Below, piece by piece: positions 1 to 64,000 of a stretch of 64,000 bases of DNA. Position 1 is the stretch's first letter. The number at the start of each line of letters is the position of its first letter. Under the pieces are notes generated by a model that did not search any database, was not told where the DNA came from, and was given only the letters and a program-made list of their open reading frames with translations. The DNA is from Candidatus Zixiibacteriota bacterium. GTDB taxonomy: Bacteria; RBG-13-66-14; B26-G2; WVWN01. The translations under genes and the position numbers were made by a program. Where the stretch lies: contig JASFLY010000013.1 of assembly GCA_050117845.1 (NCBI GenBank), positions 6,829 through 70,828 on the forward strand. The letters run 5' to 3'.

Positions 1-596
1 CCGTTTGGAAATCCATGCCGTAAATGTGGGTTCGGCGCGAGTTTTGTTTCCATATTAAATGGCTTCGCCAATCGTACGCCATATCGTAACCGTCGTTGTC
101 GGCTAGGGTAGTGGAATAGTTGATGCTGCCCGTACTCATATCGTGATAATGCAGCGAACTCGACAGAGGGCCGTAACTGATAAGGTAATTCGCAAGTGCT
201 CCGCCGTCTTCGTGACTAAATGGAGCGAGGCCTACCGGGGCATGTGAAGCGTTCCATAGGTTTCTTAAATCGCCGTCGTTAACATCGCATTTGTAAACGA
301 GGCCGTTGCCCATACAACCTATCCAGATATCGCCGCCCCATGTGTAAGCCAGGCCGCGGTTGCCGGCGGGAAAAGGACAGGACCATGATCTTACTACCGA
401 ACCATCCTGCCGACGTATCGTGACGACTTTGTCGAGTCCTTGACTCGAGATATAAAATATATAAGCGTTGGACACCGCTACGCCCCCGGGGTCCGAGAGG
501 GTTAGAGGCCACGAGGTCATGACGTCTCCGAGTGCGGCGAACGCGTTGCCCGCGAGTAGCGCCGAAGCGAGCGCGATAAGGATATACTTCTTCACG
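1..596 (-). CDS. Partial (runs off the 5' edge of the window) secreted repeat protein, GTG start at 596. Translation MKKYILIALASALLAGNAFAALGDVMTSWPLT... carries a signal peptide. It is a paralog of the 43666..44427 and 45524..46318 genes.
   Basis: Manual translation of the minus strand. This ORF is not in the supplied track because it has no stop codon inside the window. It shares the N-terminal motif A(L/W)G(D/T)(I/V)xxSWxxP with the two other secreted paralogs, and its codon usage is GC3-rich. Confidence 0.5.
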
Positions 597-729
597 TGTT
601 ACCCCCTTGTTAAATCGTCCTTCGGTTTATGATACGGATTCCAATAAATATAAATAACGCTGAGCGTTTCTGTCAAGGTATTAATTTCCGACGCCGGGCC
701 GCGCCGCAAACGCCCCGAATCAACCGCAG

Positions 730-758
730 TTGCGCGGCCTCGTTTTATGTGCTACAAT
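730..758 (+). promoter_or_regulatory. Sigma70-like promoter TTGCGC-17-TACAAT upstream of trpS
   Basis: Hexamers TTGCGC and TACAAT separated by 17 nt. A GAGGAG RBS lies 4 nt before the ATG at 784. Confidence 0.35.
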
Positions 759-783
759 CCGGGAAACTCACCGCGAGGAGCTT

Positions 784-1785
784 ATGACGACGGCAAAAAA
801 GGGAACCATACTATCCGGCATGCGGCCCACGGGGCCGCTCCACCTCGGCAATCTGGCGGGCGCCCTCACCAACTGGGTGGCGCTCCAGGACGAGTACAAC
901 TGCTACTACGAGATAGCGGACCTCCACGCGCTGACCGACCGCACCGACACCTCGGCCATCCCGGGGGACCGCTGGGAGGTCCTCCTCGACTGGCTCGCCG
1001 CCGGCCTCGATCCCGAACGCTCGGTTCTCTTCGTCCAGTCCGACGTCCCGGAGCACTCGCTGTTGTACACCCTCCTCGGCATGTTCGTCCCGGTGACCTG
1101 GCTCGAGCGGGTTCCCACTTATAAAGAGAAGGTCCGGGAAATGGGCCTTGCCGAGTCGGCCTCATTCGGCCTTCTGGGTTACCCCGTCCTGCAGGCCGTG
1201 GACATCGCCATATACAAGGCCGACGCCGTCCCGGTGGGGGAGGACCAGCTGCCCCACCTTGAACTCACCCGCGAGATAACCCGGCGCTTCAACAATTTCT
1301 TCGGCGAGGTCTTCGTCGAACCGCAGGCGCTGTTGACCGCGGCGGCGCGCCTCCCGGGCCTCGACGGCCGAAAGATGTCCAAGTCGTACGATAACGCTAT
1401 TTACATCAAGGACAGCGCGGCCGACGTTATGAAAAAGGTCAAGACGATGTTCACGGACCCCAAGCGCGTCTACCGGCGCGACCCCGGCCACCCCGACGAA
1501 TGCAACGTCTACCTCTATCGCCGCCTCTACGAGGCCGCGAACGCCGAGGGAGTATCCGAGGCCTGCAAGAAGGCCGAAATAGGCTGTACCGATTGCAAGG
1601 TGGCGCTCGCCGCCGCCATTAACGAGTACCTCGCCCCCCTGCGGGAGAAACGCGGCGACTTCGAGGCCCGCCCCGATTACCTTCGCGACGTGTTGGAAGA
1701 GGGCGCCCGTAAGGCCCGGGAAGTCGCGCGCCGCACCTGCGACGAGGCGTACGCCGCGGCTCACTTGCGGAGCAGCGGCGGATAG
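784..1785 (+). CDS. trpS: Tryptophan--tRNA ligase
   Basis: Class I aaRS motifs are present: a HIGH-like PTGPLHLGN and KMSKS. Overall similarity to TrpS. The start was moved to the ATG at 784 (MTTAKK), which has a GAGGAG RBS. Confidence 0.9.
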   Translation: MTTAKKGTILSGMRPTGPLHLGNLAGALTNWVALQDEYNCYYEIADLHALTDRTDTSAIPGDRWEVLLDWLAAGLDPERSVLFVQSDVPEHSLLYTLLGMFVPVTWLERVPTYKEKVREMGLAESASFGLLGYPVLQAVDIAIYKADAVPVGEDQLPHLELTREITRRFNNFFGEVFVEPQALLTAAARLPGLDGRKMSKSYDNAIYIKDSAADVMKKVKTMFTDPKRVYRRDPGHPDECNVYLYRRLYEAANAEGVSEACKKAEIGCTDCKVALAAAINEYLAPLREKRGDFEARPDYLRDVLEEGARKAREVARRTCDEAYAAAHLRSSGG

Positions 1786-1801
1786 GCCCGGGCGGCCGGC
1801 C

Positions 1802-2509
1802 ATGACGGATTATCGCGTAAAGCTGCCCATCTACGAGGGCCCGCTGGACCTCCTCCTCTTCCTCATCCACAAGGACGAACTCGACGTCTACGATATCCCC
1901 ATCTCCCGGATAACGGAGCAGTACCTGGCGTACCTGGATTTAATGGAAGAACTAAACCTGTCCGTCGCCGGGGAGTTCTTCGTGATGGCCGCGACGCTGA
2001 TGGAAATAAAATCGGCGATGCTCCTGCCGCGAGCCGAACCCCCGTCGGGCGAGGGCATCGAGGACCCGCGGGCGGCCCTCGTGGCCCAGCTTCTCGAGTA
2101 CCAAAAATTCAAGGCCGCGGCCGGTGGCCTGGCGGAACGCGAATCCGACCAGGCCGGTAAGTATCCGGCGGGCGGCGACGGCCGCTTCAGCAACGAGGCC
2201 CCGGTGGGCGAGTCCATCTTCGCGCTTTTTAAGGCGTTCCAGGGCGTATTGGCCCGGGCGCCGCAGGAACGCGACGTCACCCCCGGCCAGCGCGGCCCCT
2301 CCATAGAACAGCAACTCGACTTCATCCGCGGCAGCTTGAAGGCCGCCGGCGGCCGCGTTCGCTTCGAGGATATCTTCGAGGGGACGCGTATAGTACTGGT
2401 CGTTACTTTCCTGGCCCTTCTCGAGCTATTGCGGACGGGCGAGTGCCGCGTCCGGCAGGACAGAACTTTTGACGCCATATGGATATACCCGACTCTAACG
2501 CTGGTGTAA
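1802..2509 (+). CDS. scpA: Segregation and condensation protein A
   Basis: N-terminus LPIYEGPLDLLLFLIHKDELDVYDIPISRITEQYL is the ScpA signature. It is followed by an scpB homolog. Confidence 0.8.
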   Translation: MTDYRVKLPIYEGPLDLLLFLIHKDELDVYDIPISRITEQYLAYLDLMEELNLSVAGEFFVMAATLMEIKSAMLLPRAEPPSGEGIEDPRAALVAQLLEYQKFKAAAGGLAERESDQAGKYPAGGDGRFSNEAPVGESIFALFKAFQGVLARAPQERDVTPGQRGPSIEQQLDFIRGSLKAAGGRVRFEDIFEGTRIVLVVTFLALLELLRTGECRVRQDRTFDAIWIYPTLTLV

Positions 2510-3042
2510 AAGAGGAAGGCGGGAAGCCCGACCTTCCCCTCAAGAACGTCGTCGAGGCGGTCCTCTTCGTCACGCCCGACCCGTTGCCCCTGAAGAAGCT
2601 GGGCGCCATCGTGGGCGCTTCGGCCGACGAGCTCAAGGCCGTCATCGCCGAACTCCGGGAGGAGTACGAGGGGCGCGGCGTGGAACTCGCGTACGTCGCC
2701 GGCGGCTACCGCTTCTTTTCCCGGCCGGAATACGCGCCCTGGGCCAAACAGGTCCTGCCGCTCGAGAAGGCGCCCCGCCTGAGCCGGGCGGCCCTCGAGA
2801 CGCTGGCCATAATCGCGTACCGCCAGCCCATAACCCGCGTTGCCATCGACGAGATCCGGGGGGTCAACAGCGACGGCGTCGTTAAGACCCTCCTCGAGCG
2901 CAAGCTGATAATCACGGACGGCCGGGAGGACGTGCCGGGGCGCCCCTTCAAATACCGCACCACCAAGCAGTTCCTCTATTACTTCGGCCTGACCGGCCTG
3001 AACGACCTCCCACCCCTGGAAGAATTCGATTCGGAGACGTAA
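2479..3042 (+). CDS. scpB: Segregation and condensation protein B
   Basis: ScpB-like winged-helix sequence (VVEAVLFVTPDPLPLKKLGAIVGASADELKAVIAELREEY, LETLAIIAYRQPITRVAIDEIRGVNSD). The exact start is uncertain because the ORF overlaps the end of scpA. Confidence 0.75.
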   Translation: MDIPDSNAGVKEEGGKPDLPLKNVVEAVLFVTPDPLPLKKLGAIVGASADELKAVIAELREEYEGRGVELAYVAGGYRFFSRPEYAPWAKQVLPLEKAPRLSRAALETLAIIAYRQPITRVAIDEIRGVNSDGVVKTLLERKLIITDGREDVPGRPFKYRTTKQFLYYFGLTGLNDLPPLEEFDSET

Positions 3043-3048
3043 ACTCTG

Positions 3049-3771
3049 ATGGAGAAGCGTCGCGGCATCCGCATCAACCGCTATCTCGCGATGTGCGGTT
3101 TCGGCGCTCGGCGCGCCGTGGAGCGGCTCGTGGCCGAGGGCCGCGTTCGCGTCGACGGCGAGGTGGTGACGGACCTCGCTTTCCGCGTGGAGGCCGGGGC
3201 CAAGGTAACGGTCAACGGCGCCGTCGCCCGGGCGCGGCGCAAGTTCCGCTACGTCGCGTACTACAAGCGGCGCGGCGTCCTGACGACGGCCCGCGACCCC
3301 TTCCGCCGCCGGATAATAAAGCACGAACTGCCGCGGCACCTGCGCAGCCTTAAACCCGTGGGCCGGCTCGACGCCGACACCGAGGGCCTGATACTTTTAA
3401 CGGACGATGGCGCGTTCGCGCATCGCGTCGCCCACCCCTCCTTCGGCGTTCTCAAGCGCTACGTCGTCGAGGTGCGGGGGTGCGTTACCCGCAAGGGCGT
3501 CCGCGAACTCGAGCGCGGTATAAAGCTCCGCGACGGCCACATAGGCCGGGTCAACGTCGAGACGGTGGAGGCCGAGGCGGAGTCGTCCGTCGTGACCCTC
3601 AACGTCGAGTACGGCCGGAAGCGCATGTTGCGGCAGATGTTCGCCGCCCTGCGCCACAGGGTAACGCGCCTCTGCCGGGTTAACGTCGGGCCGGTGGCGC
3701 TCGGCGAACTCGCCCCCGGCGAATGGCGCGACCTTACGGCCGAGGAGGTAAAGATACTCCGTGGGCAGTAG
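3049..3771 (+). CDS. rluB: RluB/RsuA-family 23S rRNA pseudouridine synthase
   Basis: An S4 domain (IRINRYLAMCGFGARRAVERLVAEGRVRVDG) followed by a pseudouridine synthase core (VGRLDADTEGLILLTDDG). The scpAB-rluB-cmk gene order is common. Confidence 0.75.
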   Translation: MEKRRGIRINRYLAMCGFGARRAVERLVAEGRVRVDGEVVTDLAFRVEAGAKVTVNGAVARARRKFRYVAYYKRRGVLTTARDPFRRRIIKHELPRHLRSLKPVGRLDADTEGLILLTDDGAFAHRVAHPSFGVLKRYVVEVRGCVTRKGVRELERGIKLRDGHIGRVNVETVEAEAESSVVTLNVEYGRKRMLRQMFAALRHRVTRLCRVNVGPVALGELAPGEWRDLTAEEVKILRGQ

Positions 3772-4462
3772 CGAAACGGGCGTTCCGGTAGTCGTGGCGT
3801 TGGACGGCCCGGCGGCCTCGGGGAAGAGCACCGTCGGCCTCGCCGTCGCGCGGCGGCTGGGCTTCGCCTTCGTCGAGACCGGCAAGCTCTACCGCGCGCT
3901 GGCGTGGAAGGCCCGGGCGGAGGAACTGCCCTTTACGGACGGGCCGGCGCTGGCGGCGGCCTTCGACCGAACGGAAGTAGAGTACCGGCTGGATCAGGAT
4001 GGCCCCAAGATACTCGTCGACGGCCGAGACGTTACGGCCGAGCTGTCCTCGGCCGAGGTGGCGGAGGGGGCGTCCGCCATATCGGCGCTCGCCGAGGTGC
4101 GCGAGGTCCTTCTGCCGCTCCAGCGGCGTTTGGCCCGGCCGCCGGGCGTCGTGGTCGAAGGCCGGGACATCGGGACCGTCGTCTTCCCGGACGCGCCCTA
4201 CAAATTTTACCTGGACGCTTCTTTGGAGGAGCGGGCGCGGCGGCGGGCCCGGGACTTCGCCGCCGCCGGCAAGCCGGTGGACGTGGCCGAGGTGGAGCGC
4301 GACCTGGCCGCCCGGGACGCCCGGGACCGGGGCCGGGCGGCGGCGCCGCTGCGCCGCGCCGAGGACGCCGTCCTCGTCGACACCACGTCCCGGACGTTCG
4401 ACGAGGTAGTAGACTTCATAACGGCCGCCGTACAAGCGGGGGAGGGGCGAACCGCCGCGTAA
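3761..4462 (+). CDS. cmk: Cytidylate kinase
   Basis: P-loop VVALDGPAASGKSTVGLAVARRLGFAFVETGKLYRA is typical of Cmk. GTG start. Confidence 0.85.
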   Translation: MGSSETGVPVVVALDGPAASGKSTVGLAVARRLGFAFVETGKLYRALAWKARAEELPFTDGPALAAAFDRTEVEYRLDQDGPKILVDGRDVTAELSSAEVAEGASAISALAEVREVLLPLQRRLARPPGVVVEGRDIGTVVFPDAPYKFYLDASLEERARRRARDFAAAGKPVDVAEVERDLAARDARDRGRAAAPLRRAEDAVLVDTTSRTFDEVVDFITAAVQAGEGRTAA

Positions 4463-5148
4463 TGCCGATCTATATGGGACATATCCTCCGGGCGATAATG
4501 TGGCGGACTGCCCATTTCTTCATCGCCTGGCCGCTCGGCAAAATCGTCTTCGACTTCGACGTGCGCGGCGTCGAGAACGTCCCCCTGCGGGGGGGCGTGC
4601 TGGCGGCGGCCAACCACGCGTCGTACCTGGACCCGCCGCTCTTGGGCAACGCCACGCCCCGCGTGATGTACTACATGGCCCGGGCGGACCTCTTCCGCGG
4701 GAAGCTGGCCGGCCCCTTCATCCGCCTGTGGGGCGCGTTCCCGATAGGCCGGGAGAAGTGGTCGGCCGGAGGGCTCAAGGAGGCCCGCCGGAAATTGAAC
4801 GAGGGCAAACTCGTGATGTACTTCCCGGAGGGGACGCGCTCGTACGACGGCGACCTGCGCAAGCCGATGGTCGGCGCGGGCCTTCTGGCCTACATGGCCG
4901 ACGCGCCGGTCGTCCCGGCCTACATCGACGGCTCCTTCGAGTCGTTCCCCCGGGGCGCCAGGTTCCCCCGGCGGGCCAAAATAACGGTAAGCTTCGGCCC
5001 CCCGGTCGAAATGTCCCGATATCGCAGTCAACCCGGCTCCAAGGAACTGTACCGCGAAATAGCCGAAGATATTATGGCGCGGGTGGCGGCGTTGCGGGAC
5101 GAGCTGCACCCGCCGGCGGCCGGGAACGGGGGCGACGGGAAAGCATGA
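4462..5148 (+). CDS. plsC: 1-acyl-sn-glycerol-3-phosphate acyltransferase
   Basis: HX4D-type acyltransferase motif (AANHASYLDPPLL) and FPEGTRS. The start was set at the internal ATG 4462 (MPIYMGH); the longer track ORF 3904..5148 is a GC-driven extension through cmk. Confidence 0.8.
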   Translation: MPIYMGHILRAIMWRTAHFFIAWPLGKIVFDFDVRGVENVPLRGGVLAAANHASYLDPPLLGNATPRVMYYMARADLFRGKLAGPFIRLWGAFPIGREKWSAGGLKEARRKLNEGKLVMYFPEGTRSYDGDLRKPMVGAGLLAYMADAPVVPAYIDGSFESFPRGARFPRRAKITVSFGPPVEMSRYRSQPGSKELYREIAEDIMARVAALRDELHPPAAGNGGDGKA

Positions 5149-6014
5149 AGGTAATAGTGGCCTCGGACGCCGGATTCTGTTTCGGCGTGAAGCGGGCGAC
5201 CAAGGCCGCGTTCGGCGCGGCCCGCCGGGCCGAGGGGCCCGTCTATACGCTGGGCGAACTCATCCACAACCCCCAGGTCGTGACGCGGCTGGAGGAGATG
5301 GGCGTCCGCGTGGCTCGGAGCCCGGAAGAGGTGGGCTCCGATACCGTAATCATTCGTTCCCACGGCCTGCCGCCCGAGACCGTCCGGGCCCTCCGCGAGC
5401 AGGGCGCCGAGATAATCGACCTCACCTGTCCCACCGTCAAGGCGGTGCAGCAGCGCGCCGCGGCGCTGGGCCGCGAGGGATACCTGGTCGTGATAATCGG
5501 CGACCGCGACCACCCGGAAGTCCAGGCCATCGCCGGCTACGCGGGGCCCGAGGTCGTCATCGTGAATTCGGAGGCCGAGGCCGAGGCTCTTCCGCAGGCC
5601 GAGAAGATCGGCGTCGTCATGCAGACGACCCACGCCGCCGATACCTGCCACCGCATCACGAGCGTCCTTCTGGGTCGGGCGCACGAGATTCGCGTGTTCA
5701 ATACGCTGTGCGACGCGACCGCCAAGCGCCAGCGGGCCGCCCTCGACCTCGCCGGCGAGGTCGACGTCATGGTGGTGGTGGGGGGGCGCAACAGCGCCAA
5801 CACCGGCCGGCTGGCCGAAATCTGCCGCGCCGCCGGGGCGACGACCTACCACGTGGAGACGGCCGAGGAGTTGCGGGACGGGTGGTTCGAAGGGGCGGAG
5901 GCCGTCGGCGTAACCGCGGGGACCTCCACCGCCGACTGGATTATCGAGGAAGTCGTGGCCCGTCTGGGGGCCGGAGGCGCCGGGGGCGACGACGCGAAAC
6001 CTCTTGTATTATAA
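5145..6014 (+). CDS. ispH: 4-hydroxy-3-methylbut-2-enyl diphosphate reductase (IspH/LytB)
   Basis: Full-length LytB-like sequence with the three conserved Cys (CFGV, TCP, NTLC). Start at ATG 5145 (MKVIVAS). Track ORF 4500..6014 includes a spurious 5' extension. Confidence 0.85.
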   Translation: MKVIVASDAGFCFGVKRATKAAFGAARRAEGPVYTLGELIHNPQVVTRLEEMGVRVARSPEEVGSDTVIIRSHGLPPETVRALREQGAEIIDLTCPTVKAVQQRAAALGREGYLVVIIGDRDHPEVQAIAGYAGPEVVIVNSEAEAEALPQAEKIGVVMQTTHAADTCHRITSVLLGRAHEIRVFNTLCDATAKRQRAALDLAGEVDVMVVVGGRNSANTGRLAEICRAAGATTYHVETAEELRDGWFEGAEAVGVTAGTSTADWIIEEVVARLGAGGAGGDDAKPLVL

Positions 6015-6058
6015 TTGCCTTGCGTCGCGCGCCTTAAGTTTGTTAATATCGTGGCCCG

Positions 6059-6367
6059 ATGGGGAAGAAGTTCTGGGTCGCGCTTTCTTACGTCGGGTTC
6101 CTGGGTCTGTTCGTCCACCTCTTCGGCGGGGGCGAGTTGGCCCGCTGGGGCCGTAACGGCTTTATAGCTTTTATTTGGGAACTTATCGCGTTCCTGGTGC
6201 TCGACGTGATCCGCGTTAAATTCGGCTGGTCGCTTTACGTATTCATACCGGCGCTGGCCGTTACGTCGGTCGTAAAAACGGTATTGATGATTAAGGCCGT
6301 GCGAAGCGCGGGCCGAGCGGGCGATAAGGAAGTTATAATCCATAAATCGGAGGTAACTTATGACTAA
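6059..6367 (+). CDS. Small hypothetical membrane protein (3 predicted TM helices)
   Basis: Hydrophobic ORF located upstream of the DUF4870 triplet. No recognisable family. Confidence 0.4.
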   Translation: MGKKFWVALSYVGFLGLFVHLFGGGELARWGRNGFIAFIWELIAFLVLDVIRVKFGWSLYVFIPALAVTSVVKTVLMIKAVRSAGRAGDKEVIIHKSEVTYD

Positions 6368-6734
6368 CGGGGAAGAGAAGGCGACGTTGCCGCCGGAGAT
6401 AGAAGAGGGGAAAACCATGGCGGCGATAGGATACATCAGTATCCTGTTCCTTATCCCCCTACTCGCAAAGAAAGAAAACAAGTTCTGCCAGTTCCACGGA
6501 AAACAGGGCGCGGTCTTGTTCGGCGTCGAGGTGATCGGGGCCGTCGTACTGGCAATCCTGAGCGCCATACTGGGGTTAGTGCCGTGCGCGGGGTGGGCCA
6601 TAAGCCTCGTACTATGGTTGGCCTTCTGCGTGTGCGCGTTGGGCCTTTCCATCTGGGGCTTCATCCAGGCGCTCAAGGGCGAGTACTGGGATATGCCGGT
6701 CATCGCGCCGCTGGCCCAAAAATTGAATTTCTAG
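6360..6734 (+). CDS. DUF4870-like small membrane protein (paralog 1 of 3)
   Basis: Shared motif EIEEGKTMAAIGYISILFLIPLLAKKENKFCQFHGKQGAVL across the three tandem genes, plus two TM helices and a C-terminal ...KLNF/KLTF/RINL. The consensus was recalled from memory (DUF4870: ...F.kFHA.Q.L.L). Confidence 0.6.
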   Translation: MTNGEEKATLPPEIEEGKTMAAIGYISILFLIPLLAKKENKFCQFHGKQGAVLFGVEVIGAVVLAILSAILGLVPCAGWAISLVLWLAFCVCALGLSIWGFIQALKGEYWDMPVIAPLAQKLNF

Positions 6735-6797
6735 TCGGCCCCGGTGCTGTACCGGGTCCGGCCCGTTAAGTTCTCATCTATACGGAGGTAATACACC

Positions 6798-7112
6798 ATG
6801 GCGGAAACATCCGCACCGACGTTCACGCAGGAAGAGATCGACGATGGTAAAACCTTCGCCGGTATCGGTTACATTGGCATCCTTTTCCTTTTACCGCTCC
6901 TGGCCAAGCCGGACAATAAATTCTGCCGGGCCCACGCCAAACAAGGGCTCGTATTGTGTATCGCTTTCATCCCGATGGTTATCCCGTTCATCGGCTGGCT
7001 GTGGGGCATTTTCGTTTTAATATGCGCGATAATGGGCCTCGTCGCGGCGTTCCAGGGTAAGTACCAGAAACTCCCGCTCTTCGGGAGCATCGCCGAAAAA
7101 CTGACGTTCTAA
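6798..7112 (+). CDS. DUF4870-like small membrane protein (paralog 2 of 3)
   Basis: Same motifs as the 6360..6734 gene (EEIDDGKTFAGIGYIGILFLLPLLAKPDNKFCRAHAKQGLVL). Confidence 0.6.
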   Translation: MAETSAPTFTQEEIDDGKTFAGIGYIGILFLLPLLAKPDNKFCRAHAKQGLVLCIAFIPMVIPFIGWLWGIFVLICAIMGLVAAFQGKYQKLPLFGSIAEKLTF

Positions 7113-7468
7113 TGACCGACGGTCCCGAGACGGACGTTCCGACGAACGACCCGGAGTTCACCCCCGAAGAGGTGGAAGAAGGCAAGGTCCTCGCCGCCAT
7201 TTCCTATATCTACGTCCTGTTCTTCATCCCGCTCGTCGTGCAGCCCCATAACCGCTTTTGCAAGGCTCACGCGAAGCAGGGCCTGGTACTCTTCATCGCG
7301 GCCATGCTGAGTTATACCTTCTCGATATTCATCATGCCGCCCTTCGGCGGGACCCTGTTGTTCTTCTTTATCATCGTCCTCCAGATAGTAGCCCTCGTGA
7401 AAGCCCTCATGGGCGAATTCTGGAAGATACCGGGCGTTTGGGACCTCGCGTCGCGGATCAACCTGTAA
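7112..7468 (+). CDS. DUF4870-like small membrane protein (paralog 3 of 3)
   Basis: Same motifs (EEVEEGKVLAAISYIYVLFFIPLVVQPHNRFCKAHAKQGLVL). Its start overlaps the stop of the preceding gene (TAATG). Confidence 0.6.
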   Translation: MTDGPETDVPTNDPEFTPEEVEEGKVLAAISYIYVLFFIPLVVQPHNRFCKAHAKQGLVLFIAAMLSYTFSIFIMPPFGGTLLFFFIIVLQIVALVKALMGEFWKIPGVWDLASRINL

Positions 7469-7492
7469 CGCGTTAACAAGTTGGGAATAAGA

Positions 7493-7518
7493 CGCCGGCC
7501 TTCGGGCCGGCGTTTTTA
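7493..7518 (+). terminator. Rho-independent terminator (CGCCGGCC-TTCG-GGCCGGCG + TTTTT)
   Basis: An 8-bp GC stem followed by a T-tract, 25 nt downstream of the DUF4870 triplet. Confidence 0.6.
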
Positions 7519-7545
7519 CACTCCGGTTGCGGGTAACCGGGGAAT

Positions 7546-8619
7546 ATGATAGTATGCAACACTATAAGCGCCGTGGATAAAAGACCCGTTGACCTGCGTA
7601 GCGATACCGTCACCCGGCCCAGCGCCGGGATGCGGGAGGCCATGGCGGCGGCGGAAGTCGGGGACGACGTCTACTACGAGGACCCGACCGTCAATCGCCT
7701 GCAGGAAGTGGTGGCGGCCCTCCTGGGCAAGGAGGCCGGCCTCTTCATGCCCTCGGGCACGATGTCCAACCAGGTCGCCGTCCGGACGGCCTGCCGGGGG
7801 CGCGAGGCCATCTGCGAGGCCGACGCGCATATCTTCCACTACGAGATGGCGGCCGCCGCGGCGTGTTCCGGGATTCAACTTTACCCGGTGCCCGGGAAAC
7901 GGGGCGTACTGACCTGGCCCGACGTGGAGCCGGCGATCCGGCCCGTCGCCGATTATTTCCCCGGGACCGGCCTTATCTGCGTCGAGAATACGCACAACCG
8001 CGCCGGCGGCGCGCTGTTCCCGCTGGAGGTAATGGCGGAGCTGGGAAGGGAGGCGCGGAGCCGCGGCATCCCCGTCCATCTGGACGGGGCGCGTTTGTGG
8101 AACGCCACGGTCGCGACGGGCATTTCCCTCGCCGATTACGCCGACTGCGCCGACAGCGTTTCGGTCTGCTTCTCCAAGGGCCTCGGCGCGCCGGTCGGCT
8201 CCTGCCTCTGCGGGACCAAGGATTTCGTCGCGGCGGCGGTGGCCTCGCGGCGCACCTTCGGCGGGGCGATGCGGCAGGCCGGCGTCATTGCGGCCGGGGC
8301 GTTGTACGCCGTCGAAAATAACGTGAAGCGACTCGCCGAAGATCACCGCCGGGCGGCGGCGCTGGCCGCCGGCCTGAACGACATGCGGGACCTGGTGGTC
8401 GAGCCGCCGGACACCAACATCGTGATGGTGGACATCGAGGACCCGTGCATCGACGCCGCCGGGTTGGTTCGGGAACTCGAGGCCGAGGGCGTACTCACCC
8501 ACGACATGGGCCCCCGGCGCGTTCGCGCCGTGACGCACATGGGGTTGGAAGACGACGACGTTCCCCGGGCGATAGCGGCCTTCGAGGCCGCGGCGGCCCG
8601 CCTCCGGGTGGGCCTCTAA
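7546..8619 (+). CDS. ltaE: Low-specificity L-threonine aldolase (PLP-dependent beta-eliminating lyase family)
   Basis: N-terminal VDLRSDTVTRPSAGMREAM... and FMPSGTMSNQVAV resemble LtaE. The exact start is uncertain. Confidence 0.65.
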   Translation: MIVCNTISAVDKRPVDLRSDTVTRPSAGMREAMAAAEVGDDVYYEDPTVNRLQEVVAALLGKEAGLFMPSGTMSNQVAVRTACRGREAICEADAHIFHYEMAAAAACSGIQLYPVPGKRGVLTWPDVEPAIRPVADYFPGTGLICVENTHNRAGGALFPLEVMAELGREARSRGIPVHLDGARLWNATVATGISLADYADCADSVSVCFSKGLGAPVGSCLCGTKDFVAAAVASRRTFGGAMRQAGVIAAGALYAVENNVKRLAEDHRRAAALAAGLNDMRDLVVEPPDTNIVMVDIEDPCIDAAGLVRELEAEGVLTHDMGPRRVRAVTHMGLEDDDVPRAIAAFEAAAARLRVGL

Positions 8620-8623
8620 CGCG

Positions 8624-9760
8624 ATGAAATTGTACCTCGCCGCCGGGGAGGAGTCGGGAGACCTGCACGGGAGCTACCTCGCGCGGGCGCTCAAGGCGGT
8701 TTCGCCGGACGCAGCGCTGGCGGGGATGGCGGGCCCGCGGATGAGGGAGGCCGGCGTCGAGGCGCTGGTGCGGAGCGAAAGCCACGGCCTGGTCGGCCTG
8801 GTGGAACTCTTCGGCCGACTGGGGCAACTGAGCGGCGACCTTGGCACCCTCGGCCGGGCGATGGCCGAGGACGGCGACGCCCTGGTGGCCATCGACTACG
8901 GCGGCTTCAACGCCCGCGTGGTCGCCCGGGCGAAACGGGCCGGCCTGAAGACGTTCTACTATATACCGCCCAAGCTGTGGGCGTGGGGTAAGCACCGGGG
9001 GAAAGGGCTCGCCCGCGACCTCGACCTCGTACTGGCGGTGTTCCCGTTCGAGGTCGACTTCTGGCGGCGCATCGGCGCGGAGGTCGTTTTCGTCGGCCAT
9101 CCGCTCATGGATATCACCCGGCCTTCCGGCCGGGATTTGCGGTCGGCCTGGGGCATGGGCCCCGGCGAGAAACTCCTCCTCGTATTGCCGGGGAGCCGCC
9201 GGCAGGAGATAGCGAAGCTCTGGCCCCCGATGGCGGAGGCGTTGAAACTCGTCCTCGCGGGCCGCGACGACGTCCGGGTCGTGGTGGCCCCGGCGCCCTC
9301 GCTCGGGCCGGGGATACTGGAGGAGTTCGCCCCTCTCCCCGACGGCGTGACGGCGACGACGGAGCCGGCGGTGGACGTCATGGCCGCGGCGGACGCGGCG
9401 ATTACGGCGTCCGGGACGGCGACGCTCGAACTCGCGATAATGGGCGTACCCGCCGTTATCGTGTATAAGGTTAACCGTATAACCTGGGAAGTCGGGCGGC
9501 GGCTCGTGTACGTGGACCATTTGGGTTTGCCCAACATCATCGCGGGCCGGGAGGTCGTCCCTGAGTTATTGCAGGATGACGCCCGGCCGGACGCCATCGC
9601 CCGGGAGGCGACGCGGGCGTTGGACGACGAGGCGTTCCGCCGCCGCGTCAGCGAAGATTACGCCGAAATCAGGGAATCACTCCGGCCGCCGGCGGCCGCG
9701 GACAACGCCGCCGGGGCCCCGGGATACGCGGCCCGGTTAATCGTCGAGGCCCTCGCTTAA
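8624..9760 (+). CDS. lpxB: Lipid-A-disaccharide synthase
   Basis: MKLYLAAGEESGDLHGSYLARALK... and the GT19 fold signature. Lies within the lipid A cluster. Confidence 0.85.
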   Translation: MKLYLAAGEESGDLHGSYLARALKAVSPDAALAGMAGPRMREAGVEALVRSESHGLVGLVELFGRLGQLSGDLGTLGRAMAEDGDALVAIDYGGFNARVVARAKRAGLKTFYYIPPKLWAWGKHRGKGLARDLDLVLAVFPFEVDFWRRIGAEVVFVGHPLMDITRPSGRDLRSAWGMGPGEKLLLVLPGSRRQEIAKLWPPMAEALKLVLAGRDDVRVVVAPAPSLGPGILEEFAPLPDGVTATTEPAVDVMAAADAAITASGTATLELAIMGVPAVIVYKVNRITWEVGRRLVYVDHLGLPNIIAGREVVPELLQDDARPDAIAREATRALDDEAFRRRVSEDYAEIRESLRPPAAADNAAGAPGYAARLIVEALA

Positions 9761-11566
9761 ATGAACGAAGCTCAAACGGTAGAAGGTCCGCCGAACGTGG
9801 CGCGCCGGCTCTTTGCATCCGCGGCGCGCTACTGGCATTTCCTGCTGGTCGGCATGGTCGCCTCGGCGGTGGCGTCCGGCCTCGAGGCCTCGTTGCCGGT
9901 CATCATAGGCCAGGTCATCGACGTCCTCGCCGGCAAGAAGGACCAGCTTATCTTCAACCTCCTGCTCATGGGCTTCGACCGGCCTCGCCTCACGGTCGTC
10001 AACTTCCTCCCCATGTGGGTGCTGGCGGTCATACTTATCTCCGGCGCCGCCATCTTCCTCCGTTCCTACATGATATCGTACGCCGGCCAGCGGGTCGTCT
10101 TCAACATCCGCGAGAAGATTTTCAACCACCTCGTTATGTTGCCGCTGCGCTATTACGACGAACGGCGCTCGGGCGACGTCGTTTCCCGCGTGACCAACGA
10201 CGTCAACGTTCTGCAGGACACCGCGAACGCGCTCAAGGATATTACGTCGGCGCTCACGACGCTAGTTATCGTCCTCACCGTAATGTTTTTCCGGTCGTGG
10301 AAGCTGACTTTGATGGTGCTTATCACGTTCCCGGCGTTGGGGGTCATAATCAACTATCTGTCGGGGAAGAGCCGCAAGGCCGGCAAGCGCTTCCAGGCCG
10401 AGATAGGCTCGCTCACGGCGCTGCTGTCCGAAACGCTCCAGAATATAAAACTTATAAAATCCTTCCGGCGCGAGGACTTCGAGAAGAAGCGGTTCCTGGC
10501 GCGCAACTGGGAAACCTTCAAGGCGTGGATGTACGGCGTCAAGGTCGAATCCATCCTGCGGCCGTTGATGGAGGTCGTGAGCGGCCTCGGCATCGCCGGC
10601 TTCTTCTGGGTGGGCTGCCACCTCGTCCTCCACGGGAAGATGACGACGGGGACGCTCCTCGGCTTCACCGGCCTGGTGGTCATACTGTACCAGCCGGTCA
10701 AGGTGCTGGGCCGCGTCACGGCGCTTATCCAGCGGGCCATCGCCGCCGCCGGCCGCGTCTACGAGGTCGAGGACGAACCGGAGGAGCGGCGGTTGTGGCG
10801 CACCGGCGACCTGACCAAACGCATCGCCGGGGCCGTGCACTTCGACGGCGTGTCCTTCGCGTACGACGAGAAGAACTACATCCTCCGCGACGTCTCGCTC
10901 GACGTGAAGGAGAGCGAGGTTATAGCCATCGTGGGTCCCTCGGGCGCCGGGAAGACGACGCTCGTGAGTCTTATACCGCGCTTCTACGACATTACGTCCG
11001 GCACTTTGACCATCGACGGCGACAACATCCGCGACTACGACCTCGACGCCCTGCGCGACCAGATAAGCCTGGTGCCGCAGGAATCCATCCTCTTCGCCGA
11101 TACCGTATTCAATAATATTCGCTACGGCCGGCTCGACGCGACGCCGGACGAGGTGCGCGAGGCCGCCCGGGCCGCGAACGCCGACGACTTCATCGAGAAG
11201 TTCCCGAACGGCTACGAATCCTATATCGGCGAACGGGGCGTCCAGATCTCCGGCGGCCAGCGGCAGCGGCTCGCCATCGCCCGGGCCCTCCTCAAGGACC
11301 CGCGCATCCTCATCCTCGACGAGGCCACGTCGCACCTCGACTCCGAGTCCGAGGCCCTGATCCGGGAGGCGCTCGAGCGCGTCATGGTGGGGCGGACGAC
11401 CTTCATCGTCGCGCACCGCCTCTCCACGGTCCGACGGGCCGACCGCATCGTCGTCCTCGACGGCGGCCGCATCGCCGAGGTCGGCCATCATCACGAACTG
11501 GTACGGAGCGACGGCGTTTACGCCCGGCTCCTTCACGCGCAACTGGCGAGCGACCGCGAGGAATAA
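9761..11566 (+). CDS. msbA: Lipid A export ABC transporter permease/ATPase (MsbA-like)
   Basis: Six-TM N-terminal domain followed by Walker A GPSGAGKTT, signature LSGGQRQR and Walker B ILILDEATS. Located between lpxB and waaA. Confidence 0.8.
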   Translation: MNEAQTVEGPPNVARRLFASAARYWHFLLVGMVASAVASGLEASLPVIIGQVIDVLAGKKDQLIFNLLLMGFDRPRLTVVNFLPMWVLAVILISGAAIFLRSYMISYAGQRVVFNIREKIFNHLVMLPLRYYDERRSGDVVSRVTNDVNVLQDTANALKDITSALTTLVIVLTVMFFRSWKLTLMVLITFPALGVIINYLSGKSRKAGKRFQAEIGSLTALLSETLQNIKLIKSFRREDFEKKRFLARNWETFKAWMYGVKVESILRPLMEVVSGLGIAGFFWVGCHLVLHGKMTTGTLLGFTGLVVILYQPVKVLGRVTALIQRAIAAAGRVYEVEDEPEERRLWRTGDLTKRIAGAVHFDGVSFAYDEKNYILRDVSLDVKESEVIAIVGPSGAGKTTLVSLIPRFYDITSGTLTIDGDNIRDYDLDALRDQISLVPQESILFADTVFNNIRYGRLDATPDEVREAARAANADDFIEKFPNGYESYIGERGVQISGGQRQRLAIARALLKDPRILILDEATSHLDSESEALIREALERVMVGRTTFIVAHRLSTVRRADRIVVLDGGRIAEVGHHHELVRSDGVYARLLHAQLASDREE

Positions 11567-12892
11567 GTGGGCGGGAGCAACGGTTCCGATGCCGAATCGA
11601 AGGCGAAGGCGCGCTACGGCGGCCGCTTCTGGCTCGCGCTGGGCCTTTACAATATCCTACTCCATACGTTGTTCGCTTTGTTCTGGCTGCCGGCCTTGTT
11701 CCTCCGGGAGTTTCGGGGCCGCTTCATAAAACGCCTGGGCCTGCGCCTGCCGCGCATGAAGAAGTCGATATGGCTCCACGCGCCGTCGGTGGGGGAAGCG
11801 CTCGCCATCCGGGCCTTCGTGGAGGAGCTGCGCCGCCTCTTTCCCGGCCGCGAAATCGTCCTGACGACCTTCACGTCCGGCGGCCGCCAGGTGGCCAAGC
11901 GCGTCGCCGCCGACCATCACCTGGCTCTGCCGTACGACCTCTACCCGAGCGTGGCGCTGACGCTCCGCGCGTACGACCCGGCGCTGGTCCTGTTGGTGGA
12001 GGGGGACTACTGGCCCAACCTCCTTTACGCGTTGGAGCGGCGGGGCGTTCCGGTGGGCGTCGTCAACGGCCGCTTCACCGCCCGGAGCCAGAAGGGATAC
12101 CGGCGGATGGGCTGGCTCTTCGAGCCGCTGTTCCGCCGCTTCGCGTTCGTTTGCTCCGCGGAAGAGGAGTACGTGCCGCGCTACCGGGCGATGGGCGTCG
12201 AGGCCGACGACGTTTCGGTGACCGGCAATCTCAAATACGATAACTACGACACCACGACGTCGGACGAGGCGCTGGGCCTGGTCTCGGCGGCCCTGGGGAG
12301 GCCGGAGCCGGGGGACGTCCTCGTCGCCGCGAGTACGCACGCCGGCGAGGAAGAGATAGTAGCCGACGCGTATATGGCGCTTCGGGAAGCTAACCCCCGG
12401 TTAAAATTCTTCGTCGCGCCGCGCTATCCGGAGCGGGCGGCCGAGGTCGAAACGCTCCTGACGCGGCGGGGCCTGCGGGCCGTTCGGCGGAGCGAGTTGC
12501 CGGCGGGCGGGGGGGCCGTGGACGCGGTGGTGCTCGATACTCTGGGCGAGCTGGGCGGCCTTTACCCCGTGGGCGCCGTCGCCGTCATCGGCGGGTCCTT
12601 CGTGCCGCGGGGCGGCCAGAACATGGTGGAGGCCGCGTACCACGGCTGCATCACGCTGTGGGGGCCCCACGTCGAGAACTTCCCGGTGGAGACCGGACGG
12701 CTGGCCGGCCGGGGCGGCATCCGCGTGGAGGACGGGGCCGGCCTACTGGAGGCGTTGCGGGAAATCTACGCCAACGAAGAGGTGCGTAACGTGCTGGGCG
12801 AGGAGGCCGCGATGGTGGCGCGGGAGATGATGGGGGCGTCGAAGCGGACGGCCGCCGTGGTCCGGCGGGTTTACGAAAGGACGGTGCGCTGA
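11567..12892 (+). CDS. waaA: 3-deoxy-D-manno-octulosonic acid transferase (KdtA/WaaA)
   Basis: WLHAPSVGEALAIRAFVEEL... is the N-terminal Kdo-transferase signature. GTG start. Its stop overlaps the lpxK start (TGATGG). Confidence 0.8.
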   Translation: MGGSNGSDAESKAKARYGGRFWLALGLYNILLHTLFALFWLPALFLREFRGRFIKRLGLRLPRMKKSIWLHAPSVGEALAIRAFVEELRRLFPGREIVLTTFTSGGRQVAKRVAADHHLALPYDLYPSVALTLRAYDPALVLLVEGDYWPNLLYALERRGVPVGVVNGRFTARSQKGYRRMGWLFEPLFRRFAFVCSAEEEYVPRYRAMGVEADDVSVTGNLKYDNYDTTTSDEALGLVSAALGRPEPGDVLVAASTHAGEEEIVADAYMALREANPRLKFFVAPRYPERAAEVETLLTRRGLRAVRRSELPAGGGAVDAVVLDTLGELGGLYPVGAVAVIGGSFVPRGGQNMVEAAYHGCITLWGPHVENFPVETGRLAGRGGIRVEDGAGLLEALREIYANEEVRNVLGEEAAMVAREMMGASKRTAAVVRRVYERTVR

Positions 12893-14013
12893 TGGCGCGC
12901 GCCCCGGCGTTTTACCGCGCCCACCGGGCCATAGCCGGGAATTTCTTGTTGCGGCTATTGTTCATGCCGCTTTCCTGGGTGTGGCAGGGCGTCGGCGCTT
13001 TCAAGCGTTACCTCTACCGCAAACACGTCTTCGGAGCCGCCCGCCTCTCGCGGCCCGTCATCGGCGTGGGCAACCTGGCGATGGGCGGCGCCGGCAAGAC
13101 GCCCTTCGTAATATTCCTGGGGCAGTATCTTATTAATTACGGCGTCCACGTGGCCGTCGTCTCCCGAGGCTACGGCCGGGAAACGTCGGGCCGGGTGGTC
13201 GTGCGGCGGGCCGGGAACGTCTTGCAAATGGGGGAGAGCCGCGTCGGCGACGAGGCGCTGATGACGGCCCGGGCCCTCCCGCAGGCCACGGTGATAGTGG
13301 ACGAGGACCGGGCGGCCGCGGCCGAGGACGCCGTCGACGAGATGGGCGCCCAGATAATCCTCCTCGACGACGCCTTCCAGCATCTAAAAATCAAGAAGGA
13401 CTTGAACGTCCTTCTGGTGGACGCCCGCCGGCCCCCGGGGCCGGTCTTCCCGGCGGGGTACTACCGCGAGGGGCTGGCCGCCACGCGGGACGCGGACCTC
13501 GTCGTCTTCACCAAGTGCCGGGAGGGCGACCACCGCGAACGGTGGCGTCGGGCCCTGCGGCACGCCGGCTCCCGGGCGCCGCACGTCGAGGTCCAGTTCT
13601 CGCCGGCCTACCTCCGGCCGTTGAACAAGGACGAGCGGATGGCCCTGGCGAACCTGGAGGGGGCCAAGGTCCTCGCGTTCGGCGGCATCGCCGACTTCGA
13701 CCACTTCGCCGAGGACCTGGCGGAATCGGGCGCGGTCGTGGCGCGGCGCCGTCCCTTCCCGGACCACCACCGCTTCACGCACGGCGAACTCGCGGACGCG
13801 GAGGGCACGGCGCTCGTGGCCGGCTGCGACTTCCTGGTGACGACCGCCAAGGACGAGGCCCGGCTGGAGGGGTGGCGGCCTTCCGTCCTGACCTACGTGC
13901 TCGAGCAATCGGTCGAGATAATTTCCGGCTTCGACGTCCTCAACGATTTCCTGGACCGGATAATCTCGTCGGTACAGCTCAGGGGGAACGCGGGTGGCGA
14001 CGAGCAAGAATAA
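12892..14013 (+). CDS. lpxK: Tetraacyldisaccharide 4'-kinase
   Basis: P-loop GNLAMGGAGKTPFVIFL in an N-terminal membrane-anchored LpxK context. Confidence 0.8.
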   Translation: MARAPAFYRAHRAIAGNFLLRLLFMPLSWVWQGVGAFKRYLYRKHVFGAARLSRPVIGVGNLAMGGAGKTPFVIFLGQYLINYGVHVAVVSRGYGRETSGRVVVRRAGNVLQMGESRVGDEALMTARALPQATVIVDEDRAAAAEDAVDEMGAQIILLDDAFQHLKIKKDLNVLLVDARRPPGPVFPAGYYREGLAATRDADLVVFTKCREGDHRERWRRALRHAGSRAPHVEVQFSPAYLRPLNKDERMALANLEGAKVLAFGGIADFDHFAEDLAESGAVVARRRPFPDHHRFTHGELADAEGTALVAGCDFLVTTAKDEARLEGWRPSVLTYVLEQSVEIISGFDVLNDFLDRIISSVQLRGNAGGDEQE

Positions 14014-14941
14014 ACGGATAAAGCACCTAATCGAGTTCGCGTTCGTGTGGTCCGCGTTCGCCTGGGCCAACGTCCTGCCCGCGTCGTGGGCGGTGGCGAT
14101 CGGCGGCGCGCTGGGCCGCATCGCGTACGCGGCCTGGGGGCGGCGCCGCCGCATAGCGCAGGCCAACCTGCGATTCTGCTTCCCGGACGCCGGCGACGAT
14201 TGGATCGACGACGTGGCCCGCAAGTCCTTCGCCAACTTCGGCCGGGCCATGATCGACTACATGCGCCTGCCGCGGCTGAACGCCCGGAACGTCGAGAAGT
14301 ACCACAAGCTCGTCAACGCCGCGTCCTTCGACGAAGCGCTGGCCCGGGGTAAGGGGGCGATCCTCTTCACCGGCCATTTCGGCTCCTGGGAGCAGACGGG
14401 CGCCGCGGTGTGCCTGCGAGGTTATTCCATAAGCTTCCTCGTCGGCGAACAGCACAACAAGTACGTGGATAATTTAATGAACAAACTGCGGGCCGACGCC
14501 GGCATCGGCATCATCCACATGGGGGCGGCGGCGAAGGGCGTATTCCGCGCCCTGCGCGGGAACGGCATGGTGGCGCTCCTCTCCGACCAGGACGCCGGGG
14601 CGGAGGGGGCCGAGGTTACGTTCTTCGGCCGTCGCGCGTCGACGCCCAAGGGGCCGGCGGCCTTCGTGGCCAAGACCGGCGCCGCCATTTGCGCCGGCTT
14701 CACCATTCGCGACTCCAACTCCCACAACACGCTTATAATGGAGGACGCGGTCGTCCCCGAAATCACGGGGGACCTCGAGGCCGACATAGCGGCGCTCACG
14801 CAGGCCTATACCGACGTCCTCGAGAAATACTGCCGCGAGTACCCGGACCATTACTACTGGATGCACCGCCGCTTCAAGTCGACCCACCCCGAGATATACG
14901 AGGACCCGTCGCCGCACGCCCGGGGGAGCGGGGCCGGGTAA
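13994..14941 (+). CDS. lpxL: Lipid A biosynthesis lauroyl/myristoyl acyltransferase (LpxL/HtrB family)
   Basis: LPLAT-superfamily motifs (FTGHFGSWE) and an N-terminal TM segment. GTG start overlapping lpxK by 20 nt. Confidence 0.7.
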   Translation: MATSKNKRIKHLIEFAFVWSAFAWANVLPASWAVAIGGALGRIAYAAWGRRRRIAQANLRFCFPDAGDDWIDDVARKSFANFGRAMIDYMRLPRLNARNVEKYHKLVNAASFDEALARGKGAILFTGHFGSWEQTGAAVCLRGYSISFLVGEQHNKYVDNLMNKLRADAGIGIIHMGAAAKGVFRALRGNGMVALLSDQDAGAEGAEVTFFGRRASTPKGPAAFVAKTGAAICAGFTIRDSNSHNTLIMEDAVVPEITGDLEADIAALTQAYTDVLEKYCREYPDHYYWMHRRFKSTHPEIYEDPSPHARGSGAG

Positions 14942-15022
14942 GTCTTGCAATTATCGGCATAATCTTTTATACTCTATTTATAAAAAGGTATCAGGCTGGT
15001 AACGCACATAGAGGAGAAGGCG

Positions 15023-15619
15023 ATGAGGAAATACCTGACGATTCTTATGTTGGTCGCGGCGGTGGCCATGCTGTGCGTTTCGTGCGGCGGTAAAAAGAAG
15101 GTCGTCACCGGGACGCAATACAAGTGCAAGGAGTGCGGTAAGGTCTACCGCGACGACACGCGGGAGATTGAAGTCGACCGCGGCATGGCCGAGGAACTCG
15201 GCATCGAGGTCGTCGAGGGGTATTGCCCCAAATGCGGCGACGAGTTGATGACCATCGAGCAGACGCAGAACCGGAAATGCCCGGTGTGCGGGAAGGACCA
15301 CGGGCCGGTTACGAAGAAAGTAACCATCGAGCGCAAGCTGGCCGATACCGTACCGACCGAAACGGAAGTCCCGTACCCCTGCTCGACCGGGAAATGCGCC
15401 AAGGTGGGCCGGCTCCACGAGAAGTACAACTGGGACTGGGCGGCCTGCGTCGCCGTGGCCGATCAGGCCATAGATATCGGCTATAATAAGGATATGGTTC
15501 GGGAAGCGTGGGGCCCGCCGACGCGAACCGAGAAGGTCGGCAACGCCGAACGGTGGTACTACGAGGCGGGTTACGTTACCATCGGCGCTTCGGGCAAGGT
15601 CGTCGAGATCAAGCAGTAG
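15023..15619 (+). CDS. Hypothetical secreted/lipoprotein with four CxxC pairs (zinc-ribbon-like)
   Basis: Signal peptide MRKYLTILMLVAAVAMLCVSCGG, followed by CKECGK, CPKCGD and CPVCGK motifs. Confidence 0.5.
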   Translation: MRKYLTILMLVAAVAMLCVSCGGKKKVVTGTQYKCKECGKVYRDDTREIEVDRGMAEELGIEVVEGYCPKCGDELMTIEQTQNRKCPVCGKDHGPVTKKVTIERKLADTVPTETEVPYPCSTGKCAKVGRLHEKYNWDWAACVAVADQAIDIGYNKDMVREAWGPPTRTEKVGNAERWYYEAGYVTIGASGKVVEIKQ

Positions 15620-15644
15620 GCGGCCCGCTCCCGCGTTGACCCAA

Positions 15645-15675
15645 TAAAAATAACCCTCCCTTATGGGAGGGTTTT

Positions 15676-15676
<1 letters not shown>
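15645..15676. terminator. Bidirectional rho-independent terminator (A-tract, CCCTCCC-TTAT-GGGAGGG, T-tract)
   Basis: A 7-bp stem flanked by AAAAATAA on one side and TTTTT on the other. It serves both the plus-strand gene and the minus-strand tRNA. Confidence 0.7.
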
Positions 15677-15750
<74 letters not shown>

Positions 15751-15837
15751 GAACGGGTGCGGACTATAACATAAAACGGGGCCGGAGTAAACCACCTTCG
15801 TTTGGGGAATCCGTTCGCACCGGGCCGGAGCCGCGCA

Positions 15838-15866
15838 TTGACTTCGCGGCTCCGGGGGCGTATAAT
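15838..15866 (+). promoter_or_regulatory. Sigma70 consensus promoter TTGACT-17-TATAAT
   Basis: Perfect -10 hexamer with a 17-nt spacer. The -10 lies only 8 nt from the ATG at 15874, which implies a leaderless or near-leaderless mRNA. Confidence 0.5.
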
Positions 15867-15873
15867 GGGGAAA

Positions 15874-16878
15874 ATGAAGGAACGCTTTTTAATACTCTTT
15901 TTGGCGGCCTCGACGGCCGTCGGGGGCGCTTTCGCGCAGGCCGAGCCCGAGAAGTATTCCAGCAAGGAATACGGCATATATTTCGACGTTCCGGCCGGGT
16001 GGACGTTGGACAAGAAGGCCGAAGGCTCCCTCTTCGCCCTGCGCGATTCCCTGGGCCTGATTGAGATTAAAGTGACCGCGCGTATCATCGCCAACAAGAA
16101 GGATATCCGGGAGTTCGCCAAGGGCCACGAGGCGGGACGGGGCCTGTCCGGCAAGGGCGCCGTTCTCGCGGATATGGTGAAGAACGAGACGTACGCCGAA
16201 GCGACGCGCGAGGCTTTAAAACCTTTCGTTTACGACGATATTGAGGCGACGGACAAGGCGCGGAAAAAACATGCCGAGAACGCCGCGAAGGCCGCCGCCG
16301 GGGAGGGGGGCGGCGAGGGCGGGGGGTCCATCCCGGACGAGGGCGATTTCCTGGCGACGAAGACGACCCGCCTGTACGAGGCCGAGGATCTGCCGACGAC
16401 TGAAATTATAGTCTACGTAATCGGCGGGGGAGTGGGGTATACGGTGTCCATAGGCGCCGGCCGCGACGACTTCTACGCGGTGCTCCCCATGGCCCGGGAC
16501 GCCGTCGCGGCCATGAAACTCGACCGGCTGTCGGGGGGGCGCTACGCCCTGCCGGACGGCAAGGCCATAGAGGCGGCCAAGAAGGGTATCATAATGGGGA
16601 AGGTCCTGCGGAACGGCCGGCCTGTTATCGGCGCCGCGGTCAACCTGTACGTCGACGCCGCGGCCTATAACGGCGGCGTCCCCTCCCATAGCTCCCGGTC
16701 GAACGGCTACGGCGAGTATACCTTCACCCAACTCAACGGCGGCCGCTACTACCTGCTCGAGGTTTACGGCGTGAGCGACGAGGGTATACGCGTCCGCTCC
16801 GTTCAGCCCATAAAGAATATCGACGTAACGGAGGGAAGGGTAAAGTTCGTTAACATCGAGGTAGCGGGCGCACAATAG
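15874..16878 (+). CDS. Hypothetical secreted protein with a C-terminal CarboxypepD_reg-like domain
   Basis: Signal peptide MKERFLILFLAASTAVGGAFA. The C-terminus (GKVLRNGRPVIGAAVNLYV...YTFTQLNGGRYYLLEV) has the beta-sandwich pattern. Start moved to ATG 15874. Confidence 0.55.
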   Translation: MKERFLILFLAASTAVGGAFAQAEPEKYSSKEYGIYFDVPAGWTLDKKAEGSLFALRDSLGLIEIKVTARIIANKKDIREFAKGHEAGRGLSGKGAVLADMVKNETYAEATREALKPFVYDDIEATDKARKKHAENAAKAAAGEGGGEGGGSIPDEGDFLATKTTRLYEAEDLPTTEIIVYVIGGGVGYTVSIGAGRDDFYAVLPMARDAVAAMKLDRLSGGRYALPDGKAIEAAKKGIIMGKVLRNGRPVIGAAVNLYVDAAAYNGGVPSHSSRSNGYGEYTFTQLNGGRYYLLEVYGVSDEGIRVRSVQPIKNIDVTEGRVKFVNIEVAGAQ

Positions 16879-16893
16879 AAAACTACGGTTCGG

Positions 16894-16969
16894 ATTAAAA
16901 CCCGTGGGCCGGCCGCGTGTCAAATTACTGGACGAGAAATTTGACAGGGCCGGTTCTACGGGTTAAAAT
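16894..16969. promoter_or_regulatory. Nested inverted repeats: outer ~20-bp imperfect IR flanking a perfect 9-bp IR TGTCAAATT-N11-AATTTGACA
   Basis: Direct inspection of the 16880-17065 intergenic region upstream of the tonB-like gene. Confidence 0.3.
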
Positions 16970-17065
16970 TTATATGGAGAGGTTGATTTAGGCCGAAAAA
17001 ACGGGGGGTCGAACGGGGGGAAGAAGAAAACCGGCGAAACGCACTACGACGCAGGAGGTGATACC

Positions 17066-17788
17066 GTGGTTAAGAAAATCAAAACCGCGCAGCAGAAGCT
17101 GAAGGCAAGGATTTCCGGCAAGTTATTTAAGTATACCTTCATGTTCTCGGTAACTCTGCACCTCGGTATCTGGGGCCTCTTAGGTAACCCGTTCGGCGGC
17201 TCGGGAGGCCAGCTCGTTGCCCAGCAGTTCTTCAGACATTTCGATCCCATTATACCCGTCAATTACAACAGATTACCGGAACCGACTTCGATAACCAACC
17301 CGGTGCCGAAACACGGCCCCCCCGGCATCAAGGGCCATAGCGAGATGGGTGAGAACCCCATTCCCGTCCCCGATAACGAAACGGAAAATACCGGCTACAC
17401 GGACCGGGACCCCAGCAAGATCACGAAGGTCGGCCCCGGTACCAGCATCATCGTGAATCCGGAACCGGGCATCGACAAACCGACTTCGGCCTCGCCCAAC
17501 GTCATCGAGTTCGTGCCCACGTCCGAACCGCCGCGCATCCTCAAACAGGTCCGACCCGAGTATCCCGATATCGCGCGCTCTTCCGGCATCGAGGGTGACG
17601 TCGTCCTCATGGTCTACATCGACGAGAGCGGCAGGGTTCGCAACGCCGTCGTCCAGTCCTCGCCGGGTTTGCCGGCGCTGGATGAGGCCGCCATCAAGGC
17701 CGCTTACGGCTGCAAGTTCAAACCGGCCGAACAGCAGGGCGTTCCGGTCGGCGTGTGGTACAGCCTGGTCATGCAGTTCGAGCTTTAA
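17066..17788 (+). CDS. tonB: TonB-family energy transducer (N-terminal TM anchor, Pro-rich spacer, TonB_C domain)
   Basis: Anchor FKYTFMFSVTLHLGIWGLL, a Pro-rich middle region and a C-terminal PEYPDIARSSGIEGDVVLMVYIDESGRVRNAVVQSSPGLPALDEAAIKAAYGCKFKPAEQQGVPVGVW. Confidence 0.7.
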   Translation: MVKKIKTAQQKLKARISGKLFKYTFMFSVTLHLGIWGLLGNPFGGSGGQLVAQQFFRHFDPIIPVNYNRLPEPTSITNPVPKHGPPGIKGHSEMGENPIPVPDNETENTGYTDRDPSKITKVGPGTSIIVNPEPGIDKPTSASPNVIEFVPTSEPPRILKQVRPEYPDIARSSGIEGDVVLMVYIDESGRVRNAVVQSSPGLPALDEAAIKAAYGCKFKPAEQQGVPVGVWYSLVMQFEL

Positions 17789-17807
17789 GTCCCTCGTACT
17801 AATCCGA

Positions 17808-17833
17808 GGCCGGGGTTCATCCCCGGCCTTTTT
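17808..17833 (+). terminator. Rho-independent terminator (GGCCGGGG-TTCAT-CCCCGGCC + TTTTT)
   Basis: An 8-bp GC stem plus a T-tract directly after the tonB-like gene. Confidence 0.65.
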
Positions 17834-17894
17834 CGTATGGATTAAACGGCGGCCGCGACCGCCGCGTCCAATATACGGGGCACGAGAAATTGAC

Positions 17895-17923
17895 TTGACA
17901 CCCCCGGCGGCATTAGTTAGAAT
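17895..17923 (+). promoter_or_regulatory. Sigma70-like promoter TTGACA-17-TAGAAT
   Basis: Consensus hexamers with a 17-nt spacer. An AGGAGG RBS lies before the GTG at 17964. Confidence 0.5.
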
Positions 17924-17963
17924 ATTTCTTGATATTATTGTCCCCGCAAGAGGAGGCACGAAC

Positions 17964-18695
17964 GTGGCGAAGAAAAAAGTACTATCTCAGGATAAGCTGA
18001 AGAAGAGATTGGGCGGCAGCCTTTTCCGGTACACGTTGCTGGTTTCGGCGGTAGTCCACTTCAGCATATGGGGCATCGCGGCGGTGCCCAAGGACGTGCT
18101 GTCGAGCAAGGGCGAAGTAAAGATGGGCGACGGCAAGCTGGTAATGAAAAAGGTAAAGAAGACCTACGACGATCTGCCGCCGCCTCCCTCGTTAGAAGCT
18201 CCCGAACCGGAAAGCGCTCCCAAGGGTCTGGAAGCCAAGGGCAGCGTCGGCGAGGTTCCCCTTCCCGTCCCCGATGAACTCGCGGACGCCGACACGATTT
18301 CGGACGCCATCGGCGGAGGTGACGCCGAGGGATTCGGAGAGGGCACCGAGATACTGATCGAGGAAACCATCGAGGTCACCGAGGGCGGAGAGTCGCCCTG
18401 GGATACGGTCAGTTTCGACGTCGAGTATTCCGAGGCGCCGGTCATCGTTCACGAGCAGCGGCCGGTGTATCCGGACATCGCTCGGGACTCGGGCGTCGAG
18501 GGTGACGTTATCATGCTGGTCTACATCGACGAATCCGGGAACGTCCGGAACGCGGTGGTCCAGTCCTCGCCGGGTTTGCCGGCGCTGGACGAGGCCGCCA
18601 AGAAAGCCGCGATGAAGTGCAAATTCAAACCGGCGAAACAGCAGGGCGTGCCGGTCGGCGTGTGGTACAGCATCGTAATGCAGTTCCGCCTGTAA
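17964..18695 (+). CDS. TonB-family protein (second tandem paralog)
   Basis: Anchor LFRYTLLVSAVVHFSIWGIAAV, an acidic/Pro spacer, and a C-terminal domain nearly identical to the first (PVYPDIARDSGVEGDVIMLVYIDESGNVRNAVVQSSPGLPALDEAAKKAAMKCKFKPAKQQGVPVGVW). GTG start after an AGGAGG RBS. The track ORF start at 17595 is a spurious extension. Confidence 0.7.
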   Translation: MAKKKVLSQDKLKKRLGGSLFRYTLLVSAVVHFSIWGIAAVPKDVLSSKGEVKMGDGKLVMKKVKKTYDDLPPPPSLEAPEPESAPKGLEAKGSVGEVPLPVPDELADADTISDAIGGGDAEGFGEGTEILIEETIEVTEGGESPWDTVSFDVEYSEAPVIVHEQRPVYPDIARDSGVEGDVIMLVYIDESGNVRNAVVQSSPGLPALDEAAKKAAMKCKFKPAKQQGVPVGVWYSIVMQFRL

Positions 18696-18720
18696 ACACG
18701 ACTACAAACAAAATGACGAC

Positions 18721-18744
18721 GGCCGGGGCTTTCCCGGCCGTTTT
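18721..18744 (+). terminator. Rho-independent terminator (GGCCGGG...CCCGGCC + GTTTT)
   Basis: A GC hairpin plus a T-tract after the second tonB-like gene. Confidence 0.55.
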
Positions 18745-18783
18745 GCTATGGCGCGGCCGTGTCCCGGCGGGCTCTTTTTATTT

Positions 18784-18812
18784 TTGACAAACTCAAGCCG
18801 CCGATTTATAAT
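18784..18812 (+). promoter_or_regulatory. Sigma70 consensus promoter TTGACA-17-TATAAT
   Basis: Perfect consensus hexamers with a 17-nt spacer, 22 nt upstream of ATG 18834. Confidence 0.55.
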
Positions 18813-18833
18813 CACGTGAAGGGGGCGAGCCAT

Positions 18834-19346
18834 ATGAGTACGCGGAAGTACCTGATTACGCTCGCGCTATTAGGGGTGTTGGCCTGGGCCGGGAGCGCGT
18901 ACGGCGCCGACGTCGAAGTCTTCGTCGTGACCCAACTCGCGTGTCCCTTGAAGGTCAACAGGATAGTGGCGAAATGCGGCACCGCGGGAGCCAAATACAA
19001 ACCGGCCGATTACGCCAACATCAACCCCGACGGCGAAGAGAAGTTCTGGCTTTACGGCGTCTTCGAACATGCGGGAGACGGCGCCATGACGTCTTTCACG
19101 TTCGAGGTTCGCGGCTACGACGCCATGGGGAAGCGCGTTTTCCACGAGGAGGACGTCCTGTTCGATTACCCGCTCCGCGAGGGCGACCCGAAAAGCAAGG
19201 AGTGGAGCTGGCCCGAGGAAGAGGGGACCGGCATCACCAAGGTCGTCTTCATCCCCTGGGTGATAAACTACCCGGCGGGCAGGACCTGGGAATCGGACGA
19301 AAAGTACGTCGCCATGAAAATGGAAGAACTCGGGATAACGGATTAG
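18834..19346 (+). CDS. Hypothetical secreted protein
   Basis: Signal peptide MSTRKYLITLALLGVLAWAGSAYGA. Start moved to ATG 18834, downstream of the promoter. Confidence 0.5.
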   Translation: MSTRKYLITLALLGVLAWAGSAYGADVEVFVVTQLACPLKVNRIVAKCGTAGAKYKPADYANINPDGEEKFWLYGVFEHAGDGAMTSFTFEVRGYDAMGKRVFHEEDVLFDYPLREGDPKSKEWSWPEEEGTGITKVVFIPWVINYPAGRTWESDEKYVAMKMEELGITD

Positions 19347-19349
19347 CCC

Positions 19350-19763
19350 ATGAGACCCATAATGATTGTGGCGGCGTTGGCCGTAGCCTCGGTCGCGGCC
19401 GCGGCCGAGTTGCCGGCGGCGTACGCCGAGGCCATCACGGGACGCGATTTCGCGGGCCTCCTGACCGAAATCAACAAGCAGTTCGATATCCCTCCCATCG
19501 TCGTCTCCGAACCGGCCGAAATCTACCCCGAAATCGCCGGGAAGGCCGGCGCCCAGGGCACGGTTAAAATCCTCGTTTACGTCGACGAGAACGGCGACGT
19601 ACGCGACGAGGTCATAGCCGATTCGCCCGGCTGGCTCGCGCTCGAGGAAGCGGCGCGGAAGGCCGCCCGGACGATGAAGTACAAGCCCGCGAAACTCGAC
19701 GACGAAGCGGTCGCGGCCTGGTACGTAGCGGATATCATGTTTTATATCCAACCGTCCCGATGA
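19350..19763 (+). CDS. Periplasmic TonB_C-like domain protein (no TM anchor or spacer)
   Basis: Signal peptide plus PEIAGKAGAQGTVKILVYVDENGDVRDEVIADSPGWLALEEAARKAARTMKYKPAKLDDEAVAAW, which has the TonB_C-like pattern. Confidence 0.5.
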   Translation: MRPIMIVAALAVASVAAAAELPAAYAEAITGRDFAGLLTEINKQFDIPPIVVSEPAEIYPEIAGKAGAQGTVKILVYVDENGDVRDEVIADSPGWLALEEAARKAARTMKYKPAKLDDEAVAAWYVADIMFYIQPSR

Positions 19764-20701
19764 ACGACGGGGGAGAGACGGCGCGGGCGATGACCGGGGC
19801 CGAATTGCAATTGCCGCCCGAGTACTCGGCCCAGCGCGCCGAAAGGCTGCGCCGGGAGGTCGGCCCCTGGTTGTCCGACCGCCGCGTCGAAGGGGTAGTA
19901 ATAATCCGGGGCGACGCCGCCTCTCCGCCCGGAAGGGCCCCGGTGGACCTGTGGGTTATCGCCGACCTGGAGGCCGGGGCGGAGTTGTTTCCCGCCCGGC
20001 CGGTGGTCGGGCCCTCGTGGCTCCGCTTGGCCGTGTCGTCGTACGGGGTTTTCGTAAAGGAACTCCGGGAAAGGTTCCGCGCTTCGGCCGGGCCTACGGC
20101 GGGTATTTTCGTCGCTTACGACCGTGACGGCCGCCTGCGGGACGCCCGCCTCGGTTTGGAGGCCGAGTCGGCGCGGGCGCTTCTCCGCGCCCGGACGGCG
20201 GCGGCGGCCGGAACGGCGGCCGCGCTCAACTACGCTTCGGCGGCGCTCGGCGCCGCGAACCCGGGGGACGCAGCGGCGGCGCTTTTCCGGGCGGCGACCG
20301 GGTTGGCCGAACTCGAGGCGTTGAATAACGGCGTGTGGCCCCCGGCGGCGGGACCTCTCGCCGGGGCCGAGGGCAAGCCGGCGTACCGCTTATTCGAACG
20401 CGTAAAGCTGGCGGGCCCCGGGGCGGCCGAATTGGGCGAGATCCTCGCGGAGGCGAAAGCGGCCTTCGGCCGGGTTTTACCCGCCGCGGCGGCCCACATA
20501 TTCGATTATATTATTAAGAACGGCGGCAGCGTTTCGGCGGCGGCCGTCGTGGACTCGCTCGAGCTGGCGGACCTTCCGAACGTGGATTCGCTGTTGGCCG
20601 CCTTGCACGAGTATCGGCTGGTGGAGTTGGGCCGAGAGGAAAGGTCGGTCCCCGGCTTGCCCGGCCTTACGTACGGGGAAGCCGTATTGACACTGCCCTG
20701 A
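19760..20701 (+). CDS. Hypothetical Ala-rich protein, possibly a minimal nucleotidyltransferase-fold protein
   Basis: GVVIIRGDAASPPGRAPVDLWVIADLE weakly resembles the NTase GS...D.D motif. No other signal. Confidence 0.35.
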   Translation: MNDGGETARAMTGAELQLPPEYSAQRAERLRREVGPWLSDRRVEGVVIIRGDAASPPGRAPVDLWVIADLEAGAELFPARPVVGPSWLRLAVSSYGVFVKELRERFRASAGPTAGIFVAYDRDGRLRDARLGLEAESARALLRARTAAAAGTAAALNYASAALGAANPGDAAAALFRAATGLAELEALNNGVWPPAAGPLAGAEGKPAYRLFERVKLAGPGAAELGEILAEAKAAFGRVLPAAAAHIFDYIIKNGGSVSAAAVVDSLELADLPNVDSLLAALHEYRLVELGREERSVPGLPGLTYGEAVLTLP

Positions 20702-20732
20702 AACCGGCGCGTAAATATCGGGAAGGAACGTT

Positions 20733-22829
20733 ATGAGGGAAATATCGGCCAGGCATATTCCTTGCCCCGGCAAAGCCGGGTTGGCGGCGCTACTGATAGG
20801 CGCTTTGGCCGTCGGGGCGGCCTTCGGCGCGCGCGGCGACTCGCTTTCTTCCTCGCGCGAGGTGGCGATACCGGCGGAGGGCGGGAACTACGTCCTGAAG
20901 CTCAACGACGCCGGCGCCACTTTCACGGTGTCCGCGCCGAACCGTTCCGCGGTCAAGGTAGACGCGGGGGTGTCCGTCTCGTCCGCGATATACCCGTCGT
21001 TCGCGGCCGTATCCGGGCCGTCCCTGCCTTCGCTCGAGCTCTGCCGCTGGCGGGGCCGCGCTTTCGAGGAGGGCGCCTGGGCGGCGGCCGAACTCCAGTT
21101 GGAGGAGGCCGTGGGGCCGCTGGCCTCGGGCCGGGCCGGTTTCCTCAAGTCCCTCGCGCTGAAGCTGAAGGAAGCGTACGACGCCGACGAGAGGCCGTCG
21201 TCACGGGTGGCGTTCGGCGACGCCATGTCCTTCGTCGGGACGGCGGTGGCTTTGTCGCGCCCCGACGGCAAGGTCCCGGCCGACCTCGGCCTGCCGGCGG
21301 AGGTGGCGAGTAAGGCGGGCCAGGATAAGGAGCGCTTCTTAAAAGAAGAGTGGAACGCCCGGGTCCTTACGGGAAGGTATGCCTGGGGCGACGAGTTGAA
21401 ACGGGCCTACCTCACCGGCCTGTGGTTGGGCCGCCGTTTCGAGCGCGGCGACGAGAAGGAATTCAAGGCCGCCATCGCGTTGACCTGGGTGGTCGAGAGC
21501 GACCCGGACCTGTCCGGCCAGTATTCGGTACTGGCCGGCCTGGCGAACGCCGCCGCGGGGCCGCCCCCCGGCGCGTCATCGCTCGACGATTACCGTAAAC
21601 TGCTGGCCGGCCGGGACGCCGCGACGGTGCTCAAGGAAGTTGGCACCGTGCGCAAGCTCCAGGCGGACGCGAAGGAGAGCGGCGACGCCTTCGTCTTTCT
21701 CCCGGCCCCGGGGCACGCCGAGCTGGAGTTGATTCGCCGCTTCGCGTTGACGGGCGTACGCGGCGACGGGGCATGGGCCACGGCGTACGTGGCGGCCGTC
21801 CGGGCGGACGGCGTAAGCCGGCCGGGTCCGGCTTCCCCCTGGCTCGACTACGTCGCCTACGCCGGGGCCGCGCTTTCGTCCCCGGACGACTTGCCGGAAG
21901 CCAGGAAGTTGACCTGGGACGACGGATACCGCGCCCGCCTCGCCGAGTCCTTCGTGACGGCGTTCGATCAGGTCCGCGCCCGCGCGCCGGCGGCCCCGCC
22001 TTCCACGGCCGAGGCCCCGGCGGTGGAAGTGACGCCGGAGTTCCGCCTCGAGCCCGTGCCGGAATACTATCTGCGGATGGCCCGGGCGTACGGCCGGATG
22101 GCGAAGGCTTTGGACGCGACCTTCTCGCGTCCGACGACGGAGGGGATGCGTGGCCTGCGCGAGGGCGGCAAGGCCGGGACGGAATCCCTCGCGGTCGAGG
22201 CCGACGAGATAACGCAACTGTTTTACGGCCTGTATCTGCTGTCCTGCGCCGACTGCGGCCTGACGCCGGCGGCTACGGGCGGCGAGGTCCGGGATCGGGC
22301 GGGGGCCGCGGCCCTGGCGCACGGGTGGCTGGAGAAATGGAGAGAAGACGCGGAAATGGCCCGCGACGTCCGGGAGGCCTATCCGCTCGGGCCGGCCGAC
22401 CCGACCAACCCGGCCGCGGGGACGCTTTACCGTTGCATCCTCGGCGTACGGGCGCTCGACGTGGAGATTAAATACGACAAGAAGCCGGGCGTCGCGTTGT
22501 CCGGGGCGCGGGGCCAGCTCGACCTCCATTTCAAACCGATAACCTATACGCTCCTCGTCCCGGTCGTGGTCGAGGTGGCCGTGCCGGGGGACGGACCGCT
22601 TACGAACGCCGCGTTCCGGAAGCTTTGCGACGAGCACAAGGCGGAAGGCGCCATCGTCGCGGCGCTCAAGGAGTACGGCCAGGCGGAGGAAGCCCCGGTC
22701 GAGGAGGTAGTCGAGGACGGTTCCGGCCTCACGGTGGACAGCGGCGCCGTCGTCCTGATCGTAATCCTGGCGGTATTCGCGCTGATTATCATAATCGCGC
22801 TCATCGCGAGCCGCCAGCGTTACTACTGA
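20733..22829 (+). CDS. Large hypothetical exported protein with a C-terminal TM anchor
   Basis: N-terminal hydrophobic signal segment and a C-terminal VVLIVILAVFALIIIIALIASRQRYY anchor. No recognisable domain. Confidence 0.45.
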   Translation: MREISARHIPCPGKAGLAALLIGALAVGAAFGARGDSLSSSREVAIPAEGGNYVLKLNDAGATFTVSAPNRSAVKVDAGVSVSSAIYPSFAAVSGPSLPSLELCRWRGRAFEEGAWAAAELQLEEAVGPLASGRAGFLKSLALKLKEAYDADERPSSRVAFGDAMSFVGTAVALSRPDGKVPADLGLPAEVASKAGQDKERFLKEEWNARVLTGRYAWGDELKRAYLTGLWLGRRFERGDEKEFKAAIALTWVVESDPDLSGQYSVLAGLANAAAGPPPGASSLDDYRKLLAGRDAATVLKEVGTVRKLQADAKESGDAFVFLPAPGHAELELIRRFALTGVRGDGAWATAYVAAVRADGVSRPGPASPWLDYVAYAGAALSSPDDLPEARKLTWDDGYRARLAESFVTAFDQVRARAPAAPPSTAEAPAVEVTPEFRLEPVPEYYLRMARAYGRMAKALDATFSRPTTEGMRGLREGGKAGTESLAVEADEITQLFYGLYLLSCADCGLTPAATGGEVRDRAGAAALAHGWLEKWREDAEMARDVREAYPLGPADPTNPAAGTLYRCILGVRALDVEIKYDKKPGVALSGARGQLDLHFKPITYTLLVPVVVEVAVPGDGPLTNAAFRKLCDEHKAEGAIVAALKEYGQAEEAPVEEVVEDGSGLTVDSGAVVLIVILAVFALIIIIALIASRQRYY

Positions 22830-22921
22830 CGGCCGGGCCGGCCCTTTCGTCTTGACTTACGATTTTCCTTGTGGTAGCATTTTCAATCCGCGGAGGAATC
22901 TCGCCTCCGTATTTTTATATC

Positions 22922-25246
22922 ATGTACCGGGCAAACAAATATCACGTCCCCTTCGTAGTACTCTTCTTATGCGCCGGGTTCCTCCTGGCCGCCGGGGGCC
23001 GGGCGCACGCCCAGGAAGCCCCCGATATCGTCATCGACGACGTCCGGTTTGAAGGCCTGACCAGTATCGACGATTCCTCGGTAATATCGGCCATTCGCCT
23101 GTCGTCGGGCGTACTCCTGAACGAGGCCGAACTCAAAACCATAGTCCGCGACGATATTAAAAGGATTTACCGGCTCGGTTATTTCGAGCAGGTGGACGCC
23201 TTCTACGAGGAGACCGAACCCGGCCACATGGCCGTTATTTTCGTAATAAAAGAGCGGTCCCGCATCAAGGAGATCGTTTTCGAGGGCCGGCGCAAGATGA
23301 AGCGCAAGACCCTCGAAGAGGTTGTAAAGGCCGAGGTCGGGGAGCGCCTGTCGTTGTCGCGCCTCAAGGCCGACGTCGAGGCGATGAAGGACCTTTATTT
23401 CGAGAAGGGTTATCGCTTCGCCGACGTATCGTACGAACTCGAGGAGACGCGGGGCGGCGTCAACGTAAAATACAAGATCGTCGAGGGGCCGAAGGCCGTC
23501 GTCCGGGACATCGTCGTCGAGGGCAACAACGTGCTCTCCGACTGGCATATACTGAACCGCGTCCTCGAGACGAAAATAGACCGCTTTTACAACACGAAGA
23601 TCCTGGACGAGGCCGTGCTGGAGGATGACTTCCGCCGCATCGAGGAGGAGTACGCCAACCGCGGCTACGTCCGGGCGAAGGTCGTCGATCACAAGATAGA
23701 GTACCGCGATAAGCGTTCGTCTATCTTCATCCGGATAACGGTCGAAGAAGGCGAGCTCTACCGGGCCGGGGAACTGCACTTCGCCGGCAACGAGAAGTAC
23801 GAGTCGGACGAGTTGGCCGAACTCGTCGATTGGCGGGCGAACAAGCCGTTCTCCGAGAAGCGGTTAAACGAGGGGGCCGACAAGGTTCGCGCGCAGTATA
23901 AGAACAACGGGTACCTGTTCGCCGTCGTCGAGCCCGCCCGGGAGGTGGACGACGAAGCGGCCGTCGTGAACGCCACGGTCCGTATCTACGAGGACCGCCC
24001 CGCGCACGTCCGCCTCATCGACATCACCGGAAACCTCTCGACCCGGGACAAGGTCATCCGCCGGGAGATGCGGCTCCAGCCCGGCGACATATATAAAGAG
24101 GACAAACTTATACGTTCGGTCCAGCGGCTCCATAACCTCGGCTACTTCGACGAGGTGCGCCCCGATATCCGCGTGGCCAACCGGGCCGAGGGCCTCGTCG
24201 ACCTCGAGATAGACGTCGTCGAGAAAGCCAATACGGCGAAGGTGAACTTCGGCGCCGGCTACAGCAGCCTCGACGGCCTGGTAGGGACCTTCAGCCTCTC
24301 CTGGGCGAACTTCGACGCCTCCCAACTGCCCCGCATCTGGCGATGCAAAGGCGCGGGTCAGGAGCTGCGTCTGTCCACCGAGTTCGGCCGCCGCCAGACG
24401 GAGTACTCCGTGGGCTTCACCGAACCGTACATCAACGACTCGAAAACGCTGGGCGCCTTCGACGTATACAATACCTACCGCGAGCGTTCCTATTACGACG
24501 AACGCCGCTTCGGCGGCCACGTCTCGCTGGGCCGGCCGCTTTCGGAATACGTGCGCGGCCGCGGGACCTACACGTTCGAGTCCGTCGAGGTCGCGTCCAC
24601 CATCGACGAACCGGAACGAGTGCCCTGGGTCTCCTCGGACATAGGACGCAAGAACACGTCGTCGCTGTCGTTCACCGTCGAGCGGGACAGCCGCGACAAC
24701 GTCTTCTTCACGCAAGGCGGGTCCGACACGGACATCAGCATCGAAGTCGCGAGTTCGGCGCTGGCGGGGGACGTCAACTTCTGGCGTCTGACGATGGGCT
24801 CGAGCTGGTACTTCAAGCATATCTGGGAAACGGTGCTCGCGGTCCGGGCCCGGGGCGGTTACGTCGACCGCTATTCGACGACTAAAAACGTCCCGGTCTA
24901 CGAACGTTTCTACCTCGGCGGCGCGTCGACGGTGCGCGGTTACGACGAGTGGGAAGTCGGCCCCCGGGACGTCTACGGCAACCCCGAGGGCGGCAAGTCG
25001 ATGTTCTACACGAACTTCGAGTACCGCATCCCGGTATCGAAGGAATTCTTCCACTTCATCATGTTCTGGGATTCGGGTTACTCGTGGCGGGAACTCCGCG
25101 ACATCAACCTCCAGGACATGCAGTCGGGCGTGGGCGCGGGCATCCGCATCAATATCCCGATGATGGGGCTGTTGGGGCTGGATTACGGCTACGGCCTGGA
25201 CGCCCATTCCGGCCAGATACACTTCAACATCGGGACCACTTTCTAG
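22922..25246 (+). CDS. bamA: Outer membrane protein assembly factor BamA (Omp85; POTRA repeats plus beta-barrel)
   Basis: Signal peptide followed by POTRA-like repeats (VRFEGLTSIDDSSVISAI...; IVFEGRRKMKRKTLEEVV...; IVVEGNNVLSDWHILNRV...; LHFAGNEKYESDELAELV...; IDITGNLSTRDKVIRREM...) and a C-terminal barrel ending ...HFNIGTTF. Start at ATG 22922. Confidence 0.85.
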   Translation: MYRANKYHVPFVVLFLCAGFLLAAGGRAHAQEAPDIVIDDVRFEGLTSIDDSSVISAIRLSSGVLLNEAELKTIVRDDIKRIYRLGYFEQVDAFYEETEPGHMAVIFVIKERSRIKEIVFEGRRKMKRKTLEEVVKAEVGERLSLSRLKADVEAMKDLYFEKGYRFADVSYELEETRGGVNVKYKIVEGPKAVVRDIVVEGNNVLSDWHILNRVLETKIDRFYNTKILDEAVLEDDFRRIEEEYANRGYVRAKVVDHKIEYRDKRSSIFIRITVEEGELYRAGELHFAGNEKYESDELAELVDWRANKPFSEKRLNEGADKVRAQYKNNGYLFAVVEPAREVDDEAAVVNATVRIYEDRPAHVRLIDITGNLSTRDKVIRREMRLQPGDIYKEDKLIRSVQRLHNLGYFDEVRPDIRVANRAEGLVDLEIDVVEKANTAKVNFGAGYSSLDGLVGTFSLSWANFDASQLPRIWRCKGAGQELRLSTEFGRRQTEYSVGFTEPYINDSKTLGAFDVYNTYRERSYYDERRFGGHVSLGRPLSEYVRGRGTYTFESVEVASTIDEPERVPWVSSDIGRKNTSSLSFTVERDSRDNVFFTQGGSDTDISIEVASSALAGDVNFWRLTMGSSWYFKHIWETVLAVRARGGYVDRYSTTKNVPVYERFYLGGASTVRGYDEWEVGPRDVYGNPEGGKSMFYTNFEYRIPVSKEFFHFIMFWDSGYSWRELRDINLQDMQSGVGAGIRINIPMMGLLGLDYGYGLDAHSGQIHFNIGTTF

Positions 25247-25311
25247 GCGGCCGCGGGCCGCGTTTGCGGGTCCCGGGGTAGCGTTTTTCCCAAAACAACA
25301 CGGTAGGAACC

Positions 25312-26793
25312 TTGCCGGACGAAAAGCCGCGTAGGACAGATTGGCCCGGCATCGTCTCGAAGCTGGTCGGGGCGGCCGCCCTCGGCCTAATCGCCGCCGG
25401 TTTCCTCGACCTCCCCGGCATAATCGCCTCCTTCACGCCCAAGGGCGAACCGACCGGTTCCGCCTTCGTCATCGCCGACCAGCTTCGCTGGGGCGCCGGC
25501 GTCGTCGCCGTTTTCCTCGTATTGCAAACCGCCGGCCTGTTTCGCCTTAAGGCCGTCCGCCGTTTCGTCTCCTTGCTCGGCCGGGGGACGCCGAGCCGCT
25601 GGGCCTGGATAATCTTCGGCGTCGCGCTCGCGCTGCGGTTGGCCTACGCCCTCGTCGCCGAAGCTCCCCCCATATCGGACGAGCAATACTACGTCGGCCT
25701 GGCCCGGAACCTCGTCGCCGGCGCGGGCTACACGTCGGGCGGCGTCGCCACGGCCTACTGGCCTCCCGGCTACCCGGCCTTTCTGGCCGCGCTGTTCTTC
25801 CCCTTCGGCGGCCATTTCGCGCCCGTCATGATCGTCCAATCCGTCCTGGGTGCCGTCAGCGCCGTTCTCGTTTGGCGGCTGGGCCGGGAGTTCGTATCGG
25901 CCGGGGCGGCACGGGCCGCCGGCCTTCTCGTCGCCCTGTGCCCCAGCCAGATAGCGTACGCCTCCCGGCTGTTCCCGGCGGTGGTGACGGCCTTCGGCGT
26001 ACTCGCCTTCGCGTACGCCATCGTCGTATACCGGGGTTGGCGTAGCGCCGTCGGCGCGGGGGTGTTGGCGGGCGTTACGGGCCTCGCGGCGCCGGTGGCG
26101 CTCGTCCTCGTGCCGGCGGCGTGGGCTTGCGAACTGCTGCGGCGGACGCCGGTGAAACGCTTCCTGCTCAGGGGCGTTATAATGGCGGCGGTCGCGGCGG
26201 CGTTCGTCGTCCCGTGGTCCTTGCGCAACCTCCGGGCGATGGGGGAGTCCGTGCCCATCTCCACCAACGGCGGCGTGAACCTCTGGATCGGGAACAATCC
26301 CAACTCGACGGGGGCCTACTATTACCCGACGTCCACCATCAACCCGCTCTTCATGACCGAGGGCGAGCTGGCCCGGGACAAGATAGGCCGGGAGTTCACC
26401 TGGTACTTCGTCCGCCACGAGCCGGCCCGGGCGATCTCGCTGTTCGTGCCCAAATTTATATACACGTACGGCGCCGACGTTTCGGCCTTCCAGCTCGAAG
26501 CGATACCGCGCGGCGTGAAGCCCGCCGATTCGGCGCGGCGTTTCCCGGCCCGCCTGGCGCAGACGTATTACGCGTTGTTTTTCTTGGGGTTTATTTTAGG
26601 GTTGTGGCGATATCGGCGGGACCTGTTCCGCGCCGCGCCGGAGGGAGCGGAACGGCTGGCGGCGCTTTTGATCTGGCCGGCCGCCCTCACGCTGGTATAT
26701 TTAATATTCTTCGGCCAGGACCGTTTCCACTTTCCGATGCTGCCGTTTATGGCGATTCTGGCCGGAGTCGCGTTTTACGATTCGACGGCGTAA
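25312..26793 (+). CDS. ArnT/PMT-like (GT39/GT83-type) membrane glycosyltransferase
   Basis: Multi-TM protein. PPISDEQYYVGLARNLVAGAGYTSGGVATAYWPPGYPAFLAALFFPFG matches the N-terminal loop motif of Dol-P-Man/undecaprenyl-P-sugar transferases. TTG start, exact start uncertain. Confidence 0.6.
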   Translation: MPDEKPRRTDWPGIVSKLVGAAALGLIAAGFLDLPGIIASFTPKGEPTGSAFVIADQLRWGAGVVAVFLVLQTAGLFRLKAVRRFVSLLGRGTPSRWAWIIFGVALALRLAYALVAEAPPISDEQYYVGLARNLVAGAGYTSGGVATAYWPPGYPAFLAALFFPFGGHFAPVMIVQSVLGAVSAVLVWRLGREFVSAGAARAAGLLVALCPSQIAYASRLFPAVVTAFGVLAFAYAIVVYRGWRSAVGAGVLAGVTGLAAPVALVLVPAAWACELLRRTPVKRFLLRGVIMAAVAAAFVVPWSLRNLRAMGESVPISTNGGVNLWIGNNPNSTGAYYYPTSTINPLFMTEGELARDKIGREFTWYFVRHEPARAISLFVPKFIYTYGADVSAFQLEAIPRGVKPADSARRFPARLAQTYYALFFLGFILGLWRYRRDLFRAAPEGAERLAALLIWPAALTLVYLIFFGQDRFHFPMLPFMAILAGVAFYDSTA

Positions 26794-26904
26794 CCTATAA
26801 AAATCACCGGGAGGTTTAACCGGGTTCGACCTGCGGGAGGGAATGACCGCGGGACACGTTATTAGTGATTTAAACTGCGGTACGAGGGAAAAGGGAGAAC
26901 GATA

Positions 26905-28416
26905 ATGAGAGGCGAGGGAGTGACGCCGGTTTTCGAACCGGCAGCGTTCGCGTGTAACCTGGCGGCGGCCGCTTTTTTGTGTGTAATCGCCGCGGGGTGG
27001 ATCGATATCTGGGGCATCCTAACGGCCTTGACGCCCCAGAACGAAAGTCCCAACGAGGTTTTACCGGTCGTCGGCCAGATTAGATTGGGGGCGGGCGTGG
27101 CCGCGGCCTTTTTTGCGGCGCGCGCTTTCGGCGTGTTCCGTTTACCCTGGCGCCGCCGTTTGGCCGGGATTACGGCTCGGCGTTCTAACACGACATGGTT
27201 TTTAATAATATTCGGCGCGGCTCTGGCCTTGCGGCTTGGCTACGCCGCCGTGTCGCCGCCGCCACCAATCTCCGACGAGTCAAGCTACGACGCGTTAGCG
27301 CGAAGCGTATTGGCCGGCGGCGGTTTTTCGGAAGACGGCGTGCCCACGGCGTACCGGCCCGTCGGGTACGTCGCGGTTCTGGCCGTTTCGTACGCGGTTT
27401 TCGGCATTCACTTCTGGCCGGTAATTATTGTCCAATGTATCGTGGGAGCGGCAACCGCCGTGCTGACGTGGCGGTTGGCCGCTTTGTTCTTTAGCGAGAA
27501 CGCCGCCCGGGCGGCGGGACTGATCGTGGCGACGCTGCCGAGCCAGTGGGCGTATACGGCGCGTCTTTTCCCGGTGGCATTAATGGGTTTCTTTGTCGTC
27601 GCCGCGACCTACGTTAATATCAAATATGGTAAAACGGCGGCCGCGGCCGGCGCAGGTTTCCTGGCGGGCGTCGCGACCCTGGCGGCGCCGGTATTATCGT
27701 TTTTGCCCGGTGCCTTTTTTATAATGGATTTACTGGCGGGGCGAGGCCCGAAGCGCGCGTTGTTGCGCGCGGCCGTGGCGGCTTGCGTAACCGCGGCGGT
27801 GGTGGCCCCGTGGACGTACCGGAACTGGCGCGTACTCGACGCCTTCGTCCCGGTCTCGACGAACGGCGGCGTCGTTCTATGGATGGGGAATAACCCGGAC
27901 GCGAACGGCAGCTACGTATTTCCTCTCTCTCCGGCGAATCCCCTGTGGTCCGTGGCCGACGAGGTCGAGCGGGACCGCCTCGGCCGGCGATTGGCCCTGG
28001 AATATATTCGGGACGACCCGGGCGCTTTCCTGAAACTCCTTGTACCCAAGTTCGCCCACCTCTACGGTTCCGATATTTCCGCCTTCCAGTACGGGGCCGC
28101 CGTCAGAGGCATCGACGTTGCCGTGTCGGCGCGCTCCGTATCCGCTCGCCTGGCGCAAGCGGCGTACGCCCTTTTAATCGCGGGTTTTATTGTCGGTATG
28201 ATGAAGAACCGGCGGCGGATATTCGGCGCCGCCGGCGGGCGCTTGCGGTTGGCCGCGTTGCTCGTGATGCCGGCGTGTTTGACGGCCTGTTACCTCGTAT
28301 TCCACGGCTTTGACCGGTATCACTTCCCGATGCTGCCGTTTATGGCGATCCTGGCCGGGGCCGCGCTATGCGGCGACGGTGACCCCGCGCCGGCGAGGGG
28401 CGACGTCGAGCCGTAA
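26905..28416 (+). CDS. ArnT/PMT-like membrane glycosyltransferase (tandem paralog)
   Basis: Same architecture and motifs as the 25312..26793 gene (PPPISDESSYDALARSVLAGGGFSEDGVPTAYRPVGYVAVLAV). Confidence 0.6.
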   Translation: MRGEGVTPVFEPAAFACNLAAAAFLCVIAAGWIDIWGILTALTPQNESPNEVLPVVGQIRLGAGVAAAFFAARAFGVFRLPWRRRLAGITARRSNTTWFLIIFGAALALRLGYAAVSPPPPISDESSYDALARSVLAGGGFSEDGVPTAYRPVGYVAVLAVSYAVFGIHFWPVIIVQCIVGAATAVLTWRLAALFFSENAARAAGLIVATLPSQWAYTARLFPVALMGFFVVAATYVNIKYGKTAAAAGAGFLAGVATLAAPVLSFLPGAFFIMDLLAGRGPKRALLRAAVAACVTAAVVAPWTYRNWRVLDAFVPVSTNGGVVLWMGNNPDANGSYVFPLSPANPLWSVADEVERDRLGRRLALEYIRDDPGAFLKLLVPKFAHLYGSDISAFQYGAAVRGIDVAVSARSVSARLAQAAYALLIAGFIVGMMKNRRRIFGAAGGRLRLAALLVMPACLTACYLVFHGFDRYHFPMLPFMAILAGAALCGDGDPAPARGDVEP

Positions 28417-28440
28417 TAGGATACCCGCTCATGGCGAAAT

Positions 28441-28467
28441 AAAAAACCGGCCCTGAGGCCGGTTTTT
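28441..28467. terminator. Bidirectional terminator (AAAAAA, CCGGCC-CTGA-GGCCGG, TTTTT) between convergent genes
   Basis: A GC stem flanked by an A-tract and a T-tract. Confidence 0.65.
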
Positions 28468-28493
28468 ACATACGCGATTCAGGGGGGGAACGC

Positions 28494-29783
28494 TCAGTCC
28501 GCCAGCGCCTTCTCGGACAACTTGAGCGCGCACATATTGGAGCACATGGTGCACGTCTCCGAGAGGACTTGGGGCTCGTTCTCGCGCCGCCGCCTCTCGG
28601 CTTCCGCCGGGTCGATGGCGAGTTCGGCCTGGCGCTTCCAGTCGAAGGCCCGGCGGGCCCGCGACATCTCCAGGTCCCATTCCGCCGCGCCGGGTATCCC
28701 CTTCGCGATGTCGCCGGCGTGCGCGGCGATGCGGGAGGCGATGACGCCCAGCCGCACGTCCTCGGGGCCGGGAAGGCTGATGTGTTCCGACGGCGTAACG
28801 TAGCAAAGGAAGTCCACGCCCGCGGCCGCGGCGATGGCCCCGCCGATGGCCGCCGTGATGTGGTCGTAGCCCGGGGCCACGTCCGTGACGAGCGGCCCCA
28901 GCGTGTAGAACGGCGTTCCGTCGCTGACGTCCTTTTGCAAGCGGATGTGCTCGGCCACGGCGTTCAGCGGGACGTGGCCCGGCCCTTCCAGCATGACCTG
29001 GGCGCCGCCCTGCCGGGAGCGCCGGGCGAGTTCGGCCAGCGTCAAAAGTTCGGTTATCTGGGCGCGGTCGTTGGCGTCGGCGAGGCAGCCGGGCCGCAGG
29101 CCGTCCCCCAGCGAGAACGTGAAGTCGTACTCCACGGCCATCGCGACGAGCCGGTCGAAGAACTCGTAGAACGGGTTCTCGGCCTTGTTGCGCGCCATCC
29201 ACCCGGCCATCAACGCGCCGCCCCTAGAAACGATGTCGAGTTCGCGGCGTTGACTTTTGAGGCGTTCTATGGCGTAGCGCGTGACGCCGGCGTGCAGCGT
29301 CATGAAGGAGACGCCGTCCCGGGCGTGGGTCTCGACGACGTCGAACAACTCGTCGACCGTGGCGTCTTCGAATTCCCGGCCCTCGTCGGCCAGCCGCGCC
29401 GCCAGCTCGTACACCGGAACGGTCCCGAGGGGGAGCGTCGTCTCGGCGATGACGGCCTTGCGAATGGCGCGGAGGTCGCCGCCGGTGGAGAGGTCCATCA
29501 GCGCGTCGGCGCCGGCCTCTTCCGCTACGCGGGTCTTGCAGAGTTCGAACTGGACGTCGGCGTGGTCGCGGCTGGTGCCGATGTTGGCGTTGACCTTGGT
29601 GCGCAGGCCCCCGCCGATGGCGACGGCGCGAACCCTCTCGCCGAGCGCTTTATTGAAGGGGAGAACCGCCGTCCCGCCGGCCACCGCCGCCCGGAGTTCC
29701 TCCGGCGTAAGGGGCTCGTTTTCCACGGCGCGGGTGACTTCATGAGTTATGCGGCCCTCGACGGCCGCCTGTAGTTGCGTCAT
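28494..29783 (-). CDS. thiC: Phosphomethylpyrimidine synthase (HMP-P synthase, radical SAM)
   Basis: Full-length ThiC-like sequence with the C-terminal CTMCSNMCAL (CX2CX4C) motif. Start set at MTQLQ (29783), preceded by an AGGAAA RBS. Confidence 0.85.
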   Translation of the reverse strand: MTQLQAAVEGRITHEVTRAVENEPLTPEELRAAVAGGTAVLPFNKALGERVRAVAIGGGLRTKVNANIGTSRDHADVQFELCKTRVAEEAGADALMDLSTGGDLRAIRKAVIAETTLPLGTVPVYELAARLADEGREFEDATVDELFDVVETHARDGVSFMTLHAGVTRYAIERLKSQRRELDIVSRGGALMAGWMARNKAENPFYEFFDRLVAMAVEYDFTFSLGDGLRPGCLADANDRAQITELLTLAELARRSRQGGAQVMLEGPGHVPLNAVAEHIRLQKDVSDGTPFYTLGPLVTDVAPGYDHITAAIGGAIAAAAGVDFLCYVTPSEHISLPGPEDVRLGVIASRIAAHAGDIAKGIPGAAEWDLEMSRARRAFDWKRQAELAIDPAEAERRRRENEPQVLSETCTMCSNMCALKLSEKALAD

Positions 29784-30055
29784 TTTCCTATCATCTCCGG
29801 ACTTTTCGTATGTATAAGTGTAATAAAAACCACGTATAAAAGTCAAGGTGATTTGGGGTTAAACGTGCCGTCAGATGTTACCATATGGCGGCCTCAACGA
29901 AGCTGCGGGGAACGGCGGGCGTAAAGCCCGCCGCTTCAATATTGAGTAACAAATGCAGGTTCCCGCTTCCGAGTCCTTGATTGGCCGGCGATATAACATT
30001 ATAATGGGCGAGTAATTATTATACCTCACCGGAACCACAGCGAAGGGGTGCACCC

Positions 30056-31723
30056 ATGCCTACCGACCTCGATATCGCCCGCGCCGCGACCATGCGGCCC
30101 ATCGTCGAAATAGCCGCCGAACTCGGCCTGACCGAGGACGACCTAGAACTCTACGGGAAGTACAAGGCCAAGGTCAAACTGGAGGCGCTCGCCGCCCGGC
30201 GCGACAAGCTGAGCAAGCAGCTGGTGCTCGTGTCCGCCATCACGCCCACTCCCGCGGGGGAGGGCAAGACCACCACCTCCATCGGCCTGGCGATGGGCCT
30301 GAACCGCCTGGGCGAACGGGCGTGCCTGGCCCTGCGCGAACCGAGCCTGGGGCCCGCTCTCGGCATGAAGGGCGGCGCGGCCGGCGGCGGCCACAGCCAG
30401 GTCCTGCCGATGCAGGACATCAACCTCCACTTCACGGGCGACATCCACGCCGTGGGCTCGGCGCACAACCTCCTTACGGCGATGGCCGACAACCACATCT
30501 ACCGGCGCCTCGAGCCCCGCCTCGACCCACGCCGCGTGAAATGGGGCCGCGTGCTCGACGTCAACGACCGGGAACTCCGCGACATCGTCGTCGGCCTGGG
30601 GAACCCCACCGACGGCGTTCCCCACGAGTCCTTCTTCGACATCACCGCCGCCTCGGAAGTTATGGCGATACTCTGCCTGGCGGAGGACCTGGCGGACCTC
30701 AAGCGCCGCGTCGGCAACATCCTGGTCGGCTTCACGTACGACCGGGAGCCGGTGTTCGCCCGGGACCTCGGCGCCGCCGGCGCCATGACGGTTATCCTGC
30801 GCGACGCGCTACAGCCCAACCTCGTCCAGACCATAGAGGGAACGCCGGCCTTCGTCCACGGCGGCCCCTTCGCCAACATCGCCCAGGGGACCAACTCCGT
30901 CGTGGCGACGAAGATGGCGCTCGCCCTCTCCGACTGGTGCATCACCGAGGCCGGCTTCGGCTTCGACCTGGGCGCGGAGAAGTTCTTCGACATCAAGTGC
31001 ACCTCGGCCGGCCTGGACACCGTGGCCGTCGTCCTGGTCGGGACGATCCGGGCGCTCAAGATGCACGGCGGCCGGTCCCTCAAGGAGTTGGCGGAACCGG
31101 ACCCGGCGGCGGTCGAGCGGGGCCTGCCGAACCTCGCCAAGCACCTCGAGAGTATCTGCCAGTTCAAGGAGACGCCGGTCGTAACCGTCAATAAATACTC
31201 GAGCGATACCGACGACGAGATAGCCGTGGTCCGCGAGTACTGCGAGGGGCGGGACGTCCCGTTCGCCGTCTGCGACGGCTGGGCCCGGGGCGGCGAGGGC
31301 GCTCTGGAACTGGCGGAGGCGGTGCGCGCCTCCGTGCCGGCCAACACGCCCTTCGAGCCGATGTACCGGCCCGAGGATTCCATCGAGGATAAGATATTCA
31401 AGGTCGCGAGCAAGGTCTACGGCGCCGAGGCGGTGGACTTCACGCCGCAGGCCAAGAAGGATATTCGGCGCATCAAGAAACTCGGCTACGAGGGGTTCCC
31501 GGTGTGCATCGCCAAGACGCAGAAATCCCTCTCCGATAACCCGAAGCTCCTGGGCAGGCCGGAGGACTTTTTGGTCACCGTGCGCGGGATAATCATCAAC
31601 GCCGGCGCCGGCTTCCTGGTGCCGCTGACGGGGGACATCATTAGGATGCCGGGCCTCCCGGCCGTCCCCGCGGCCACGCGGCTGGACGTGGACGAGAACG
31701 GCGACATCGTCGGCCTGGAATAG
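30056..31723 (+). CDS. fhs: Formate--tetrahydrofolate ligase
   Basis: MPTDLDIARAATMRPIVEIAAELGL...TPTPAGEGKTTTSIGL is the FTHFS signature. Confidence 0.9.
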   Translation: MPTDLDIARAATMRPIVEIAAELGLTEDDLELYGKYKAKVKLEALAARRDKLSKQLVLVSAITPTPAGEGKTTTSIGLAMGLNRLGERACLALREPSLGPALGMKGGAAGGGHSQVLPMQDINLHFTGDIHAVGSAHNLLTAMADNHIYRRLEPRLDPRRVKWGRVLDVNDRELRDIVVGLGNPTDGVPHESFFDITAASEVMAILCLAEDLADLKRRVGNILVGFTYDREPVFARDLGAAGAMTVILRDALQPNLVQTIEGTPAFVHGGPFANIAQGTNSVVATKMALALSDWCITEAGFGFDLGAEKFFDIKCTSAGLDTVAVVLVGTIRALKMHGGRSLKELAEPDPAAVERGLPNLAKHLESICQFKETPVVTVNKYSSDTDDEIAVVREYCEGRDVPFAVCDGWARGGEGALELAEAVRASVPANTPFEPMYRPEDSIEDKIFKVASKVYGAEAVDFTPQAKKDIRRIKKLGYEGFPVCIAKTQKSLSDNPKLLGRPEDFLVTVRGIIINAGAGFLVPLTGDIIRMPGLPAVPAATRLDVDENGDIVGLE

Positions 31724-31860
31724 CGCCGGGTCGAACCTTCCCATTACCTATAACGTAGCGGCGGCCTTTAAGGCCGCCGTAGCGTTACGGCCGGCATAAA
31801 GCCGGCCGCTTCAGAGGGCGGTATTTTCGGGCGCCGCCGGTTGTTAAGACTCGGCGGCTT

Positions 31861-31951
31861 CCCATATGATTTAGGAAAATAATCCGGCGGGGTCGCCGGA
31901 AAAACCCATATGATTTCGGAAAAAAACCGCCCGAACGGGCGGCTTTTTTGG
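31861..31951. repeat. Two tandem ~45-bp imperfect direct repeats (CCCATATGATTT[A/C]GGAAAA... + GC hairpin)
   Basis: Direct comparison of 31861-31905 with 31906-31951. Each unit carries a CATATG palindrome and a GC hairpin. Confidence 0.6.
31921..31949. terminator. Bidirectional rho-independent terminator (A7, CCGCCC-GAAC-GGGCGG, T6) shared by convergent fhs and the radical SAM gene
   Basis: GC stem with flanking A- and T-tracts. Additional GC hairpins lie at 31757-31781 and 31790-31808. Confidence 0.7.
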
Positions 31952-32036
31952 TAGCGAATAAACGGGAATGGAGCGAAATAAACCGCCGAGTTACTTAAAG
32001 TTGTTTATACGCATCGGCGCGTAACGGCCTCATATT

Positions 32037-33530
32037 TCAATCGCTGGGGTTCGCCCGGGTCGCCAACTCCTGCGGGGCGACGCGGGGGGAGTGGGCGCCG
32101 CAGCTCTCGGCGTCCGGTTCCTCCTGGCCCTCGGGCGTGGGGTAGAAGCCGAACTGCCGCATGGCCGCGAGTTTGGGCAGGACGTTATTTTCGAGGTCAA
32201 TGTGGAAGAAGCCGGGGAAGACGTCGGCGTTGTCGACGATGAGGTCGAAGTAGCTGTTGTACTTGTCGGGCAGCGAGACCTCGCCGCCCACGCAGACCTC
32301 GTGGCCGGTGAAGACGAACTCCGGAAAGAGGTAGGGGCAGAACTCGAGCGTCGTCTTGGCGGCCCATTCCTCGTAGATGGGCGTCTGCGGCAGCAGCGAC
32401 AGCAGGCTCGGGAGGATGCGCGCCCCCATCATTCGGAACGAGACCATCTGGAAGAGCGACTGGTGGAAGTCCTCCATCGTCTCGAACGGGAATCCCCACA
32501 CGTAGAAGGCGTCGACGCGGGGGAAGATTTCTATCGCCTGCGGGATGAGGTCCAGCGTCTCCTGGGCCGTGAATCCTTTCTTGATGAGCCCTAGGATGCG
32601 GTCGGAGCCGGACTCGATGCCGAAGCGCAACTCCAGGCAGCCGCTGTCGGCCATCGCCTTCATCATCTCCACGTCGCAGAGGTTGACGCGGCCGAAGGCC
32701 TTCCAGTTGACGTCGAGGCCGGACCCCTCGAGTTCCCGGCAGAACTCCATGACCTGCTTCTTGCCCGAGACGAAGAACTCGTCCTGGAATAAAAAGAGGT
32801 CTACGCCCGCCTCCTCGTGCAGGACGCGCATCTCGTCCACGATGCTCTTCGCGCTGCGGGAGTAGCTCTCGTAGTTCCAGACGGGCGCCACCGAGCAAAA
32901 GGTGCAAGGGTAGGGGCAACCGCGGCTCGTCATCATGCCGTAGCCGGCGTACTCGCCGAGCTCTATCTTGTGGAAGGCGGGCAGGGGAATGCCGTCGAGG
33001 TCGGCCATGCGTTCCCGGTTCGGGTTGTGGACGACGCGGCCTTCGTCGCGGTAGGAGATGCCCGCCACGGCCGAGAGGTCTCCCCCGCGCGAGAGGGTCC
33101 CGACGAGCTCGGGGCCCGTGAGTTCCGCCTCGCCCCGGCAGACGACGTCCACCCACGGGAAGCGCGTCAATACCTTGTCCTCCACCGACTTCGACCCCAC
33201 GCCCCCCAGGACGAGCTTCCGGTCCGGGTAGCGCTCCCGCAGGGCCCGGAGGGCCATGAGGGAGAAGGGCAGGAGGTTGGCCATGCACGACAGGCCGATG
33301 ACGGGCGCCGGGTCGTCCAGGTAGTCGAGGAAGACGTCCATGTCGAACGGGTCGTCCGACGGGCAGCGCTGGTAGTCGCGGAAGTCGACGTCGAAGCCGG
33401 CGTCCTCCAGCGCCGTGGTCAGGTAGAGCGGCCCGAGGGGGACGTGCAGTTCGCGCTCGACCTCCTCGCCGTAGCGGATAAAAAGCATGTTTAGATTTAC
33501 GAGCGTGATGTCGCCGGGCATATCATTCAC
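32037..33530 (-). CDS. B12-binding (class B) radical SAM enzyme
   Basis: N-terminal cobalamin-binding-like Rossmann region (LGPLYLTTALEDAGFDVDFRD...VIGLSCM), then the radical SAM CxxxCxxC motif (SRGCPYPCTFCS) and a glycine-rich SAM-binding region. Its start overlaps the upstream paralog by 8 nt, suggesting co-transcription. Confidence 0.8.
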   Translation of the reverse strand: MNDMPGDITLVNLNMLFIRYGEEVERELHVPLGPLYLTTALEDAGFDVDFRDYQRCPSDDPFDMDVFLDYLDDPAPVIGLSCMANLLPFSLMALRALRERYPDRKLVLGGVGSKSVEDKVLTRFPWVDVVCRGEAELTGPELVGTLSRGGDLSAVAGISYRDEGRVVHNPNRERMADLDGIPLPAFHKIELGEYAGYGMMTSRGCPYPCTFCSVAPVWNYESYSRSAKSIVDEMRVLHEEAGVDLFLFQDEFFVSGKKQVMEFCRELEGSGLDVNWKAFGRVNLCDVEMMKAMADSGCLELRFGIESGSDRILGLIKKGFTAQETLDLIPQAIEIFPRVDAFYVWGFPFETMEDFHQSLFQMVSFRMMGARILPSLLSLLPQTPIYEEWAAKTTLEFCPYLFPEFVFTGHEVCVGGEVSLPDKYNSYFDLIVDNADVFPGFFHIDLENNVLPKLAAMRQFGFYPTPEGQEEPDAESCGAHSPRVAPQELATRANPSD

Positions 33531-34242
33531 CGGTTCCTTCGCTTGGTTTGTCGGGTTGTATCCCCACGCTGAGCGGTATTATCGGTTTGGGGTGGGGGTT
33601 GGACGCTTCTACTTCTATCGTGACGGCCGTCCGTTCTCCCGCTCGGACTTGTACGCCCGGCAAGGTTGCGAGGGCAAAATCGTCGCTGGGGCGGAACGCG
33701 TATAACTCGTAAGTTCCGGGGCGCAGGTTTCTAAAGCGGAAGCCGCCGTCTTTTCCGGGCCGGGCGTAAAAATCGGTCCCCGCGATATTGACCCATACGT
33801 CGCTTCCGGGGCCGCCGGACGCGCCGACAACGACGCCGGTTATTACGCCGGTGTCATCGGCGATTTCCCCCGCAGGTATTTCCTCCGGGTTCGCGGGCTC
33901 CGGCGCCTCGCGGGAGATTTCCGGCGTTCCCGTTTCGGCCGCGCGTTCGTTTCCTTCTCCCTTGCACCCGGAGGCCGCCGTCCCCATCGCCGCGAGCATT
34001 GCCGTAGCGGTCGCGCCGAGTAGTACGGGCCGCAGGCTCGGCCTCACCTTCGTACGAGCTATTATTGCTTTAAGCTGTTCCTCGGGCACGGCGCCCAGCA
34101 ACGCCGCCTCGGCCGGCGTCAACGCGAGCGCGACGTCGTCGGCCGCGCCGGCACGTTTCGCCAGTAACGCTTTCCTGAAGGCCGGGTCCACCGCGGCCTT
34201 CTTGATTAATACCTCTATATTTCGGGACAACGGCGCCGCCAT
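33523..34242 (-). CDS. Paralog P1: conserved N-domain, hydrophobic helix ending ...ASGC, Pro/acidic spacer, CarboxypepD_reg-like domain, GIQPDKP tail
   Basis: N-domain NIEVLIKKAAVDPAFRKALLAKRAGAADDVALALTPAEAALLGAVPEEQLKAIIARTKV. C-domain GVITGVVVGASGGPGSDVWVNIAGTDFYARPGKDGGFRFRNLRPGTYELYAF. Confidence 0.7.
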   Translation of the reverse strand: MAAPLSRNIEVLIKKAAVDPAFRKALLAKRAGAADDVALALTPAEAALLGAVPEEQLKAIIARTKVRPSLRPVLLGATATAMLAAMGTAASGCKGEGNERAAETGTPEISREAPEPANPEEIPAGEIADDTGVITGVVVGASGGPGSDVWVNIAGTDFYARPGKDGGFRFRNLRPGTYELYAFRPSDDFALATLPGVQVRAGERTAVTIEVEASNPHPKPIIPLSVGIQPDKPSEGTGE

Positions 34243-34243
34243 G

Positions 34244-34951
34244 TCATTCGCCTCTCTCGTCGGGCCAGTCCGGCAGGATACCTGCCGGTACTGGTCTGAG
34301 GCGGATTTCGTCTTTTGTATTTAGCTCCAACGAAACTTCCGTTTTTACCCCAACTTCCGCTTCGATCCGGGAACGGTTTAAAGGCGCATAACCGTCCACG
34401 TCGAAAATGAGAGTGTAGGTGCCGGGGAGAACGGGGGAGAGGACGTAGAAGCCGCGGCTATTCGTAACCGTTTCCTGGCCGGTCTCGTCAATTATGACCT
34501 CGGCGTTAACGAACGGCTTGCCGAACTCGTTGATGACGCGGCCGTAGATGACGCCGGCGTCCTCGGGTGTGTCGATATCGTCGGCGTTGTCGATATCGTT
34601 ATCTAAGGGCGCGTCCGGGATATCGGGCCCGGGGTCAATGCCGGTGACGATTAGCTCCCATTTATTCTCATCCTCGCCGTACGCCCCGGCGGTCAATGCC
34701 GCGAGCATCGCCGTAGCGGTCGCGCCGAGCAGTACGGGCCTCAGGCTCGGCCTTACCTTCGTACGAGCTATAATTGCTTTAAGATGTTCCTCTGGCACGA
34801 CGCCCAGCAACGCCGCCTCGGCGGCCGTTAGCGTAAGCGCGACTTCCTCGGCCGCGCCGGCACGTTTCGCCAGCAACGTCTTCCTGAAGGCCGGGTCCAC
34901 CGCGGCTTTCTTGATCAATACCTCGATATTTCGGGACAGCGGGGCCGCCAT
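34244..34951 (-). CDS. Paralog P2: same N-domain, CarboxypepD_reg-like C-domain
   Basis: N-domain nearly identical to P1. C-domain GVIYGRVINEFGKPFVNAEVIIDETGQETVTNSRGFYVLSPVLPGTYTL. Ends GILPDWPDERGE. Confidence 0.7.
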   Translation of the reverse strand: MAAPLSRNIEVLIKKAAVDPAFRKTLLAKRAGAAEEVALTLTAAEAALLGVVPEEHLKAIIARTKVRPSLRPVLLGATATAMLAALTAGAYGEDENKWELIVTGIDPGPDIPDAPLDNDIDNADDIDTPEDAGVIYGRVINEFGKPFVNAEVIIDETGQETVTNSRGFYVLSPVLPGTYTLIFDVDGYAPLNRSRIEAEVGVKTEVSLELNTKDEIRLRPVPAGILPDWPDERGE

Positions 34952-34952
34952 G

Positions 34953-35660
34953 TCATTCGCCCTCTCCGTCGGGCCGGTCGGGCCGGATGCCGGTTCCCAT
35001 GCCGCTACCGTAAAGCTCTATGCCGGGTTGAATGTATACCTGCAACGAAACGTCGGTTTTCATCCCTTCCCGGACTTCGACGTCTTTTTGTTTTTCCCTT
35101 TCCGCGCCCGGTACGTAGACGACGACGGTATATTTCCCCGGCGGAACGGGGGACACGACGTAATAGCCGTGGCGGTTCGTGATGGTGTCGATTTCCAACT
35201 CTTCGATTTGTACGGTTATAAATGGTACGGGCTCGCCGTCCTGGTCGCGGATGCAGCCGTAGATGAGGCCAGCCCCCTCCGGGACCTCGAGACCCTCCGG
35301 GCTGTCCATCGTATAGCTGTACGTTTCCGGCGGAACGCCGGGTTGGGCGCCGTAGCTTTTGACCGGTGCGTCGTCGACTTCGGCGGGAGTCGCCCGGGTC
35401 GCGAGGGCCGCGAGCATCGCCGCCGCCGCGTAACCGAGGAACACGGGACGGAGACCCGGGCTCACCCTGGTCCGGCCCACGATCGCTTTGAGCTGGTCCT
35501 CGGGCACGGCTTCGAGTATCGCCGCCTCGGCGGCCGTCAGCGTAAGCGCGATGTCGTCGGCCGCGCCGGCGCGCTTCTCGAGTAGCTTCTTCTTGAAGGC
35601 CGGGTCGACCGCGGCCTTGTGGATTAATACTTCGACGTTCCGGGGGGCCTCTCCGGGCAT
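34953..35660 (-). CDS. Paralog P3: same N-domain, CarboxypepD_reg-like C-domain
   Basis: MPGEAPRNVEVLIHKAAVDPAFKKKLL.... C-domain GLIYGCIRDQDGEPVPFITVQIEE...NRHGYYVVSPVPPGKYTV. Ends GIRPDRPDGEGE. Confidence 0.7.
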   Translation of the reverse strand: MPGEAPRNVEVLIHKAAVDPAFKKKLLEKRAGAADDIALTLTAAEAAILEAVPEDQLKAIVGRTRVSPGLRPVFLGYAAAAMLAALATRATPAEVDDAPVKSYGAQPGVPPETYSYTMDSPEGLEVPEGAGLIYGCIRDQDGEPVPFITVQIEELEIDTITNRHGYYVVSPVPPGKYTVVVYVPGAEREKQKDVEVREGMKTDVSLQVYIQPGIELYGSGMGTGIRPDRPDGEGE

Positions 35661-35661
35661 A

Positions 35662-36357
35662 TTATTCGCCTTTCTCTTCGGGGAGGTCGGGGCGGATTCC
35701 CGTTACGGGGTGTTCTCCGGGGCCGAGGATCAGTTTTACCGATACTTCGGTTTTCATCCCTTCCCGCACTTCGACGTGGGAGCGGGGCTCTTTCCCGTAT
35801 CCGGACATCGCGAAGCTGAGGTCGTGGAAACCCGGGGGGACCGGCGTCAGGACATAGAAACCGTAGCGATTCGTTGCCGTCTCCATCCCCAGATCGACGA
35901 TCGTTACGACTACGTTCGAAGCCGGGTCGCCGAACTCGTCGACGACGCGGCCGAAGATAACGCCGGCGTCGTCGGGTACGTCGATATCCGCGGGGTCGTT
36001 TATAGTACTGTCGTAAATCCGGGGAGGGATAATCGGGTCGGCGCCGAAATTAATAACGGTCTCCCGCTGACTCGCTTCCTCGCCGTACGCCGCGGCGGCC
36101 AGCGCCGCCAGCATCGCCCCGGCGGTCGCGCCGAGTAGTACGGGCCGCAGGTTCGGGCTCACCTTCGTCCGGCCTATGATGGTTTTTAGCTGTTCGTCGG
36201 ACACGGCCTCGAGCATCGCGGCTTCCGCCGGCTCGAGCGCGAGCGCGATGTCGTCCGCGGCCCGGGCCCGTTTCGACAGGAGCGTTTCCTTGAACGCCGG
36301 ATCCACGGCGGCCTTTTTGATCAGCACTTCGACGTTCCGGGGGATTTCGCGCCGCAT
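35662..36357 (-). CDS. Paralog P4: same N-domain, CarboxypepD_reg-like C-domain
   Basis: MRREIPRNVEVLIKKAAVDPAFKETLL.... C-domain GVIFGRVVDEFGDPASNVVVTIVD...NRYGFYVLTPVPPGFHDL. Ends GIRPDLPEEKGE. Confidence 0.7.
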   Translation of the reverse strand: MRREIPRNVEVLIKKAAVDPAFKETLLSKRARAADDIALALEPAEAAMLEAVSDEQLKTIIGRTKVSPNLRPVLLGATAGAMLAALAAAAYGEEASQRETVINFGADPIIPPRIYDSTINDPADIDVPDDAGVIFGRVVDEFGDPASNVVVTIVDLGMETATNRYGFYVLTPVPPGFHDLSFAMSGYGKEPRSHVEVREGMKTEVSVKLILGPGEHPVTGIRPDLPEEKGE

Positions 36358-36358
36358 A

Positions 36359-36907
36359 TTATTTACCTTTCTCTTCCGGCACGTCGGGCCGAATGCCGGT
36401 TTCTATGTCCATGGTCGATGGGTAGGGTTCGACCGTCGCGGCCGTTTCGGCCGAGGCCTCTTCTGAATACGGGTCGTCGGGATAATCGGGGTCGATTCCC
36501 CGGTCTATCGGGTCCTCCTCGGGCCGCGGGGGCTTGCACCCGGAAGCGGCCAGAGCCGCCAGCATAGCGGCCGCCACGGCTCCCAGGAACGCTGGCCGCA
36601 GGCTCGGGCTCACCTTCGTCCGGCCTATGATGGCCCGGAGCTGGTCCTCGGGGACGGCGCCCAGCATCGCGGCCTCGGCCGGCTCGAGCGATAGGCCGAT
36701 GTCTTCGGCCGCCCGGGCCCGTTTGGATAATAATACCTTTTTGAACGCCGGGTCCACCGCCGCCTTCTTCACCAGGACCTCGACGCCGCGCGGGACTTCG
36801 CCCATGCTGCGGCCCGAGCGCGGCGGTTGGCCGCCGACTATCGTCGTCTTCACGACCTCCGGCTCTCCGGGTCGGGCCATCTTCACTCTATCGGTGTGTT
36901 CGCTCAT
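36359..36907 (-). CDS. Paralog P5: TTIVGGQPP N-extension, N-domain, helix ending ...ASGC, acidic/Pro tail only (no globular C-domain)
   Basis: MSEHTDRVKMARPGEPEVVKTTIVGGQPPRSGRSMGEVPRGVEVLVKKAAVDPAFKKVLL.... Tail carries GIDPDYPDDP and GIRPDVPEEKGK. Confidence 0.65.
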   Translation of the reverse strand: MSEHTDRVKMARPGEPEVVKTTIVGGQPPRSGRSMGEVPRGVEVLVKKAAVDPAFKKVLLSKRARAAEDIGLSLEPAEAAMLGAVPEDQLRAIIGRTKVSPSLRPAFLGAVAAAMLAALAASGCKPPRPEEDPIDRGIDPDYPDDPYSEEASAETAATVEPYPSTMDIETGIRPDVPEEKGK

Positions 36908-36917
36908 GCTTCCTCCG

Positions 36918-37649
36918 TTAAGGCCTGTCGGGTCGGATGCCGTCGATGGCCGGGCTGCGGTTCGGCGACCCGGCGCCGTCTTCCTTTTTCACCAGTACAA
37001 AGGTAACGCTGGTTTTGTAGTCTTTCAAGATATATATGTTCTCCTGGATGTCGGCTTCGTACCCCGGTTTCGACGCTTTAACCGACCAACACCCGAGCCG
37101 TACGTTTTCTATTTCGTATTCTCCGGCGGCGTTGGTGGTGGTAGATTTATCGCCTTCCATCGTGCTGACCGTAATTTTTACGTTACTAATAGGCCGGTTT
37201 TCGGAGTTCAGGACGCGGCCGAATAATACGCTATATTCCGCTTCCAGGTCCATATCTTCCGGTGCGACGTTAGGATCTCGACTGGGCGGAGCGCCAGGGG
37301 GACGGATGGCGTCCGGCGGGATGCTGCCTGGCGAAATGCCGTAAGTCTTCTCACCGGCCCGCCCGGAGGCCGGCGTTATAACTGTAGTCCCTATCGCCGC
37401 CAACATCGCCGTCGCCGCGGACCCCAGGAAAGCGGGCCGCAGGCCCGGCTTGACCTTAGTCCGGTTTATTATAGCGCGGAGTTGGTCCTCGGGGACGGCA
37501 TTTATCACCGCGGCCTCGGCCGGCTCGAGCGCAAGGCCGATGTCTTCGGCCGCCCGGGCCCGCTTGGATAATAATACCTTTTTGAAGGCCGGGTCAACCG
37601 CGGCTTTTTTTATCAGGACCTCAACGTTACGGGGAATCTCCCTCGACAT
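36918..37649 (-). CDS. Paralog P6: same N-domain, divergent CarboxypepD_reg-like C-domain
   Basis: MSREIPRNVEVLIKKAAVDPAFKKVLL.... C-domain VLFGRVLNSENRPISNVKITVSTMEGDKSTTTNAAGEYEIENVRLGCWSV. Ends GIRPDRP. Confidence 0.7.
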   Translation of the reverse strand: MSREIPRNVEVLIKKAAVDPAFKKVLLSKRARAAEDIGLALEPAEAAVINAVPEDQLRAIINRTKVKPGLRPAFLGSAATAMLAAIGTTVITPASGRAGEKTYGISPGSIPPDAIRPPGAPPSRDPNVAPEDMDLEAEYSVLFGRVLNSENRPISNVKITVSTMEGDKSTTTNAAGEYEIENVRLGCWSVKASKPGYEADIQENIYILKDYKTSVTFVLVKKEDGAGSPNRSPAIDGIRPDRP

Positions 37650-38463
37650 ATAACTTGCCTTTCTTCGGCGGTAAATCGGGCCGGATGCCTAATCCGCCGG
37701 CACACGGGTCAGGCGACCGGCTGCCATCCTCTATCTGCACCCAGACGGGCGTACGTTCGCCGGCAATTACTTCTATGCCCTCGTAAAAGGCGATTTCCTC
37801 GTTCGTGTAAGGGTCGGCGACGATTAGATTATACTCGCCGGGCGCGACTTGGTTGAATACGAAGTCACCTTTTTCGCCGGGGATGGCGTACGCGTCGCTC
37901 CCCTCGAGGGTGACGACGACGTCTGTAACCGGGAAATCCTCCGGGACGTACACGACGCCCGTAATGACGCCCCTATCGGCCGGGATTTCGCCGGTCGGTA
38001 TCTCTTCCGGGTCCGCCCGATGTCGCTCTTCTATGACGGCGACCGTATGTCCCTTGACTAAATCTATGTCGCGACGTTCGGCCGCCTTTTTCGAACAGGA
38101 CGTACCGATTCCCAGCGCCGCCAGCATCGCCGTCGCGGCGTAACCGAGGAATGCGGGCCTAAGCTTCGGGCTTACGCGCGTGTGGGCGATTATCCCCTCG
38201 AGTTGGGCGAGAGGGACGGCCGCCAGCATCGCGGCTTCTTCGGGGGTAAGCTTGAGGCCGATTGACTGCGCGGCCTCGGCACGTTTTTCGAGTAGCATAT
38301 CCCTGAAGGCCGGGTCCACCGCGGCCTTCTTGACCAGGACCTCGATGCCCCGCGGAATGGCCCGGGGTATCGCCGCCGCTTCGGGCGGCCGGCCGCCCAC
38401 AATCGTCGTCCGGGCGGCATCGGGGCCGGCCTTGTCGCGGCGCCGGGGACCGTCGTCTCCCAT
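37627..38463 (-). CDS. Paralog P7 (first gene of operon 2): TTIVGGRPP N-extension, N-domain, CarboxypepD_reg-like C-domain. Its stop codon has mutated to TTA, so the frame reads 8 codons into P6.
   Basis: MGDDGPRRRDKAGPDAARTTIVGGRPPEAAAIPRAIPRGIEVLVKKAAVDPAFRDMLL.... C-domain GVITGVVYVPEDFPVTDVVVTLEGSDAYAIPGEKGDFVFNQVAPGEYNL. The junction reads GGC AAG TTA T ATG, versus GGC GAA TAA T ATG elsewhere. Confidence 0.7.
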   Translation of the reverse strand: MGDDGPRRRDKAGPDAARTTIVGGRPPEAAAIPRAIPRGIEVLVKKAAVDPAFRDMLLEKRAEAAQSIGLKLTPEEAAMLAAVPLAQLEGIIAHTRVSPKLRPAFLGYAATAMLAALGIGTSCSKKAAERRDIDLVKGHTVAVIEERHRADPEEIPTGEIPADRGVITGVVYVPEDFPVTDVVVTLEGSDAYAIPGEKGDFVFNQVAPGEYNLIVADPYTNEEIAFYEGIEVIAGERTPVWVQIEDGSRSPDPCAGGLGIRPDLPPKKGKLYVEGDSP

Positions 38464-38517
38464 TACAATCTCCCTTACGCTATTCCCTCAAATGAACAAA
38501 TATCGTTTAACGTAAAT

Positions 38518-38546
38518 ATTATATACGTATTTTGGACACGGTGCAA
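38518..38546 (-). promoter_or_regulatory. Sigma70 consensus promoter on the minus strand (TTGCAC-17-TATAAT) driving operon P7..P1 and the radical SAM gene
   Basis: The reverse complement of the AT-rich 38464-38690 gap contains TTGCACcgtgtccaaaatacgtaTATAAT. An AAGGGAG RBS lies before the P7 ATG. Confidence 0.5.
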
Positions 38547-38690
38547 AGCCGGCGGTTTTAATCCTAATATCCGATGCACGATTTAAAGCCGGCCGCGCTC
38601 ATGTTCGGCTATATGGGGCCGCGGCGCATCCAGCGGTATCTCAATGTGATATGCGGCCATATTAAAGTATATTATTAACTACGTCGGGCG

Positions 38691-39656
38691 CTATTCCCGG
38701 CCTTTCCCGGAATCCGCGAGGGACGTTAAATCCTCCGGGTAGGGCGAGAAAAAGGTCTGGTTCTCCAAATACCCTTCGCCGAAGCGGACGACGTATCCCC
38801 GCAGGACATTCAGCGGTACGCTGAGGGGGACCCGTTTCGCCCGGAATCGCTCGAGCGCGTCCAGGAAGAACGCCTTTTCCTCGCGGCCGAGTTTATCCTT
38901 GAAGTAACCCAGGCCGTGCGTGAGGACGTTGACGTTCGATTGATAACGGGGCGGCCGGGCCAAAGCCGCCGTAAAGCCGTCCTCGTACGCCGCGAGCGTT
39001 TCCGATAAGGGCCCTCGGCCCGCCGCCGCAACGACGCGGCCTAGTTCGCGCATCCGCGTTTGGTTGTATGCCATCAGAAGGAACTTGTTGGCGGCGTGGA
39101 ACGCGACGACGTCTTTCGCCTTTCCTTTTTCTCTCAGTTCGCGGAAGGACGCCAACGCGAATAACTTCGTAAGGAAGTGTTCCCGCAGCCGCGCGTTCTT
39201 GAGGCGGCCTTCGTCCTCGAACGCCAGCCGGCCGAAGCGCTCCAGGGCCGCCCCGCCGAAGAAACCCGCCCCCTTGCCGGAGGGCGCGGCTCCCTCGGCG
39301 GCCGGATATATCTTGACGTCCTTGATGCCGGAGCTGGGGGAGCGGCTCTTGAGGATGAAGCCGTCGACGGGGCCAAGGACGTCCAGAAACGACGCCGCGA
39401 AGGTCTCCATCTTCGCTGTGAGGTCGGCTCCCGTCGCCGGTTGCACCAGCCGCCGCTTGCCGCCGGCCTCGACGACGCGGACCGTTTCCCGGGGGACCCC
39501 CAGGCCAATCTCGACCTCGGGGCAAACGGGTATGAATTTAACGTGGGGTTTGAGCGCGGCGACGAATTCGTCGTTGACGATCGACCCGTCGTAGCGGACG
39601 GCGTCGAAGCCGAGGCAACGGCTGACGACTACCGTGGGTTTGGCGAATTCCCTCAT
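38691..39656 (-). CDS. DUF523/DUF1722 (YbbK/YbgA-family) fusion protein, last gene of operon P12..P8
   Basis: MREFAKPTVVVSRCLGFDAVRYDGS... (DUF523-like, with conserved Cys and the VRYDG motif), and a C-terminal half resembling DUF1722. Start set at the internal ATG 39656; the upstream track extension is Arg/Gly-rich GC noise. Confidence 0.6.
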   Translation of the reverse strand: MREFAKPTVVVSRCLGFDAVRYDGSIVNDEFVAALKPHVKFIPVCPEVEIGLGVPRETVRVVEAGGKRRLVQPATGADLTAKMETFAASFLDVLGPVDGFILKSRSPSSGIKDVKIYPAAEGAAPSGKGAGFFGGAALERFGRLAFEDEGRLKNARLREHFLTKLFALASFRELREKGKAKDVVAFHAANKFLLMAYNQTRMRELGRVVAAAGRGPLSETLAAYEDGFTAALARPPRYQSNVNVLTHGLGYFKDKLGREEKAFFLDALERFRAKRVPLSVPLNVLRGYVVRFGEGYLENQTFFSPYPEDLTSLADSGKGRE

Positions 39657-39709
39657 GCGGAGCCGGGTCCCCCCGGCGACGGCGCTATCCCGCGGCCCGG
39701 GCACTGCCC

Positions 39710-40621
39710 CTAGTCCCCGGGGGCGACGAATACGAACGGATAAGTTATCGTGACGCCCTCGTCCGGCGCGGCCGCGAAGCGCCACGTTCTAATCCTGGCG
39801 ATTATCGCGTCGCGCAGATACGTATCGCCGAGGGTGTCTTCGACTATGACGACGTAGGTGACGGTCCCCTCCGGCGACACGCCGAAGCGCGTTACCACCT
39901 TGCCCCCGGCGAGGGACGGATTCCTGGACACCGCCTCGTCGTACGCGCCCTGTATACTCGAGAAATTCTTGCGGACGGTAGCGATTACGCCGGCTCTCGT
40001 TCGGTCCGCCGGCTTCCGGTGCGGTCCCCGCTTAGTTGGCTCGTCGGTAGTTATCGTCTCGGGTCGGATCCCCAGGGAACCGGGTCGAACAACCACGCTG
40101 CTACGTTTTAACGTCGGTAGTCCGGAAGCGGTGACCGATCCCGAGCGAGGCCGGTCGCTACGCATACCGCCGCTTCCCCCGGATACGGCGTAACCGTGTC
40201 GTTCCGCCACGCCGGTTTTTATCGGGGCGATCTTGGGCGAAGATTCCGCCGTATTTTCCGTTTCGCCGCCGGGCGACGTAGCGTTGAAATCATTGCCCTG
40301 GCACAACACCAACGTACCGCCGAGGGCCGCGAGCATCAGGCGGCCTACGTTAGACAGGAAGGCCGGCCGCGCTTCGGGGTCGACGTACGTACTGCTAACT
40401 ATTTGTTCGAGTTGGGGGAGGGGAGCGGCCGCGAGGATTGCGGCCTCTTCGGGGGTGAGTTCCAGGCCGATGGCCCGGGCGGCCTCGGCCCTTTTTTCGA
40501 ACAACAAACGCTTGAACGCCGGGTCCACCGCGGCTTTTTTTATAAGGACTTCCACGCCGCGAGGCACTTCCCGCGCGGCCGGTACGCCGGCCGTATCGTT
40601 ACTGTCCGTAACCATGCCCAC
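39710..40621 (-). CDS. Paralog P8: same N-domain, hydrophobic helix, Ser/Pro spacer, TonB_C-like C-domain
   Basis: ...EVPRGVEVLIKKAAVDPAFKRLLFEKRAEAARAIGLELTPEEAAILAAAPLPQLEQIV.... C-domain GVIATVRKNFSSIQGAYDEAVSRNPSLAGGKVVTRFGVSPEGTVTYVVIVEDTLGDTYLRDAIIARIRTWRFAAAPDEGVTITYPFVF. Confidence 0.7.
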   Translation of the reverse strand: MGMVTDSNDTAGVPAAREVPRGVEVLIKKAAVDPAFKRLLFEKRAEAARAIGLELTPEEAAILAAAPLPQLEQIVSSTYVDPEARPAFLSNVGRLMLAALGGTLVLCQGNDFNATSPGGETENTAESSPKIAPIKTGVAERHGYAVSGGSGGMRSDRPRSGSVTASGLPTLKRSSVVVRPGSLGIRPETITTDEPTKRGPHRKPADRTRAGVIATVRKNFSSIQGAYDEAVSRNPSLAGGKVVTRFGVSPEGTVTYVVIVEDTLGDTYLRDAIIARIRTWRFAAAPDEGVTITYPFVFVAPGD

Positions 40622-40640
40622 GCCCTCTCTTCGGTAGTAC

Positions 40641-41522
40641 TTAATTGCTTTCGGCGGAAAATATTATCGTAGCCGCGGCGCTAACGTTCCCTTCGTCGAT
40701 ACCCCGGAAGTGCCACGATCCGACTTCCCGGACGACGGCATCGGAAAACGTCGACGAACTGACGTTACTACCGATTACGGCCACGTCGTAAACGCTCCCG
40801 ACCGCTTTAATGTTAAAGCCGATCACCATTTTACCGTGTTTGGGGGCGTCGCCGTTATTCGACATAACGGCGTAAAGCATTCGCATGTCCGGAATAAAGG
40901 TATTGACCTCTTCCCGGACGTCCGCGGTATCCCGGAAGGGGGCCCCCACGGCCGGCGGAACGACCACGACGTCGACGATGTTGACGTTGAACCCCTTGGG
41001 CCGGTTTTTTAAATCACTATCGGGCCGAATTCCGCCCAGGCCGCCGCCGGCGCCGCCGCCGGTTACCGTTCCGTTCCCGCCCGAATATAAGCCCGTACCC
41101 ACGTCGGGGGCCAGGGTTCCGCTCCCACCGGTGTCCGCCGTCTCGGCCGTCTCGGCGGTTTCCGGTTGCGGCGGGTAGTCGGGGCGGATCCCTTTCGACT
41201 TTACGTCGACCGTCCCGTACTCGGCCGCCGGGTCCTTACACCCGGCCGCGGCGAGCGCCGCCAGCATGGTCGCGGCCGCCGCTCCCAGGAACGCGGGACG
41301 GAGGTTCGGACTCACCCTGGTCCGGCCCACGATGGCCCGAAGCTGGCTCTCGGGCACGGCTTTCAGCATCGCGGCCTCGGCGGGCGTTATATCGAGCGCG
41401 ATGTAGGCCGCGGCGCCGGCGCGTTCGGCGAATAAAGCCTTCTTGAACGCCGTGTCCACCGCGGCCTTTTTTATTAGAACCTCTATATTCCTCGGTATCT
41501 CTATAGCCATTTCACTCATCAA
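40641..41522 (-). CDS. Paralog P9: same N-domain, helix ending ...AAGC, two GIRPD motifs in a Gly/Thr-rich spacer, TonB_C-like C-domain
   Basis: MMSEMAIEIPRNIEVLIKKAAVDTAFKKALF.... C-domain FIPDMRMLYAVMSNNGDAPKHGKMVIGFNIKAVGSVYDVAVIGSNVSSSTFSDAVVREVGSWHF. Confidence 0.7.
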   Translation of the reverse strand: MMSEMAIEIPRNIEVLIKKAAVDTAFKKALFAERAGAAAYIALDITPAEAAMLKAVPESQLRAIVGRTRVSPNLRPAFLGAAAATMLAALAAAGCKDPAAEYGTVDVKSKGIRPDYPPQPETAETAETADTGGSGTLAPDVGTGLYSGGNGTVTGGGAGGGLGGIRPDSDLKNRPKGFNVNIVDVVVVPPAVGAPFRDTADVREEVNTFIPDMRMLYAVMSNNGDAPKHGKMVIGFNIKAVGSVYDVAVIGSNVSSSTFSDAVVREVGSWHFRGIDEGNVSAAATIIFSAESN

Positions 41523-42348
41523 CCGGTTCGAAAATGAAAGGATACGTGACCGTAACGTCGCCCTCCTCGATGGGGGGAAAACGCCAGGTACGGACGCGCG
41601 TGAGTATAGTGCTGTTCAAGAACTCGTCGCCTATGCCGTCTGACGTGATATTGCCGGCGGTTACCAATCCGTCGGAATCGATAGTTATTTCTAATTCGAC
41701 CGTTCCGTGTTTAATAGACGGGTTCTTTCTATACACGTTCTCAATACCTGGTAAATGCCTCTCAAACACGGTCCCAATAACTTTAGCCGACCTTTTCGGG
41801 TCGCCCGCTCCGGGTCCTATTATCAAGGTGGGCAAGGATTCGACGATAATCGGCTTCCTAGGTTCTGATTGAATACCGGGCGGAAAATCTCCTCTAATGC
41901 CGAAGCACAACCCCCCTATCGACTCCCTCCCGGCGTCGTTGCTATCGGTTAACGGAGGTTTTTCTTTTACGCTATCGACCGGGCCCATAATGCTTTCCTC
42001 CGCCGTCCCGGGTTGGTTCTCGGGAGGAGGGTCGGGGCGCAAGCCGAAAGTTTCATCCGTCGGGTTGTCGCAGGCCAGGAACGCCGGCCCCAGCGCCGCC
42101 AGCATCGCGCCGGCGGCGTAGCCCAGGAATGCCGGCCTGACGCCGGGGCTTACGCACGTGCGCGTCACTATGGCTTCGAGTTGGGGGAGGGGGGCGGCCG
42201 CGAGGAGCGCGGCCTCTTCGGGGGTGAGTTCCAGGCCGATGGCCCGGGCGGCCTCGGCCCTTTTTTCGAACAACAAACGCTTGAACGCCGGGTCCACCGC
42301 GGCTTTTTTAATAAGCACTTCGACGCCGCGGCGTATGCCATGTTCCAT
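41512..42348 (-). CDS. Paralog P10: same N-domain, TonB_C-like C-domain. Start set at the internal MEHGIRRG.
   Basis: MEHGIRRGVEVLIKKAAVDPAFKRLLFEKRAEAARAIGLELTPEEAALLAAAPLPQLEAIV.... C-domain KVIGTVFERHLPGIENVYRKNPSIKHGTVELEITIDSDGLVTAGNITSDGIGDEFLNSTILTRVRTWRFPPIEEGDVTVTYPFIF. The track start at 42465 would overlap P11 by 115 nt. Confidence 0.65.
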   Translation of the reverse strand: MEHGIRRGVEVLIKKAAVDPAFKRLLFEKRAEAARAIGLELTPEEAALLAAAPLPQLEAIVTRTCVSPGVRPAFLGYAAGAMLAALGPAFLACDNPTDETFGLRPDPPPENQPGTAEESIMGPVDSVKEKPPLTDSNDAGRESIGGLCFGIRGDFPPGIQSEPRKPIIVESLPTLIIGPGAGDPKRSAKVIGTVFERHLPGIENVYRKNPSIKHGTVELEITIDSDGLVTAGNITSDGIGDEFLNSTILTRVRTWRFPPIEEGDVTVTYPFIFEPVDE

Positions 42349-42349
42349 A

Positions 42350-42847
42350 TTACCCTCCGTCTTCGCCAGGGTAATCCGGCCGCATTCCGCCTTTCCCCTC
42401 CGTCCCGGACCCGGATTCCCCGACGGGTTCCTCCGCCGTTCCCTCCACGTCGGCGCTGCGTTCATCCCCGGCGGCGGTCTCCGCCGTTTCCGGCGTGGGT
42501 GGGTAGTCCGGGTTGATACCGGTGGGGGGCGCCGGGTACGGCGTATCGTTGGGCGCGGGGTTCTTGCACCCCGCCGCGGCCAGCGCCGCCAGCATCGTCG
42601 CGGCCGCCGCCCCCAGGAACGCGGGGCGGAGTTTCGGGCTCACCTGCGTCCTGTTAATAATGGCCCGCAGTTGGTCCTCGGCGGCGTTGTCGATCAGCGC
42701 CCGTTCGGAAGGCGTAAGGTCGAGGGCGATAATCGCGGCCGCCCCGGAACGTGCCTCGATTAACTTCCTTTTGAAGGCCGGGTCTATCGAGGCTTTTTTT
42801 ATTAACACCTCGACGCCGCGGGGGATTTCGAAGGTGGCCTCGCTCAT
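42350..42847 (-). CDS. Paralog P11: N-domain, helix ending ...AAGC, acidic/Pro tail only. Start set at MSEATFEIPRG.
   Basis: ...EIPRGVEVLIKKASIDPAFKRKLIEARSGAAAIIALDLTPSERALIDNAAEDQLRAIINRTQV.... Tail carries GINPDYPPTPETAETAA and GMRPDYPGEDGG. Confidence 0.6.
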   Translation of the reverse strand: MSEATFEIPRGVEVLIKKASIDPAFKRKLIEARSGAAAIIALDLTPSERALIDNAAEDQLRAIINRTQVSPKLRPAFLGAAAATMLAALAAAGCKNPAPNDTPYPAPPTGINPDYPPTPETAETAAGDERSADVEGTAEEPVGESGSGTEGKGGMRPDYPGEDGG

Positions 42848-42857
42848 ATAGCCTCCA

Positions 42858-43430
42858 TCACGGCCTATCGGGACGGACACCGCGGGTCACGAGGTCGTCC
42901 CTGCCGTCGTCGGCCGTGGCCTGTTCGTCCTTGGCCAGCTCCTCGCCTTCGTCTTCGGCGGGGGGAGCGCCGGTTTCGGGTTCGCTCTCGGCGGTCGTCG
43001 GCCCCTCGACGTCGGGGACGTCGGGCCGGGCGCCGCCGGCGACCGGGGGAAAACATCCCGCCACCGCTATTCCCAGCGCCGCGACGATGACGGCCGCGGA
43101 CCAGCTCAACAGGGCCTTGCGGTGGCCGGGTTCCACCTTGGTATGGTCGACGATGGCCTCGATTTGCGCCGCCGGGGCCGCGCGCAGCATGGCCTCCTCG
43201 GCGGCCTCGAGTTTTAGGCCGATCTCGGCGGCGGCCGCCTCGCGCCGGTCGAGGAGTAGGGCCCGGAACTCCTCGTCGACCGCGGCTTTTTTCATAAGAA
43301 CCTCTACGCCGCCGGGGATCTCGCCCACGGCCTTGCCGCAGCCGGGCGGCCGGCCGCCCACGATTGTGGTCCGTACGGCCGGTTTTTCGACGGGGGAGTC
43401 GCCTTCGTCGCGCGAGGGGATATTCGCCAT
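42858..43430 (-). CDS. Paralog P12 (first gene of operon 1): TTIVGGRPP N-extension, divergent N-domain, acidic/Pro tail ending GVRPDRP
   Basis: MANIPSRDEGDSPVEKPAVRTTIVGGRPPGCGKAVGEIPGGVEVLMKKAAVDEEFRALLL.... Start at ATG 43430 with an AAGGAAGGA RBS; the longer track start is a spurious extension. Confidence 0.65.
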   Translation of the reverse strand: MANIPSRDEGDSPVEKPAVRTTIVGGRPPGCGKAVGEIPGGVEVLMKKAAVDEEFRALLLDRREAAAAEIGLKLEAAEEAMLRAAPAAQIEAIVDHTKVEPGHRKALLSWSAAVIVAALGIAVAGCFPPVAGGARPDVPDVEGPTTAESEPETGAPPAEDEGEELAKDEQATADDGRDDLVTRGVRPDRP

Positions 43431-43484
43431 AACGGTCCTTCCTTGAATCGGTGGATAGGGTCGCCGCCGGGTATAATCATTTAA

Positions 43485-43513
43485 AGTATATACCATCCGG
43501 GGGAATTTGTAAA
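43485..43513 (-). promoter_or_regulatory. Sigma70-like promoter on the minus strand (TTACAA-16-TATACT) for operon P12..P8 and DUF523/1722
   Basis: The reverse complement of the 43431-43600 intergenic region contains ttacaaattcccccggatggtatatact. Confidence 0.45.
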
Positions 43514-43615
43514 GGTAAGGCCTGCGGCGTTTCTTTTGGTATTAATTAGATACGTTAGGGGCCGAAAAGGATTATAAGAATTACGACGGGGCGGCCGCGG
43601 GTGGGCCGTTAACGG

Positions 43616-43644
43616 TTGACATAGCGTTAATATTGGGGCATAAT
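43616..43644 (+). promoter_or_regulatory. Sigma70-like promoter TTGACA-17-CATAAT (divergent from the P12 promoter)
   Basis: Consensus -35 hexamer, 17-nt spacer, and an AAGGAGG RBS before ATG 43666. Confidence 0.5.
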
Positions 43645-43665
43645 TTTAATAAGGAGGTTAGGAAA

Positions 43666-44427
43666 ATGCGAAAATATATCTCCGCAATCGCGTTTCTAAT
43701 TATCGCGTTCACGGCGGGCGCGCTGGCGTGGGGGACTTTGGTTGCGTCTTACCCCTGTCCCGAGGGCTCCCGTTTTCCGAACGGCCTGGCCTTTCGCAAT
43801 AGTCGCCTGTATATCGCGACCAACGACGTTAATTATACGGTATGGCAGGTGCGGCCGAATACGGGCAGCGTCCTCTTGTCCCACCAGGCGCCGTCGCGGC
43901 CTATTATGGGCCTGGCCGCGGGCCTCGCCGGCGAAACCGTTTCGTACTGGATATCTTCGACGAACGGGGCCGGCAGGATATACCAGGTGGGTTATCTCAG
44001 CGGCTCGGTCGTCAATTCTTTCCCGCCGTACGGCTCCCATCCGATGGGCCTCGCTTTCCGGAGCGCGACGCGGATGTACCATACCGACTATAACGCCCGC
44101 AGGCTATTCGTAATACACCCGGTGACCGGGTCCGTTTACGATTCGTACCCCCTCGATTTCGGGCCTTGCGACTGCGCCTACGGCGGCGGGTACCTGTGGA
44201 TAGCCGACGGGTACGGCGAACTGATTCATCAGTGCGATTTGACCGGCTCGACGCTGGCGTCGTTCTCGACGGCGGAGTACGGCTTCTGTTCCGGTTTGGC
44301 CTATTACAATCAATTCGTTTGGGTCGGGATCAACGAACCCATGCATTCGATATTGAAATTCGAGGTCGACCCGTTTCACGCCGTCGAACCGGCGTCGGTG
44401 GGCCGGGTAAAAGCGCTGTTCCGCTGA
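43666..44427 (+). CDS. Hypothetical secreted repeat protein (family with the 1..596 and 45524..46318 genes)
   Basis: Signal peptide MRKYISAIAFLIIAFTAGALA followed by WGTLVASYPCPEG. Recurrent ...TGSV..S(Y/H)... repeats suggest a beta-propeller or beta-rich fold. C-terminus ends ...SVGRVKALFR. Confidence 0.55.
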   Translation: MRKYISAIAFLIIAFTAGALAWGTLVASYPCPEGSRFPNGLAFRNSRLYIATNDVNYTVWQVRPNTGSVLLSHQAPSRPIMGLAAGLAGETVSYWISSTNGAGRIYQVGYLSGSVVNSFPPYGSHPMGLAFRSATRMYHTDYNARRLFVIHPVTGSVYDSYPLDFGPCDCAYGGGYLWIADGYGELIHQCDLTGSTLASFSTAEYGFCSGLAYYNQFVWVGINEPMHSILKFEVDPFHAVEPASVGRVKALFR

Positions 44428-44445
44428 GTTAACCGCCCTGTTATT

Positions 44446-44474
44446 CAAAAGCCGCCCCTCGGGGCGGCTTTATT
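44446..44474. terminator. Bidirectional terminator (GCCGCCCC-TC-GGGGCGGC, flanked by AAAA and TTTATT)
   Basis: A GC hairpin between convergent genes. Confidence 0.6.
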
Positions 44475-44510
44475 CACTAATACGGCTTTTTGCGGGGTCG
44501 CGCCGTCTTA

Positions 44511-44951
44511 CTACTTCTTCTCGAGCCGTTCCGTGCCTGTTTTCGTGCTTCCCTCGTAGGCCGTTATTCCCTCGAGCGAATTGTCCGGGTTGACCGTGTA
44601 CGCGACTACGCCGAGTACGCCGGCCTCGTCCCGATATCCCACGACGAATAAATCTCCCCGCCACAAAGCCACGCCGGGGTAGGCGATCCTGTCGCCCACG
44701 CGGTAGGTAACCCAATATACGTGGCGCCCCGGTTCGACGTCGACTTCGCAGTCGTAGGCGTCGCCGTCCGGGTCGACGCCGCTGCCGGCGTACGTTCCGA
44801 CTATGTCTATTTCGGTTTCGGTGGCCGTTTCGGCGGCCGTCGGGGGAGTCGCGGTCTCGGGTTCGGCCGTGCCCTCGGCCGCCTTGCGGCAAGACGCGGG
44901 GATGACGGCTACCAACGCGACGGCGACGATTATACCGTAAACTTTGTTCAT
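44511..44951 (-). CDS. Hypothetical secreted protein / possible lipoprotein
   Basis: Signal peptide MNKVYGIIVAVALVAVIPASC. Paralog of the 44948..45340 gene, with shared ...GY...G.....Y.V.PD.SL.G.....G....GTE.LEK. Confidence 0.5.
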   Translation of the reverse strand: MNKVYGIIVAVALVAVIPASCRKAAEGTAEPETATPPTAAETATETEIDIVGTYAGSGVDPDGDAYDCEVDVEPGRHVYWVTYRVGDRIAYPGVALWRGDLFVVGYRDEAGVLGVVAYTVNPDNSLEGITAYEGSTKTGTERLEKK

Positions 44952-45340
44952 TGATTATTCCCCCCTGTCCCGTCGGTTTCATCCCTGTATAACTTCTCGG
45001 TACCGATTTCCTTGAAACCCGGCAGGCCGAGAGCTCCGTCCAGCGTGCCGTCCGGCAATATCTTGTAGAGCGCTACGCCGTAACCGATGTGGGCCGCGTA
45101 CCCGACGCATAGGTAACCGTCTTTTATGATGCCGATGCCTTCGTACCCGAATTCATCCTCGAATTCCCAAACTACCCGATAAACCTCCTCGGTTTTATTT
45201 ATATCTACTTTGCAGCCGTACGTGCCCGGTTCGTAGGGACGTTGGCCGAAGCCGGTATACTCGCCCGTGACGTCGTCGGGGGCGGTCGCCGCGAGCGCCA
45301 GCGCCGCCGCGGTTAGAGAGTATAAGATCACTCTTTTCAT
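44948..45340 (-). CDS. Hypothetical secreted protein (paralog of the 44511..44951 gene)
   Basis: Start set at MKRVILYSLTAAALALAATA (ATG 45340). C-terminal ...ILPDGTLDGALGLPGFKEIGTEKLYR aligns with its neighbour. Confidence 0.5.
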   Translation of the reverse strand: MKRVILYSLTAAALALAATAPDDVTGEYTGFGQRPYEPGTYGCKVDINKTEEVYRVVWEFEDEFGYEGIGIIKDGYLCVGYAAHIGYGVALYKILPDGTLDGALGLPGFKEIGTEKLYRDETDGTGGNNQ

Positions 45341-45523
45341 CGGGTGCCTCCTCGCGTTAATAAAGCCAGGGTGAATAATACTAAAATTACGCCCGCGGCG
45401 CAACCCACGCTCGTTCGGTTATAATTTGGGGCGGGATTCATCGCCGCTAAAACCCGGTATCCGGACCTCGTAAAAAAAGAAGCCGCCCCGAGGGACGGCT
45501 TCTCTTTTAGGTCGGGTAATTCT

Positions 45524-46318
45524 TTAGTGGTAAAGGGCTTTGATCTTGCCCGCGGAGGTCGGCGTAACGCTTACGCCGGGACCCGGGCAGTGGACTTTAA
45601 ATACCGCATGGTAACCGGAGGTCGAAGCGAGCCATAGGTACTGGCCGTGGTACGCGAATCCCAGCGCCGGGCCGTTACTGAACGCGAAAGAACCCACGAT
45701 CGAACCGGAGGTGTTACGGCCGTAAATTACGGACCCGTTACGATGCCACATGAGTTCGTTCCGCCAGTCCCAGGCGATGTCGTAACAGCCTGTGGTGGCG
45801 AACGAGCCGTAGACGCTGCCGTTGGTCAGGCTTTGCCGCCAGGTGTAAGCGGGGGAGCTATCGGAAGACAACATATGGGTCGGGGCAGCGCCGCCGTCGG
45901 CGGTCGCCATCGCGGCCAGGCCGCCGTACATGTCATGGCCGGCCGAGAAAGAGGCGTAAGCGCTACCGGTGGTGTAGTTGCAGCGGTAGATGTAGTCGGT
46001 GGAGTAGTTGCCCATCCAGAGGTAGCTGCCGCTGGGGAGGCCGCCGCCGCCGTTGTAGTTGTACGTGAGGCCGCGGGTGTAGCTGCTGTGAGGCGAAACG
46101 TACGAGGCGTATACGGACCCGGTGTCCGCGTTCACACGCCAGATACGACGGTCGCCGGCGTTGCAGTAGAGCCAGAAGTACTGGCTGTTGTTCGCGCGCG
46201 CGGCGGCTATCGGGTAGTTCTCCGGCGCGGCCCATGAGGCGACGATGTCGCCGAGGGCGCCGTACGCCGCACCCGCCACCAACGCGAAAGCTAACGCTAA
46301 TACTACGGATTTCTTCAT
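45524..46318 (-). CDS. Hypothetical secreted repeat protein (family with the 1..596 and 43666..44427 genes)
   Basis: Start moved to MKKSVVLALAFALVAGAAYGALGDIVASWAAPENYP (ATG 46318, AAGGAGGA RBS). ...TGSVYASY... repeats. C-terminus ends ...SAGKIKALYH. Confidence 0.55.
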   Translation of the reverse strand: MKKSVVLALAFALVAGAAYGALGDIVASWAAPENYPIAAARANNSQYFWLYCNAGDRRIWRVNADTGSVYASYVSPHSSYTRGLTYNYNGGGGLPSGSYLWMGNYSTDYIYRCNYTTGSAYASFSAGHDMYGGLAAMATADGGAAPTHMLSSDSSPAYTWRQSLTNGSVYGSFATTGCYDIAWDWRNELMWHRNGSVIYGRNTSGSIVGSFAFSNGPALGFAYHGQYLWLASTSGYHAVFKVHCPGPGVSVTPTSAGKIKALYH

Positions 46319-46680
46319 CTGTGTATCCTCCTTAGTGGTAAGGGACATAAAGTATACCGCAAAAAAGTATAATAACTCGGCCCCGAAGTCAAGCGTTTTT
46401 TTGTGATATATAAAGTTGGTTAACATATGTATATCAGGATACTGTTTACTTGCCGGAAGCGGTATTTCGCAGTAACCCATTTATCGTAACCATTAGCTTT
46501 ATTAGGTCTTTCCGCATTGTCAACGGCGCATACTAAACTTGTCGGCTTTAACTTCGGGTCAGCGGGGCGGCTTAAAAAAAGCCGCGGCCGGGAATGCCAA
46601 TCCCGGTCGCGGTACGATCGTATGTTATTATAATGCAACAGTTTGCGGCGCGGCCTGAACGATATTCCAATATTATGGTA

Positions 46681-48102
46681 TCACATAGGACCTCGGCCTT
46701 CGCCCCCGGCGTCCCGGCCTCGCCGTGACAAGTCGTCGGCCGGATCGCTTCCCAACCACTTGTCCATGACCGTACAGGCTGTCAAGTCGCCGGTCACGTT
46801 AATGGCAGTGCGGCTCATATCCAGAATCCGGTCCACACCTATGATTAGCGCGATGCCGCCCGGCGGGATTCCGACGCCGGCGAGTACGGTGGCCAGGATT
46901 ACGATGCCCACCCCCGGCGTAGCCGGAGACCCTATCGACGCCCCGACCGTAGTTACCACGACCAACAGAAGGGCCCCGAGGCTCAGGTCGACGCCGAAGA
47001 CCTGGGCCAGGAAGACGGTCGCCGCCCCCTGATACAACGCCGTCCCGTCCATGTTGACAGTCGTGCCCAGCGGCACCAGGAGTTGGGCGACCGAAGGTTT
47101 TATCCCCAACTTCTCCTCCGCGGTTTTGATCGTTACCGGCATGACGGCGGCCGAACTCGACGTCGAGAACGCCAGCAGCTGGACGTCCCGGACGCGGGCG
47201 AGGAAATTCCACGGGGACCGGCCGGACGCGATAAGCACGATTGTCAGATACACGACGAGCATGAGCAGCAGGCCCAAAAGGACCGTCCCCACGTATACCG
47301 TCATCCCGACCAGGACGTCGAAACCGACCCGCGACGTTATTTGGGCCAGTAGGCCGAAGACCGCTATCGGCGCCAGTACCATCGCCCATCGCACGATACG
47401 CAAACAGACGTCCTGGAGCGAGCTCAACAAATCGAGCAGCGGTTTGGACTGCTCCGGGGCCAGCGATACCAGCGCCAGGCCGAAGATAAGCGAGAAGAAG
47501 ACGATCTTCAGCATCTCCTTGCTCACGACGGCGTTGAACGGGTTTGTCGGGATTAAACCGACGATTTTATCGGGTATGTCGGCGAGGCTCGGCGTTTCCT
47601 TTAAAGCTTCGGGGACTTCGGCGGGTTGTTCCTCCAGCGCCGCGCTTACGAGTTCCCGGTCCACGTATTCCCCTGGGGCGATGACCAGCGAGACGCCTAT
47701 CCCTATCGTTATGGCGAGCGACGTGGTCGCGAGAAAGTAGAAGACGAGGCGCAGGCCCAGCCGGCGCAATTGGTCCATGTTTTCGCTGGCCGCGAGGCCC
47801 CCGATTATGGACGAGACGACCAGCGGGATGACTATCATCTGTATCAGCGTCAGGAATATATTGCCGGGTATGGCCAGCCAGTCGCCGATAACGCGGGACG
47901 TTTCCTCGCTTACCAGGCCGGCGGAGGGGCCGAGGAGTACCCCCGTGCCCACGCCCAGGGCCATGCCCAGGAGTATCTGGAGCCACAGGCGGCTCCGGAT
48001 CAACCCCTGGAGTTGACCCGCCAGCCGGGCGAGATCCGGGGATTGGATCCTTTCGAGGGGGTGGGGCGTCGTGCTGGCTTTTCTCTTCTTAAACGGCCAC
48101 AT
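46681..48102 (-). CDS. Dicarboxylate/amino acid:cation symporter (DAACS family, GltP/DctA-like)
   Basis: Multi-TM protein with DAACS-type motifs (GIGVSLVIAPG, ALYQGAATVFLAQVFGVDL, VTTVGASIGSPATPGVGIVILATVL). Confidence 0.75.
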   Translation of the reverse strand: MWPFKKRKASTTPHPLERIQSPDLARLAGQLQGLIRSRLWLQILLGMALGVGTGVLLGPSAGLVSEETSRVIGDWLAIPGNIFLTLIQMIVIPLVVSSIIGGLAASENMDQLRRLGLRLVFYFLATTSLAITIGIGVSLVIAPGEYVDRELVSAALEEQPAEVPEALKETPSLADIPDKIVGLIPTNPFNAVVSKEMLKIVFFSLIFGLALVSLAPEQSKPLLDLLSSLQDVCLRIVRWAMVLAPIAVFGLLAQITSRVGFDVLVGMTVYVGTVLLGLLLMLVVYLTIVLIASGRSPWNFLARVRDVQLLAFSTSSSAAVMPVTIKTAEEKLGIKPSVAQLLVPLGTTVNMDGTALYQGAATVFLAQVFGVDLSLGALLLVVVTTVGASIGSPATPGVGIVILATVLAGVGIPPGGIALIIGVDRILDMSRTAINVTGDLTACTVMDKWLGSDPADDLSRRGRDAGGEGRGPM

Positions 48103-48112
48103 TTATCGAATA

Positions 48113-48562
48113 TCAAACGTCGGGGTTAAGTTTCTTGGTGTAGTAGGCGACTTCCCGGAACGGCCTGTACCCGAGCCGTTCGAAGACGGCCGCGGAGGTG
48201 TCGTTCCAATCCTCGATGAGGCAGGCGAATATGCCGAGGCCAAGTTCGGCGAAGCGCCGTTCGACCTCGTCTACGAGGGCCCGGCCTACGCCGAGGCGCC
48301 TGTGCGCCGGCGATACGACGAGGCGGTTTATCCACCCCTTGCGGCCGTCGTGCGTCCCCAACACCGCGCCCGCCAGCTCGCCGCCCACTTCCGCGCCGAG
48401 GTATACCGACGTCGGCTCGGGGAGTTGGGCCGTGAATGCCTCTCTGGTGTCGCGGCCCCGCGGTTTGTACGGCAGGCCGCCCTCTTCCCACAGGCGCACC
48501 AGTGCGTCGTAATCGTCGGCGCTCAGTTCTCGAAGCGTAATCGTTTTACCGTTTATTTTCAT
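48113..48562 (-). CDS. GNAT-family N-acetyltransferase
   Basis: Acetyl-CoA binding motif RLVVSPAHRRLGVGRALV. Confidence 0.7.
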   Translation of the reverse strand: MKINGKTITLRELSADDYDALVRLWEEGGLPYKPRGRDTREAFTAQLPEPTSVYLGAEVGGELAGAVLGTHDGRKGWINRLVVSPAHRRLGVGRALVDEVERRFAELGLGIFACLIEDWNDTSAAVFERLGYRPFREVAYYTKKLNPDV

Positions 48563-48617
48563 AAGGATAGGCCGGCCTGGCGCCGCTCGGCGGGGTCCGA
48601 GGTCGGCGTCTTCGCCG

Positions 48618-49124
48618 TCAGGTATTCAGGCTGTAGAGTGAAACGTTAAGTATCGCGGCGAAGCTGACCCACAGGATATAAGGGAGCATTAACAGCGCGG
48701 CCGGCCGCGATACGCGGTAGAACAGGATAATAGTTATAAGTATGCCGATCCAGAGCAGGGCGATGACCGCGAGGCCGGCGGCGGGGGAGCGGAGGCCGAA
48801 GAACGCGGCCGACCACAACACGTTGAGCACGAGCTGCACGTCGAACGCCGCCATGGCCGTTAGTACGCCCCTCTTCCGTATCCCCTTGTCCCAAACCAGG
48901 AAGGCCGCAACCGCCATGAGTAAATATAAGGTTATCCACGCCGGCGAGAACAGCCAGTTCGGCGGCGTGAAAGCGGGCTTGGCGAGTGAGGCGTACCAGG
49001 TAGGGATAGCGGGCGTCGTGAACAACGAGCCGATGAAGCCGGCCAACTGGCAGGCGACGACGCACGCCGCGAGTTTTAAAATCCGTACTATCAGACTACG
49101 TCGTTCCGTGTTGCCGTTCGCCAT
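48618..49124 (-). CDS. tspO: TspO/MBR-family tryptophan-rich sensory protein
   Basis: Five TM helices with a Trp-rich pattern (AWITLYLLMAVAAFLVW, LWSAAFFGL, PYILWVSFAAILN). Start at MANGNT (ATG 49124). Confidence 0.7.
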   Translation of the reverse strand: MANGNTERRSLIVRILKLAACVVACQLAGFIGSLFTTPAIPTWYASLAKPAFTPPNWLFSPAWITLYLLMAVAAFLVWDKGIRKRGVLTAMAAFDVQLVLNVLWSAAFFGLRSPAAGLAVIALLWIGILITIILFYRVSRPAALLMLPYILWVSFAAILNVSLYSLNT

Positions 49125-49317
49125 AATGAACACCCCCGGGGCGTCGGGCCCGCGGCCCGGTCGGCAATCGTATTCGCTCTTTAGGATAATACCCTTATCC
49201 GGCGTTTTTCGCAACCCCTAATGGCTTTTTTCTAGCGCAAGTTTATACCGGCCGTTCTTCCGGGCGGGCGGGCAGGCCGCGGGGGCCTGGCCGGGGAGTA
49301 AACGCCAAATTTATTTG

Positions 49318-49346
49318 TTGACAATTTATTAATAATTATGTTATAA
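49318..49346 (+). promoter_or_regulatory. Sigma70-like promoter TTGACA-17-TTATAA upstream of rpsA
   Basis: Consensus -35 hexamer in an AT-rich leader. Confidence 0.45.
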
Positions 49347-49409
49347 GTTCAGCTTAAAAGAAGGGCCTTCGAGCTCTTCAAATCCAATGATGAGAGGAAG
49401 ATAGAATTA

Positions 49410-51659
49410 ATGACCGAAGAAACCACAATATCGCGTGAACCGGAACAGACCCGGGAGCGCCCGACGGGCGGTAAAGCGCGACAAGAACACCGGATGGAGC
49501 CGGTGTTGGAAGACGCCGAAGCCTTCGACCCGAAAGAGTTCGAAGAGTTGGCGGGGTTGTACGAAGACTCGTTTCGCGACATCGAGGAGAACGAGATTGT
49601 TACCGGGACCGTGGTCGCGGTAACCGACGAAGAAGTCCTGGTCGATATCGGATACAAATCCGAGGGGACTATCAACCTGGGCGAGTTCGCCGAAGAGGGG
49701 GCAGTGGAGGTTGGCGATAAGGTAGAGGTTTATCTCGAAAAAAAGGAAGACCAGGACGGCGTCATCGTACTGTCGAAAGAGAAGGCCGATTTCTATCGGG
49801 CCTGGGACCAGGTGCGCGACGTCTATGAAACGGGCGGGGACATCGAAGGACGAATCCTCAACCGGGTACGGGGCGGATTCATCGTCGACATCGGCGTGAA
49901 GGCGTTTCTGCCGGCCTCCCAGCTCGACCTGCGGCCGGTGCGCGATTTCGAGCCGTACATCGGCGAAGCCTTCCGGATGAAAATTATCAAGGTTAACAAG
50001 CGCCGGCGGAACATCGTTCTGTCCCGCAAGGCGCTTTTGATGGAGGAGCGCGAGGAGAAGCGCAAGCGCCTTCTCGAGACCATCGAGGTCGGCGCGGTGC
50101 TGGATGGCGAAGTCAAGAACATCACCGACTTCGGCGCGTTCGTCGACCTGGACGGCCTGGACGGCCTCCTCCATATAACGGACCTCTCCCGCGGCCGGGT
50201 GAACCATCCGTCCGAGGTAGTGTCCGTGGGCGAGAAACTGGAAGTGCTCGTGACCGATTTCGATCCCGAGTCCGGCCGGGTTTCTTTGAGCCTCAAGGAA
50301 CTGCAGGATGACCCGTGGGAAACGGTGGCGAGCCGTTACCACGAGGGCGACCGCGTCATCGGCAAGGTCGTATCCATCGTCGATTACGGCGCGTTCGTCG
50401 AACTCGAACCCGGCGTCGAGGGCCTGATACACGTGTCCGAGATGTCCTGGACCCAGCGCGTGAAGCACCCGTCGAAGGTCCTGTCGGTGGGCGACGAGAT
50501 AGGCGTGGTCATCCTCAAAATTGACGACCAGCACAAACGCATATCACTGGGCCTGCGGCAGACGATGCCCAATCCCTGGGATACCATCGAGGAGCGCTAC
50601 CCGCCCGGCAGTAAGATAAAGGGCCTGGCGAAGAACATCACCGAATTCGGCGTCTTCGTGGAACTCGAAGAGGGCATCGACGGCCTTATTCACATTTCCG
50701 ACATCTCCTGGACCAAGCGCGTTCGCCACCCTTCCGAGGTCTACAAGAAGGGCGACGCCGTCGAGGCGGTCGTGTTGACCATAGACTCCGTCAACCGGCG
50801 CATTTCTTTGGGCGTCAAACAGCTCGAGCGCGACCCCTGGGCCAAGGTGGAGGAGCGGTACCCCGTCGGCGAGTACGTCGAGGGCGACGTCATTCGCGTA
50901 ACGCCGTACGGCGCCATCGTCAAACTCGAGGACGACATTGAGGGCCTGCTTCATATTTCCGAGATAGCCGGCCGCCGGATTAACCGCGTCGAGGACGTAC
51001 TCGACGCCGGCGACCGCATCAAGGTAAAGATAATCAACATCTCGCCCCGCGAGCGCCGCATCAATCTGAGCCTCTGGCAGTATCAGAACGAGACCGGCGA
51101 CAAGGGTATCGATAAGGGCGGCGGCATGGAAACGCTGGCCGCCGAGGAAGCCAAAGCCGCGGCGTCCCTGTCGGCGCCGGACGACGAAGACGAGGAAGAA
51201 GTCGACGACGCCGAATCGGCCGAAGGTGAAGAAGAGGGCGTCGACGCGGAAGAGGCTGAAGAAGTTGAGGCCGAAGCCGAGGCTGAAGAAGTTGAGGCCG
51301 AAGCGTCGCCCGAGGCCGAGGCGGAGACAAGCGAAGCCGAGGCCGAAGAAACCGCGGCCGCGGAAGAGGAAGTCGAAGCCGCCGTTGAGGAAACGGAGGC
51401 CGCGGTCGAAGAGGTTGAAGCCGCCGTCGAGGAAGCTGAGGGCGAGGCCGAAGCCGAGAACGTCGCCGCGGAAGCGGCCGACGAGGCCGAAGAATCTCCC
51501 GAGGCCGAAGCCGAAGCGGCCGAAGAGGTCGAGGAAAGCGCGGCCGAAGAAACCGGAGAAACCGAGGAAGAAACGGAAGAAGCCCCCGCCGAAAGCGGCG
51601 ATGGGGAAGAGGCCGAGACGGCCGAGCCCGAACCCGAATCGGAACCGGAGAAAGAGTAA
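49410..51659 (+). CDS. rpsA: 30S ribosomal protein S1 with a ~200-aa Glu/Ala-rich C-terminal extension
   Basis: Six S1 (OB-fold) repeats (..GTVV.V....V.VDIG.K.EG.I...EF...). The in-frame C-terminal tail EAEAEAEEVEAEASPEAEAE... matches DNA-level GAAG/GCCGA repeats at 51180-51650. Confidence 0.85.
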   Translation: MTEETTISREPEQTRERPTGGKARQEHRMEPVLEDAEAFDPKEFEELAGLYEDSFRDIEENEIVTGTVVAVTDEEVLVDIGYKSEGTINLGEFAEEGAVEVGDKVEVYLEKKEDQDGVIVLSKEKADFYRAWDQVRDVYETGGDIEGRILNRVRGGFIVDIGVKAFLPASQLDLRPVRDFEPYIGEAFRMKIIKVNKRRRNIVLSRKALLMEEREEKRKRLLETIEVGAVLDGEVKNITDFGAFVDLDGLDGLLHITDLSRGRVNHPSEVVSVGEKLEVLVTDFDPESGRVSLSLKELQDDPWETVASRYHEGDRVIGKVVSIVDYGAFVELEPGVEGLIHVSEMSWTQRVKHPSKVLSVGDEIGVVILKIDDQHKRISLGLRQTMPNPWDTIEERYPPGSKIKGLAKNITEFGVFVELEEGIDGLIHISDISWTKRVRHPSEVYKKGDAVEAVVLTIDSVNRRISLGVKQLERDPWAKVEERYPVGEYVEGDVIRVTPYGAIVKLEDDIEGLLHISEIAGRRINRVEDVLDAGDRIKVKIINISPRERRINLSLWQYQNETGDKGIDKGGGMETLAAEEAKAAASLSAPDDEDEEEVDDAESAEGEEEGVDAEEAEEVEAEAEAEEVEAEASPEAEAETSEAEAEETAAAEEEVEAAVEETEAAVEEVEAAVEEAEGEAEAENVAAEAADEAEESPEAEAEAAEEVEESAAEETGETEEETEEAPAESGDGEEAETAEPEPESEPEKE

Positions 51660-51677
51660 AACGACTACAATAACGAG

Positions 51678-51710
51678 GCGGCGGCTTCTTAACCGGAGCC
51701 GCCGTTTTTT
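51678..51710 (+). terminator. Rho-independent terminator (CGGCGGCT...AGCCGCCG + TTTTTT)
   Basis: An 8-bp GC stem plus T6, immediately after rpsA. Confidence 0.65.
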
Positions 51711-51731
51711 AGCCTCCCCGAAAGGCCCCGT

Positions 51732-53150
51732 TTGGAAAACGAAGGCACCTTCCCCCGGGTAATATTGCTGGGCCGGCCCAACGTCGGCAAGTCGACGATG
51801 TTCAACCGGCTGGTGGGCCGGAACATCGCCATGACCGATTCCCGGCCCCACACGACGCGGGACGTCCTGGCCGAGATCTGCCGCTTCGGCGACGCCGGTT
51901 TCGAGCTCGTGGACGCGGCGGGCTTTCTGGCCACGCCGGACGACACGTTGGCCCAGAGCATCAAACGGGGGTTGGACGCCGCCGCGGCCTCGGCCGACCT
52001 GGTAGTCCTCCTCTTCGACGGCCGCGAGGGCCTGCTGCCGCTCGACCGGGAACTGGCGGACTTCGTGCGGCGCCTCCACAAGCCGGTCGTCCCCGTGGTA
52101 AACAAAATAGATTCGCCGTCGCTTGTGGGGGAGGCTGCGGACTTCTACGAGCTGGGCTTCGAGCGCGAACCGGTGGTGGCGAGCGCGACCAACGGCTACA
52201 ACTGCCGCGAACTCGTGGACGTCATCCTGGAGGAACTCGGCCCCGCGGCGAACGTGGTCGAGAGGGAGGACGAGGAGCGTCTCACCGTCGCCATCGTGGG
52301 CCGACCCAACGTCGGCAAGTCGTCGCTTCTGAACCGCCTCGCCGGCAGCGACCGCGTCGTCGTGCACGAGACGCCGGGGACCACCCGCGACGCGGTGGAC
52401 GTGGCCATCGAGCACGAGGGCCGGGAATACCTCTTCGTCGATACGGCGGGGATAAGGCGCCGCGCCCGGGCCAAGGAACGCCTCGAGCTCTGGAGCCTGG
52501 GGAAGTCTTTCGGGGCGGTCAAACGCGCGTCCGTCGTGCTTTTGGTACTGGACGGGGCCGAGGGGCCGACCGCCCAGGACGCCAAAATCGCCGGCTACGC
52601 CGACCACAACGGCCGCGGCTTACTCCTTTTCGTCAACAAGACCGACCTTCTGATAGCCCGCAAAGAGAAAGAAGCGAAAGAGGCGGATGAAGCGGACGAA
52701 GACGCCCCGCCGCCGGAGGACGTCACGCCCGAAGAGCGGGTGGCGAGGCTCCTGGCTAACGTGCGCGAGGAACTCAATTTCGCGACCTACGCCTCCGCCC
52801 TCACGGGCTCGGCGACCGAGGGAATCGACGTCGACCAGGTGTTCCGGGCCATCGGCGAGGTGGACGAGAACCGTCGCGCCCGGCTGGGCACGGGCGGGTT
52901 GAACCGCTACCTGCGCGAAGCGATGGAGCGGCGCAGGTTCCGGGCGGGCCAGAAGGAAATCCGCCTGCTTTACGCCACGCAGGTCTCCACCGCGCCTCCC
53001 ACCTTCCACCTGTTCCTGAACGTGAGCAGGAAGCCGCCCCTCACGTTCACCCGCTTCATCGAGAACCGCCTGCGCGAGGCCTTCCCGCTCGTGGGTACGC
53101 CGATACGGCTGGTGTTTCGCCTGCGCGATTCGGCGTCGGCCAGAAAATAG
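51732..53150 (+). CDS. der: Ribosome-associated GTPase Der/EngA (two GTP-binding domains plus a KH-like domain)
   Basis: GD1 GRPNVGKSTMFNRL, GD2 GRPNVGKSSLLNRL, DTAGIRRR. TTG start. The der-plsY-gpsA gene order is conserved. Confidence 0.85.
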   Translation: MENEGTFPRVILLGRPNVGKSTMFNRLVGRNIAMTDSRPHTTRDVLAEICRFGDAGFELVDAAGFLATPDDTLAQSIKRGLDAAAASADLVVLLFDGREGLLPLDRELADFVRRLHKPVVPVVNKIDSPSLVGEAADFYELGFEREPVVASATNGYNCRELVDVILEELGPAANVVEREDEERLTVAIVGRPNVGKSSLLNRLAGSDRVVVHETPGTTRDAVDVAIEHEGREYLFVDTAGIRRRARAKERLELWSLGKSFGAVKRASVVLLVLDGAEGPTAQDAKIAGYADHNGRGLLLFVNKTDLLIARKEKEAKEADEADEDAPPPEDVTPEERVARLLANVREELNFATYASALTGSATEGIDVDQVFRAIGEVDENRRARLGTGGLNRYLREAMERRRFRAGQKEIRLLYATQVSTAPPTFHLFLNVSRKPPLTFTRFIENRLREAFPLVGTPIRLVFRLRDSASARK

Positions 53151-53188
53151 TTGTAGGCCGCCGCGCGCGATGTTAACTTTTTAGGCTG

Positions 53189-53815
53189 ATGATACTCGTC
53201 TATGTAGGAATCGTCCTCGGCGCTTTTATCTTCGGAGCCGTCCCCTTCTCCTGGGTCCTCGGTAAAATTGCCGGATACGATCTGCGACGGCACGGCTCCG
53301 GGAACCCCGGCGCCACCAACCTGTACCGCACCGCCGGCGCGAAGTGGGGCATCCCGGGGTTGCTTCTGGATATCGGGAAGGGCGTCGGCGCGGTCGTCAT
53401 CGCGCGGTTGCTGTTCCCGGACGTCGCGGCCGCCGGCGTATGCGCGGCCGCCGGGGCCATCGCCGGCCACATCTGGACGCCGTTCCTCGGCTTCCGGGGC
53501 GGCAAGGGCGTCGCGACGGCCACGGGGGCGTTCCTGGCCCTCTCTCCCGTATTGATAATCTTCGCGTTCCTCGTGTTCGCCGTCATCGTCGCCATAACGC
53601 GTTACGTTTCTTTGGGTTCTATTACGGCGGCGGCGGCGGCTTTCGTCGGTTCCTTCGGAATCCCTCTCATCCTCGGCAAGCCGGTCGACGTGTATTTCGT
53701 CGTCCTGGTCGGCGTATGCGCCGTGGTGATAATTTTCGCTCATCGGGGGAATATATCCCGGCTCCTGGCCGGGACAGAAGGCCGGCTAGGCAAATCGAAA
53801 GCGGACAAAAAGTGA
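53189..53815 (+). CDS. plsY: Glycerol-3-phosphate acyltransferase PlsY
   Basis: GSGNPGATN motif and a 5-TM topology typical of PlsY. Confidence 0.85.
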   Translation: MILVYVGIVLGAFIFGAVPFSWVLGKIAGYDLRRHGSGNPGATNLYRTAGAKWGIPGLLLDIGKGVGAVVIARLLFPDVAAAGVCAAAGAIAGHIWTPFLGFRGGKGVATATGAFLALSPVLIIFAFLVFAVIVAITRYVSLGSITAAAAAFVGSFGIPLILGKPVDVYFVVLVGVCAVVIIFAHRGNISRLLAGTEGRLGKSKADKK

Positions 53816-54822
53816 GTACCGAGAAAAAAACGGTGGCGGTTTTGGGCGCCGGGTCCTGGGGCGTTACGCTCGCCCGGGTCTTCGCCGAAAACGGCCATAG
53901 CGTCCGGCTGTGGTGCTATCTTCCGGAGGAGTACGAAATACTCTCGGCCCACCGCGAGCGCCGGGATATCCTGCCGGGGATAGTAGTGCCCGATTCGGTC
54001 GCCTTCTCGACCGACGCGGCCGAGGTCGTCGCCGGGGCCGACGCCGTCTTCTTCGTCGTGCCGTCCTTCGGCGTGCGGGCGACGGCCGCGAAGATAGCCG
54101 CCGCGTGCGACGGCTCGCAAATAGCAGTTTCCGCCGCCAAGGGCCTGGAGGAGGGGACTTTCCTCCGGATGACCGAGGTCATGGCCGACGAGTTGGGCGA
54201 CCGGGCCCGGGGCTTCGTTTCCTTCTCGGGGCCGAGCCACGCCGAGGAAGTTTCGCGCCGCATACCGACGACTATAGTGGCCGCGGCCGCGGACGATGGC
54301 GTGGCGCGGGAGGTCCGCGACCTGGCGTTCGCCCCTTACCTCCGCGTTTACACGAACACGGACGTGTTGGGCGTCGAGTACGGCGCGGCCCTCAAGAACG
54401 TAATCGCCATCGCGGCCGGCGTCGTGGACGGCCTCGGCTACGGCGACAACACCAAGGCGGCGCTCCTCACGCGGGGCCTCGCCGAGATCAGTCGGCTGGG
54501 CGTGGCCCGGGGCGCGGACCCGCTGACCTTCGCGGGTCTCTCGGGCCTGGGGGACCTGGTGGTAACGTGCATGAGCCGGCACAGCCGCAACCGCTACGTC
54601 GGCGAGGAGCTGGGCCGCGGCCGCCCGCTGGACGATATACTCGATTCCATGCAGATGGTGGCCGAGGGCGTACGAACGACAAAAGTCGCCCGCGCTTTGT
54701 CGGTGGAAGCGGCCGTCGAGATGCCGATTACCGAAGCCATGTATCAGGTTATGTTCGAAGGGCGAGCGCCACGCGCCGCTGTCACGGAATTGATGGGCCG
54801 AACTCCCAAATCGGAATTGTAA
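53812..54822 (+). CDS. gpsA: NAD(P)H-dependent glycerol-3-phosphate dehydrogenase
   Basis: VAVLGAGSWGVTLA Rossmann motif and GpsA-like sequence. GTG start at 53812; the track ORF 53344..54822 extends spuriously through plsY. Confidence 0.85.
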   Translation: MSTEKKTVAVLGAGSWGVTLARVFAENGHSVRLWCYLPEEYEILSAHRERRDILPGIVVPDSVAFSTDAAEVVAGADAVFFVVPSFGVRATAAKIAAACDGSQIAVSAAKGLEEGTFLRMTEVMADELGDRARGFVSFSGPSHAEEVSRRIPTTIVAAAADDGVAREVRDLAFAPYLRVYTNTDVLGVEYGAALKNVIAIAAGVVDGLGYGDNTKAALLTRGLAEISRLGVARGADPLTFAGLSGLGDLVVTCMSRHSRNRYVGEELGRGRPLDDILDSMQMVAEGVRTTKVARALSVEAAVEMPITEAMYQVMFEGRAPRAAVTELMGRTPKSEL

Positions 54823-54878
54823 ACCGACCTACGCGTAATTAACCTTGATTTGCGTCGATAATATCTTTATATTATACT

Positions 54879-55184
54879 ATGAGGATAGGCTACGTTGTCG
54901 GTATGGTGGTTTCGACGGTCAAGGACGAGGGGATTAGGGGCCTGAAGCTCCTCCTCGTCGAAGACTGCGACATTAACGGCCGCGGCCGTGGCACTTATTA
55001 CGTCGCCGCCGACGCCGTGGGAGCCGGGAAGGGAGAGGTCGTGTTGACCGCGGCCGGTTCTTCCGCCCGGCAAACCGAGATGACCCGCAACCGGCCCGTC
55101 GACGCCGTCGTAATGGCCATAGTGGAATCGGTGGAGGCCGACGGCGAAATAAGCTATCGCAAGAGCGCCGGGGTGCCCCGGTGA
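54879..55184 (+). CDS. BMC vertex protein (EutN/CcmL/PduN family), paralog 1 of 3
   Basis: [29 protein letters not shown]...[25 protein letters not shown]...[11 protein letters not shown] matches the EutN/CcmL consensus (M.I..V.G.VVST.K...L.G.KLL.V......VA.D.VGAG.GE.VL...GS.AR...P.DA.V.AIV). Confidence 0.75.
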
Positions 55185-55462
55185 GGGCGGGGCGAGTGAT
55201 AGGGTGCGTCGTCGCGACGCGGGTATACGAGGGCCTGGAGGGCAGGAAGCTGCTTCTGGTTGACCCCATCGACGCCGAGGACGAAGTGGACGGCGAGCCG
55301 TTCGTGGCGTGCGACGTAGTGGGGGCGGGCCCCGGGTCCCGGGTTATCTGGCTGGGCGGCCGGGAGGCCTCGCTGGCGCTGGACCCGCCCGGCGGGCCGG
55401 TGGACGCGACCTGCGTCGCGATTCTGGAGCGGCACGGCGGCGTTAAAGGGGAAGACTTCTAA
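55181..55462 (+). CDS. BMC vertex protein (EutN/CcmL family), paralog 2 of 3
   Basis: [29 protein letters not shown]...[27 protein letters not shown]...[11 protein letters not shown]. Confidence 0.7.
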
Positions 55463-55725
55463 TGGAACTGGGACGCGTGGTAGGCCCCGCGCCGTCGACG
55501 GTGAAACATCCTAAATTGGAAGGTTTGAAACTGCTCATGGTCGAACCGGAGGGCGGAAGCGGCGGGGGAGCGGTAATCGCCTGGGACCTGGTCGACGCGG
55601 GCCGCGGCGACCGGGTGTTGATAATGCGGGAAGGGGGCGCCGCCATTCGGCTGCTGGGCCGGGGGGAAGCGCCCGTAAGGACCGTACTGGTAGGACACGT
55701 CGAGAGAGTAGATGGCCCCGAGTAA
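55462..55725 (+). CDS. BMC vertex protein (EutN/CcmL family), divergent paralog 3 of 3
   Basis: [29 protein letters not shown]...VIAWDLVDAGRGDRVLIMREGGAAIRLL...PVRTVLVGHVE. Confidence 0.65.
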   Translation: MELGRVVGPAPSTVKHPKLEGLKLLMVEPEGGSGGGAVIAWDLVDAGRGDRVLIMREGGAAIRLLGRGEAPVRTVLVGHVERVDGPE

Positions 55726-57427
55726 AACGACGACCGGCGTAACGGTGGACCGCGGCGTAGGCCGCGGGGCCACGTTCGCGTCCATTACCGGCCGCATCGG
55801 CATCGAAGAGGCGAACGAACTCCAGCGCCGCTTCGACGAGGTCTTCAAGGCCGGCCGGCCCTGGGTCATTATCAGCATGAGGGACGTGGACTTCATTTGT
55901 TCCGCCGGCATGGGGACGCTGCTCTCCGCCGTCGGGGAATCCCGCAAGAGCGGCGGCGAGGTCATCTTCACCGACGTGTCGGCCAAGGTCCGGACCATAT
56001 TCGAGTTCCTGGACATCTGGGACTACATCACGACCGCTCCGGACAAGGACGCGGCCCTCGAGATGGTTACGGCGGGGAAGCGGATACAAGCCCGCCAGGC
56101 CGCGGCCGTACTCACGCCGTCCTTCATCGCCGACGACCTCAAGGCGAAATTGAACGCCGGCGTCCGCCTGAGCAAAGAGGGCAAACTAAAGGACGCGCTC
56201 GCGTACCTGAACGCCGTCCTCAAATCGGAAAAAGACAACGTCTCGGCGCTGACCTGGAAGGCGAACGTCCTCGAGCGGCTGGGCCAGTTGGGCGAGGCGC
56301 GGCGCCTGTACCGCCGCGTTTGCGAGATAGGCCGGGGCGACCGCCAACTTCTGGCGTACGCCCGCAACCGCTTCGAGAAGCTGAACCAGAAGCTGGACCA
56401 GGCCGCGGACCGGGACCGCGTTTACGATCAATTAAAAGACTACGTTCGGGAGCTGGCCCGCGCGCCCGTCGGGACGCCGGACTTCCTGAAGCCCCGCCGC
56501 ACCGTCGAGGAGGGGCGCGGCCCCTTCCTGGAGTGGTGCCGCACGTGGGACGACAACCCGCTTTACGGGAACGACAGCCTGGGCCGGAACCTGGCCACCG
56601 GCGGGGGCATGTTCCTCTGGGCCGGCGGCCGCGGAATAGTGGTGGACCCCGGGAAAAACTTCGTCGCCCGCTTCGCGGCGGCCGGGTACCGCCTGGTGGA
56701 TATCGACGCCATCGTCGTGACCAGCGTCGCCTGGGACCACAACGCCGACCTCGAGCCGTTGGTGGAAGTGATAAGCCGATACAATAAGGCGGGGGTGGGG
56801 CCGGTCAAACGGGTCGAGACCTTCGTCAACGCCGGCGTGTATAAGAGGAACTACTCGTGGCTTTCGGCCGCCAAGGACGCGGTTTCGAAACTCACGGTGC
56901 TGTACCCGGGGCACGCCTACCGCATCGGCACCGCGGCGCTCGACGTCAAACCGGCCGATGTCCCGGAGGCTCGCGAAGACGACGTATTGGGTTTCATCCT
57001 GACGGCGGGGGACGGCAGCATCGGTTACGTGGCCGACGCCGGCTGTCGGGACGTGGACGTCCTCGCGGCCCAGTATCGGGGGGCGCGGGGCAGGCCGCTC
57101 GTAGCTTACGTCGGCGGCGCGTACGCCGACGAAAACGTTAAAAAATGGTATGGGGATTATTTGGGCGTGGAAGCGCTGAGTCGCCTGCTGTCGGACGTCA
57201 GGCCGCAGGTGGCCTTGCTCGGGAAGGTGGCCGACGTGCCCGACCCGGTTAAACTGGGCGCGGCTATAACGAAGGCCACCAACGTCCGGTGTGTCCCTCT
57301 GGACGTGGGGTTCCGCGTCAACGTTGAAACATCGGAAGCCTATATTGGCGAGGGAGCGGTATCTCTGAGCAGCCTGGAGGTCGGCCTGTCCGGAGACGGA
57401 CGGCTGGCGTATAAGAAAAGAGATTAA
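55712..57427 (+). CDS. STAS (anti-sigma-factor-antagonist-like) domain protein fused to a TPR-like helical region and a degenerate MBL-fold-like C-terminal domain
   Basis: N-terminus ...VIISMRDVDFICSAGMGTLLSAVGESRKSGGEVIFTDVSAKVRTIFEFLDIWDYI is SpoIIAA/STAS-like. Middle region has TPR-like helices. C-terminal region has VDPG...VVTSVAWDHNADL at the position of the MBL HxHxDH motif, but the His residues are absent. Confidence 0.5.
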   Translation: MAPSKTTTGVTVDRGVGRGATFASITGRIGIEEANELQRRFDEVFKAGRPWVIISMRDVDFICSAGMGTLLSAVGESRKSGGEVIFTDVSAKVRTIFEFLDIWDYITTAPDKDAALEMVTAGKRIQARQAAAVLTPSFIADDLKAKLNAGVRLSKEGKLKDALAYLNAVLKSEKDNVSALTWKANVLERLGQLGEARRLYRRVCEIGRGDRQLLAYARNRFEKLNQKLDQAADRDRVYDQLKDYVRELARAPVGTPDFLKPRRTVEEGRGPFLEWCRTWDDNPLYGNDSLGRNLATGGGMFLWAGGRGIVVDPGKNFVARFAAAGYRLVDIDAIVVTSVAWDHNADLEPLVEVISRYNKAGVGPVKRVETFVNAGVYKRNYSWLSAAKDAVSKLTVLYPGHAYRIGTAALDVKPADVPEAREDDVLGFILTAGDGSIGYVADAGCRDVDVLAAQYRGARGRPLVAYVGGAYADENVKKWYGDYLGVEALSRLLSDVRPQVALLGKVADVPDPVKLGAAITKATNVRCVPLDVGFRVNVETSEAYIGEGAVSLSSLEVGLSGDGRLAYKKRD

Positions 57428-57482
57428 CGGTACCGTTTTCCAGGACTTACGGCGTCGCCGGGGTCTTTTCCGGAAGGGTGAT

Positions 57483-57866
57483 ATGAAGGACTTCAAGATA
57501 AGCAGAGTAGAAGACGGTAAAAACGGCGTCGTGGTGGTGGCGGTCGAAGGTCAGGTCGGCATCGAAGAAGCGGCGCAGGTCTCGAAATTTTTCGAGGAGC
57601 TTGAGAACGAGGGCGTCATATGGGTCGTCGTCAACCTCAAGGGCGTCGACTTCATTAGCACCGCCGGCGTGGGGGCTTTGCTTTACGCCGTGGGTGGCGC
57701 TCGGAAACGGGGCGGCGAGATAGTCTTTATCGAATTTTCGCCCAAGACGAAAGCCGTATTCGAGTTCCTCGACCTGCACGACTTTATCGTCACCGCTGCG
57801 GATCGCGACGGCGGCCTGGGCATAATCAAGGAAATACAAAGCGGCGCCCGGCCGGCAGGCGGCTAA
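57483..57866 (+). CDS. STAS-domain protein (anti-sigma factor antagonist family)
   Basis: VWVVVNLKGVDFISTAGVGALLYAVGGARKRGGEIVFIEFSPKTKAVFEFLDLHDFI matches the STAS fold pattern. Confidence 0.65.
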   Translation: MKDFKISRVEDGKNGVVVVAVEGQVGIEEAAQVSKFFEELENEGVIWVVVNLKGVDFISTAGVGALLYAVGGARKRGGEIVFIEFSPKTKAVFEFLDLHDFIVTAADRDGGLGIIKEIQSGARPAGG

Positions 57867-57933
57867 TCGGACGCCGTTTTGGGGGGAACGCCGACTCCGG
57901 CTTCTACCGGAGTAGTGCCTTCGTTGTTTGCCC

Positions 57934-60165
57934 CTAAAGCGTAACTTTGTAGATTACGCCCTCTCGTAACACCTCGATCTCCGCGCCGAGAGCGAAATAC
58001 GGCGCGAGGTCGGGGTGTTTTTCTATTAGTTTGAAGTATTCGTCGCTCGCGAACTCGACCACGACCGTGTCGGCCTCCGGCCCCTCGTCGAGCGCGATGT
58101 CCCGCCATACGCCGCCCGCCCGGCGGAAACTCTTTCCGGCCACGAAGCGCGCGCCGTCGCCGTCTCCATAGGCCGAACCGGCCACCGCCGCTTCCTTGAA
58201 GCCGCCGATGGTCTTGGATTCGCGGACCGATAGTTCGTCCCGGGACTTCGGCGCCGAGTAGACTATACCCGGCGTCCTGACCAACTCCGCCCCGGCCATC
58301 CACCGTCCGGCCGTACCGGCGTCCTCGCTCGTCATGGCGCCGACTTTACCCCATACCGTGGGGGAAGGCCGCGATATGGACGTGCCGGCGTCCTCGACCA
58401 GGTACGACGTATAGGGGGTCGGGATGCCGTAACGCTTGGACAGCGCGACTATGGAATCGACGAGTTCTTTGTCCTCGCCCTCGAGTTTGATTTGCTCGAG
58501 GAGGAAGCCTATCTTGCGCGTCGCCCACAGCGCGGCGATGTACGGGTTGTCCCGGCTCTCGCCCGCCACCGCGGCCAGTTCGTAGCGGAAGCTTTCGCGG
58601 CGGCCGGCGCGCTCGCCCGAAAGGGTCAACGCGCCGTCGGCCAACTCACCCTTGAAGCGGCCGAAGAGCGTTAGCTGCGTACCGGCGAAGATGTCGGGCA
58701 GCGCGGGCGGGTAGGCGTCGTAGCACTCGACGTTCTCCCACGCCAGCTCCACATCCGTGAGGACCGGCCGGGATATTTTATCGTAGAACGACGTTACGGC
58801 GAGTTCCAGGTCCTCGCCCGGTTCCACGTACTGCGCGGTGCCGCCGTTCTTCCGGGAGAGGTCGTCCAGAAGCTCCGTGCGGACCTTGTAGCCCACGCCG
58901 AACGAGAAGATGCGGGCGTCCGCGCTCTCGTTGGCGGCCCGGGCGTTGGCCACGATGTCCGGGACGTTGCGCTCGCCGACCGTCGGTTTGCCGTCGGTCA
59001 GAAAAACCACCATCGTCGGCCCCACGGCCTCGGCGGACGCGGAAGCGAGGCCCTTGCCCAGCGCTCCGTCGATATTGGTCCCGCCGCCGGCGGTGAGCTT
59101 TTTCACGAAGGCCAGGCCGGCGTCGACGTTCGCCTTGGTCGCCGGGACCGTCTCGTCGCGGAAGAGCGTCGGCTGTTCGTTGAAGGGGATGATGTTGAAC
59201 CGGTCCCCGGGGCCGAGCTGGTTCAGGCAATAGGACGCGGCCTCCCGGACCTGCTCAATTTTGTCCCCGGCCATGGAGCCGGATACGTCCACGACGAAGA
59301 TAACTTCCTTGGGTTCGGGGGACGACTCGGCCGCGGCCGGCGGCGTTAGCACCAGCAGCAGGTAGCCGTCCTCGCCGCCTTCGCGGTGGGCCAGGACGCT
59401 CGCGCCCACTTCGGCGTCGCCCGGCGCGTAATAGAGGACGAAGTCCTGGGAGGGTTTTACGTCCTCGACGTGGTACCGGACGGAAGCGGCGTTCGGGGTT
59501 TTGCGTTCGAGTTTAACCTTGTGGGACGGTGAGAAGACGCTGTCGATGGCGCTCTCGGTTTTAATGTCGACCCGCACGTCCACGTCCTCGATGGGCTGGC
59601 GGCTGAAGCGTTCAGTATCCAGCGGGTACACGAACTTTACCAGGCCGCCGTCGTACGGCAACAGCTCCGAATACGTTATCTCGACGCGCTTCTCACCCTC
59701 CGCCGGAATGGGGTATATCCGCGCCTTCACGGCGCCCCGGCCTATGTACTCCAGGAGGGCCGGGTCCTGGTTTTTATTGACGAGCGAGCGGTATTCGACC
59801 GCCGCCTCGGCCGCGTCGAGCATCTCGCCCTCCACCGGCTTCCCGTCCACCTTGAGCGAAAAGCGGTCTATCGCCGCGCCTTTGGGCAGCGGGAAAATAT
59901 ACGTACCCTCGAGGTCGAAGCTGTACGGATTCTCGAACACCTCGTCGACGTGGGTAGTCCCGACCTGTCCCTCGATGACCGTCTCGACGCGGTGATACTT
60001 GATGTCGAGGCTGTACGGTTCGGGCCGGGTTCCGGGGTGGGGCCAGGGGGGGCTGGGTTGACGGTAAGGCCAGGGGATGATAATGCCGTCGGCGGCGCCG
60101 ACGGCCGGGAGGACGATTAAAAGTACGGCCAGCGTCAACACGTGCCGGGATAATTTGCGCCACAT
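57934..60165 (-). CDS. Secreted VIT domain plus von Willebrand factor type A domain protein
   Basis: Signal peptide. VIT-like N-terminus (YSLDIKYHRVETVIEGQVGTTHVDEVFENP). vWA MIDAS motif IFVVDVSGSM...TNIDGAL...FLTDGKPT. Confidence 0.7.
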   Translation of the reverse strand: MWRKLSRHVLTLAVLLIVLPAVGAADGIIIPWPYRQPSPPWPHPGTRPEPYSLDIKYHRVETVIEGQVGTTHVDEVFENPYSFDLEGTYIFPLPKGAAIDRFSLKVDGKPVEGEMLDAAEAAVEYRSLVNKNQDPALLEYIGRGAVKARIYPIPAEGEKRVEITYSELLPYDGGLVKFVYPLDTERFSRQPIEDVDVRVDIKTESAIDSVFSPSHKVKLERKTPNAASVRYHVEDVKPSQDFVLYYAPGDAEVGASVLAHREGGEDGYLLLVLTPPAAAESSPEPKEVIFVVDVSGSMAGDKIEQVREAASYCLNQLGPGDRFNIIPFNEQPTLFRDETVPATKANVDAGLAFVKKLTAGGGTNIDGALGKGLASASAEAVGPTMVVFLTDGKPTVGERNVPDIVANARAANESADARIFSFGVGYKVRTELLDDLSRKNGGTAQYVEPGEDLELAVTSFYDKISRPVLTDVELAWENVECYDAYPPALPDIFAGTQLTLFGRFKGELADGALTLSGERAGRRESFRYELAAVAGESRDNPYIAALWATRKIGFLLEQIKLEGEDKELVDSIVALSKRYGIPTPYTSYLVEDAGTSISRPSPTVWGKVGAMTSEDAGTAGRWMAGAELVRTPGIVYSAPKSRDELSVRESKTIGGFKEAAVAGSAYGDGDGARFVAGKSFRRAGGVWRDIALDEGPEADTVVVEFASDEYFKLIEKHPDLAPYFALGAEIEVLREGVIYKVTL

Positions 60166-60267
60166 AATTGCTACCTCGCTTGGGATGAGCGAATAAGGTT
60201 GTCGCCAATTCGACGCCGGGGGAGGGCGTTCGGTTTAAGGGCCGGCCGCCGGGGGGAGCGGAGGGAA

Positions 60268-61062
60268 TCAGGCTTCACGGTCGCGCAAGCGCTCGAGGAC
60301 CTGGCGCACGATTTCGCGCACGGTTTCGTCGTCCGGGGCGGCCGCGGGATTAACGCCGGCGACGGAGGAATCGGGGGGAGAGTTTGAGGAGGCGGGGGCC
60401 GGGGCCGCTTCGCACATTATTCTCAACGGGGGCTGGCCCGGGCCGCGGGCCGTCAGTTTCTCGACGTCGTCGACGGTCAGCACCGATACGTGGCCGAGTT
60501 GACGGGCGACCAGCATCACCTGGGCGAACTGCTCCACCTTCTCCAGCGTGAAGTACGCCGCCTCCAGCGTCGCCCCCAGCGTAACCGTGCCGTGGTTGGC
60601 GAGGAGGAGGGCGTTATGGTCGCGCAGATGGGGCCGGATACTCTCGGGCACTTCGTCCGTGGACGGGGTGGCGTACGGCGCCAGCGGGACGTTGCCCAGC
60701 GTCGATACTATCTCGGGCAGAACGCACTCGGCGAGGGGCATCCGGGCGACGGCGAATCCGGTGGCGATGGGGGGGTGGGCGTGAACGACGCCGCCCACGT
60801 CGCTCCGTTCTTTGTATATCTCGAGGTGGAGAAGGATCTCGCTGGAGGCGTCACGCTTGCCTTCGACCCGCCGGCCGTCGAGGTCGAGGATTACTATGTC
60901 CTCGGCCTCCATCATGCCCTTGCACATTCCGGCGGGCGTCGCCGCGACGAAACCGTCGCCCACGCGGCAACTCATATTGCCGTCCGAGGCCGCAACGAAG
61001 CCCTTCTCGTAGCAGCGGCGGCCTATTTCGACGATTTCCCGGCGAGCTTGCCATATATTCAT
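60268..61062 (-). CDS. Class II aldolase/adducin-family protein (fuculose-1-phosphate aldolase-like)
   Basis: VAASDGNMSCRV..., GGVVHAHPPIATGFAV, NHGTVTLGATLEAAY - the class II aldolase fold with a metal-binding His cluster. Confidence 0.75.
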   Translation of the reverse strand: MNIWQARREIVEIGRRCYEKGFVAASDGNMSCRVGDGFVAATPAGMCKGMMEAEDIVILDLDGRRVEGKRDASSEILLHLEIYKERSDVGGVVHAHPPIATGFAVARMPLAECVLPEIVSTLGNVPLAPYATPSTDEVPESIRPHLRDHNALLLANHGTVTLGATLEAAYFTLEKVEQFAQVMLVARQLGHVSVLTVDDVEKLTARGPGQPPLRIMCEAAPAPASSNSPPDSSVAGVNPAAAPDDETVREIVRQVLERLRDREA

Positions 61063-61357
61063 ACGGTTGCACCTCGGATGTTTATTATATTCAGGAGGTT
61101 ACGGATAAAACGGGATAAAGCGGTTTAATATTAAAGCCGGCGTAACCGGAACTCCGGCCGATACGCTATGATAAACTCAAATATTATTAATTATCGGGCC
61201 GCTCCGGCGTTCGCTTCGCATATTACTTTAAGTACCGGTAGAGGCGGTTAACGGCGTATTTGGGGGCGCCGTTACGCTACCCGTTAAGCTATCCCGACCC
61301 GAATATAACACTAGTTCGGACCTTTGGCAAAAGAAAACCCGTCTCCCGCCAATAAAA

Positions 61358-61388
61358 ATACCCGCCCGGTGGCCGGGCGGGCGTTTTT
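61358..61388. terminator. Bidirectional terminator (AAAAATA, CCCGCCCG-GTGGC-CGGGCGGG, CGTTTTTA)
   Basis: GC hairpin flanked by A- and T-tracts, downstream of the minus-strand secreted-protein gene. Confidence 0.6.
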
Positions 61389-61400
61389 ACCTGATGGGGT

Positions 61401-62606
61401 TTAGGGCGAGTAGACCATAGTTTTGACGAAACGCTCTCCCGCCGCTTCCATGGTGCAAAGGTAGACGCCGGGGGCGACTTTCCCCGGCCGCCAGTCGACG
61501 TCGTGGATCCCCGGGGGATATATCCGGTCGGCGAGGGTCGTTACCTTGCGGCCGCTGAGGTCGTAGACCGCCAGGTGAACGCGGGCCGAAACGTCACAGG
61601 CGAACGTTATAGTCGTATATTTGTCGACCGGGTTGGGCCGGTTCTGAGCCAGGCGGAAGGCCCGGGGTTTGACCGAGGCCGGCGGGGGGCCGGGGGCGAA
61701 ACCGGCGAGGGCCGTGTCCGCGTTGGCGAGTAACTCCTCCAGGTCGGCCCCCGCCACGAGCGCGAATGTGATGCGCTGTCGCTGGTTCGGGGCGAGGGAG
61801 AACGGGCCGGTGCACAGCATGAAACGCCAGTCGTAGGGTTCCGTACGGACGCAATCGAATTTAGGTTGTCGCATGTATTCGAAGATGACGGCTTCGACCT
61901 CGGGGTCGTTTTTGATATCCCAGGCGTACGCGCTGTGGGGGCGGGCGTCCACGCACAGCAAGCCGATATAGGGGTTGCCGGCATCGTGGTCGTACATGTA
62001 CGGCATGGCCCTTTCTTCGTCGAAGCCGACGCAGTCCTCGATATAGGAGAATGAGCCACCGATGTCGAGGTCGTAGGAGAGGGAAAAATAAGCGTCGTCG
62101 ATCCGTTGCGCGTTATCGTTGGTCAAGTAGTAGCGAAGGCCGACTATGTCTTCGGCGTCGGGCGTCGCCCAACTCATTCCGTGAAACTCGCACGTAACGG
62201 GGATGGGGCCGTTCTGGCCGGCGTGACCGTCGTCCATTCGGAAGTAGGAATCGAGAGTGCCCGTGCGGTGGACGTACGAGGGGACTTCCGACCATTCGGG
62301 GTCGTCCGACATGATGACCGGCGTAACGTCGTTCCATTCCCGGCCGCCGGAGAGGTGCAGGTCGTTTCCGAGCATCGTCCCGAACCATATATCGCCGTAG
62401 TAGATGTGGGCCGGGCCGCTCGGGGCGGGATAAATGCCGGTTTCGTAAACGTAACCCTGGTTATATATTTCGAGCCAAAACAGGCCGTCGTCGAGTATTC
62501 CGGAGTAGCCGTAATCCTCCGAGAGCGGCCCTGCGGACTTCGCCGGCGCCTGTACCGCGAACACGGCGCACGCCAGAGCGACCGTGGCGAACAATCTCGC
62601 GTTCAT
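61401..62606 (-). CDS. Secreted protein with a T9SS-type (Por secretion) C-terminal sorting domain
   Basis: Signal peptide MNARLFATVALACAVFAVQA. C-terminal ~80 aa LAQNRPNPVDKYTTITFACDVSARVHLAVYDLSGRKVTTL...PGVYLCTMEAAGERFVKTMVY matches the T9SS CTD / FlgD-Ig-like pattern (QNYPNPFN..T.I.F.L.....V.L.VYD..GR.V..L......G.....W......G..L.SGVYF.RL.A.G.....KM). Confidence 0.55.
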   Translation of the reverse strand: MNARLFATVALACAVFAVQAPAKSAGPLSEDYGYSGILDDGLFWLEIYNQGYVYETGIYPAPSGPAHIYYGDIWFGTMLGNDLHLSGGREWNDVTPVIMSDDPEWSEVPSYVHRTGTLDSYFRMDDGHAGQNGPIPVTCEFHGMSWATPDAEDIVGLRYYLTNDNAQRIDDAYFSLSYDLDIGGSFSYIEDCVGFDEERAMPYMYDHDAGNPYIGLLCVDARPHSAYAWDIKNDPEVEAVIFEYMRQPKFDCVRTEPYDWRFMLCTGPFSLAPNQRQRITFALVAGADLEELLANADTALAGFAPGPPPASVKPRAFRLAQNRPNPVDKYTTITFACDVSARVHLAVYDLSGRKVTTLADRIYPPGIHDVDWRPGKVAPGVYLCTMEAAGERFVKTMVYSP

Positions 62607-63221
62607 AATCGTCTCCCGTAAGGTTAGTTGTGTTTAAGATTGAGATAATGCCGAGAGGAGTACGATAATCCGCTTGGTTATTATACCCGCGGCGCCGACC
62701 CCGTACCGAGCAAGCCGGCGCCGCGTACTACCTCCTACCTCCCTTACCATTCTACTTCAGAGAGCCGTGCAATCGCGGCGTCGCTCCGGCGTCTTATTCC
62801 CGGCAACATGGGAAGCCGGCCGCGATTTTTACCTTCTCTTTATTTGCCTCCTCTTATAAATTCCAATGGGGCGACATCGCCAAAACGGACGATTGCGCCC
62901 CCATTTAACTTCGCTGTCTCCGGCGTTGATGCTATCTCGCACGTCGCATCCTCGCGTAACACATTCCTGTAAAGTTAAATTATAGTAAAATTAAAACGTA
63001 TTATAAGGTATTAGTCAAGGGAAAATATCGCTTAATTGCGGGCGTTGTTTTGTAACGTATTTATATTCAGTATAATACGGGAATATTGTGAATCGCGTCA
63101 CACAAACCTTTTATTCGTATTATGCGCGGCAGGATAGCCGCGGGAGTATAATTTTGGGCATGATGAAGCCGCCCCGGGGGGCGGTTTGAGGGTTGTCCAT
63201 CCGCGCCCCGCGTGGGGGCGG

Positions 63222-63602
63222 CTACGGTTTTTCGGCCTCGGCGGGGAGAGTGAAAGTGAAGGGATAACGTACGGTAACGGGGTCGCCGGAAGCCGGCCCG
63301 AAGTCCCATTGCGCGACCGCGGCGGCCACGGCGTCCTCGAACAGTTCACAATTCGTAGTCGCTTCCGCGACCTCGCTTGCGATAACGGCTCCCGTGCGGG
63401 CGATCGTGAACTTCACGACGACGGTGCCCTCCAGGCCCAGGCCCGCGTCGAGGTAGGTGTTATAGATGTCCGTTATCTCCGCTTTATGCTGGTCGATGAC
63501 GCGACCTATGTTATCGGGATCGCGGCCCTCGGCCGCGAGGGCGGGGCCGTATAAAACGGCTATGGCGGCGAGCGTTATAGCTATTGACCTGAGCTGCCTC
63601 AT
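63222..63602 (-). CDS. Small exported TonB_C-like domain protein
   Basis: Signal peptide plus GTVVVKFTIARTGAVIASEVAEATTNCELFEDAVAAAVAQWDFGPASGDPVTVRYPFTF. Resembles the C-domains of paralogs P8-P10. Confidence 0.5.
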   Translation of the reverse strand: MRQLRSIAITLAAIAVLYGPALAAEGRDPDNIGRVIDQHKAEITDIYNTYLDAGLGLEGTVVVKFTIARTGAVIASEVAEATTNCELFEDAVAAAVAQWDFGPASGDPVTVRYPFTFTLPAEAEKP

Positions 63603-63970
63603 TGTTTGCTGTAGAAAATGAACGGGTAGGTGAGCGTTACGTCGTTGGTGGCCGGCGTGAACACCCAGCGCTCCACCGCCCGGACGAGCGCGATTTCCAG
63701 CACCTGTACGTTGATGGTCGATTCGACGACCTCGACGGCGCCGACGTTCCCGGCGGCCGTGATGGTGAAGCGGACTTTTAGTTTGCCCGAGGCCTCGGGG
63801 AAACGATTCAAGAAGTTTACGTAAACCTCTTCGAGCTCTTTTTGTTTAATCTTGATCTCGGCCTGGATGTCGTCCGCCGTGCGGACGCCCCCGGCTTTCA
63901 TCTTCGTCGGCGCGGCGGTTTCCCCTCCGACGTCGACCGTCGTCGCGATGGTCACGGCGGTGCGCGCCAT
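63599..63970 (-). CDS. Small TonB_C-like domain protein (tandem with the 63222..63602 gene; 5' end may extend beyond the window)
   Basis: GKLKVRFTITAAGNVGAVEVVESTINVQVLEIALVRAVERWVFTPATNDVTLTYPFIF. Its start/stop overlaps the neighbour (ATGA). Confidence 0.45.
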   Translation of the reverse strand: MARTAVTIATTVDVGGETAAPTKMKAGGVRTADDIQAEIKIKQKELEEVYVNFLNRFPEASGKLKVRFTITAAGNVGAVEVVESTINVQVLEIALVRAVERWVFTPATNDVTLTYPFIFYSKQ

Positions 63971-64000
63971 CTCGTTGGCCGGGGCGACGCGGCCCTCCTC

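Follow-up and report, generated by a model that had tools for sequence, protein, structure and literature searches.

The stretch of DNA analysed here (the window, 64 kb) carries a run of 12 tandem paralogous genes, P1-P12 (33523-43430, minus strand), with a conserved N-terminal domain, as an earlier note on this DNA had claimed. The core of this domain, EVL[IVM]xKA[AS][VI]D, occurs exactly 12 times in the window, each time on the minus strand and within 34215-43304. The features of the locus are as follows.

31883..31900, minus strand: terminator-like hairpin 3' of the radical SAM gene (consensus match only)
32037..33521, minus strand: class B (B12-binding) radical SAM enzyme, 494 aa (Pfam B12-binding and Radical_SAM above cutoffs)
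33523..34242, minus strand: P1; N-domain, signal peptide with lipobox, CarboxypepD_reg, C-terminal GIQPDKP
34244..34951, minus strand: P2; N-domain, signal-peptide-like segment (AYG/E), CarboxypepD_reg, GILPDWP close to the C-terminus
34953..35660, minus strand: P3; N-domain, hydrophobic segment, CarboxypepD_reg, C-terminal GIRPDRP
35662..36357, minus strand: P4; N-domain, hydrophobic segment, CarboxypepD_reg, C-terminal GIRPDLP
36359..36907, minus strand: P5, long form; TIVGGQP (36824-36844), N-domain, lipobox, short disordered tail with GIDPDYP and GIRPDVP
36918..37649, minus strand: P6; N-domain, hydrophobic segment, CarboxypepD_reg, GIRPDRP-stop at the end
37627..38463, minus strand: P7, long form; TIVGGRP (38386-38406), N-domain, lipobox, CarboxypepD_reg, GIRPDLP
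37651-37653, minus strand: TTA, lost stop codon of P7; the ORF continues 23 nt into P6
38518..38547, minus strand: promoter-like site upstream of P7, TTTGCA-18-TATAAT (consensus match only)
38691..39656, minus strand: DUF523 (2-thiouracil desulfurase-like)/DUF1722 gene (Pfam matches), between the two sub-arrays
39710..40621, minus strand: P8; N-domain, hydrophobic segment with Cys, degenerate motifs (GIRPE), AgmX/PglI-TonB_C (NF033768, 69.8 bits)
40641..41510, minus strand: P9; N-domain, lipobox, two GIRPD motifs, TonB_C-like module
41512..42348, minus strand: P10; N-domain, lipobox, GLRPDPP, AgmX/PglI-TonB_C (NF033768, 63.7 bits)
42350..42847, minus strand: P11, short member; N-domain, lipobox, tail with GINPDYP and GMRPDYP
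42858..43430, minus strand: P12, long form; TIVGGRP (43347-43367), N-domain, lipobox, tail with GARPDVP and, at the end, GVRPDRP-stop
43485..43513, minus strand: promoter-like site upstream of P12, TTTACA-17-TATACT (consensus match only)

The N-terminal region common to all 12 paralogs comprises about 90 aa; an alignment of the 93-residue N-regions shows 22 invariant columns and a mean column identity of 71%. At the DNA level, a 67-nt unit is present 12 times in the array, and over 240-300 nt P1/P2 and P8/P10 are 87% and 85% identical, respectively. The swappable C-terminal modules described earlier were recovered as CarboxypepD_reg (P1-P4, P6, P7) and TonB_C/AgmX-PglI domains (P8-P10), with no module in P5, P11 and P12. 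Gaps of 1 nt, which had been assigned to the array as a whole, separate the genes at seven junctions (P11/P10, P10/P9, P5/P4, P4/P3, P3/P2, P2/P1 and P1/radical SAM, the last being the same as those between paralogs), but not at P12/P11 and P6/P5 (10 nt each), at P9/P8 (19 nt) or at P7/P6, which overlap because a change from TAA to TTA removed the P7 stop codon. For P9, P10, P11 and P12, the ORF list places the start artefactually far upstream, and the genes really begin at 41510, 42348, 42847 and 43430, respectively; the ATG at 43430 follows from the promoter-like site upstream of P12. For the radical SAM gene, the earlier note had proposed a GTG start overlapping P1 by 8 nt. Judged from the N-termini of orthologues, which start MP(A/G)DITLVNLN, and from a 100% identical database protein of 494 aa (P0121, Ca. 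Zixiibacteriota), the start is most likely the ATG at 33521 instead, 1 nt past the P1 stop. Both sites formerly described as sigma70-type promoters are present and match 10 of 12 consensus positions; they are consensus matches only, however, and the region holds 11 such matches against 3.3 expected. The DUF523/DUF1722 gene, formerly counted as part of the system, is likewise present in the locus, but no such gene lies beside the array in any of 66 related genome loci. It is thus a passenger gene outside the conserved cassette.

The assignment of the enzyme to class B is borne out by its B12-binding and Radical_SAM domains, by the invariant CxxxCxxC motif and by its fold. Among named families it is most similar to peptide or protein C-methyltransferases (ApyD, TIGR03975, TsrM, CysS, TokK, MgmA; cf. 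PMC10635010), and by Foldseek its AF2 model matches TsrM, CysS, TokK, MgmA and OxsB. The best-scoring named NCBIfam model, ApyD, reaches 165 bits at an equivalog cutoff of 750. Orthology to the housekeeping enzymes BchE, HpnJ or HpnR was rejected, the scores of 132, 115 and 45 bits being far under the respective cutoffs of 481, 578 and 650. A B12-binding domain is no proof of methyl transfer, as BchE, HpnJ, OxsB and AprD4 catalyse other reactions. The enzyme is probably a C-methyltransferase, a chemistry that is inferred in the absence of biochemical data.

Profile searches with the N-domain returned no well-characterised functional family. The only significant match, found for all 12 paralogs (E 1e-4 to 9e-11), is NCBIfam NF038399, 'Os1348 family NHLP clan protein', from the RiPP-leader clan, which favours a RiPP-like reading of the locus. 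The curated cutoff is exceeded by P7 only (41.7 bits), the other 11 of the 12 N-domains staying below it. Weak matches extend to the NHLP, NHase-alpha and Frankia_peptide models, TIGR03793 is missed (12 bits, cutoff 50.9), and PDB profile matches are limited to NHase-alpha, an NHLP leader and 6LK7. In the AF2 model of P5 the N-domain shows a pLDDT of 94-97, while the rest is disordered. When this N-domain was submitted to Foldseek, the top three matches were all 6LK7, the crystal structure of Os1348 (E about 2; TM 0.50-0.58, normalised to the target; rmsd 2.5 Å over 53 residues). The N-domain is a four-helix domain of about 60 aa of the NHLP clan, whose leaders are folded docking domains (PMC12537861); its own leader function is inferred.

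The hydrophobic helix ending in A(A/S)GC that had been noted behind the N-domain is present, yet it is better explained as a signal peptide. In all paralogs a positive flank precedes and an acidic flank follows the segment. A lipobox (PROSITE-type, in 7 of 12 paralogs) or an AxA-type site closes the segment, which in many relatives stands after RRxFL. On these sequence features it looks like a signal peptide with lipobox rather than a permanent TonB-like anchor. The C-terminal modules TonB_C and CarboxypepD_reg are of the extracytoplasmic type. A twin-arginine motif, RRxF[LM], occupies the homologous position in 51 of 180 relatives; it was not found in the window's own paralogs, which have RPAFLG instead, and the curated Tat models are not reached even by RR-bearing relatives (TIGR01409, 10.9 bits vs 16.7).

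Of 59 assessable genome loci, 52 have a radical SAM orthologue (60-87% identical) as the next gene downstream, in the same orientation. They come from about 8 phyla, among them Planctomycetota, Verrucomicrobiota, Zixibacteria, Coatesbacteria, Chloroflexota, Thermodesulfobacteriota and Lentisphaerae; at the remaining 7 loci with N-domain genes an adjacent radical SAM gene is missing. The reverse search from the enzyme agrees: all orthologues of at least 69% identity with enough upstream sequence have N-domain genes, with one exception (L087). N-domain proteins and the radical SAM enzyme are the only gene families conserved over 67 loci, and most family members are short with disordered tails. 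A paper describing this two-part cassette was not found in the literature. The main reading of the earlier note, a RiPP-like or protein-maturation system whose radical SAM enzyme acts on the paralogs, is supported and survives the three outcomes that were to refute it: a well-characterised family for the N-domain, arrays that never co-occur with radical SAM genes, and a housekeeping enzyme.

Two linear motifs stand out that the earlier note had missed. G.[RQ]PD occurs 262 times in 176 tails compared to 2.0 expected from shuffles (maximum 7); the repeated motif reads G-I-R-P-D-x-P, with up to 8 copies per protein. It is missing from 9 of 80 enzyme-bearing loci even in loose form and from 16 of 80 in strict form; instances are the Sedimentisphaerales members that carry LGHTLTPEQR repeats. 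The second motif, T[IL]VGG[RQ]P, precedes an N-domain in 124 of 124 matches. Both motifs, GIRPDxP in the tails and TIVGGRP at the N-terminus, are the leading candidates for the site of modification, by inference only.

Observed are the architecture of the locus, its motifs and domain assignments, and a genetic coupling that holds across phyla. Based on these, we propose with moderate confidence that a leader-guided radical SAM enzyme matures envelope (lipo)proteins before export and that signal peptidase removes the leader. The substrates would consist of an optional invariant linear motif, AVRTTIVGGRPPG, the NHLP-clan domain, a signal peptide (lipobox or AxA, twin-arginine in many relatives) and an exported part in which disordered linkers with G-I-R-P-D-x-P flank an optional folded module. 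In the cytoplasm the N-terminal domain would act as leader and dock the enzyme, whose targets would be the G-x-(R/Q)-P motifs; the modification would most likely be a cobalamin-dependent methylation at an unactivated carbon. Radical SAM enzymes are cytoplasmic, whereas the tail motifs lie on the exported side, so that modification would have to precede export. The protein would then be exported, and signal peptidase II or I would remove the leader along with the signal peptide, a step for which classical RiPP systems use a dedicated leader protease. Os1348, the founding member, forms a dimer in its crystals; a single long-form member in a locus may therefore be enough to bring the enzyme to short-form paralogs. 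Against this proposal stands the lack of biochemical data: leader function, modification before export, chemistry, target residue and even the modified protein segment are all inferred. Also unfavourable are the sub-cutoff NF038399 scores, the Foldseek E value for 6LK7, the exported-side position of the tail motifs, the loci without a tail motif or without an adjacent radical SAM gene, the other reactions known for enzymes with a B12-binding domain, and the absence in the window of the twin-arginine motif, which would make modification before export natural.

Alternatively, the enzyme could modify only the N-terminal TIVGG-R/Q-P of the long forms. This motif would then be an N-terminal core and the NHLP-like domain a follower-type recognition element, as in bottromycin, while the tail repeats would serve a separate extracytoplasmic role, e.g. 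envelope binding or attachment. We regard this as unlikely, even though TIVGG[RQ]P is the most conserved substrate feature (TIVGG invariant, spacing fixed at 13 residues, family-specific). It occurs at least once in essentially every complete locus, single-copy loci included, persists even where N-domain identity has fallen to about 30%, lies on the enzyme's side of the membrane and is disordered in the AF2 model, as expected of a linear substrate motif. However, it is absent from 9 of the 12 window paralogs and from about 40% of the family, which nonetheless retain the N-domain and the tight coupling to the enzyme. Moreover, a modified N-terminal fragment would be lost with the signal peptide, leaving its benefit unclear, and the G-x-(R/Q)-P core common to both motifs, together with one relative carrying GGRPD, suggests a single recognition logic rather than two roles.

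That the paralogs are precursors with multiple cores, giving rise to small secreted RiPP natural products, with each GIRPDxP unit modified and proteases excising many short bioactive peptides, appears improbable. The repeated tail motifs, the leader-like domain, the RiPP-type enzymes among the best named matches and the link of the founding member Os1348 to antibiotic activity (PMC7726476) are compatible with such products. Nevertheless, none of the genes conserved in the 67 loci encodes a protease, a peptidase-containing ABC exporter or an immunity function, folded modules (CarboxypepD_reg, TonB_C, ACP-like) sit between the motifs in many members, signal peptide and lipobox indicate envelope proteins, and the enzyme identity across phyla is unlike that of fast-evolving natural-product clusters.

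Somewhat more doubtful still is the alternative offered by the earlier note, in which TonB-like, permanently anchored proteins span the periplasm, the cytoplasmic N-domain is a signalling or interaction module, and the radical SAM enzyme is a partner, e.g. making a small molecule or lipid, that does not modify them. The TonB_C/AgmX-PglI ends of P8-P10, the Pro-rich linkers and a charge distribution giving N-in/C-out agree with it. TonB_C is found in only 2 of 91 long relatives, though, the typical member is short and disorder-tailed, the segment is built like a cleavable signal peptide, the 67 loci share no neighbouring ExbB or ExbD gene, and the NHLP-clan match is left unexplained. Finally, an ordinary expanded paralog family beside an unrelated radical SAM gene, which the window alone could not exclude, is effectively refuted by the 1-nt junction, the cross-genome pairing and the reverse search, and hardly any probability remains for it.

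The proposed leader-guided maturation of envelope proteins can be compared to several known systems. In the Tat pathway, cofactor-containing precursors are proofread, maturation coming first and export second. The array would follow the same order, with RRxFL right before the hydrophobic segment in many relatives; its possible hold-or-dock element is, however, a domain fused upstream of the signal peptide and not a separate chaperone, and the window proteins with their RPAFLG do not reach the Tat models. MgmA, the glutamine C-methylase of methyl-coenzyme M reductase (MCR; PDB 9CCB; TIGR04014), is of the same class, resembles the enzyme in fold (Foldseek E 4e-17; target-normalised TM 0.66) and methylates an unactivated carbon in a full-size protein rather than a peptide, but is only 19% identical and has a single dedicated cytoplasmic substrate without leader domain or export signal. 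ApyD of the aminopyruvatide pathway, a B12-dependent radical SAM enzyme catalysing beta-methylation of Tyr within a C-terminal GYLYD motif (PMC10635010), likewise targets a short motif close to the C-terminal end of a ribosomally made precursor; it differs in its RRE domain, in working with a multinuclear non-heme iron oxidase (MNIO) and a P450, and in motif and substrate type. Os1348 from cluster OS3 of Pseudomonas sp. Os17 (NF038399; 6LK7; PMC7726476), the only significant N-domain family and best fold match, is itself a presumed modified precursor. In contrast to the paralogs it is a free-standing 85-aa protein without signal peptide, TIVGGRP or GIRPD tail, and it clusters with GNAT, peptidase-like and efflux genes and no radical SAM gene.

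Proteusin precursors (e.g. of polytheonamides; PMC11285071; PMC12537861) also have a folded nitrile-hydratase-like leader at the substrate N-terminus and an adjacently encoded cobalamin-type radical SAM enzyme, class B PoyB and PoyC C-methylating such NHLP-led precursors (PMC11285071). Further common features are several paralogous substrates per enzyme and an unstructured target region with multiple sites. The proteusin leader, though, precedes a Gly-Gly cleavage site and the array leader a signal peptide or lipobox; the array yields not short peptides but entire exported proteins (130-650 aa) that contain folded modules; and the array cassette has no epimerase, dehydratase, protease or transporter. 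Its N-domain, moreover, fails the TIGR03793 cutoff, and its enzyme is strongly conserved across phyla. By analogy, the cassette would represent a proteusin-like logic applied to exported proteins.

On the minus strand, 12 tandem paralogs (P1-P12, numbered from the most upstream copy, P12, to P1 beside the radical SAM gene) span positions 33523-43430 of the window, which bears out the array described in the earlier note. Searching all six frames of the 64-kb window for the core of their conserved N-terminal region (EVL[IVM]xKA[AS][VI]D; hereafter N-domain) recovers exactly 12 copies, all located in the array, and a 67-nt DNA unit is present there 12 times. When the 12 paralogs are aligned, these N-regions (93 residues) show 22 invariant columns and a mean column identity of 71%. 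At the DNA level, the youngest duplicates are P1/P2 (87%) and P8/P10 (85%). Protein lengths range from 165 to 303 aa (P11: 165 aa; P5: 182 aa), and the C-terminal modules vary among the paralogs, as had been claimed.

C-terminal modules of the paralogs
P1-P4, P6 and P7, minus strand: CarboxypepD_reg module
P8-P10, minus strand: TonB_C / AgmX-PglI C-terminal domain
P5, P11 and P12, minus strand: no C-terminal module

With 12 members the array is the largest seen, the copy number in other loci being one to six. The 1-nt gaps proposed between the genes are found at seven junctions of the form (TAA|TGA)-N-ATG, including that from P1 to the radical SAM gene, but P7 overlaps P6. The overlap arises because the P7 stop codon has been lost by a change of TAA to TTA (37651-37653, minus strand). 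Hereby, the junction AAA TAA T ATG reads AAG TTA T ATG, and P7 extends by eight codons (LYVEGDSP) into P6 with an overlap of 23 nt. Promoter-like sites do lie where two promoters had been proposed, and a terminator-like hairpin is located 3' of the radical SAM gene; both kinds of element are consensus matches only. Long antisense ORFs opposite the paralogs and the radical SAM gene, e.g. 34548-35585, 36534-37226 and 42158-42763 (all plus strand), were rejected as genes; they are shadow ORFs of GC-rich coding sequence and are present in all related loci. Upstream of the array, two paralogous secreted proteins (43633-44427, plus strand; 45524-46480, minus strand) ending in ...VKALFR and ...IKALYH have no Pfam or NCBIfam match; a homologue lies beside an orphan array in the related locus L019 (11500-12300). 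Two small adjacent proteins (44511-44951 and 44948-45403, minus strand) show weak, sub-threshold matches to NCBIfam LIC10280 (E = 1e-7 and 5e-3).

A RiPP-type match for the N-domain, as suggested in the earlier note, is indeed obtained: all 12 paralogs match the NCBIfam model NF038399 ("Os1348 family NHLP clan protein") with E-values of 1e-4 to 9e-11. Only P7 passes the curated 40-bit cutoff of this model (41.7 bits), the other 11 scoring 22-36 bits. At least one database relative (P0074) carries the Os1348 family NHLP clan name from NCBI. The NHLP model TIGR03793, also named in the earlier note, falls short, since its 50.9-bit cutoff is not reached either in the window (best 12.4 bits, P6) or among the relatives (best 18.9 bits). 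Further weak matches of the N-domain are to NHLP, NHase-alpha and Frankia_peptide models, and a profile search of the PDB returned solely NHase-alpha chains, the NHLP leader 9CJX and Os1348 (6LK7), all of them marginal. In the AF2 model of P5, residues 40-100 form a four-helix N-domain (pLDDT 94-97) with disordered flanks. Using this N-domain model, the three best Foldseek hits in the PDB are 6LK7 chains (target-normalised TM 0.50-0.58, rmsd 2.5 Å over 53 columns), but with E of about 2. We place the N-domain in the NHLP leader clan, as a distant member, and outside the Os1348 system. The N-domain family comprises 870 clusters at 50% identity (E <= 1e-10), and in family members the domain is always N-terminal, starting at residue 1-8 in short forms or at around 30-45 in long forms. 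NHLP leaders are rigid docking domains (PMC12537861), and proteusin precursors with NHLP leaders are C-methylated by the class B radical SAM enzymes PoyB and PoyC (PMC11285071). Os1348 itself is an 85-aa dimeric putative RiPP precursor of Pseudomonas sp. Os17, whose cluster contains a GNAT and other genes and no radical SAM gene (PMC7726476).

All 12 paralogs possess a hydrophobic segment of 16-29 uncharged residues, flanked by a charge of +2 to +4 on its N-terminal side and by acidic residues on its C-terminal side. The PROSITE lipobox pattern PS51257, {DERK}(6)-[LIVMFWSTAG](2)-[LIVMFYSTAGCQ]-[AGS]-C, is matched by seven of them (P1, P5, P7, P9, P10, P11, P12); in the Cys-less paralogs the segment ends in AYG/E-like sites. 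A looser 4-residue regular expression finds a lipobox-like site in 77 of 176 relatives. Because the N-domain precedes the signal peptide, the lipobox Cys is found at residue 91-126. The usual lipoprotein criterion (Cys within the first ~35 residues, Lys/Arg near the N-terminus) is not met, and standard predictors would therefore miss these proteins. Our reading of the segment is a cleavable signal peptide whose position, far from the N-terminus, is unusual. Of the hydrophobic helix often ending in A(A/S)GC previously described, the lipobox stands for seven paralogs, and a signal peptide fits better than a permanent TonB-like anchor. By inspection, 51 of 180 relatives carry RRxF[LM], e.g. HRRAFLGKAAAAMLAALG, exactly where the window has LRPAFLG. 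At the motif level this corresponds to the twin-arginine consensus, and the Tat reading remains open. The window paralogs (L-R-P-A-F-L-G) lack the second Arg and do not meet the Tat consensus S/T-R-R-x-F-L-K, and the curated Tat model TIGR01409 (cutoff 16.7 bits) was not reached by the ten RR-bearing relatives scored (best 10.9). A crude motif scan of the window, which scarcely counts as a test, did not find TatA.

Just after the lipobox Cys, and again at or near the C-terminus, lies a tail motif, G-[IVMLA]-[RQ]-P-D-x-P, which the earlier note had overlooked and of which 11 of the 12 window-wide matches fall in paralogs. The 176 complete family members contain 262 instances, compared to 2.0 expected and a maximum of 7 in shuffled tails. 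Its consensus is P-x-T-[TRK]-G-I-R-P-D-R-P, with Pro at +6 in 90%; the first copy lies no more than 15 residues from the Cys in 61 of 75 cases, and the last is often 2 or 7 residues before the stop. Among 80 enzyme-bearing loci, 64 contain the motif by a strict and 71 by a loose definition. In four loci of Sedimentisphaerales and other Planctomycetota (L030, L032, L045, L047) the enzyme is downstream and a tail repeat SLGHTLTPEQRERIF... replaces GxRPD, showing that the tail motif is not found throughout the family. Tail modules in 91 long relatives include CarboxypepD_reg (22), ACP-like PP-binding (16) and TonB_C (2), a variety that confirms the modular nature of the tails. Six Planctomycetota loci (L013, L020, L035, L046, L048, L066) encode one or two ACP-like modules (PP-binding E down to 1e-15) with flanking GxRPD motifs. 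Since the seven sequences inspected carry another residue in place of the phosphopantetheine Ser (e.g. DLGATGTK, DLKADAVD), we rejected these modules, which look like pseudo-ACPs, as evidence of cytoplasmic folding before export.

A second motif is restricted to the long forms, i.e. those members with TIVGG(R/Q)P before the N-domain. In the window, P5, P7 and P12 start with ...(K/R)TTIVGG(R/Q)PP.... Six-frame scanning of 1.37 Mb of related DNA yields 124 matches to T[IL]VGG[RQ]P, every one of them before an N-domain at a fixed spacing of 13 residues, and the N-terminal consensus reads xE(Q)EAVRTTIVGGRPPGxGxxVGxIPRGIE. In one relative, GGRPD occupies the N-terminal position, and both motifs share a G-x-(R/Q)-P core. 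A long-form member was detected by regular expression in 74 of the 80 enzyme-bearing loci; three more were rescued by inspection (L020, L044, L055), and in the remaining three the first detected gene lies at or near a contig end. In L055, a single-copy locus, an in-frame stop (asterisk) separates TIVGGRPPG from the N-domain (GKSVG*IPRGIEVL, ~9953-10020), reflecting either a sequencing error or recent pseudogenisation.

The gene adjacent to P1 (32037-33521, minus strand) had been assigned to a class B radical SAM enzyme, and both PF02310 (44.4 bits) and PF04055 (56.9 bits) are matched over cutoff. A GTG start overlapping P1 by 8 nt, as formerly proposed, is not retained; the start is most likely the ATG at 33521 with a 1-nt spacer, since orthologues begin with MP(A/G)DITLVNLN and a 100% identical database protein (P0121, labelled Candidatus Zixiibacteriota) comprises 494 aa. 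The CxxxCxxC motif (C202-x3-C206-x2-C209) is invariant in 23 orthologues. The AF2 model (pTM 0.79) resembles TsrM, CysS, TokK, MgmA and OxsB (Foldseek E = 1e-19 to 1e-15) as well as AprD4, and a PDB sequence search revealed no close relative (best E = 1e-14). Orthology to the housekeeping enzymes BchE, HpnJ and HpnR, which would have refuted the initial reading, was rejected: BchE (132 vs 481 bits), HpnJ (115 vs 578) and HpnR (45 vs 650) all remain below their curated cutoffs. ApyD, a peptide Tyr beta-C-methyltransferase (PMC10635010), scores best of all named models (165 bits; cutoff 750), and orthology to it was likewise rejected. Existing labels read "radical SAM protein", or are mislabellings as BchE cyclase or YgiQ. 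The protein is a class B radical SAM enzyme and an orthologue of no named family; cobalamin binding and methyl transfer are merely inferred from its sequence. Among 1,520 matches at E <= 1e-20, the 120 best-listed 90%-identity clusters are each at least 71% identical to the enzyme of the window. Its tail E-S-C-G-A-H-S-P (residues 472-479, window 32085-32108) is invariant in 23 orthologues and disordered in the AF2 model (pLDDT < 50); this conserved Cys/His tail could enter the active site or bind a partner.

To compare related loci, one genome per species was scanned, yielding 66 loci, of which 59 could be assessed for a downstream radical SAM gene. They lie in MAGs of Planctomycetota, Verrucomicrobiota, Zixibacteria, Coatesbacteria, Chloroflexota, Thermodesulfobacteriota, Lentisphaerae and others. 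The co-occurrence that the earlier note had proposed as a check is met, with an orthologue (60-87% identical) directly downstream on the same strand in 52 of the 59; in a complete Coatesbacteria genome, six paralogs are followed after 1 nt by an enzyme of 79% identity. Seven loci (L033, L039, L051, L054, L059, L063, L067) extend at least 3.5 kb downstream but have no radical SAM gene; possibly they are, like P12-P8, secondary arrays that rely on an enzyme in trans, or else they truly lack one. In the reverse search, starting from the enzyme in metagenomes, orthologues at least 69% identical and with enough upstream sequence have one to six N-domain genes, with the exception of L087. Upstream of a more distant enzyme subfamily (55-62% identity) lie proteins with a helical domain of only ~30% identity; they keep TIVGG(R/Q)P, the lipobox, GxxPD tail motifs and often RRxFL. 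Clustering of the ORFs from 67 loci gives two conserved families alone, substrates and enzyme, and no third conserved gene (protease, transporter or regulator) was found in them. An NtrC-like response regulator (447 aa) ranks next, with 11 of the 67 loci, e.g. L066 2024-3364, and lies close to the cassette in some loci of Planctomycetota; it is absent from the window. The DUF523/DUF1722 gene (38691-39656, minus strand), whose DUF523 part resembles 2-thiouracil desulfurase and which was formerly regarded as part of an operon, does sit between the sub-arrays, yet all 66 related loci lack it. It was therefore rejected as a component and looks like a lineage-specific insertion splitting the array into two transcription units.

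Apart from DUF523/DUF1722, the main reading of the earlier note, a RiPP-like or protein-maturation system in which the radical SAM enzyme acts on the paralogs, is supported, and we regard the paralogs as its substrates with high confidence. A folded leader of the NHLP clan, several substrates and one radical SAM enzyme constitute the grammar of RiPP pathways; together with the signal peptide placed after the leader, this leads us to a four-step proposal. The cytoplasmic enzyme would dock on the N-domain and would modify the G-x-(R/Q)-P motifs, which are disordered, with C-methylation as the most likely reaction. The modified protein would then be exported, and signal peptidase II or I would cut off the leader along with the signal peptide. 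A signal peptidase serving as leader protease would explain why neither a leader protease nor an exporter is encoded. The twin-arginine motif, present in about a third of the family, would fit maturation before export, which is not established by it. For leader-guided C-methylation of the paralogs prior to export we consider the case evenly balanced, and we are less sure which site is modified and by what reaction.

The enzyme may target the tail repeats, the N-terminal motif or both, and the data do not discriminate between these options; TxGIRPDRP and AVRTTIVGGRPPG would be candidate test peptides for it. Given the dimeric state of Os1348 and a long-form member in nearly every locus, the enzyme may primarily bind to, or act on, the N-terminal motif, which might serve the short-form paralogs via heterodimers. 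That this motif alone is modified, with the tails left untouched, appears unlikely to us. It is improbable that the paralogs are multi-core precursors of small secreted peptides, considering that they have folded modules and lipoboxes, that no protease or exporter accompanies them and that the enzyme is so highly conserved. TonB-like anchored proteins with a non-modifying partner enzyme would accord with TonB_C (PF03544, cutoff 24.6 bits) and NF033768 (cutoff 40 bits) being matched by P8 (29.2 and 69.8 bits) and P10 (26.9 and 63.7 bits), P9 staying below both. This explanation is highly improbable, given the near-absence of TonB_C from the long relatives and the signal-peptide geometry of the segment; no ExbB/ExbD family is conserved in the 67 related loci, the rest of the window being outside that scan. 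A chance adjacency of array and enzyme can practically be dismissed, being refuted by their coupling across phyla.

The cassette of substrates and enzyme works most like proteusin maturation, with which it shares the class B radical SAM gene beside the precursors. In contrast to proteusins, no peptidase-containing ABC exporter or dedicated protease is conserved in the 67 loci, a hydrophobic segment with a lipobox or AxA-type site takes the place of a Gly-Gly site, the products are exported proteins rather than peptides, and the TIGR03793 cutoff is unmet. Compared to Os1348, a stand-alone small precursor in a GNAT/peptidase-like/efflux cluster (PMC7726476), the paralogs have a signal peptide and modules, their sole conserved neighbour is the radical SAM gene, and the majority of scores stay below threshold. 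Searches of the literature on Os1348, NHLP, RiPP lipobox, Tat or proteusin-cobalamin topics yielded no account of the cassette.

Known substrates of radical SAM enzymes include short RiPP peptides and a small number of cytoplasmic enzymes, e.g. methyl-coenzyme M reductase. No radical SAM enzyme is known to modify a whole family of exported lipoproteins via a leader placed before the signal peptide. We tentatively propose, with the balance slightly against it, a widespread undescribed maturation pathway in which an NHLP-like leader preceding a Tat-derived or Sec signal peptide recruits a cobalamin-type radical SAM enzyme. This enzyme would install a new modification, e.g. C-methyl-Arg, -Pro or -Ile, on G-x-(R/Q)-P of lipoproteins before export, with signal peptidase as the leader protease. 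The enzyme conservation of 60-87% points to a core envelope function and not to an accessory antibiotic. P11 or P5 with the single enzyme makes a simple, directly testable two-gene system. The cassette is abundant and spans mostly uncultivated phyla; if the proposal is true, Planctomycetota, Verrucomicrobiota, Zixibacteria and others would decorate periplasmic or outer-membrane proteins with a previously unknown modification made by a radical SAM enzyme.

Follow-up and report, generated by a model that had tools for sequence, protein, structure and literature searches.

Precursors of proteusin-type RiPPs (ribosomally made, post-translationally modified peptides) begin with NHLP leaders (PMC2887384, PMC12537861), folded domains that bind the modifying enzymes (PMC12537861). 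Os1348 of Pseudomonas sp. Os17 (family NF038399, structure 6lk7) is a putative modified precursor (PMC7726476). It is a free-standing protein of 85 residues whose gene occurs together with those of a GNAT acetyltransferase, a HEXXH peptidase, and a SagB-type dehydrogenase. Among curated families, TIGR03793 covers NHLP leaders and TIGR03975 covers B12 radical SAM C-methyltransferases such as PoyB/PoyC. TonB and the Myxococcus proteins GltG (PglI) and GltJ (AgmX), covered by families PF03544, TIGR01352, NF033768, and NF033760/1, consist of a cytoplasmic N-terminal part and one hydrophobic helix, joined by a long disordered linker rich in Pro/Gly to a TonB_C-fold C terminus. CarboxypepD_reg (PF13620, PF13715) is a common periplasmic or extracellular beta-sandwich, present in carboxypeptidase D and as the N-terminal extension of SusC/RagA transporters. 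Radical SAM enzymes also act on exported proteins before translocation, as do the anaerobic sulfatase-maturating enzymes at a C/S-x-P-x-R motif and QhpD on the QhpC subunit of quinohemoprotein amine dehydrogenase.

The window, a stretch of 64,000 nucleotides from a Zixibacteria genome, contains a locus that resembles several of these systems in part. It codes for twelve tandem paralogs (P1 to P12), all on the minus strand between 33523 and 43496, and a B12-binding radical SAM enzyme, organized as follows:

31883..31900, minus strand: terminator-like hairpin 3' of the radical SAM gene, consensus match only
32037..33530, minus strand: B12-binding radical SAM enzyme, directly after P1, 497 aa as the ORF is drawn
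33523..34242, minus strand: P1, with N-domain (33982-34227), helix, CarboxypepD_reg (33610-33843), and C-terminal GIQPDKP
34244..34951, minus strand: P2, with N-domain (34691-34936), helix, CarboxypepD_reg (34322-34549), and GILPDWP
34953..35660, minus strand: P3, with N-domain (35400-35645), helix, CarboxypepD_reg (35040-35264), and GIRPDRP
35662..36357, minus strand: P4, with N-domain (36097-36342), helix, CarboxypepD_reg (35731-35958), and GIRPDLP
36359..36907, minus strand: P5, with TTIVGGQPP extension (36821-36847), N-domain (36548-36793), helix, and acidic/Pro-rich tail
36918..37649, minus strand: P6, with N-domain (37389-37634), helix, and CarboxypepD_reg (36993-37226), ending in GIRPDRP
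37627..38463, minus strand: P7, with TTIVGGRPP extension (38383-38409), N-domain (38110-38355), helix, CarboxypepD_reg (37747-37965), and GIRPDLP
38518..38547, minus strand: sigma-70-like promoter match 5' of P7 (TTTGCA-18-TATAAT, 10/12 positions), consensus match only
39710..40615, minus strand: P8, with N-domain (40319-40564), helix, long disordered linker, and TonB_C/AgmX-type domain (39728-39994)
40641..41510, minus strand: P9, with N-domain (41250-41495), helix, Gly-rich stretch, and divergent TonB_C-like domain (40659-40931)
41512..42348, minus strand: P10, with N-domain (42088-42333), helix, and TonB_C/AgmX-type domain (41527-41790)
42350..42847, minus strand: P11, with N-domain (42578-42823), helix, and acidic/Pro-rich tail, without globular module
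42858..43430, minus strand: P12, with TTIVGGRPP extension (43344-43370), N-domain (43071-43316), helix, and acidic tail, without globular module
43485..43513, minus strand: sigma-70-like promoter match 5' of P12 (TTTACA-17-TATACT, 10/12 positions), consensus match only

The start of P8 was refined to 40615 and that of P12, which has the ribosome-binding site AAGGAAGG, to 43430, coinciding with the point at which an earlier sequence-only reading had ended the array; the ATG of P10 at 42348 has the ribosome-binding site GGAGG. The radical SAM gene likely starts at an ATG at about 33521, 1 nt beyond the P1 stop codon. The two promoter matches would start one transcription unit running from P7 through P1 to the radical SAM gene and another from P12 to P8, and the hairpin has a 7-pair stem (6 G-C) followed by a T-rich tail.

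All twelve paralogs share an N-terminal region of 82 residues (the helical domain is listed as 62 residues) that, judged by profile and fold matches, belongs to the nitrile-hydratase-alpha/NHLP clan of RiPP leaders and is of the Os1348 type. NF038399 is the best-scoring curated family, matching 12/12 paralogs and 59/59 diverse homologs (E values of 5.2e-8 for P1, 1.2e-4 for P11, and 4e-8 for P12), with most paralogs under its curated cut-off and P7 above it at 41.7 bits. A profile of the N-domain matches nitrile hydratase alpha (E 7e-6), the Os1348 crystal structure 6lk7 (E 6e-4), and the NHLP leader 9cjx (E 8e-3); 6lk7 is matched in fold as well, by the N-domain of the P8 model (Foldseek probability 0.72). 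Unlike Os1348, the paralog domain continues into a helix and then a putative periplasmic region, and its partner is a B12 radical SAM enzyme.

The helix that follows the N-domain is hydrophobic, about 20 residues long, and has positive charges on its N-terminal side. Lipobox-like motifs follow it in seven of the twelve paralogs (including AASGC in P1 and P5, AAAGC in P9 and P11, and AVAGC in P12) and in 65 of 147 family members, which suggests export followed by cleavage, and not anchoring across the envelope, for many members. Of the proposal that this is a diversifying envelope-spanning family, the first half stands and the second is not established. A periplasmic location is supported by these motifs, by the TonB_C and OmpA modules, and by Pal-like family members in which a lipobox occurs together with an OmpA domain.

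Beyond the helix there are three architectures, as had been proposed from the sequence alone. Six paralogs (P1-P4, P6, and P7) contain a CarboxypepD_reg (transthyretin-like) beta-sandwich. PF13620 matches are above the gathering score in P1 (E 6.8e-10), P2 (3.2e-14), P3 (9.5e-15), P4 (2.3e-12), and P6 (4.6e-14), P2 also matches PF13715 (E 1.2e-9), and the NCBI name of P4 (P0191) is 'carboxypeptidase-like regulatory domain-containing protein'. The P7 match (28.4 bits, E 2.2e-6) is slightly under the gathering score of 32.3 bits, and residues 165-243 form a beta-sandwich in the P7 AlphaFold model (pLDDT ~90), for which the best PDB matches by Foldseek are carboxypeptidase N and D transthyretin-like domains (2nsm, E 7.7e-6; 5aq0, TM 0.74-0.82). 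In contrast to carboxypeptidase D and the SusC/RagA transporters, the domain here stands alone, without enzyme or barrel, between two copies of a GIRPDxP motif on an NHLP-leader chassis.

Three paralogs (P8-P10) have a TonB_C/AgmX-type domain. P8 and P10 both pass PF03544 and TIGR01352, score 69.8 and 63.7 bits against NF033768 (AgmX/PglI C-terminal domain; cut-off 40), and are annotated by NCBI as 'TonB family protein'; E values are 1.7e-19 (NF033768), 1.2e-6 (PF03544), and 4.5e-7 (TIGR01352) for P8 and 1.3e-17 (NF033768) and 2.4e-9 (TIGR01352) for P10. The P8 C-domain model (residues 209-298, pLDDT 92-97) matches TonB-CTD, FusB, and TolAIII structures by Foldseek, and the P9 domain is divergent (NF033768 E 8.5e-9 at 35.4 bits, below the cut-off; Pfam TonB_C E 0.046). 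By these HMM scores and the two AlphaFold models with their Foldseek matches, the CarboxypepD_reg and TonB_C classes are two different folds with significant similarity to the named families, which bears out the view of one N-domain-helix-spacer chassis with alternative periplasmic-type modules.

P5, P11, and P12 have acidic, Pro-rich tails (20-27% Asp+Glu and 14-18% Pro; 27% and 18% in P5, 20% and 17% in P11), and HMM profile searches gave no domain match beyond the helix. This is the commonest family architecture, not a degenerate state: a recognised module is absent in about 77% of 150 family representatives, so that modules look like insertions into a minimal chassis. Other family members carry OmpA or ACP-like domains instead.

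A second defining feature of the family is a conserved G-I-R-P-D-x-P motif, present in every paralog and not found in the searchable literature; like the leader-type N-domain and the radical SAM partner, it is absent from the sequence-only reading, whose overall interpretation was only partly right. In the form G-[IV]-R-P-D-x-P, the G, I, P, D, and P columns are nearly invariant and the surrounding linkers variable, with up to 6 copies per protein, often at the extreme C terminus; all nine strict matches among the window ORFs are within the paralog family. Motif A is degenerate in P2 (GIDPGPDIP), copies A and B are GIDPDYP and GIRPDVP in the P5 tail and GIRPDYP and GIRPDSD in P9, and further forms are GMRSDRP and GIRPE in the P8 linker, GLRPDPP and GIRGDFP in P10, GINPDYP and GMRPDYP in the P11 tail, and GARPDVP in the P12 tail, with GVRPDRP at the end of that protein. 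CarboxypepD_reg lies between copies A and B and TonB_C lies after B, so that module shuffling holds as the use of alternative modules but not as a swap at one position.

The radical SAM enzyme matches PF02310 (E 1.7e-11) and PF04055 (E 3.7e-15) and has the cluster motif CPYPCTFC. It reaches no NCBIfam family, the best being ApyD (165 bits, cut-off 750), and its nearest named relatives include TIGR03975 (1.2e-31) and ApyD (2.7e-48), which makes beta-methyltyrosine (PMC11117315). P5 as query has 650 homologs. In 51 of the 58 genome loci with enough downstream DNA, the last family member is immediately followed, on its own strand, by a radical SAM ortholog (665-1009 bits, 68-87% identical); these loci come from about seven phyla (Zixibacteria, Coatesbacteria, Planctomycetota, Verrucomicrobiota, Lentisphaerota, Chloroflexota, and Thermodesulfobacteriota). 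Seven genome loci (L009, L040, L043, L057, L058, L062, and L067) have room for the enzyme but no copy of it nearby. Of 65 metagenome loci retrieved by starting from the enzyme, 49 satisfy a strict adjacency criterion, and inspection adds about 9 (about 58/65). The neighbourhood comparison shows no other gene conserved beside the family and the enzyme, including no protease, transporter, or other tailoring gene. Horizontal transfer, and not a housekeeping role, could account for the enzyme identity of about 70% between phyla. Family-enzyme adjacency is correlative; given this two-way coupling to a conserved gene, the paralogs are most likely substrates of the enzyme and not just scaffolds spanning the envelope, and the recurrence of the coupling across many phyla points to an undescribed protein-modification system.

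We consider it probable that these are exported envelope proteins whose built-in leader domain brings in the enzyme for modification of the motif. The twelve genes would form one family of exported or membrane-anchored proteins on a fixed chassis: an optional N-terminal TTIVGGRPP extension, the helical NHLP/nitrile-hydratase-alpha clan domain, the hydrophobic helix, often then a lipobox or small residues, and an acidic, Pro-rich, putatively periplasmic string with one to several G-I-R-P-D-x-P copies. Folded modules would be optional beads on this string (elsewhere including OmpA and ACP-like domains), with CarboxypepD_reg inserted between motif copies and TonB_C appended after the last. The co-transcribed enzyme would most likely dock on the NHLP-like domain in the cytoplasm, analogous to such enzymes on the leaders of RiPP precursors, and modify the motif before export. 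C-methylation would be the most probable chemistry for the enzyme class, although B12 radical SAM enzymes have several chemistries and methylation is thus a guess. The helix would then serve as a signal or anchor sequence, and signal peptidase would remove the leader of lipobox-bearing members. Modification of a short motif of a periplasm-bound protein by a cytoplasmic radical SAM enzyme would parallel the sulfatase-maturating enzymes and QhpD as an analogy of logic only, as those enzymes belong to the SPASM/twitch type and not to the B12 type, act on substrates that lack an NHLP-like docking domain, and have other motifs as targets. Counting against the proposal, a folded domain preceding a signal peptide is unusual, the helix reaches only moderate hydrophobicity (Kyte-Doolittle 19-residue maximum 1.4-2.3), and an unrelated gene lies between P8-P12 and the enzyme gene.

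It is unlikely that the paralogs are instead unmodified structural proteins spanning the envelope (cytoplasmic N-domain, anchor, spacer, and periplasmic module) with the radical SAM gene an unrelated neighbor. The anchor, Pro-rich linker, and TonB_C of P8-P10 resemble TonB and Myxococcus GltG/GltJ, the modules vary as first described, and the enzyme is missing at some loci, but adjacency is about 88% in each direction across some seven phyla with no other conserved neighbor, the N-domain clan is known for enzyme-docking leaders, and the invariant motif would go unexplained. The resemblance of P8-P10 is also partial: their helix does not have the conserved anchor motif of TonB with its histidine, an ExbB/ExbD partner was not identified, their N-terminal domain is NHLP-like, the chassis also carries unrelated modules or none, and full-length models are far below cut-offs (GltG, 55.8 versus 650 bits; GltJ, 28.3 versus 450).

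We give equally little credence to the paralogs being classical proteusin-type precursors, a combinatorial library in which N-domain and helix form a long leader and the GIRPDxP segments are methylated core peptides that, once released, are secreted as small natural products. A folded nitrile-hydratase-like N-terminal domain encoded beside a cobalamin-dependent radical SAM enzyme fits proteusin logic, as do the enzyme's relatives (ApyD and TIGR03975, a RiPP C-methyltransferase family) and loci with several paralogous substrates, conserved in the leader, variable in their C-terminal parts, and repeating a motif as is typical of RiPP loci. However, a double-glycine site separating leader from core is absent, as is an epimerase, and no peptidase-containing transporter, protease, or tailoring gene is conserved near the cassette; the leader continues into a signal/anchor helix, in many cases with a lipobox, after which a folded periplasmic domain (TonB_C, OmpA, or beta-sandwich) can occur, and the cross-phylum conservation of the enzyme is unusual for secondary metabolism.

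Under the modified-envelope-protein reading, diversification would proceed by tandem duplication, 5' chassis exchange or conversion between neighbors, and module gain or loss. P1 and P2 have 89-93% nucleotide identity over the 5' 90 codons and then about 45%, and 30 N-domain codons of P8 and P10 are 96-100% nucleotide-identical. Identical codons among identical amino acids amount to 81% (P1/P2) and 80% (P8/P10) in the N-domain but fall to 37% and 33% further 3', where the background median is 50%, and the breakpoint after the 5' segment is abrupt; by codon comparison, this mosaicism shows that 5' segments have been exchanged between these paralogs. That the three classes are ancient vertical lineages without real shuffling, alike at the N terminus through purifying selection on the chassis, would fit the strong protein-level conservation of the chassis and the clustering of module class on the N-domain tree (14 Fitch changes versus a mean of 23 for shuffled labels), but is very unlikely, as synonymous-site identity is raised only 5' in P1/P2 and P8/P10, the closest match of P1 is P2 by N-domain but P7 by module (42% between the CarboxypepD_reg domains of P1 and P7), P9 and P11 differ by a whole domain on a common chassis, and 14 class changes are still required among only 24 module-bearing members. 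P9 and P11 have in common the N-domain, helix, motif A, and a PETAETA stretch, and P9 is a P11-like chassis with an added TonB_C-like domain.

The twelve paralogous genes P1 to P12 lie in a metagenome-assembled genome of Candidatus Zixiibacteriota, all on the minus strand, and are grouped in two tight arrays separated by one unrelated gene:

38463-33523, minus strand, array P7 to P1, with 1-10 nt or a short overlap between genes
38691 to ~39656, minus strand, unrelated gene between the arrays, coding for a 2-thiouracil-desulfurase-like domain (PF04463) and DUF1722
43430-39710, minus strand, tight array P12 to P8

The intervening gene is missing from the syntenic arrays of two related genomes (L002 and L004) and thus looks like an insertion that split one array. 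With starts refined by ribosome-binding sites and database gene calls, P8 begins at 40615, P9 at 41510, P10 at 42348, P11 at 42847, and P12 at 43430, the last being the end coordinate of the sequence-only reading. Synteny with Zixibacteria relatives (28494-31723 in the window; loci L002 and L004) is conserved in the order dicarboxylate symporter, paralog array, radical SAM gene, formate-tetrahydrofolate ligase, and ThiC, and since the arrays of related genomes have only 4-5 members, the 12-member array is an expansion. Upstream of the array are three ORFs of 170-318 aa (43633-44427, plus strand; 44470-44982 and 45524-46480, minus strand) with no Pfam or NCBIfam match at an E-value of ≤0.01, the third of which has relatives in four of the related loci.

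Domain calls on the C-termini are ordinary by themselves, and it is the identity of the shared N-terminal chassis that counts. This region is exactly 82 residues long in all twelve paralogs, with zero indels and 44-89% pairwise identity, and precedes an acidic, proline-rich string. Its first ~62 residues form a confident helical domain (pLDDT of ~95 in AlphaFold models of P7 and P8) that belongs to the nitrile-hydratase-alpha/NHLP clan. A profile of 59 diverse N-domains matches nitrile hydratase alpha (E-value, 7e-6), the Os1348 structure 6lk7 (6e-4), and the NHLP leader 9cjx (8e-3); the N-domain of the P8 model is also matched to 6lk7 by Foldseek. Conversely, the Os1348 family model NF038399 matches 59/59 of these N-domains at an E-value of ≤0.01, although P7 (41.7 bits; 45.8 as an isolated domain) is the sole paralog above its 40-bit cut-off, the other eleven scoring 22-36 bits (E-values of 1e-4 to 4e-9). 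A search with the N-domain profile, run exhaustively, returns 830 cluster representatives at an E-value of ≤1e-10 and 1581 at ≤1e-3, giving a family of ~830 clusters at 50% identity, and in nearly all of the 150 matches listed (two exceptions) the domain lies within ~50 residues of the N-terminus.

A short motif, T-T-I-V-G-G-R/Q-P-P, lies ~11-13 residues upstream of the N-domain in three of the window paralogs:

36821-36847, minus strand, conserved N-terminal motif TTIVGG(R/Q)PP of P5
38383-38409, minus strand, the same motif in P7
43344-43370, minus strand, the same motif in P12

Most homologs, from different phyla, have it (consensus of 143 and of 150 sequences). The motif shows up as disordered in the AlphaFold model and has G-x-R-P in common with the GIRPD motif described below; members lacking it tend to be the last genes ahead of the radical SAM gene.

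The last ~20 residues of the chassis form an uncharged hydrophobic helix with Arg/Lys on its N-terminal side and acidic residues after it. A lipobox-like core (the PROSITE PS51257 core, [LIVMFWSTAG]2-[LIVMFYSTAGCQ]-[AGS]-C, directly after the hydrophobic segment) follows the helix in 7 of the 12 paralogs and, family-wide, in 65 of 147 members, with the cysteine 90-150 residues from the N-terminus and thus outside the canonical rule. In some members a clear lipobox precedes an OmpA peptidoglycan-binding domain, as in the Pal lipoprotein. These Pal-like members and the frequency of lipobox-like motifs weigh against preferring a plain membrane anchor, and on sequence grounds a cleavable signal appears at least as likely.

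A second common element, absent from the description in the sequence-only reading, is the motif G-[IV]-R-P-D-x-P, present in this form or as a recognisable variant in all twelve paralogs. One copy (motif A) is usually ~17-20 residues past the helix and is often degenerate, and another (motif B) is at or near the C-terminus. Homologs repeat the motif up to six times, and very often it is the extreme C-terminus (e.g., ...GIRPDRP); there is hardly any variation in its G, I, P, D, and P columns, in contrast to the variable linkers around it. All nine strict matches among the window ORFs fall inside the paralog family.

The radical SAM gene at 32037-33530 (minus strand) starts 1 nt past the P1 stop codon. 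Its product scores above the cut-offs for a B12-binding domain (PF02310, 44.4 bits) and a radical SAM core (PF04055, 56.9 bits), and CPYPCTFC (CxxxCxxC) is invariant in 37 orthologs; with an N-terminal B12-binding domain and a CxxxCxxC core, it has the domain make-up of a Class B (cobalamin-dependent) radical SAM enzyme. It is under the cut-off of every named NCBIfam subfamily (ApyD, BchE, HpnJ, TIGR03975, and others), the best match being ApyD, which makes beta-methyltyrosine (PMC11117315), at 164.8 bits against a 750-bit cut-off, with the other subfamilies further below theirs; the closest solved structures reach an E-value of only 1e-14 (9ccb, CysS).

The enzyme and the family are linked in both directions. 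Starting from the family, the search recovered 65 genome loci, belonging to Zixibacteria, Coatesbacteria, Planctomycetota, Verrucomicrobiota, Lentisphaerota, Chloroflexota, and Thermodesulfobacteriota; of the 58 with enough downstream DNA, 51 have an enzyme ortholog immediately 3' of the final family gene and on its strand. Starting from the enzyme, 49 of 65 metagenome loci with enough upstream DNA satisfy a strict adjacency rule, and inspection adds ~9 in which ORFs are over-extended or fused, members are truncated, or the member is divergent; where the family is truly absent, the enzyme is mostly of <60% identity. All-against-all clustering of the flanking ORFs of 67 loci recovered the radical SAM gene and shadow ORFs overlapping radical SAM or family genes and nothing else, with no conserved protease, transporter, or ExbBD-like neighbours.

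Aligned with 36 orthologs, the window enzyme shows 68-87% identity over Zixibacteria, Planctomycetota, Chloroflexota, and Thermodesulfobacteriota; ~190 columns are invariant, among them a conserved C-terminal C-G-A-H motif, and the last 110 residues are a conserved region. The enzyme is thus far more conserved than its putative substrates, for which strong constraint or recent horizontal spread could be the reason. Three loci have single ORFs of ~885-1011 aa (L074, 1791-4826; L060, 1557-4214; L103, 1561-4269) that may represent natural fusions of substrate and enzyme, or else artefacts of read-through or assembly. In L074 the family N-domain (residues 33-114) is followed in frame by the radical SAM enzyme, and in the other two an over-long enzyme ORF is seen and nothing more. 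The most divergent enzyme relatives (43-48% identity) have another upstream partner of ~180-210 aa (L144, 3381-3932; L149, 4243-4866); the two partners are alike, with LL(A/T)TVYT(I/M)P and 'NIAG.PG' motifs and without an NHLP-like domain, and may represent a sister system with another type of substrate.

Three elements thus co-travel across about seven phyla: an NHLP domain of leader type, a short motif that is invariant, and one cobalamin radical SAM enzyme of high conservation. This combination corresponds to no curated family, and our literature search found no paper on it; a full-text search likewise returned nothing relevant on the motif or on NHLP with B12 radical SAM enzymes, which amounts only to absence of evidence. 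Enzymes that modify RiPPs dock on NHLP leaders, which are folded domains (PMC12537861). A reading that joins the observed domain identities, motif, two-way linkage, and mosaic gene structure is that the enzyme would dock on the NHLP-like domain in the cytoplasm and modify the G-I-R-P-D-x-P motif, and possibly the related N-terminal TTIVGGRPP, ahead of export; for an enzyme of this class, C-methylation is the likeliest chemistry. The helix would then act as a signal or anchor sequence, signal peptidase would cut off the leader where a lipobox or small residues follow the helix, and the C-terminal modules would serve as cargo or binding heads in the periplasm. We regard this reading as a whole as reasonably probable. 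It resembles in its working logic both an NHLP/proteusin precursor with its own B12 radical SAM enzyme and the radical SAM maturation of exported proteins ahead of translocation.

Two alternatives are both unlikely. In the first, these are purely structural envelope proteins and the neighbouring enzyme gene is incidental; the TonB- or GltG/GltJ-like layout of P8 to P10 is in its favor, and the adjacency found from both the family and the enzyme side speaks against it. The likeness to TonB is also incomplete, as the conserved Ser/His membrane-anchor motif that couples TonB to ExbB/ExbD is lacking in P8 to P10, there is no histidine in the helices of P8 (AFLSNVGRLMLAALGGTLVL) and P10 (AFLGYAAGAMLAALGPAFLA), and the chassis is common to unrelated modules; P8 and P10 are not GltG or GltJ, since the full-length equivalog models are far under their cut-offs. 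In the second, these are classical proteusin-like RiPP precursors that release small peptides, a proposal with the leader-type domain and its paired B12 radical SAM enzyme on its side. However, proteusins have a double-glycine site after the leader and a peptidase-containing ABC exporter, whereas here a hydrophobic helix replaces the GG site and, unlike in proteusin clusters, no transporter or protease is conserved near the cassette in 67 loci. The proteusin leader model TIGR03793 (cut-off, 50.9 bits) is reached by none of the twelve paralogs (best E-value, 0.11) and matches only 4 of the 59 N-domains at an E-value of ≤0.01 (best, 1.5e-4). Os1348 itself is a putative modified precursor (PMC7726476), but that family is a small protein that stands alone and whose gene is accompanied by GNAT, HEXXH-peptidase, and SagB-type genes; in the paralogs a helix and periplasmic region are attached to the domain, and the sole conserved neighbour is the B12 radical SAM gene. 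Judged by these features, the system would fall outside both the proteusin and Os1348 families, P7 alone passing the NF038399 score.

Returning to maturation before export, a broader and more tentative proposal is that this is a widespread, undescribed protein-maturation system of uncultivated and anaerobic lineages (Zixibacteria, Planctomycetota, Verrucomicrobiota, Chloroflexota, Thermodesulfobacteriota, and others). In it, an NHLP-like leader ahead of a Sec/lipoprotein signal would recruit a dedicated B12 radical SAM enzyme, which would modify the G-I-R-P-D-x-P motif of envelope proteins before export, and general signal peptidases would remove the leader. If true, leader logic of the RiPP type would extend to entire exported proteins; should the enzyme indeed modify the motif, envelope proteins would have a new post-translational modification, and RiPP leader recognition would have a new use, ahead of a secretion signal and with folded cargo.

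The C-terminal modules had been read from sequence as three classes, CarboxypepD_reg in P1 to P4, P6, and P7, TonB_C in P8 to P10, and tails alone in P5, P11, and P12, and Pfam and NCBIfam searches reproduce these, with P7 and P9 under the cut-offs. P1, P2, P3, P4, and P6 score 39.6, 53.5, 55.2, 47.5, and 53.0 bits against PF13620 (gathering score, 32.3 bits; E-values of 7e-10 to 1e-14), and P7 is slightly under at 28.4 bits (E-value, 2.2e-6). P7 is the sole CarboxypepD_reg member modelled; residues 165-243 form a transthyretin-like seven-strand beta-sandwich (pLDDT, ~90) whose best Foldseek matches in the PDB are carboxypeptidase N and D domains of the transthyretin-like type (TM, 0.74-0.82 to 5aq0). 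P8 and P10 are above the curated cut-offs for PF03544 (29.2 and 26.9 bits) and TIGR01352 (30.1 and 37.4 bits) and, at 69.8 bits (E-value, 1.7e-19) and 63.7 bits (1.3e-17), above the 40-bit cut-off of NF033768 (AgmX/PglI C-terminal domain). P9 is a divergent member, under the cut-offs of all three (14.6, 15.4, and 35.4 bits, the last with an E-value of 8.5e-9). In the P8 model, all top PDB matches of the C-domain (residues 209-298; pLDDT, 92-97) are TonB-CTD, FusB, or TolAIII (Foldseek probability, 1.00; TM, 0.5-0.69; rmsd, 2-3 Å), at E-values of only ~1e-3, and a word-indexed homology search with this domain alone gave three candidates, none significant. Past the helix, neither Pfam nor NCBIfam gives a match for P5 (182 aa), P11, or P12, and their tails are 20-27% acidic and 14-18% proline. 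The C-termini are therefore of more than one fold, as the models of P7 and P8 match different ones, and the HMM scores make the similarities significant, so that the original observation stands. Its picture of alternative modules on a common chassis also holds, but exchange at a single position does not: CarboxypepD_reg lies between motifs A and B and TonB_C after motif B, and the architecture is thus beads on a string.

Modules on 9 of 12 members are unusual for the family. Among the best 150 of the 830 representatives, 14 have CarboxypepD_reg, 11 ACP-like PP-binding domains, 9 TonB_C, and 1 TSP3 repeats, and ~77% have no recognisable module; proportions from the genome loci are similar. OmpA or ACP-like PP-binding domains are seen in P0178, P0192, P0182, P0184, and P0185. 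The PP-binding matches are not artefacts of over-extended ORFs but true ACP-like domains on the C-terminal side of the helix, and in the three sequences read (P0182, P0184, and P0185) they are without the phosphopantetheine-attachment serine. Proteins of 438-466 aa (P0127, P0130, P0132; also L008, 175-1566) have two tandem TonB_C-like domains with a GIRPD motif between them.

Shuffling of modules, as the sequence-only reading proposed, is borne out by mosaics at the codon level. P1 and P2 have 89-93% nucleotide identity over the first ~90 codons and then fall abruptly to ~45%, and P8 and P10 share 30 codons at 96-100%. Synonymous identity is high only in the 5' segment, against a median of 50% over all pairs, indicating recent exchange of that segment rather than mere purifying selection.

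Identical codons as a fraction of identical amino acids
P1/P2: N-domain, 81%; downstream, 37%
P8/P10: N-domain, 80%; downstream, 33%

The beta-sandwich of P1 is nearest to that of P7 (42%) and not P2 (26%), and P9 and the module-less P11 have a common chassis, motif A, and PETAETA stretch, to which P9 adds a TonB_C-like domain. Vertical divergence without any shuffling, for which the clustering of module classes on the N-domain tree could be cited, is very unlikely beside these mosaics. On that tree, 14 changes of module class are required among 24 module-bearing members, versus 23 with shuffled labels, and class is thus clustered but labile; since the tree rests on only 82 columns it is weak evidence, and the argument for shuffling rests on the codon mosaic. 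The array illustrates cleanly, in nature, how paralogs diversify when 5' gene conversion is combined with module insertion. Identical terminator-like hairpins on the plus strand at 40475-40488 and 42244-42257 (CCGGGCGGCCTCGG then CCCTTTTTTC) fall within the stretches of P8 and P10 that encode the N-domain and are thus a by-product of the near-identical conversion tract rather than independent terminators.

Follow-up and report, generated by a model that had tools for sequence, protein, structure and literature searches.

Within the window (the whole 64-kb stretch of DNA that we analysed), five closely packed genes encode three microcompartment (BMC) vertex proteins and two STAS-domain proteins, with a VIT-VWA gene and a class II aldolase gene following on the opposite strand. 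The features of the locus, with the evidence assigning each, are as follows:

54845..54873, + strand: promoter-like site, TTGATT-17-TATATT (consensus scan, 9/12 matches)
54879..55184, + strand: P1, canonical BMC-P (vertex pentamer subunit), 101 aa (PF03319)
55181..55462, + strand: P2, specialised BMC-P paralogue, 93 aa, GTG start (PF03319)
55462..55725, + strand: P3, specialised BMC-P paralogue, 87 aa (PF03319)
55712..57427, + strand: STM, 571 aa, STAS-TPR-degenerate MBL protein (Pfam STAS, TPR_16/19, Lactamase_B_2)
57483..57866, + strand: STAS2, 127 aa, single STAS domain (PF01740)
57934..60165, - strand: VIT-VWA protein with a signal-peptide-like N-terminus, an uncertain member of the system (Pfam VIT and VWA)
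60268..61062, - strand: class II aldolase, 264 aa, candidate encapsulated cargo (PF00596)
60277..60330, - strand: encapsulation-peptide-like amphipathic helix, aldolase residues ~245-262, DETVREIVRQVLERLRDR (conservation, hydrophobic moment)

The five-gene module P1-P2-P3-STM-STAS2 is a translationally coupled operon. The GTG start of P2 overlaps the P1 stop by 4 nt (GTGA) and the start of P3 overlaps the P2 stop by 1 nt (TAATG), in agreement with the overlaps of 1-4 nt originally predicted within the triplet, while the ATG of STM lies inside P3, 14 nt ahead of the P3 stop. The promoter-like site, a consensus match alone, falls within the AT-rich stretch that separates gpsA from P1 and ends 6 nt 5' of the P1 ATG.

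The vertex proteins and the aldolase

The original prediction had placed three tandem EutN/CcmL ORFs at 54879-55725, and this placement proved exact: each passes PF03319 over the full model (positions 1-82 of 83), with scores of 95.4 (P1), 83.0 (P2), and 65.3 bits (P3) against a gathering score of 25 bits. Their matches among solved structures are exclusively PDB pentamers, the best scoring 100.6 bits for P1, 41.5 bits for P2, and 38.6 bits for P3. The third ORF had been singled out as divergent, which holds for P3, but on these scores P2 is divergent too. P1 aligns without gaps over 94 aa with the Haliangium (H. ochraceum) shell pentamer 5V74, at 60% identity, and retains NRPVDA..MAIVE.

Outside the lineage, each paralogue has its own counterpart. 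The P1 orthologue is the P gene adjoining BMC-H in L022, L037, and L038 (95-98 bits). The best reciprocal matches of P2 are the first of two aldolase-adjoining BMC-P genes in Myxococcales/Deltaproteobacteria loci (L017, L029, and L034-L036), with others in L022 and L037-L039. P3 and its orthologues from HO-type, Calditrichota FRAG3-like, Chloroflexota SPU, and ACI loci share the motif AGxGDRVL(I/V)MREG, and their alignment (n=16) has a mean column identity of 83%; the AF2 monomer model of P3, built from a 16-sequence alignment, reached a pLDDT of only 57.7. The complete loci, with BMC-H, AldDh, and PTAC, that carry separate orthologues of all three are L037 and L038, in the order PTAC, H, H, P1, AldDh, PduS, T, P2, P3, aldolase, together with L039 (ACI type) and L022 (SPU type). 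A BMC-P triplet combines one standard pentamer with two special ones, 'grey' and 'orange' (Sutter 2021); we took it as one canonical protein plus two distinct divergent paralogues, each orthologous to its counterpart in other triplet-bearing types. P1, P2, and P3 are reciprocal best matches to separate genes in L022, L037, L038, and L039, and P2 and P3 also in HO-type loci; at the level of sequence, they are a canonical BMC-P triplet. Multiple BMC-P copies had been read as a mark of PVM-type loci, a view contradicted by the closest complete relatives found, which are an ACI locus, an SPU locus, HO satellites, and the PTAC-to-aldolase locus.

The aldolase 4.5 kb downstream, which the original prediction had flagged as possibly connected, turned out to be relevant through both its relatives and its tail. 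It matches PF00596 at 165 bits, with zinc-binding and catalytic residues intact (SSE, HAHPP, and ANHG conserved). Its closest out-of-lineage homologues (45-57% identity) all carry C-terminal extensions, and those examined have P2-P3 or BMC-H as immediate neighbours within a complete BMC locus. HO-type satellite loci show the order P2, P3, aldolase, and this adjacency recurs in five Myxococcales/Deltaproteobacteria loci, in line with the published HO type I satellite (PMC8217296). Judged by these homologues, the window aldolase is a member of a BMC-associated clade.

Its C-terminus has the layout of a cargo tail, an amphipathic terminal helix of ~15-20 aa preceded by a poorly conserved linker. 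The helix is kept in 9/9 lineage orthologues (consensus DDALVREAVRRVLERLR) and its hydrophobic moment is among the highest in the protein, whereas the ~30-aa linker varies among the nine. Relatives encoded in complete BMC loci end in similar tails (ESLVQEVLAEIARRR; EIRLTYRELSALIEDAIRSLR), and those of ACI and MUF2 aldolases have been termed encapsulation peptides (EPs) (Sutter et al. 2021, PMC8217296). The tail thus resembles an encapsulation peptide, and targeting to a lumen is predicted.

The STAS proteins and their linkage to the triplet

STM comprises a STAS domain (~19-120; 41 bits), a TPR region (~139-250), and a C-terminal MBL-fold domain (~270-571; Lactamase_B_2, 39.9 bits). Among 21 aligned homologues, the STAS domain hardly varies, and its Ser64, at what is presumably the position of Ser58 in SpoIIAA, is invariant. 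The MBL domains of the same 21 homologues share no invariant His, and the metal-motif region of the window protein reads TSVAWDHNAD in place of HxHxDH, which is also missing from the more distant STM of L055. Because HxHxDH and the further metal ligands are absent, we do not class STM as an active MBL. The fold itself is recognisable: the AF2 model (pLDDT 81) has YhfI, ElaC, RNase Z, and PhnP as its top Foldseek matches (TM 0.83), with E ~1e-14 against YhfI and ElaC. The predicted fusion of a degenerate MBL-like domain to STAS and TPR is therefore borne out, the fold being present and the ligands gone. STAS2 scores 48 bits against PF01740 and 97 bits against the STAS domain of STM, which identifies it as a paralogue of the STM N-terminal domain; a Thr is invariant in its 9 orthologues at what is presumably the phospho-serine position of SpoIIAA. 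The literature that we searched connected neither protein to BMCs and described no physical association between STAS and BMC-P proteins, as the original prediction had supposed.

In the ~30 contexts containing STM, the triplet is always present, and P3 lies directly 5' of STM in every sufficiently long contig. In the window, as in its relatives, the start of STM falls within P3, and this start/stop overlap is kept across all lineages, including L055. The rpsA-to-aldolase region is syntenic throughout the main lineage; a VIT-VWA gene separates STAS2 from the aldolase in most relatives and is absent in L040, where the aldolase directly follows STAS2. Because gene order is conserved throughout this region, adjacency within the main lineage is weak evidence when taken alone, and the case depends on one 4.7-kb contig, L055 (GC 53%), which repeats the order P1-P2-P3-STM-STAS2 with an STM of 28% identity and another upstream gene; its VIT-VWA gene lies upstream on the same strand. 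All genes are intact in >25 contigs, with STM identity falling to 44% within the lineage and to the 28% of L055 outside it. Approximate dN/dS values are 0.14 (P1), 0.20 (P2), 0.10 (P3), and 0.10 (STAS2), and those of all six genes fall within 0.10-0.20, comparable to housekeeping gpsA (0.15). The module is under purifying selection.

STM and STAS2 might nonetheless form an ordinary anti-sigma-antagonist circuit that has no microcompartment role and owes its position to conserved synteny. Both STAS domains retain the phospho-acceptor Ser/Thr typical of SpoIIAA/RsbV, and with rpsA-aldolase synteny extending lineage-wide, the adjacency could reflect inheritance without selection. Moreover, no STAS gene adjoins the P3 orthologues of other phyla; the one near a P gene in L033 (Calditrichaceae) has two unrelated genes in between. 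However, the STM/P3 overlap is kept in every lineage, L055 preserves the five-gene order despite its divergence and its different upstream gene, and STM was not found apart from the triplet. Cognate partners are likewise missing alongside: no kinase/anti-sigma factor (HATPase_c), PP2C phosphatase, or sigma factor occurs among the 56 Pfam-scanned window proteins or in the Pfam lists of related loci. We accordingly regard an ordinary circuit unrelated to the microcompartment as unlikely.

Hexamer and core-enzyme genes

As originally predicted, hexamer and signature enzyme genes are absent from the window. No PF00936 gene occurs in its 64 kb, which span -55 kb to +6 kb around the locus; a tblastn search of the window with five BMC-H proteins gave a best E of 0.09, and an HMM derived from six BMC-H sequences matched nothing in the window though it gave matches in control loci. 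Of the 62 genes called, 56 were scanned against Pfam and include neither Aldedh nor PTAC, their matches being to housekeeping or envelope genes. The six remaining genes, among them 18192-18452(-), 34953-36357(-), 15023-15619, 15802-16878, and 18759-19346, gave no match to the BMC-H HMM. PF03319 is thus the sole shell-gene class in the window. A single shell class, P or H but not both, is one mark of a satellite or fragmented locus, the other being further shell loci in the same genome (Axen 2014; Sutter 2021); the locus shows the first and would be a satellite if hexamer genes lie elsewhere. The original prediction would have failed had this been the edge of a complete BMC locus just past the window; relatives extend +10 kb without one, and PF00936 is absent within ±10 kb in ~30 related contigs. 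Most P3 relatives in Calditrichota and Myxococcales likewise have no BMC-H gene within 10 kb.

Such an arrangement has precedents. Vertex-only loci with hexamers elsewhere are described for FRAG6/7 and HO, and dispersed loci are frequent in related candidate phyla (PMC8217296). On the other side, the BMC-P of Coatesbacteria 4484_99 was labelled 'fragmented (sat) (omitted)', a label also given to incomplete assemblies, and the parts of the trees of that study considered here contain no Coatesbacteria hexamer or trimer (Sutter 2021, PMC8217296). Among relatives, CP070633.1 is a closed genome of 2.3 Mb.

A lineage devoid of BMC-H and BMC-T altogether would call for a hexamer-independent system, with the pentamers, STM, and STAS2 (plus the tagged aldolase) building some other assembly, such as a TPR/pseudo-MBL scaffold that arranges pentamers and enzyme with no closed shell. 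The absence of PF00936 from the window and ~30 related contexts is in keeping with this, as are the conservation of the five-gene module as a unit under purifying selection in two divergent lineages and the nature of STM, a lineage-specific invention strictly tied to the triplet. Yet by sequence P1 is still a shell-capping pentamer, as its identity to 5V74 attests, and the out-of-lineage orthologues of P1-P3 all belong to hexamer-bearing BMC types. Dispersed loci are, in addition, common in related candidate phyla, whereas the absence of hexamers is seen only locally, and the encapsulation-peptide-like tail implies a lumen to target. We consider a hexamer-independent assembly improbable. Still less can be said for a decaying remnant, in which the microcompartment has been lost, leaving a triplet and an aldolase tail that drift toward the same fate: the BMC-H, AldDh, and PTAC of L037/L038 are indeed missing here, but genes that stay intact across such divergence, dN/dS values equal to that of gpsA, and a tail helix conserved while its linker varies make this disfavoured reading very improbable.

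A probable dispersed metabolosome and its comparison with known systems

We think it probable that the locus supplies the vertex set and tagged aldolase of a dispersed metabolosome related to the HO, ACI, and MUF2/PVM types, with the STAS proteins as dedicated vertex partners. We favour this vertex-plus-cargo reading because P1 matches the HO pentamer, P1, P2, and P3 each have their own orthologue in complete loci, and the aldolase combines membership of the BMC clade with a tail. The locus would encode a full vertex set, the canonical pentamer P1 plus the specialised P2 and P3, and its signature cargo would be the class II aldolase, presumably encapsulated through its C-terminal peptide. Enzymes of this family cleave a deoxy-sugar phosphate (e.g. 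fuculose- or rhamnulose-1-phosphate) to DHAP and an aldehyde. The organelle genes would be dispersed in this Coatesbacteria/Zixibacteria-like lineage, with BMC-H/T and the aldehyde-processing core lying elsewhere in the genome. STM and STAS2 would share one transcript, with coupled translation, with the vertex proteins, and their most likely role would be post-translational control of assembly or capping, through a putative STAS-pentamer contact. We read the STAS domains as phospho-switchable because each retains a conserved Ser/Thr, while the TPR and catalytically dead MBL parts of STM may bind pentamers or the helix-tagged aldolase, either to retain or to deliver them.

A bolder proposal, which we advance as a long shot, is that the triplet, STM, and STAS2 do more than cap a shell and form a phospho-regulated vertex module, acting as a switch that withholds or releases pentamers, thereby opening and closing a microcompartment, or, if hexamers are absent, as a hexamer-free minimal enzyme complex of scaffold, pentamers, and tagged aldolase. 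In either version, the extra pentamer paralogues would gain a function; many microcompartments have three, which is unexplained, twelve pentamers being enough (Sutter et al. 2021, PMC8217296). Independently of that proposal, the conserved triplet-STAS operon in two divergent lineages supplies concrete candidate partners for the pentamers, and a microcompartment module is now documented in Coatesbacteria/Zixibacteria-like bacteria, with an EP-tagged class II aldolase as its plausible cargo.

BMC-P triplets are common, and FRAG6 and FRAG7 have triplet-only loci (Sutter et al. 2021, PMC8217296); the HO type I satellite consists of two BMC-P genes and a pfam00596 aldolase (Sutter 2021, PMC8217296, Suppl. 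Data 2). The notion that a pentamer-only satellite locus is unusual is contradicted by both. The HO satellite is the closer parallel: its two pentamers are orthologous to P2 and P3, its aldolase is homologous (127-150 bits), it has no hexamer, some HO aldolases bear an encapsulation-peptide-like tail, and the HO shell pentamer is the one to which P1 is 60% identical. Unlike it, the window has P1 in the same operon, two inserted STAS genes, and an aldolase on the opposite strand 4.5 kb off (directly convergent in L040), with no main locus in the window or within 10 kb in relatives. FRAG6 and FRAG7, from FCB-type or candidate-phylum genomes, likewise present a BMC-P triplet by itself in one place, but they are described without identifiable enzymes or encapsulation-peptide hits, whereas here an aldolase with an EP-like tail is adjacent; the other shell loci that define the FRAG types are a prediction for this lineage. 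ACI and MUF2/PVM loci share the triplet and provide the nearest out-of-lineage aldolases, likewise with a C-terminal linker and helix. They differ in having BMC-H on site and no STAS genes; in MUF2/PVM, as well as in L037/L038, AldDh and PTAC are encoded there too.

The STAS proteins, for their part, resemble SpoIIAA/RsbV in fold (Pfam, NCBIfam) and in having Ser (STM) or Thr (STAS2) at the phospho-acceptor position. They depart from that model in being co-translated with microcompartment pentamers, in the fusion of STM to TPR and a dead MBL, and in having no kinase/anti-sigma, PP2C, or sigma gene nearby. The TPR and MBL parts of STM match hundreds of TPR-Lactamase_B_2 proteins of 600-900 aa, and its model superposes on the MBL phosphodiesterases YhfI and ElaC (TM 0.83), yet in contrast to TPR-MBL and YhfI/ElaC/PhnP-type proteins, STM has lost HxHxDH and gained an N-terminal STAS domain. 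A vertex-only locus is a known pattern; the fixed tie of the triplet to STAS proteins is new and previously undescribed.

Layout of the pentamer-STAS operon and its surroundings

The five open reading frames of the original prediction, three EutN/CcmL vertex pentamer (BMC-P) genes followed by two genes for STAS-domain proteins, match in their coordinates, and the first three pass a PF03319 scan with a cut-off of 25 bits.

Features of the operon and of its adjoining genes
54879-55184, + strand: P1, BMC-P; PF03319 match end to end, 95 bits
55181-55462, + strand: P2, BMC-P; PF03319 match end to end, 83 bits
55462-55725, + strand: P3, BMC-P; PF03319 match end to end, 65 bits
55712-57427, + strand: STM, 571 aa; STAS, TPR and Lactamase_B_2 (MBL) matches
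57483-57866, + strand: STAS2, 127 aa; single STAS domain
57934-60165, - strand: VIT-VWA protein, downstream of the module on the opposite strand
60268-61062, - strand: class II aldolase, by domain match
Contig L055 (4.7 kb, distant lineage), 1-1965, + strand: VIT-VWA protein, upstream of the module on the same strand

P1 and P2 meet at GTGA and P2 and P3 at TAATG, while the STM start lies 14 nt ahead of the P3 stop. A promoter-like -10 element (54845-54879, + strand) ends 6 nt upstream of the P1 ATG, before which no Shine-Dalgarno sequence is visible, and the operon transcript may be leaderless.

The predicted lack of hexamer and signature enzyme genes in the window also held: tblastn with five hexamer queries found no PF00936 gene there, a small BMC-H HMM found no BMC-H in the window and did detect hexamers in control loci, and neither AldDh nor PTAC occurs among the 56 Pfam-scanned genes (of 62 called). 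The Pfam hits of the scanned genes point to housekeeping and envelope functions only (tRNA synthetase, ScpAB, Cmk, LpxB/K, MsbA-like, KdtA, BamA, ThiC, FTHFS, RpsA, Der, PlsY, GpsA and TonB_C paralogues).

Several other features of the window were recorded. The VIT-VWA protein, which has a signal-peptide-like N-terminus, adjoins the five-gene module in both lineages and its gene is missing in L040, the most divergent in-lineage contig; a secreted protein of this kind has no obvious tie to a microcompartment. Ribosomal protein S1 (49410-51659, + strand) ends in an acidic, low-complexity stretch of ~190 aa rich in Glu and Ala, and its orthologues in relatives range from 621 to 778 aa. Seven tandem genes at 33523-38463 (- strand), encoding proteins of about 180-280 aa, look like a paralogous array, with a CarboxypepD_reg domain in four of the five scanned (all except 34953-35660 and 35662-36357). 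Five TonB_C-domain genes lie within the 64 kb (17066-17788, 19350-19763, 41512-42465, 63222-63602 and 63599-63970), the last two adjacent at the window end; T9SS-sorted proteins (61401-62606) are encoded in the vicinity as well. For about 18 predicted genes (within 5028-7468, 15023-16878, 18759-22829, 25312-26793 and 40196-46480) Pfam gave nothing at E<=1e-5; among them are those for the 698-aa and 493-aa proteins on either side of bamA.

The pentamer triplet and the tailed aldolase

P1 is 60% identical to the shell-capping pentamer of Haliangium ochraceum (5V74) across 94 gapless residues and retains its conserved blocks. P2 and P3 are far more divergent from solved pentamers (about 40 bits), and the AF2 model of P3 is of low confidence (pLDDT 57.7). 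Scanning a genome collection with a P3 alignment recovered 28 loci, 10 from the window's lineage and 18 from Myxococcales/Deltaproteobacteria, Calditrichota, Chloroflexota, Gemmatimonadota and Bacteroidota (39-49% identity). When the window proteins were searched against these outside loci, P2 and P3 each had a separate orthologue. Judged by sequence, the triplet is canonical; the Sutter 2021 catalogue (PMC8217296) describes BMC-P genes as mostly single or in triplets of one standard and two special paralogues.

In the window's aldolase the residues characteristic of class II enzymes are intact, and some 50 extra C-terminal residues form a variable linker and then a conserved amphipathic helix (DETVREIVRQVLERLR in the window; DDALVREAVRRVLERLR as the lineage consensus). 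Its best out-of-lineage matches (45-57% identity, all 256-355 aa) bear the same kind of tail, and all three that were looked up sit in complete microcompartment loci. Two of these loci consist, in this order, of PTAC, BMC-H, BMC-H, P1-like, AldDh, PduS-like, BMC-T, P2-like, P3-like and aldolase genes. The third, from Vicinamibacterales, is of the ACI type and combines the aldolase with BMC-H, three BMC-P genes and a gene for a 2-hydroxyacid dehydrogenase. The same catalogue terms the ACI-type aldolase tail an encapsulation peptide (EP). In L040 the aldolase gene immediately follows STAS2, convergent and with no intervening gene. A profile search for the tail among all ORFs of the window and the compared loci returned no second protein carrying it. 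Together, the intact aldolase, its tail and the complete loci of its relatives indicate that, in the triplet and aldolase, the window carries orthologues of one part of a standard metabolosome, of which hexamers/trimers, AldDh and PTAC are absent from the window site.

The interpretation in the original prediction stands in part: the downstream aldolase is relevant, through the tail it shares with relatives in complete loci, but a pentamer-only locus is not unusual and a BMC-P triplet is not specific to the PVM type. Pentamer-only loci are a known pattern because triplet-only loci (FRAG6 and FRAG7) are reported in PMC8217296; PVM is just one among many triplet-bearing types. The catalogue also includes Zixibacteria RBG_16_53_22, with BMC-P and PduT-like trimers, for which no connection to the locus type of the window was found. 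The label 'Fragmented (sat) (omitted)' used in the catalogue was rejected as a FRAG assignment, being a generic label that is also given, for example, to Synechococcus PCC 7335.

As a separate observation, the tail linker of most relatives (proteins P0136 and P0144, loci L001 and L009) contains a CxxC or multi-Cys motif before the EP-like helix (PCEACN; SCLSCGAC; APAPIC..CQVV in the ACI type), which the window's linker (60331-60447, - strand) has lost, reading MCEAAP.

Distribution and features of the STAS genes

STM homologues are few, forming 34 clusters at 90% identity that are 45-70% identical to the query; none of them lacks any part of the domain architecture. Each context looked at (L001-L016 and L040-L054, comprising metagenome, MAG and closed-genome loci) has P3, then STM with a start/stop overlap, then STAS2. 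Among 1.84 billion representatives, an exhaustive HMMER search recovered only three that are close to STM, then two remote full-length relatives (28-29% identity) and, beyond these, a large TPR plus Lactamase_B_2 family whose match is confined to the TPR-MBL part. One remote relative, P0206 on L055 (GC 52.8%), lies in the order P1-like, P2-like, P3-like, STM-like, STAS2-like, with a 7-nt overlap at the STM-like gene and an upstream neighbour that differs from that in the window's lineage. That the five-gene module outlasts the loss of most sequence identity, as seen on this single short contig, favours functional coupling over inherited synteny. That the STAS genes are unrelated neighbours of the pentamer genes, their shared order being only inherited, we consider unlikely.

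Two other observations were set aside. In L033 a STAS ORF occurs close to a BMC-P gene of Calditrichaceae, but it is a generic STAS with two genes in between, one of them for a phosphomutase, and was taken to be a chance neighbour. The P3-STM deletion in CAZWAM01 (L006/L018) is only apparent, the assembly having a stretch of N there.

The STAS domain of STM is nearly invariant and, by alignment to a SpoIIAA reference sequence, retains Ser at the SpoIIAA phospho-serine position, where its paralogue STAS2 retains Thr. In the AF2 model of STM (pLDDT 81), the STAS domain and the helical TPR region are joined by a domain at the C-terminus, and this third one superposes on the MBL phosphodiesterases YhfI, ElaC, RNase Z and PhnP (TM 0.83). 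The HxHxDH motif is gone from this domain, in which the homologue alignment contains no invariant His, and it is best read as a predicted binding module without catalytic activity. Among the 56 Pfam-scanned window genes, none nearby encodes a kinase, a phosphatase or a sigma factor.

P1, P2, P3 and STAS2 are identical to the NCBI MAG proteins MGD8718968.1-970.1 and 972.1, and the 571-aa MGD8718971.1 shares one 90% cluster with STM; this MAG, in which the genes sit on a contig of 71,209 bp, bears the label Candidatus Zixiibacteriota bacterium. One of the close relatives is a closed chromosome, CP070633.1 of assembly GCA_020356085.1 (2,345,002 bp), labelled Candidatus Coatesbacteria. NCBI labels conflict within one lineage (L008/L011 = CP070633.1, L014, L015 and the MAG of the window), other members being Candidatus Zixiibacteriota or plain 'bacterium'. 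The window genes were auto-annotated by NCBI; the literature searched yielded no paper discussing the five genes and nothing relevant on Coatesbacteria with microcompartments, pentamer-only genomes or STAS proteins with BMCs. As far as these searches show, no earlier description exists of a BMC-P triplet in conserved coupling with two STAS proteins, one of them of STAS/TPR/pseudo-MBL architecture.

Possible function and comparison with known systems

We favour, as reasonably probable, a reading in which the locus would supply the vertices and the cargo of a dispersed metabolosome, with its hexamers and aldehyde-handling core encoded elsewhere in the genome. STM and STAS2 would act post-translationally, as a chaperone of assembly, an adaptor or a switch for capping, and their targets would be the pentamers or the tagged cargo. 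Gene identities, orthology, the aldolase tail, the coupling within the operon and its conservation are established by the analysis; we infer the hexamers at other sites, the encapsulation and any STAS-pentamer contact. A hexamer-free assembly of pentamers and STAS proteins would agree with the gene content of the window; the looked-up relatives of the aldolase lie in loci with BMC-H genes, and we hold such an assembly to be improbable. A decaying or pseudogene remnant is very unlikely and was rejected on the purifying selection seen on all genes (median dN/dS 0.10-0.20 vs 0.15 for gpsA), ratios that are rough because synonymous sites have almost saturated (pS about 0.62).

Compared with known systems, the dispersed metabolosome we favour would be new in its STAS genes; a locus with vertex genes only and its link to an aldolase are both of known kinds. 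Five Myxococcales/Deltaproteobacteria loci have the order P2-like, P3-like, class II aldolase, which matches the HO type I satellite described in PMC8217296, and the Chloroflexota locus with a P3 relative is a complete one of the SPU type, consisting of RpiB, DeoC, P1-like, AldDh, BMC-H, P2-like and P3-like genes.
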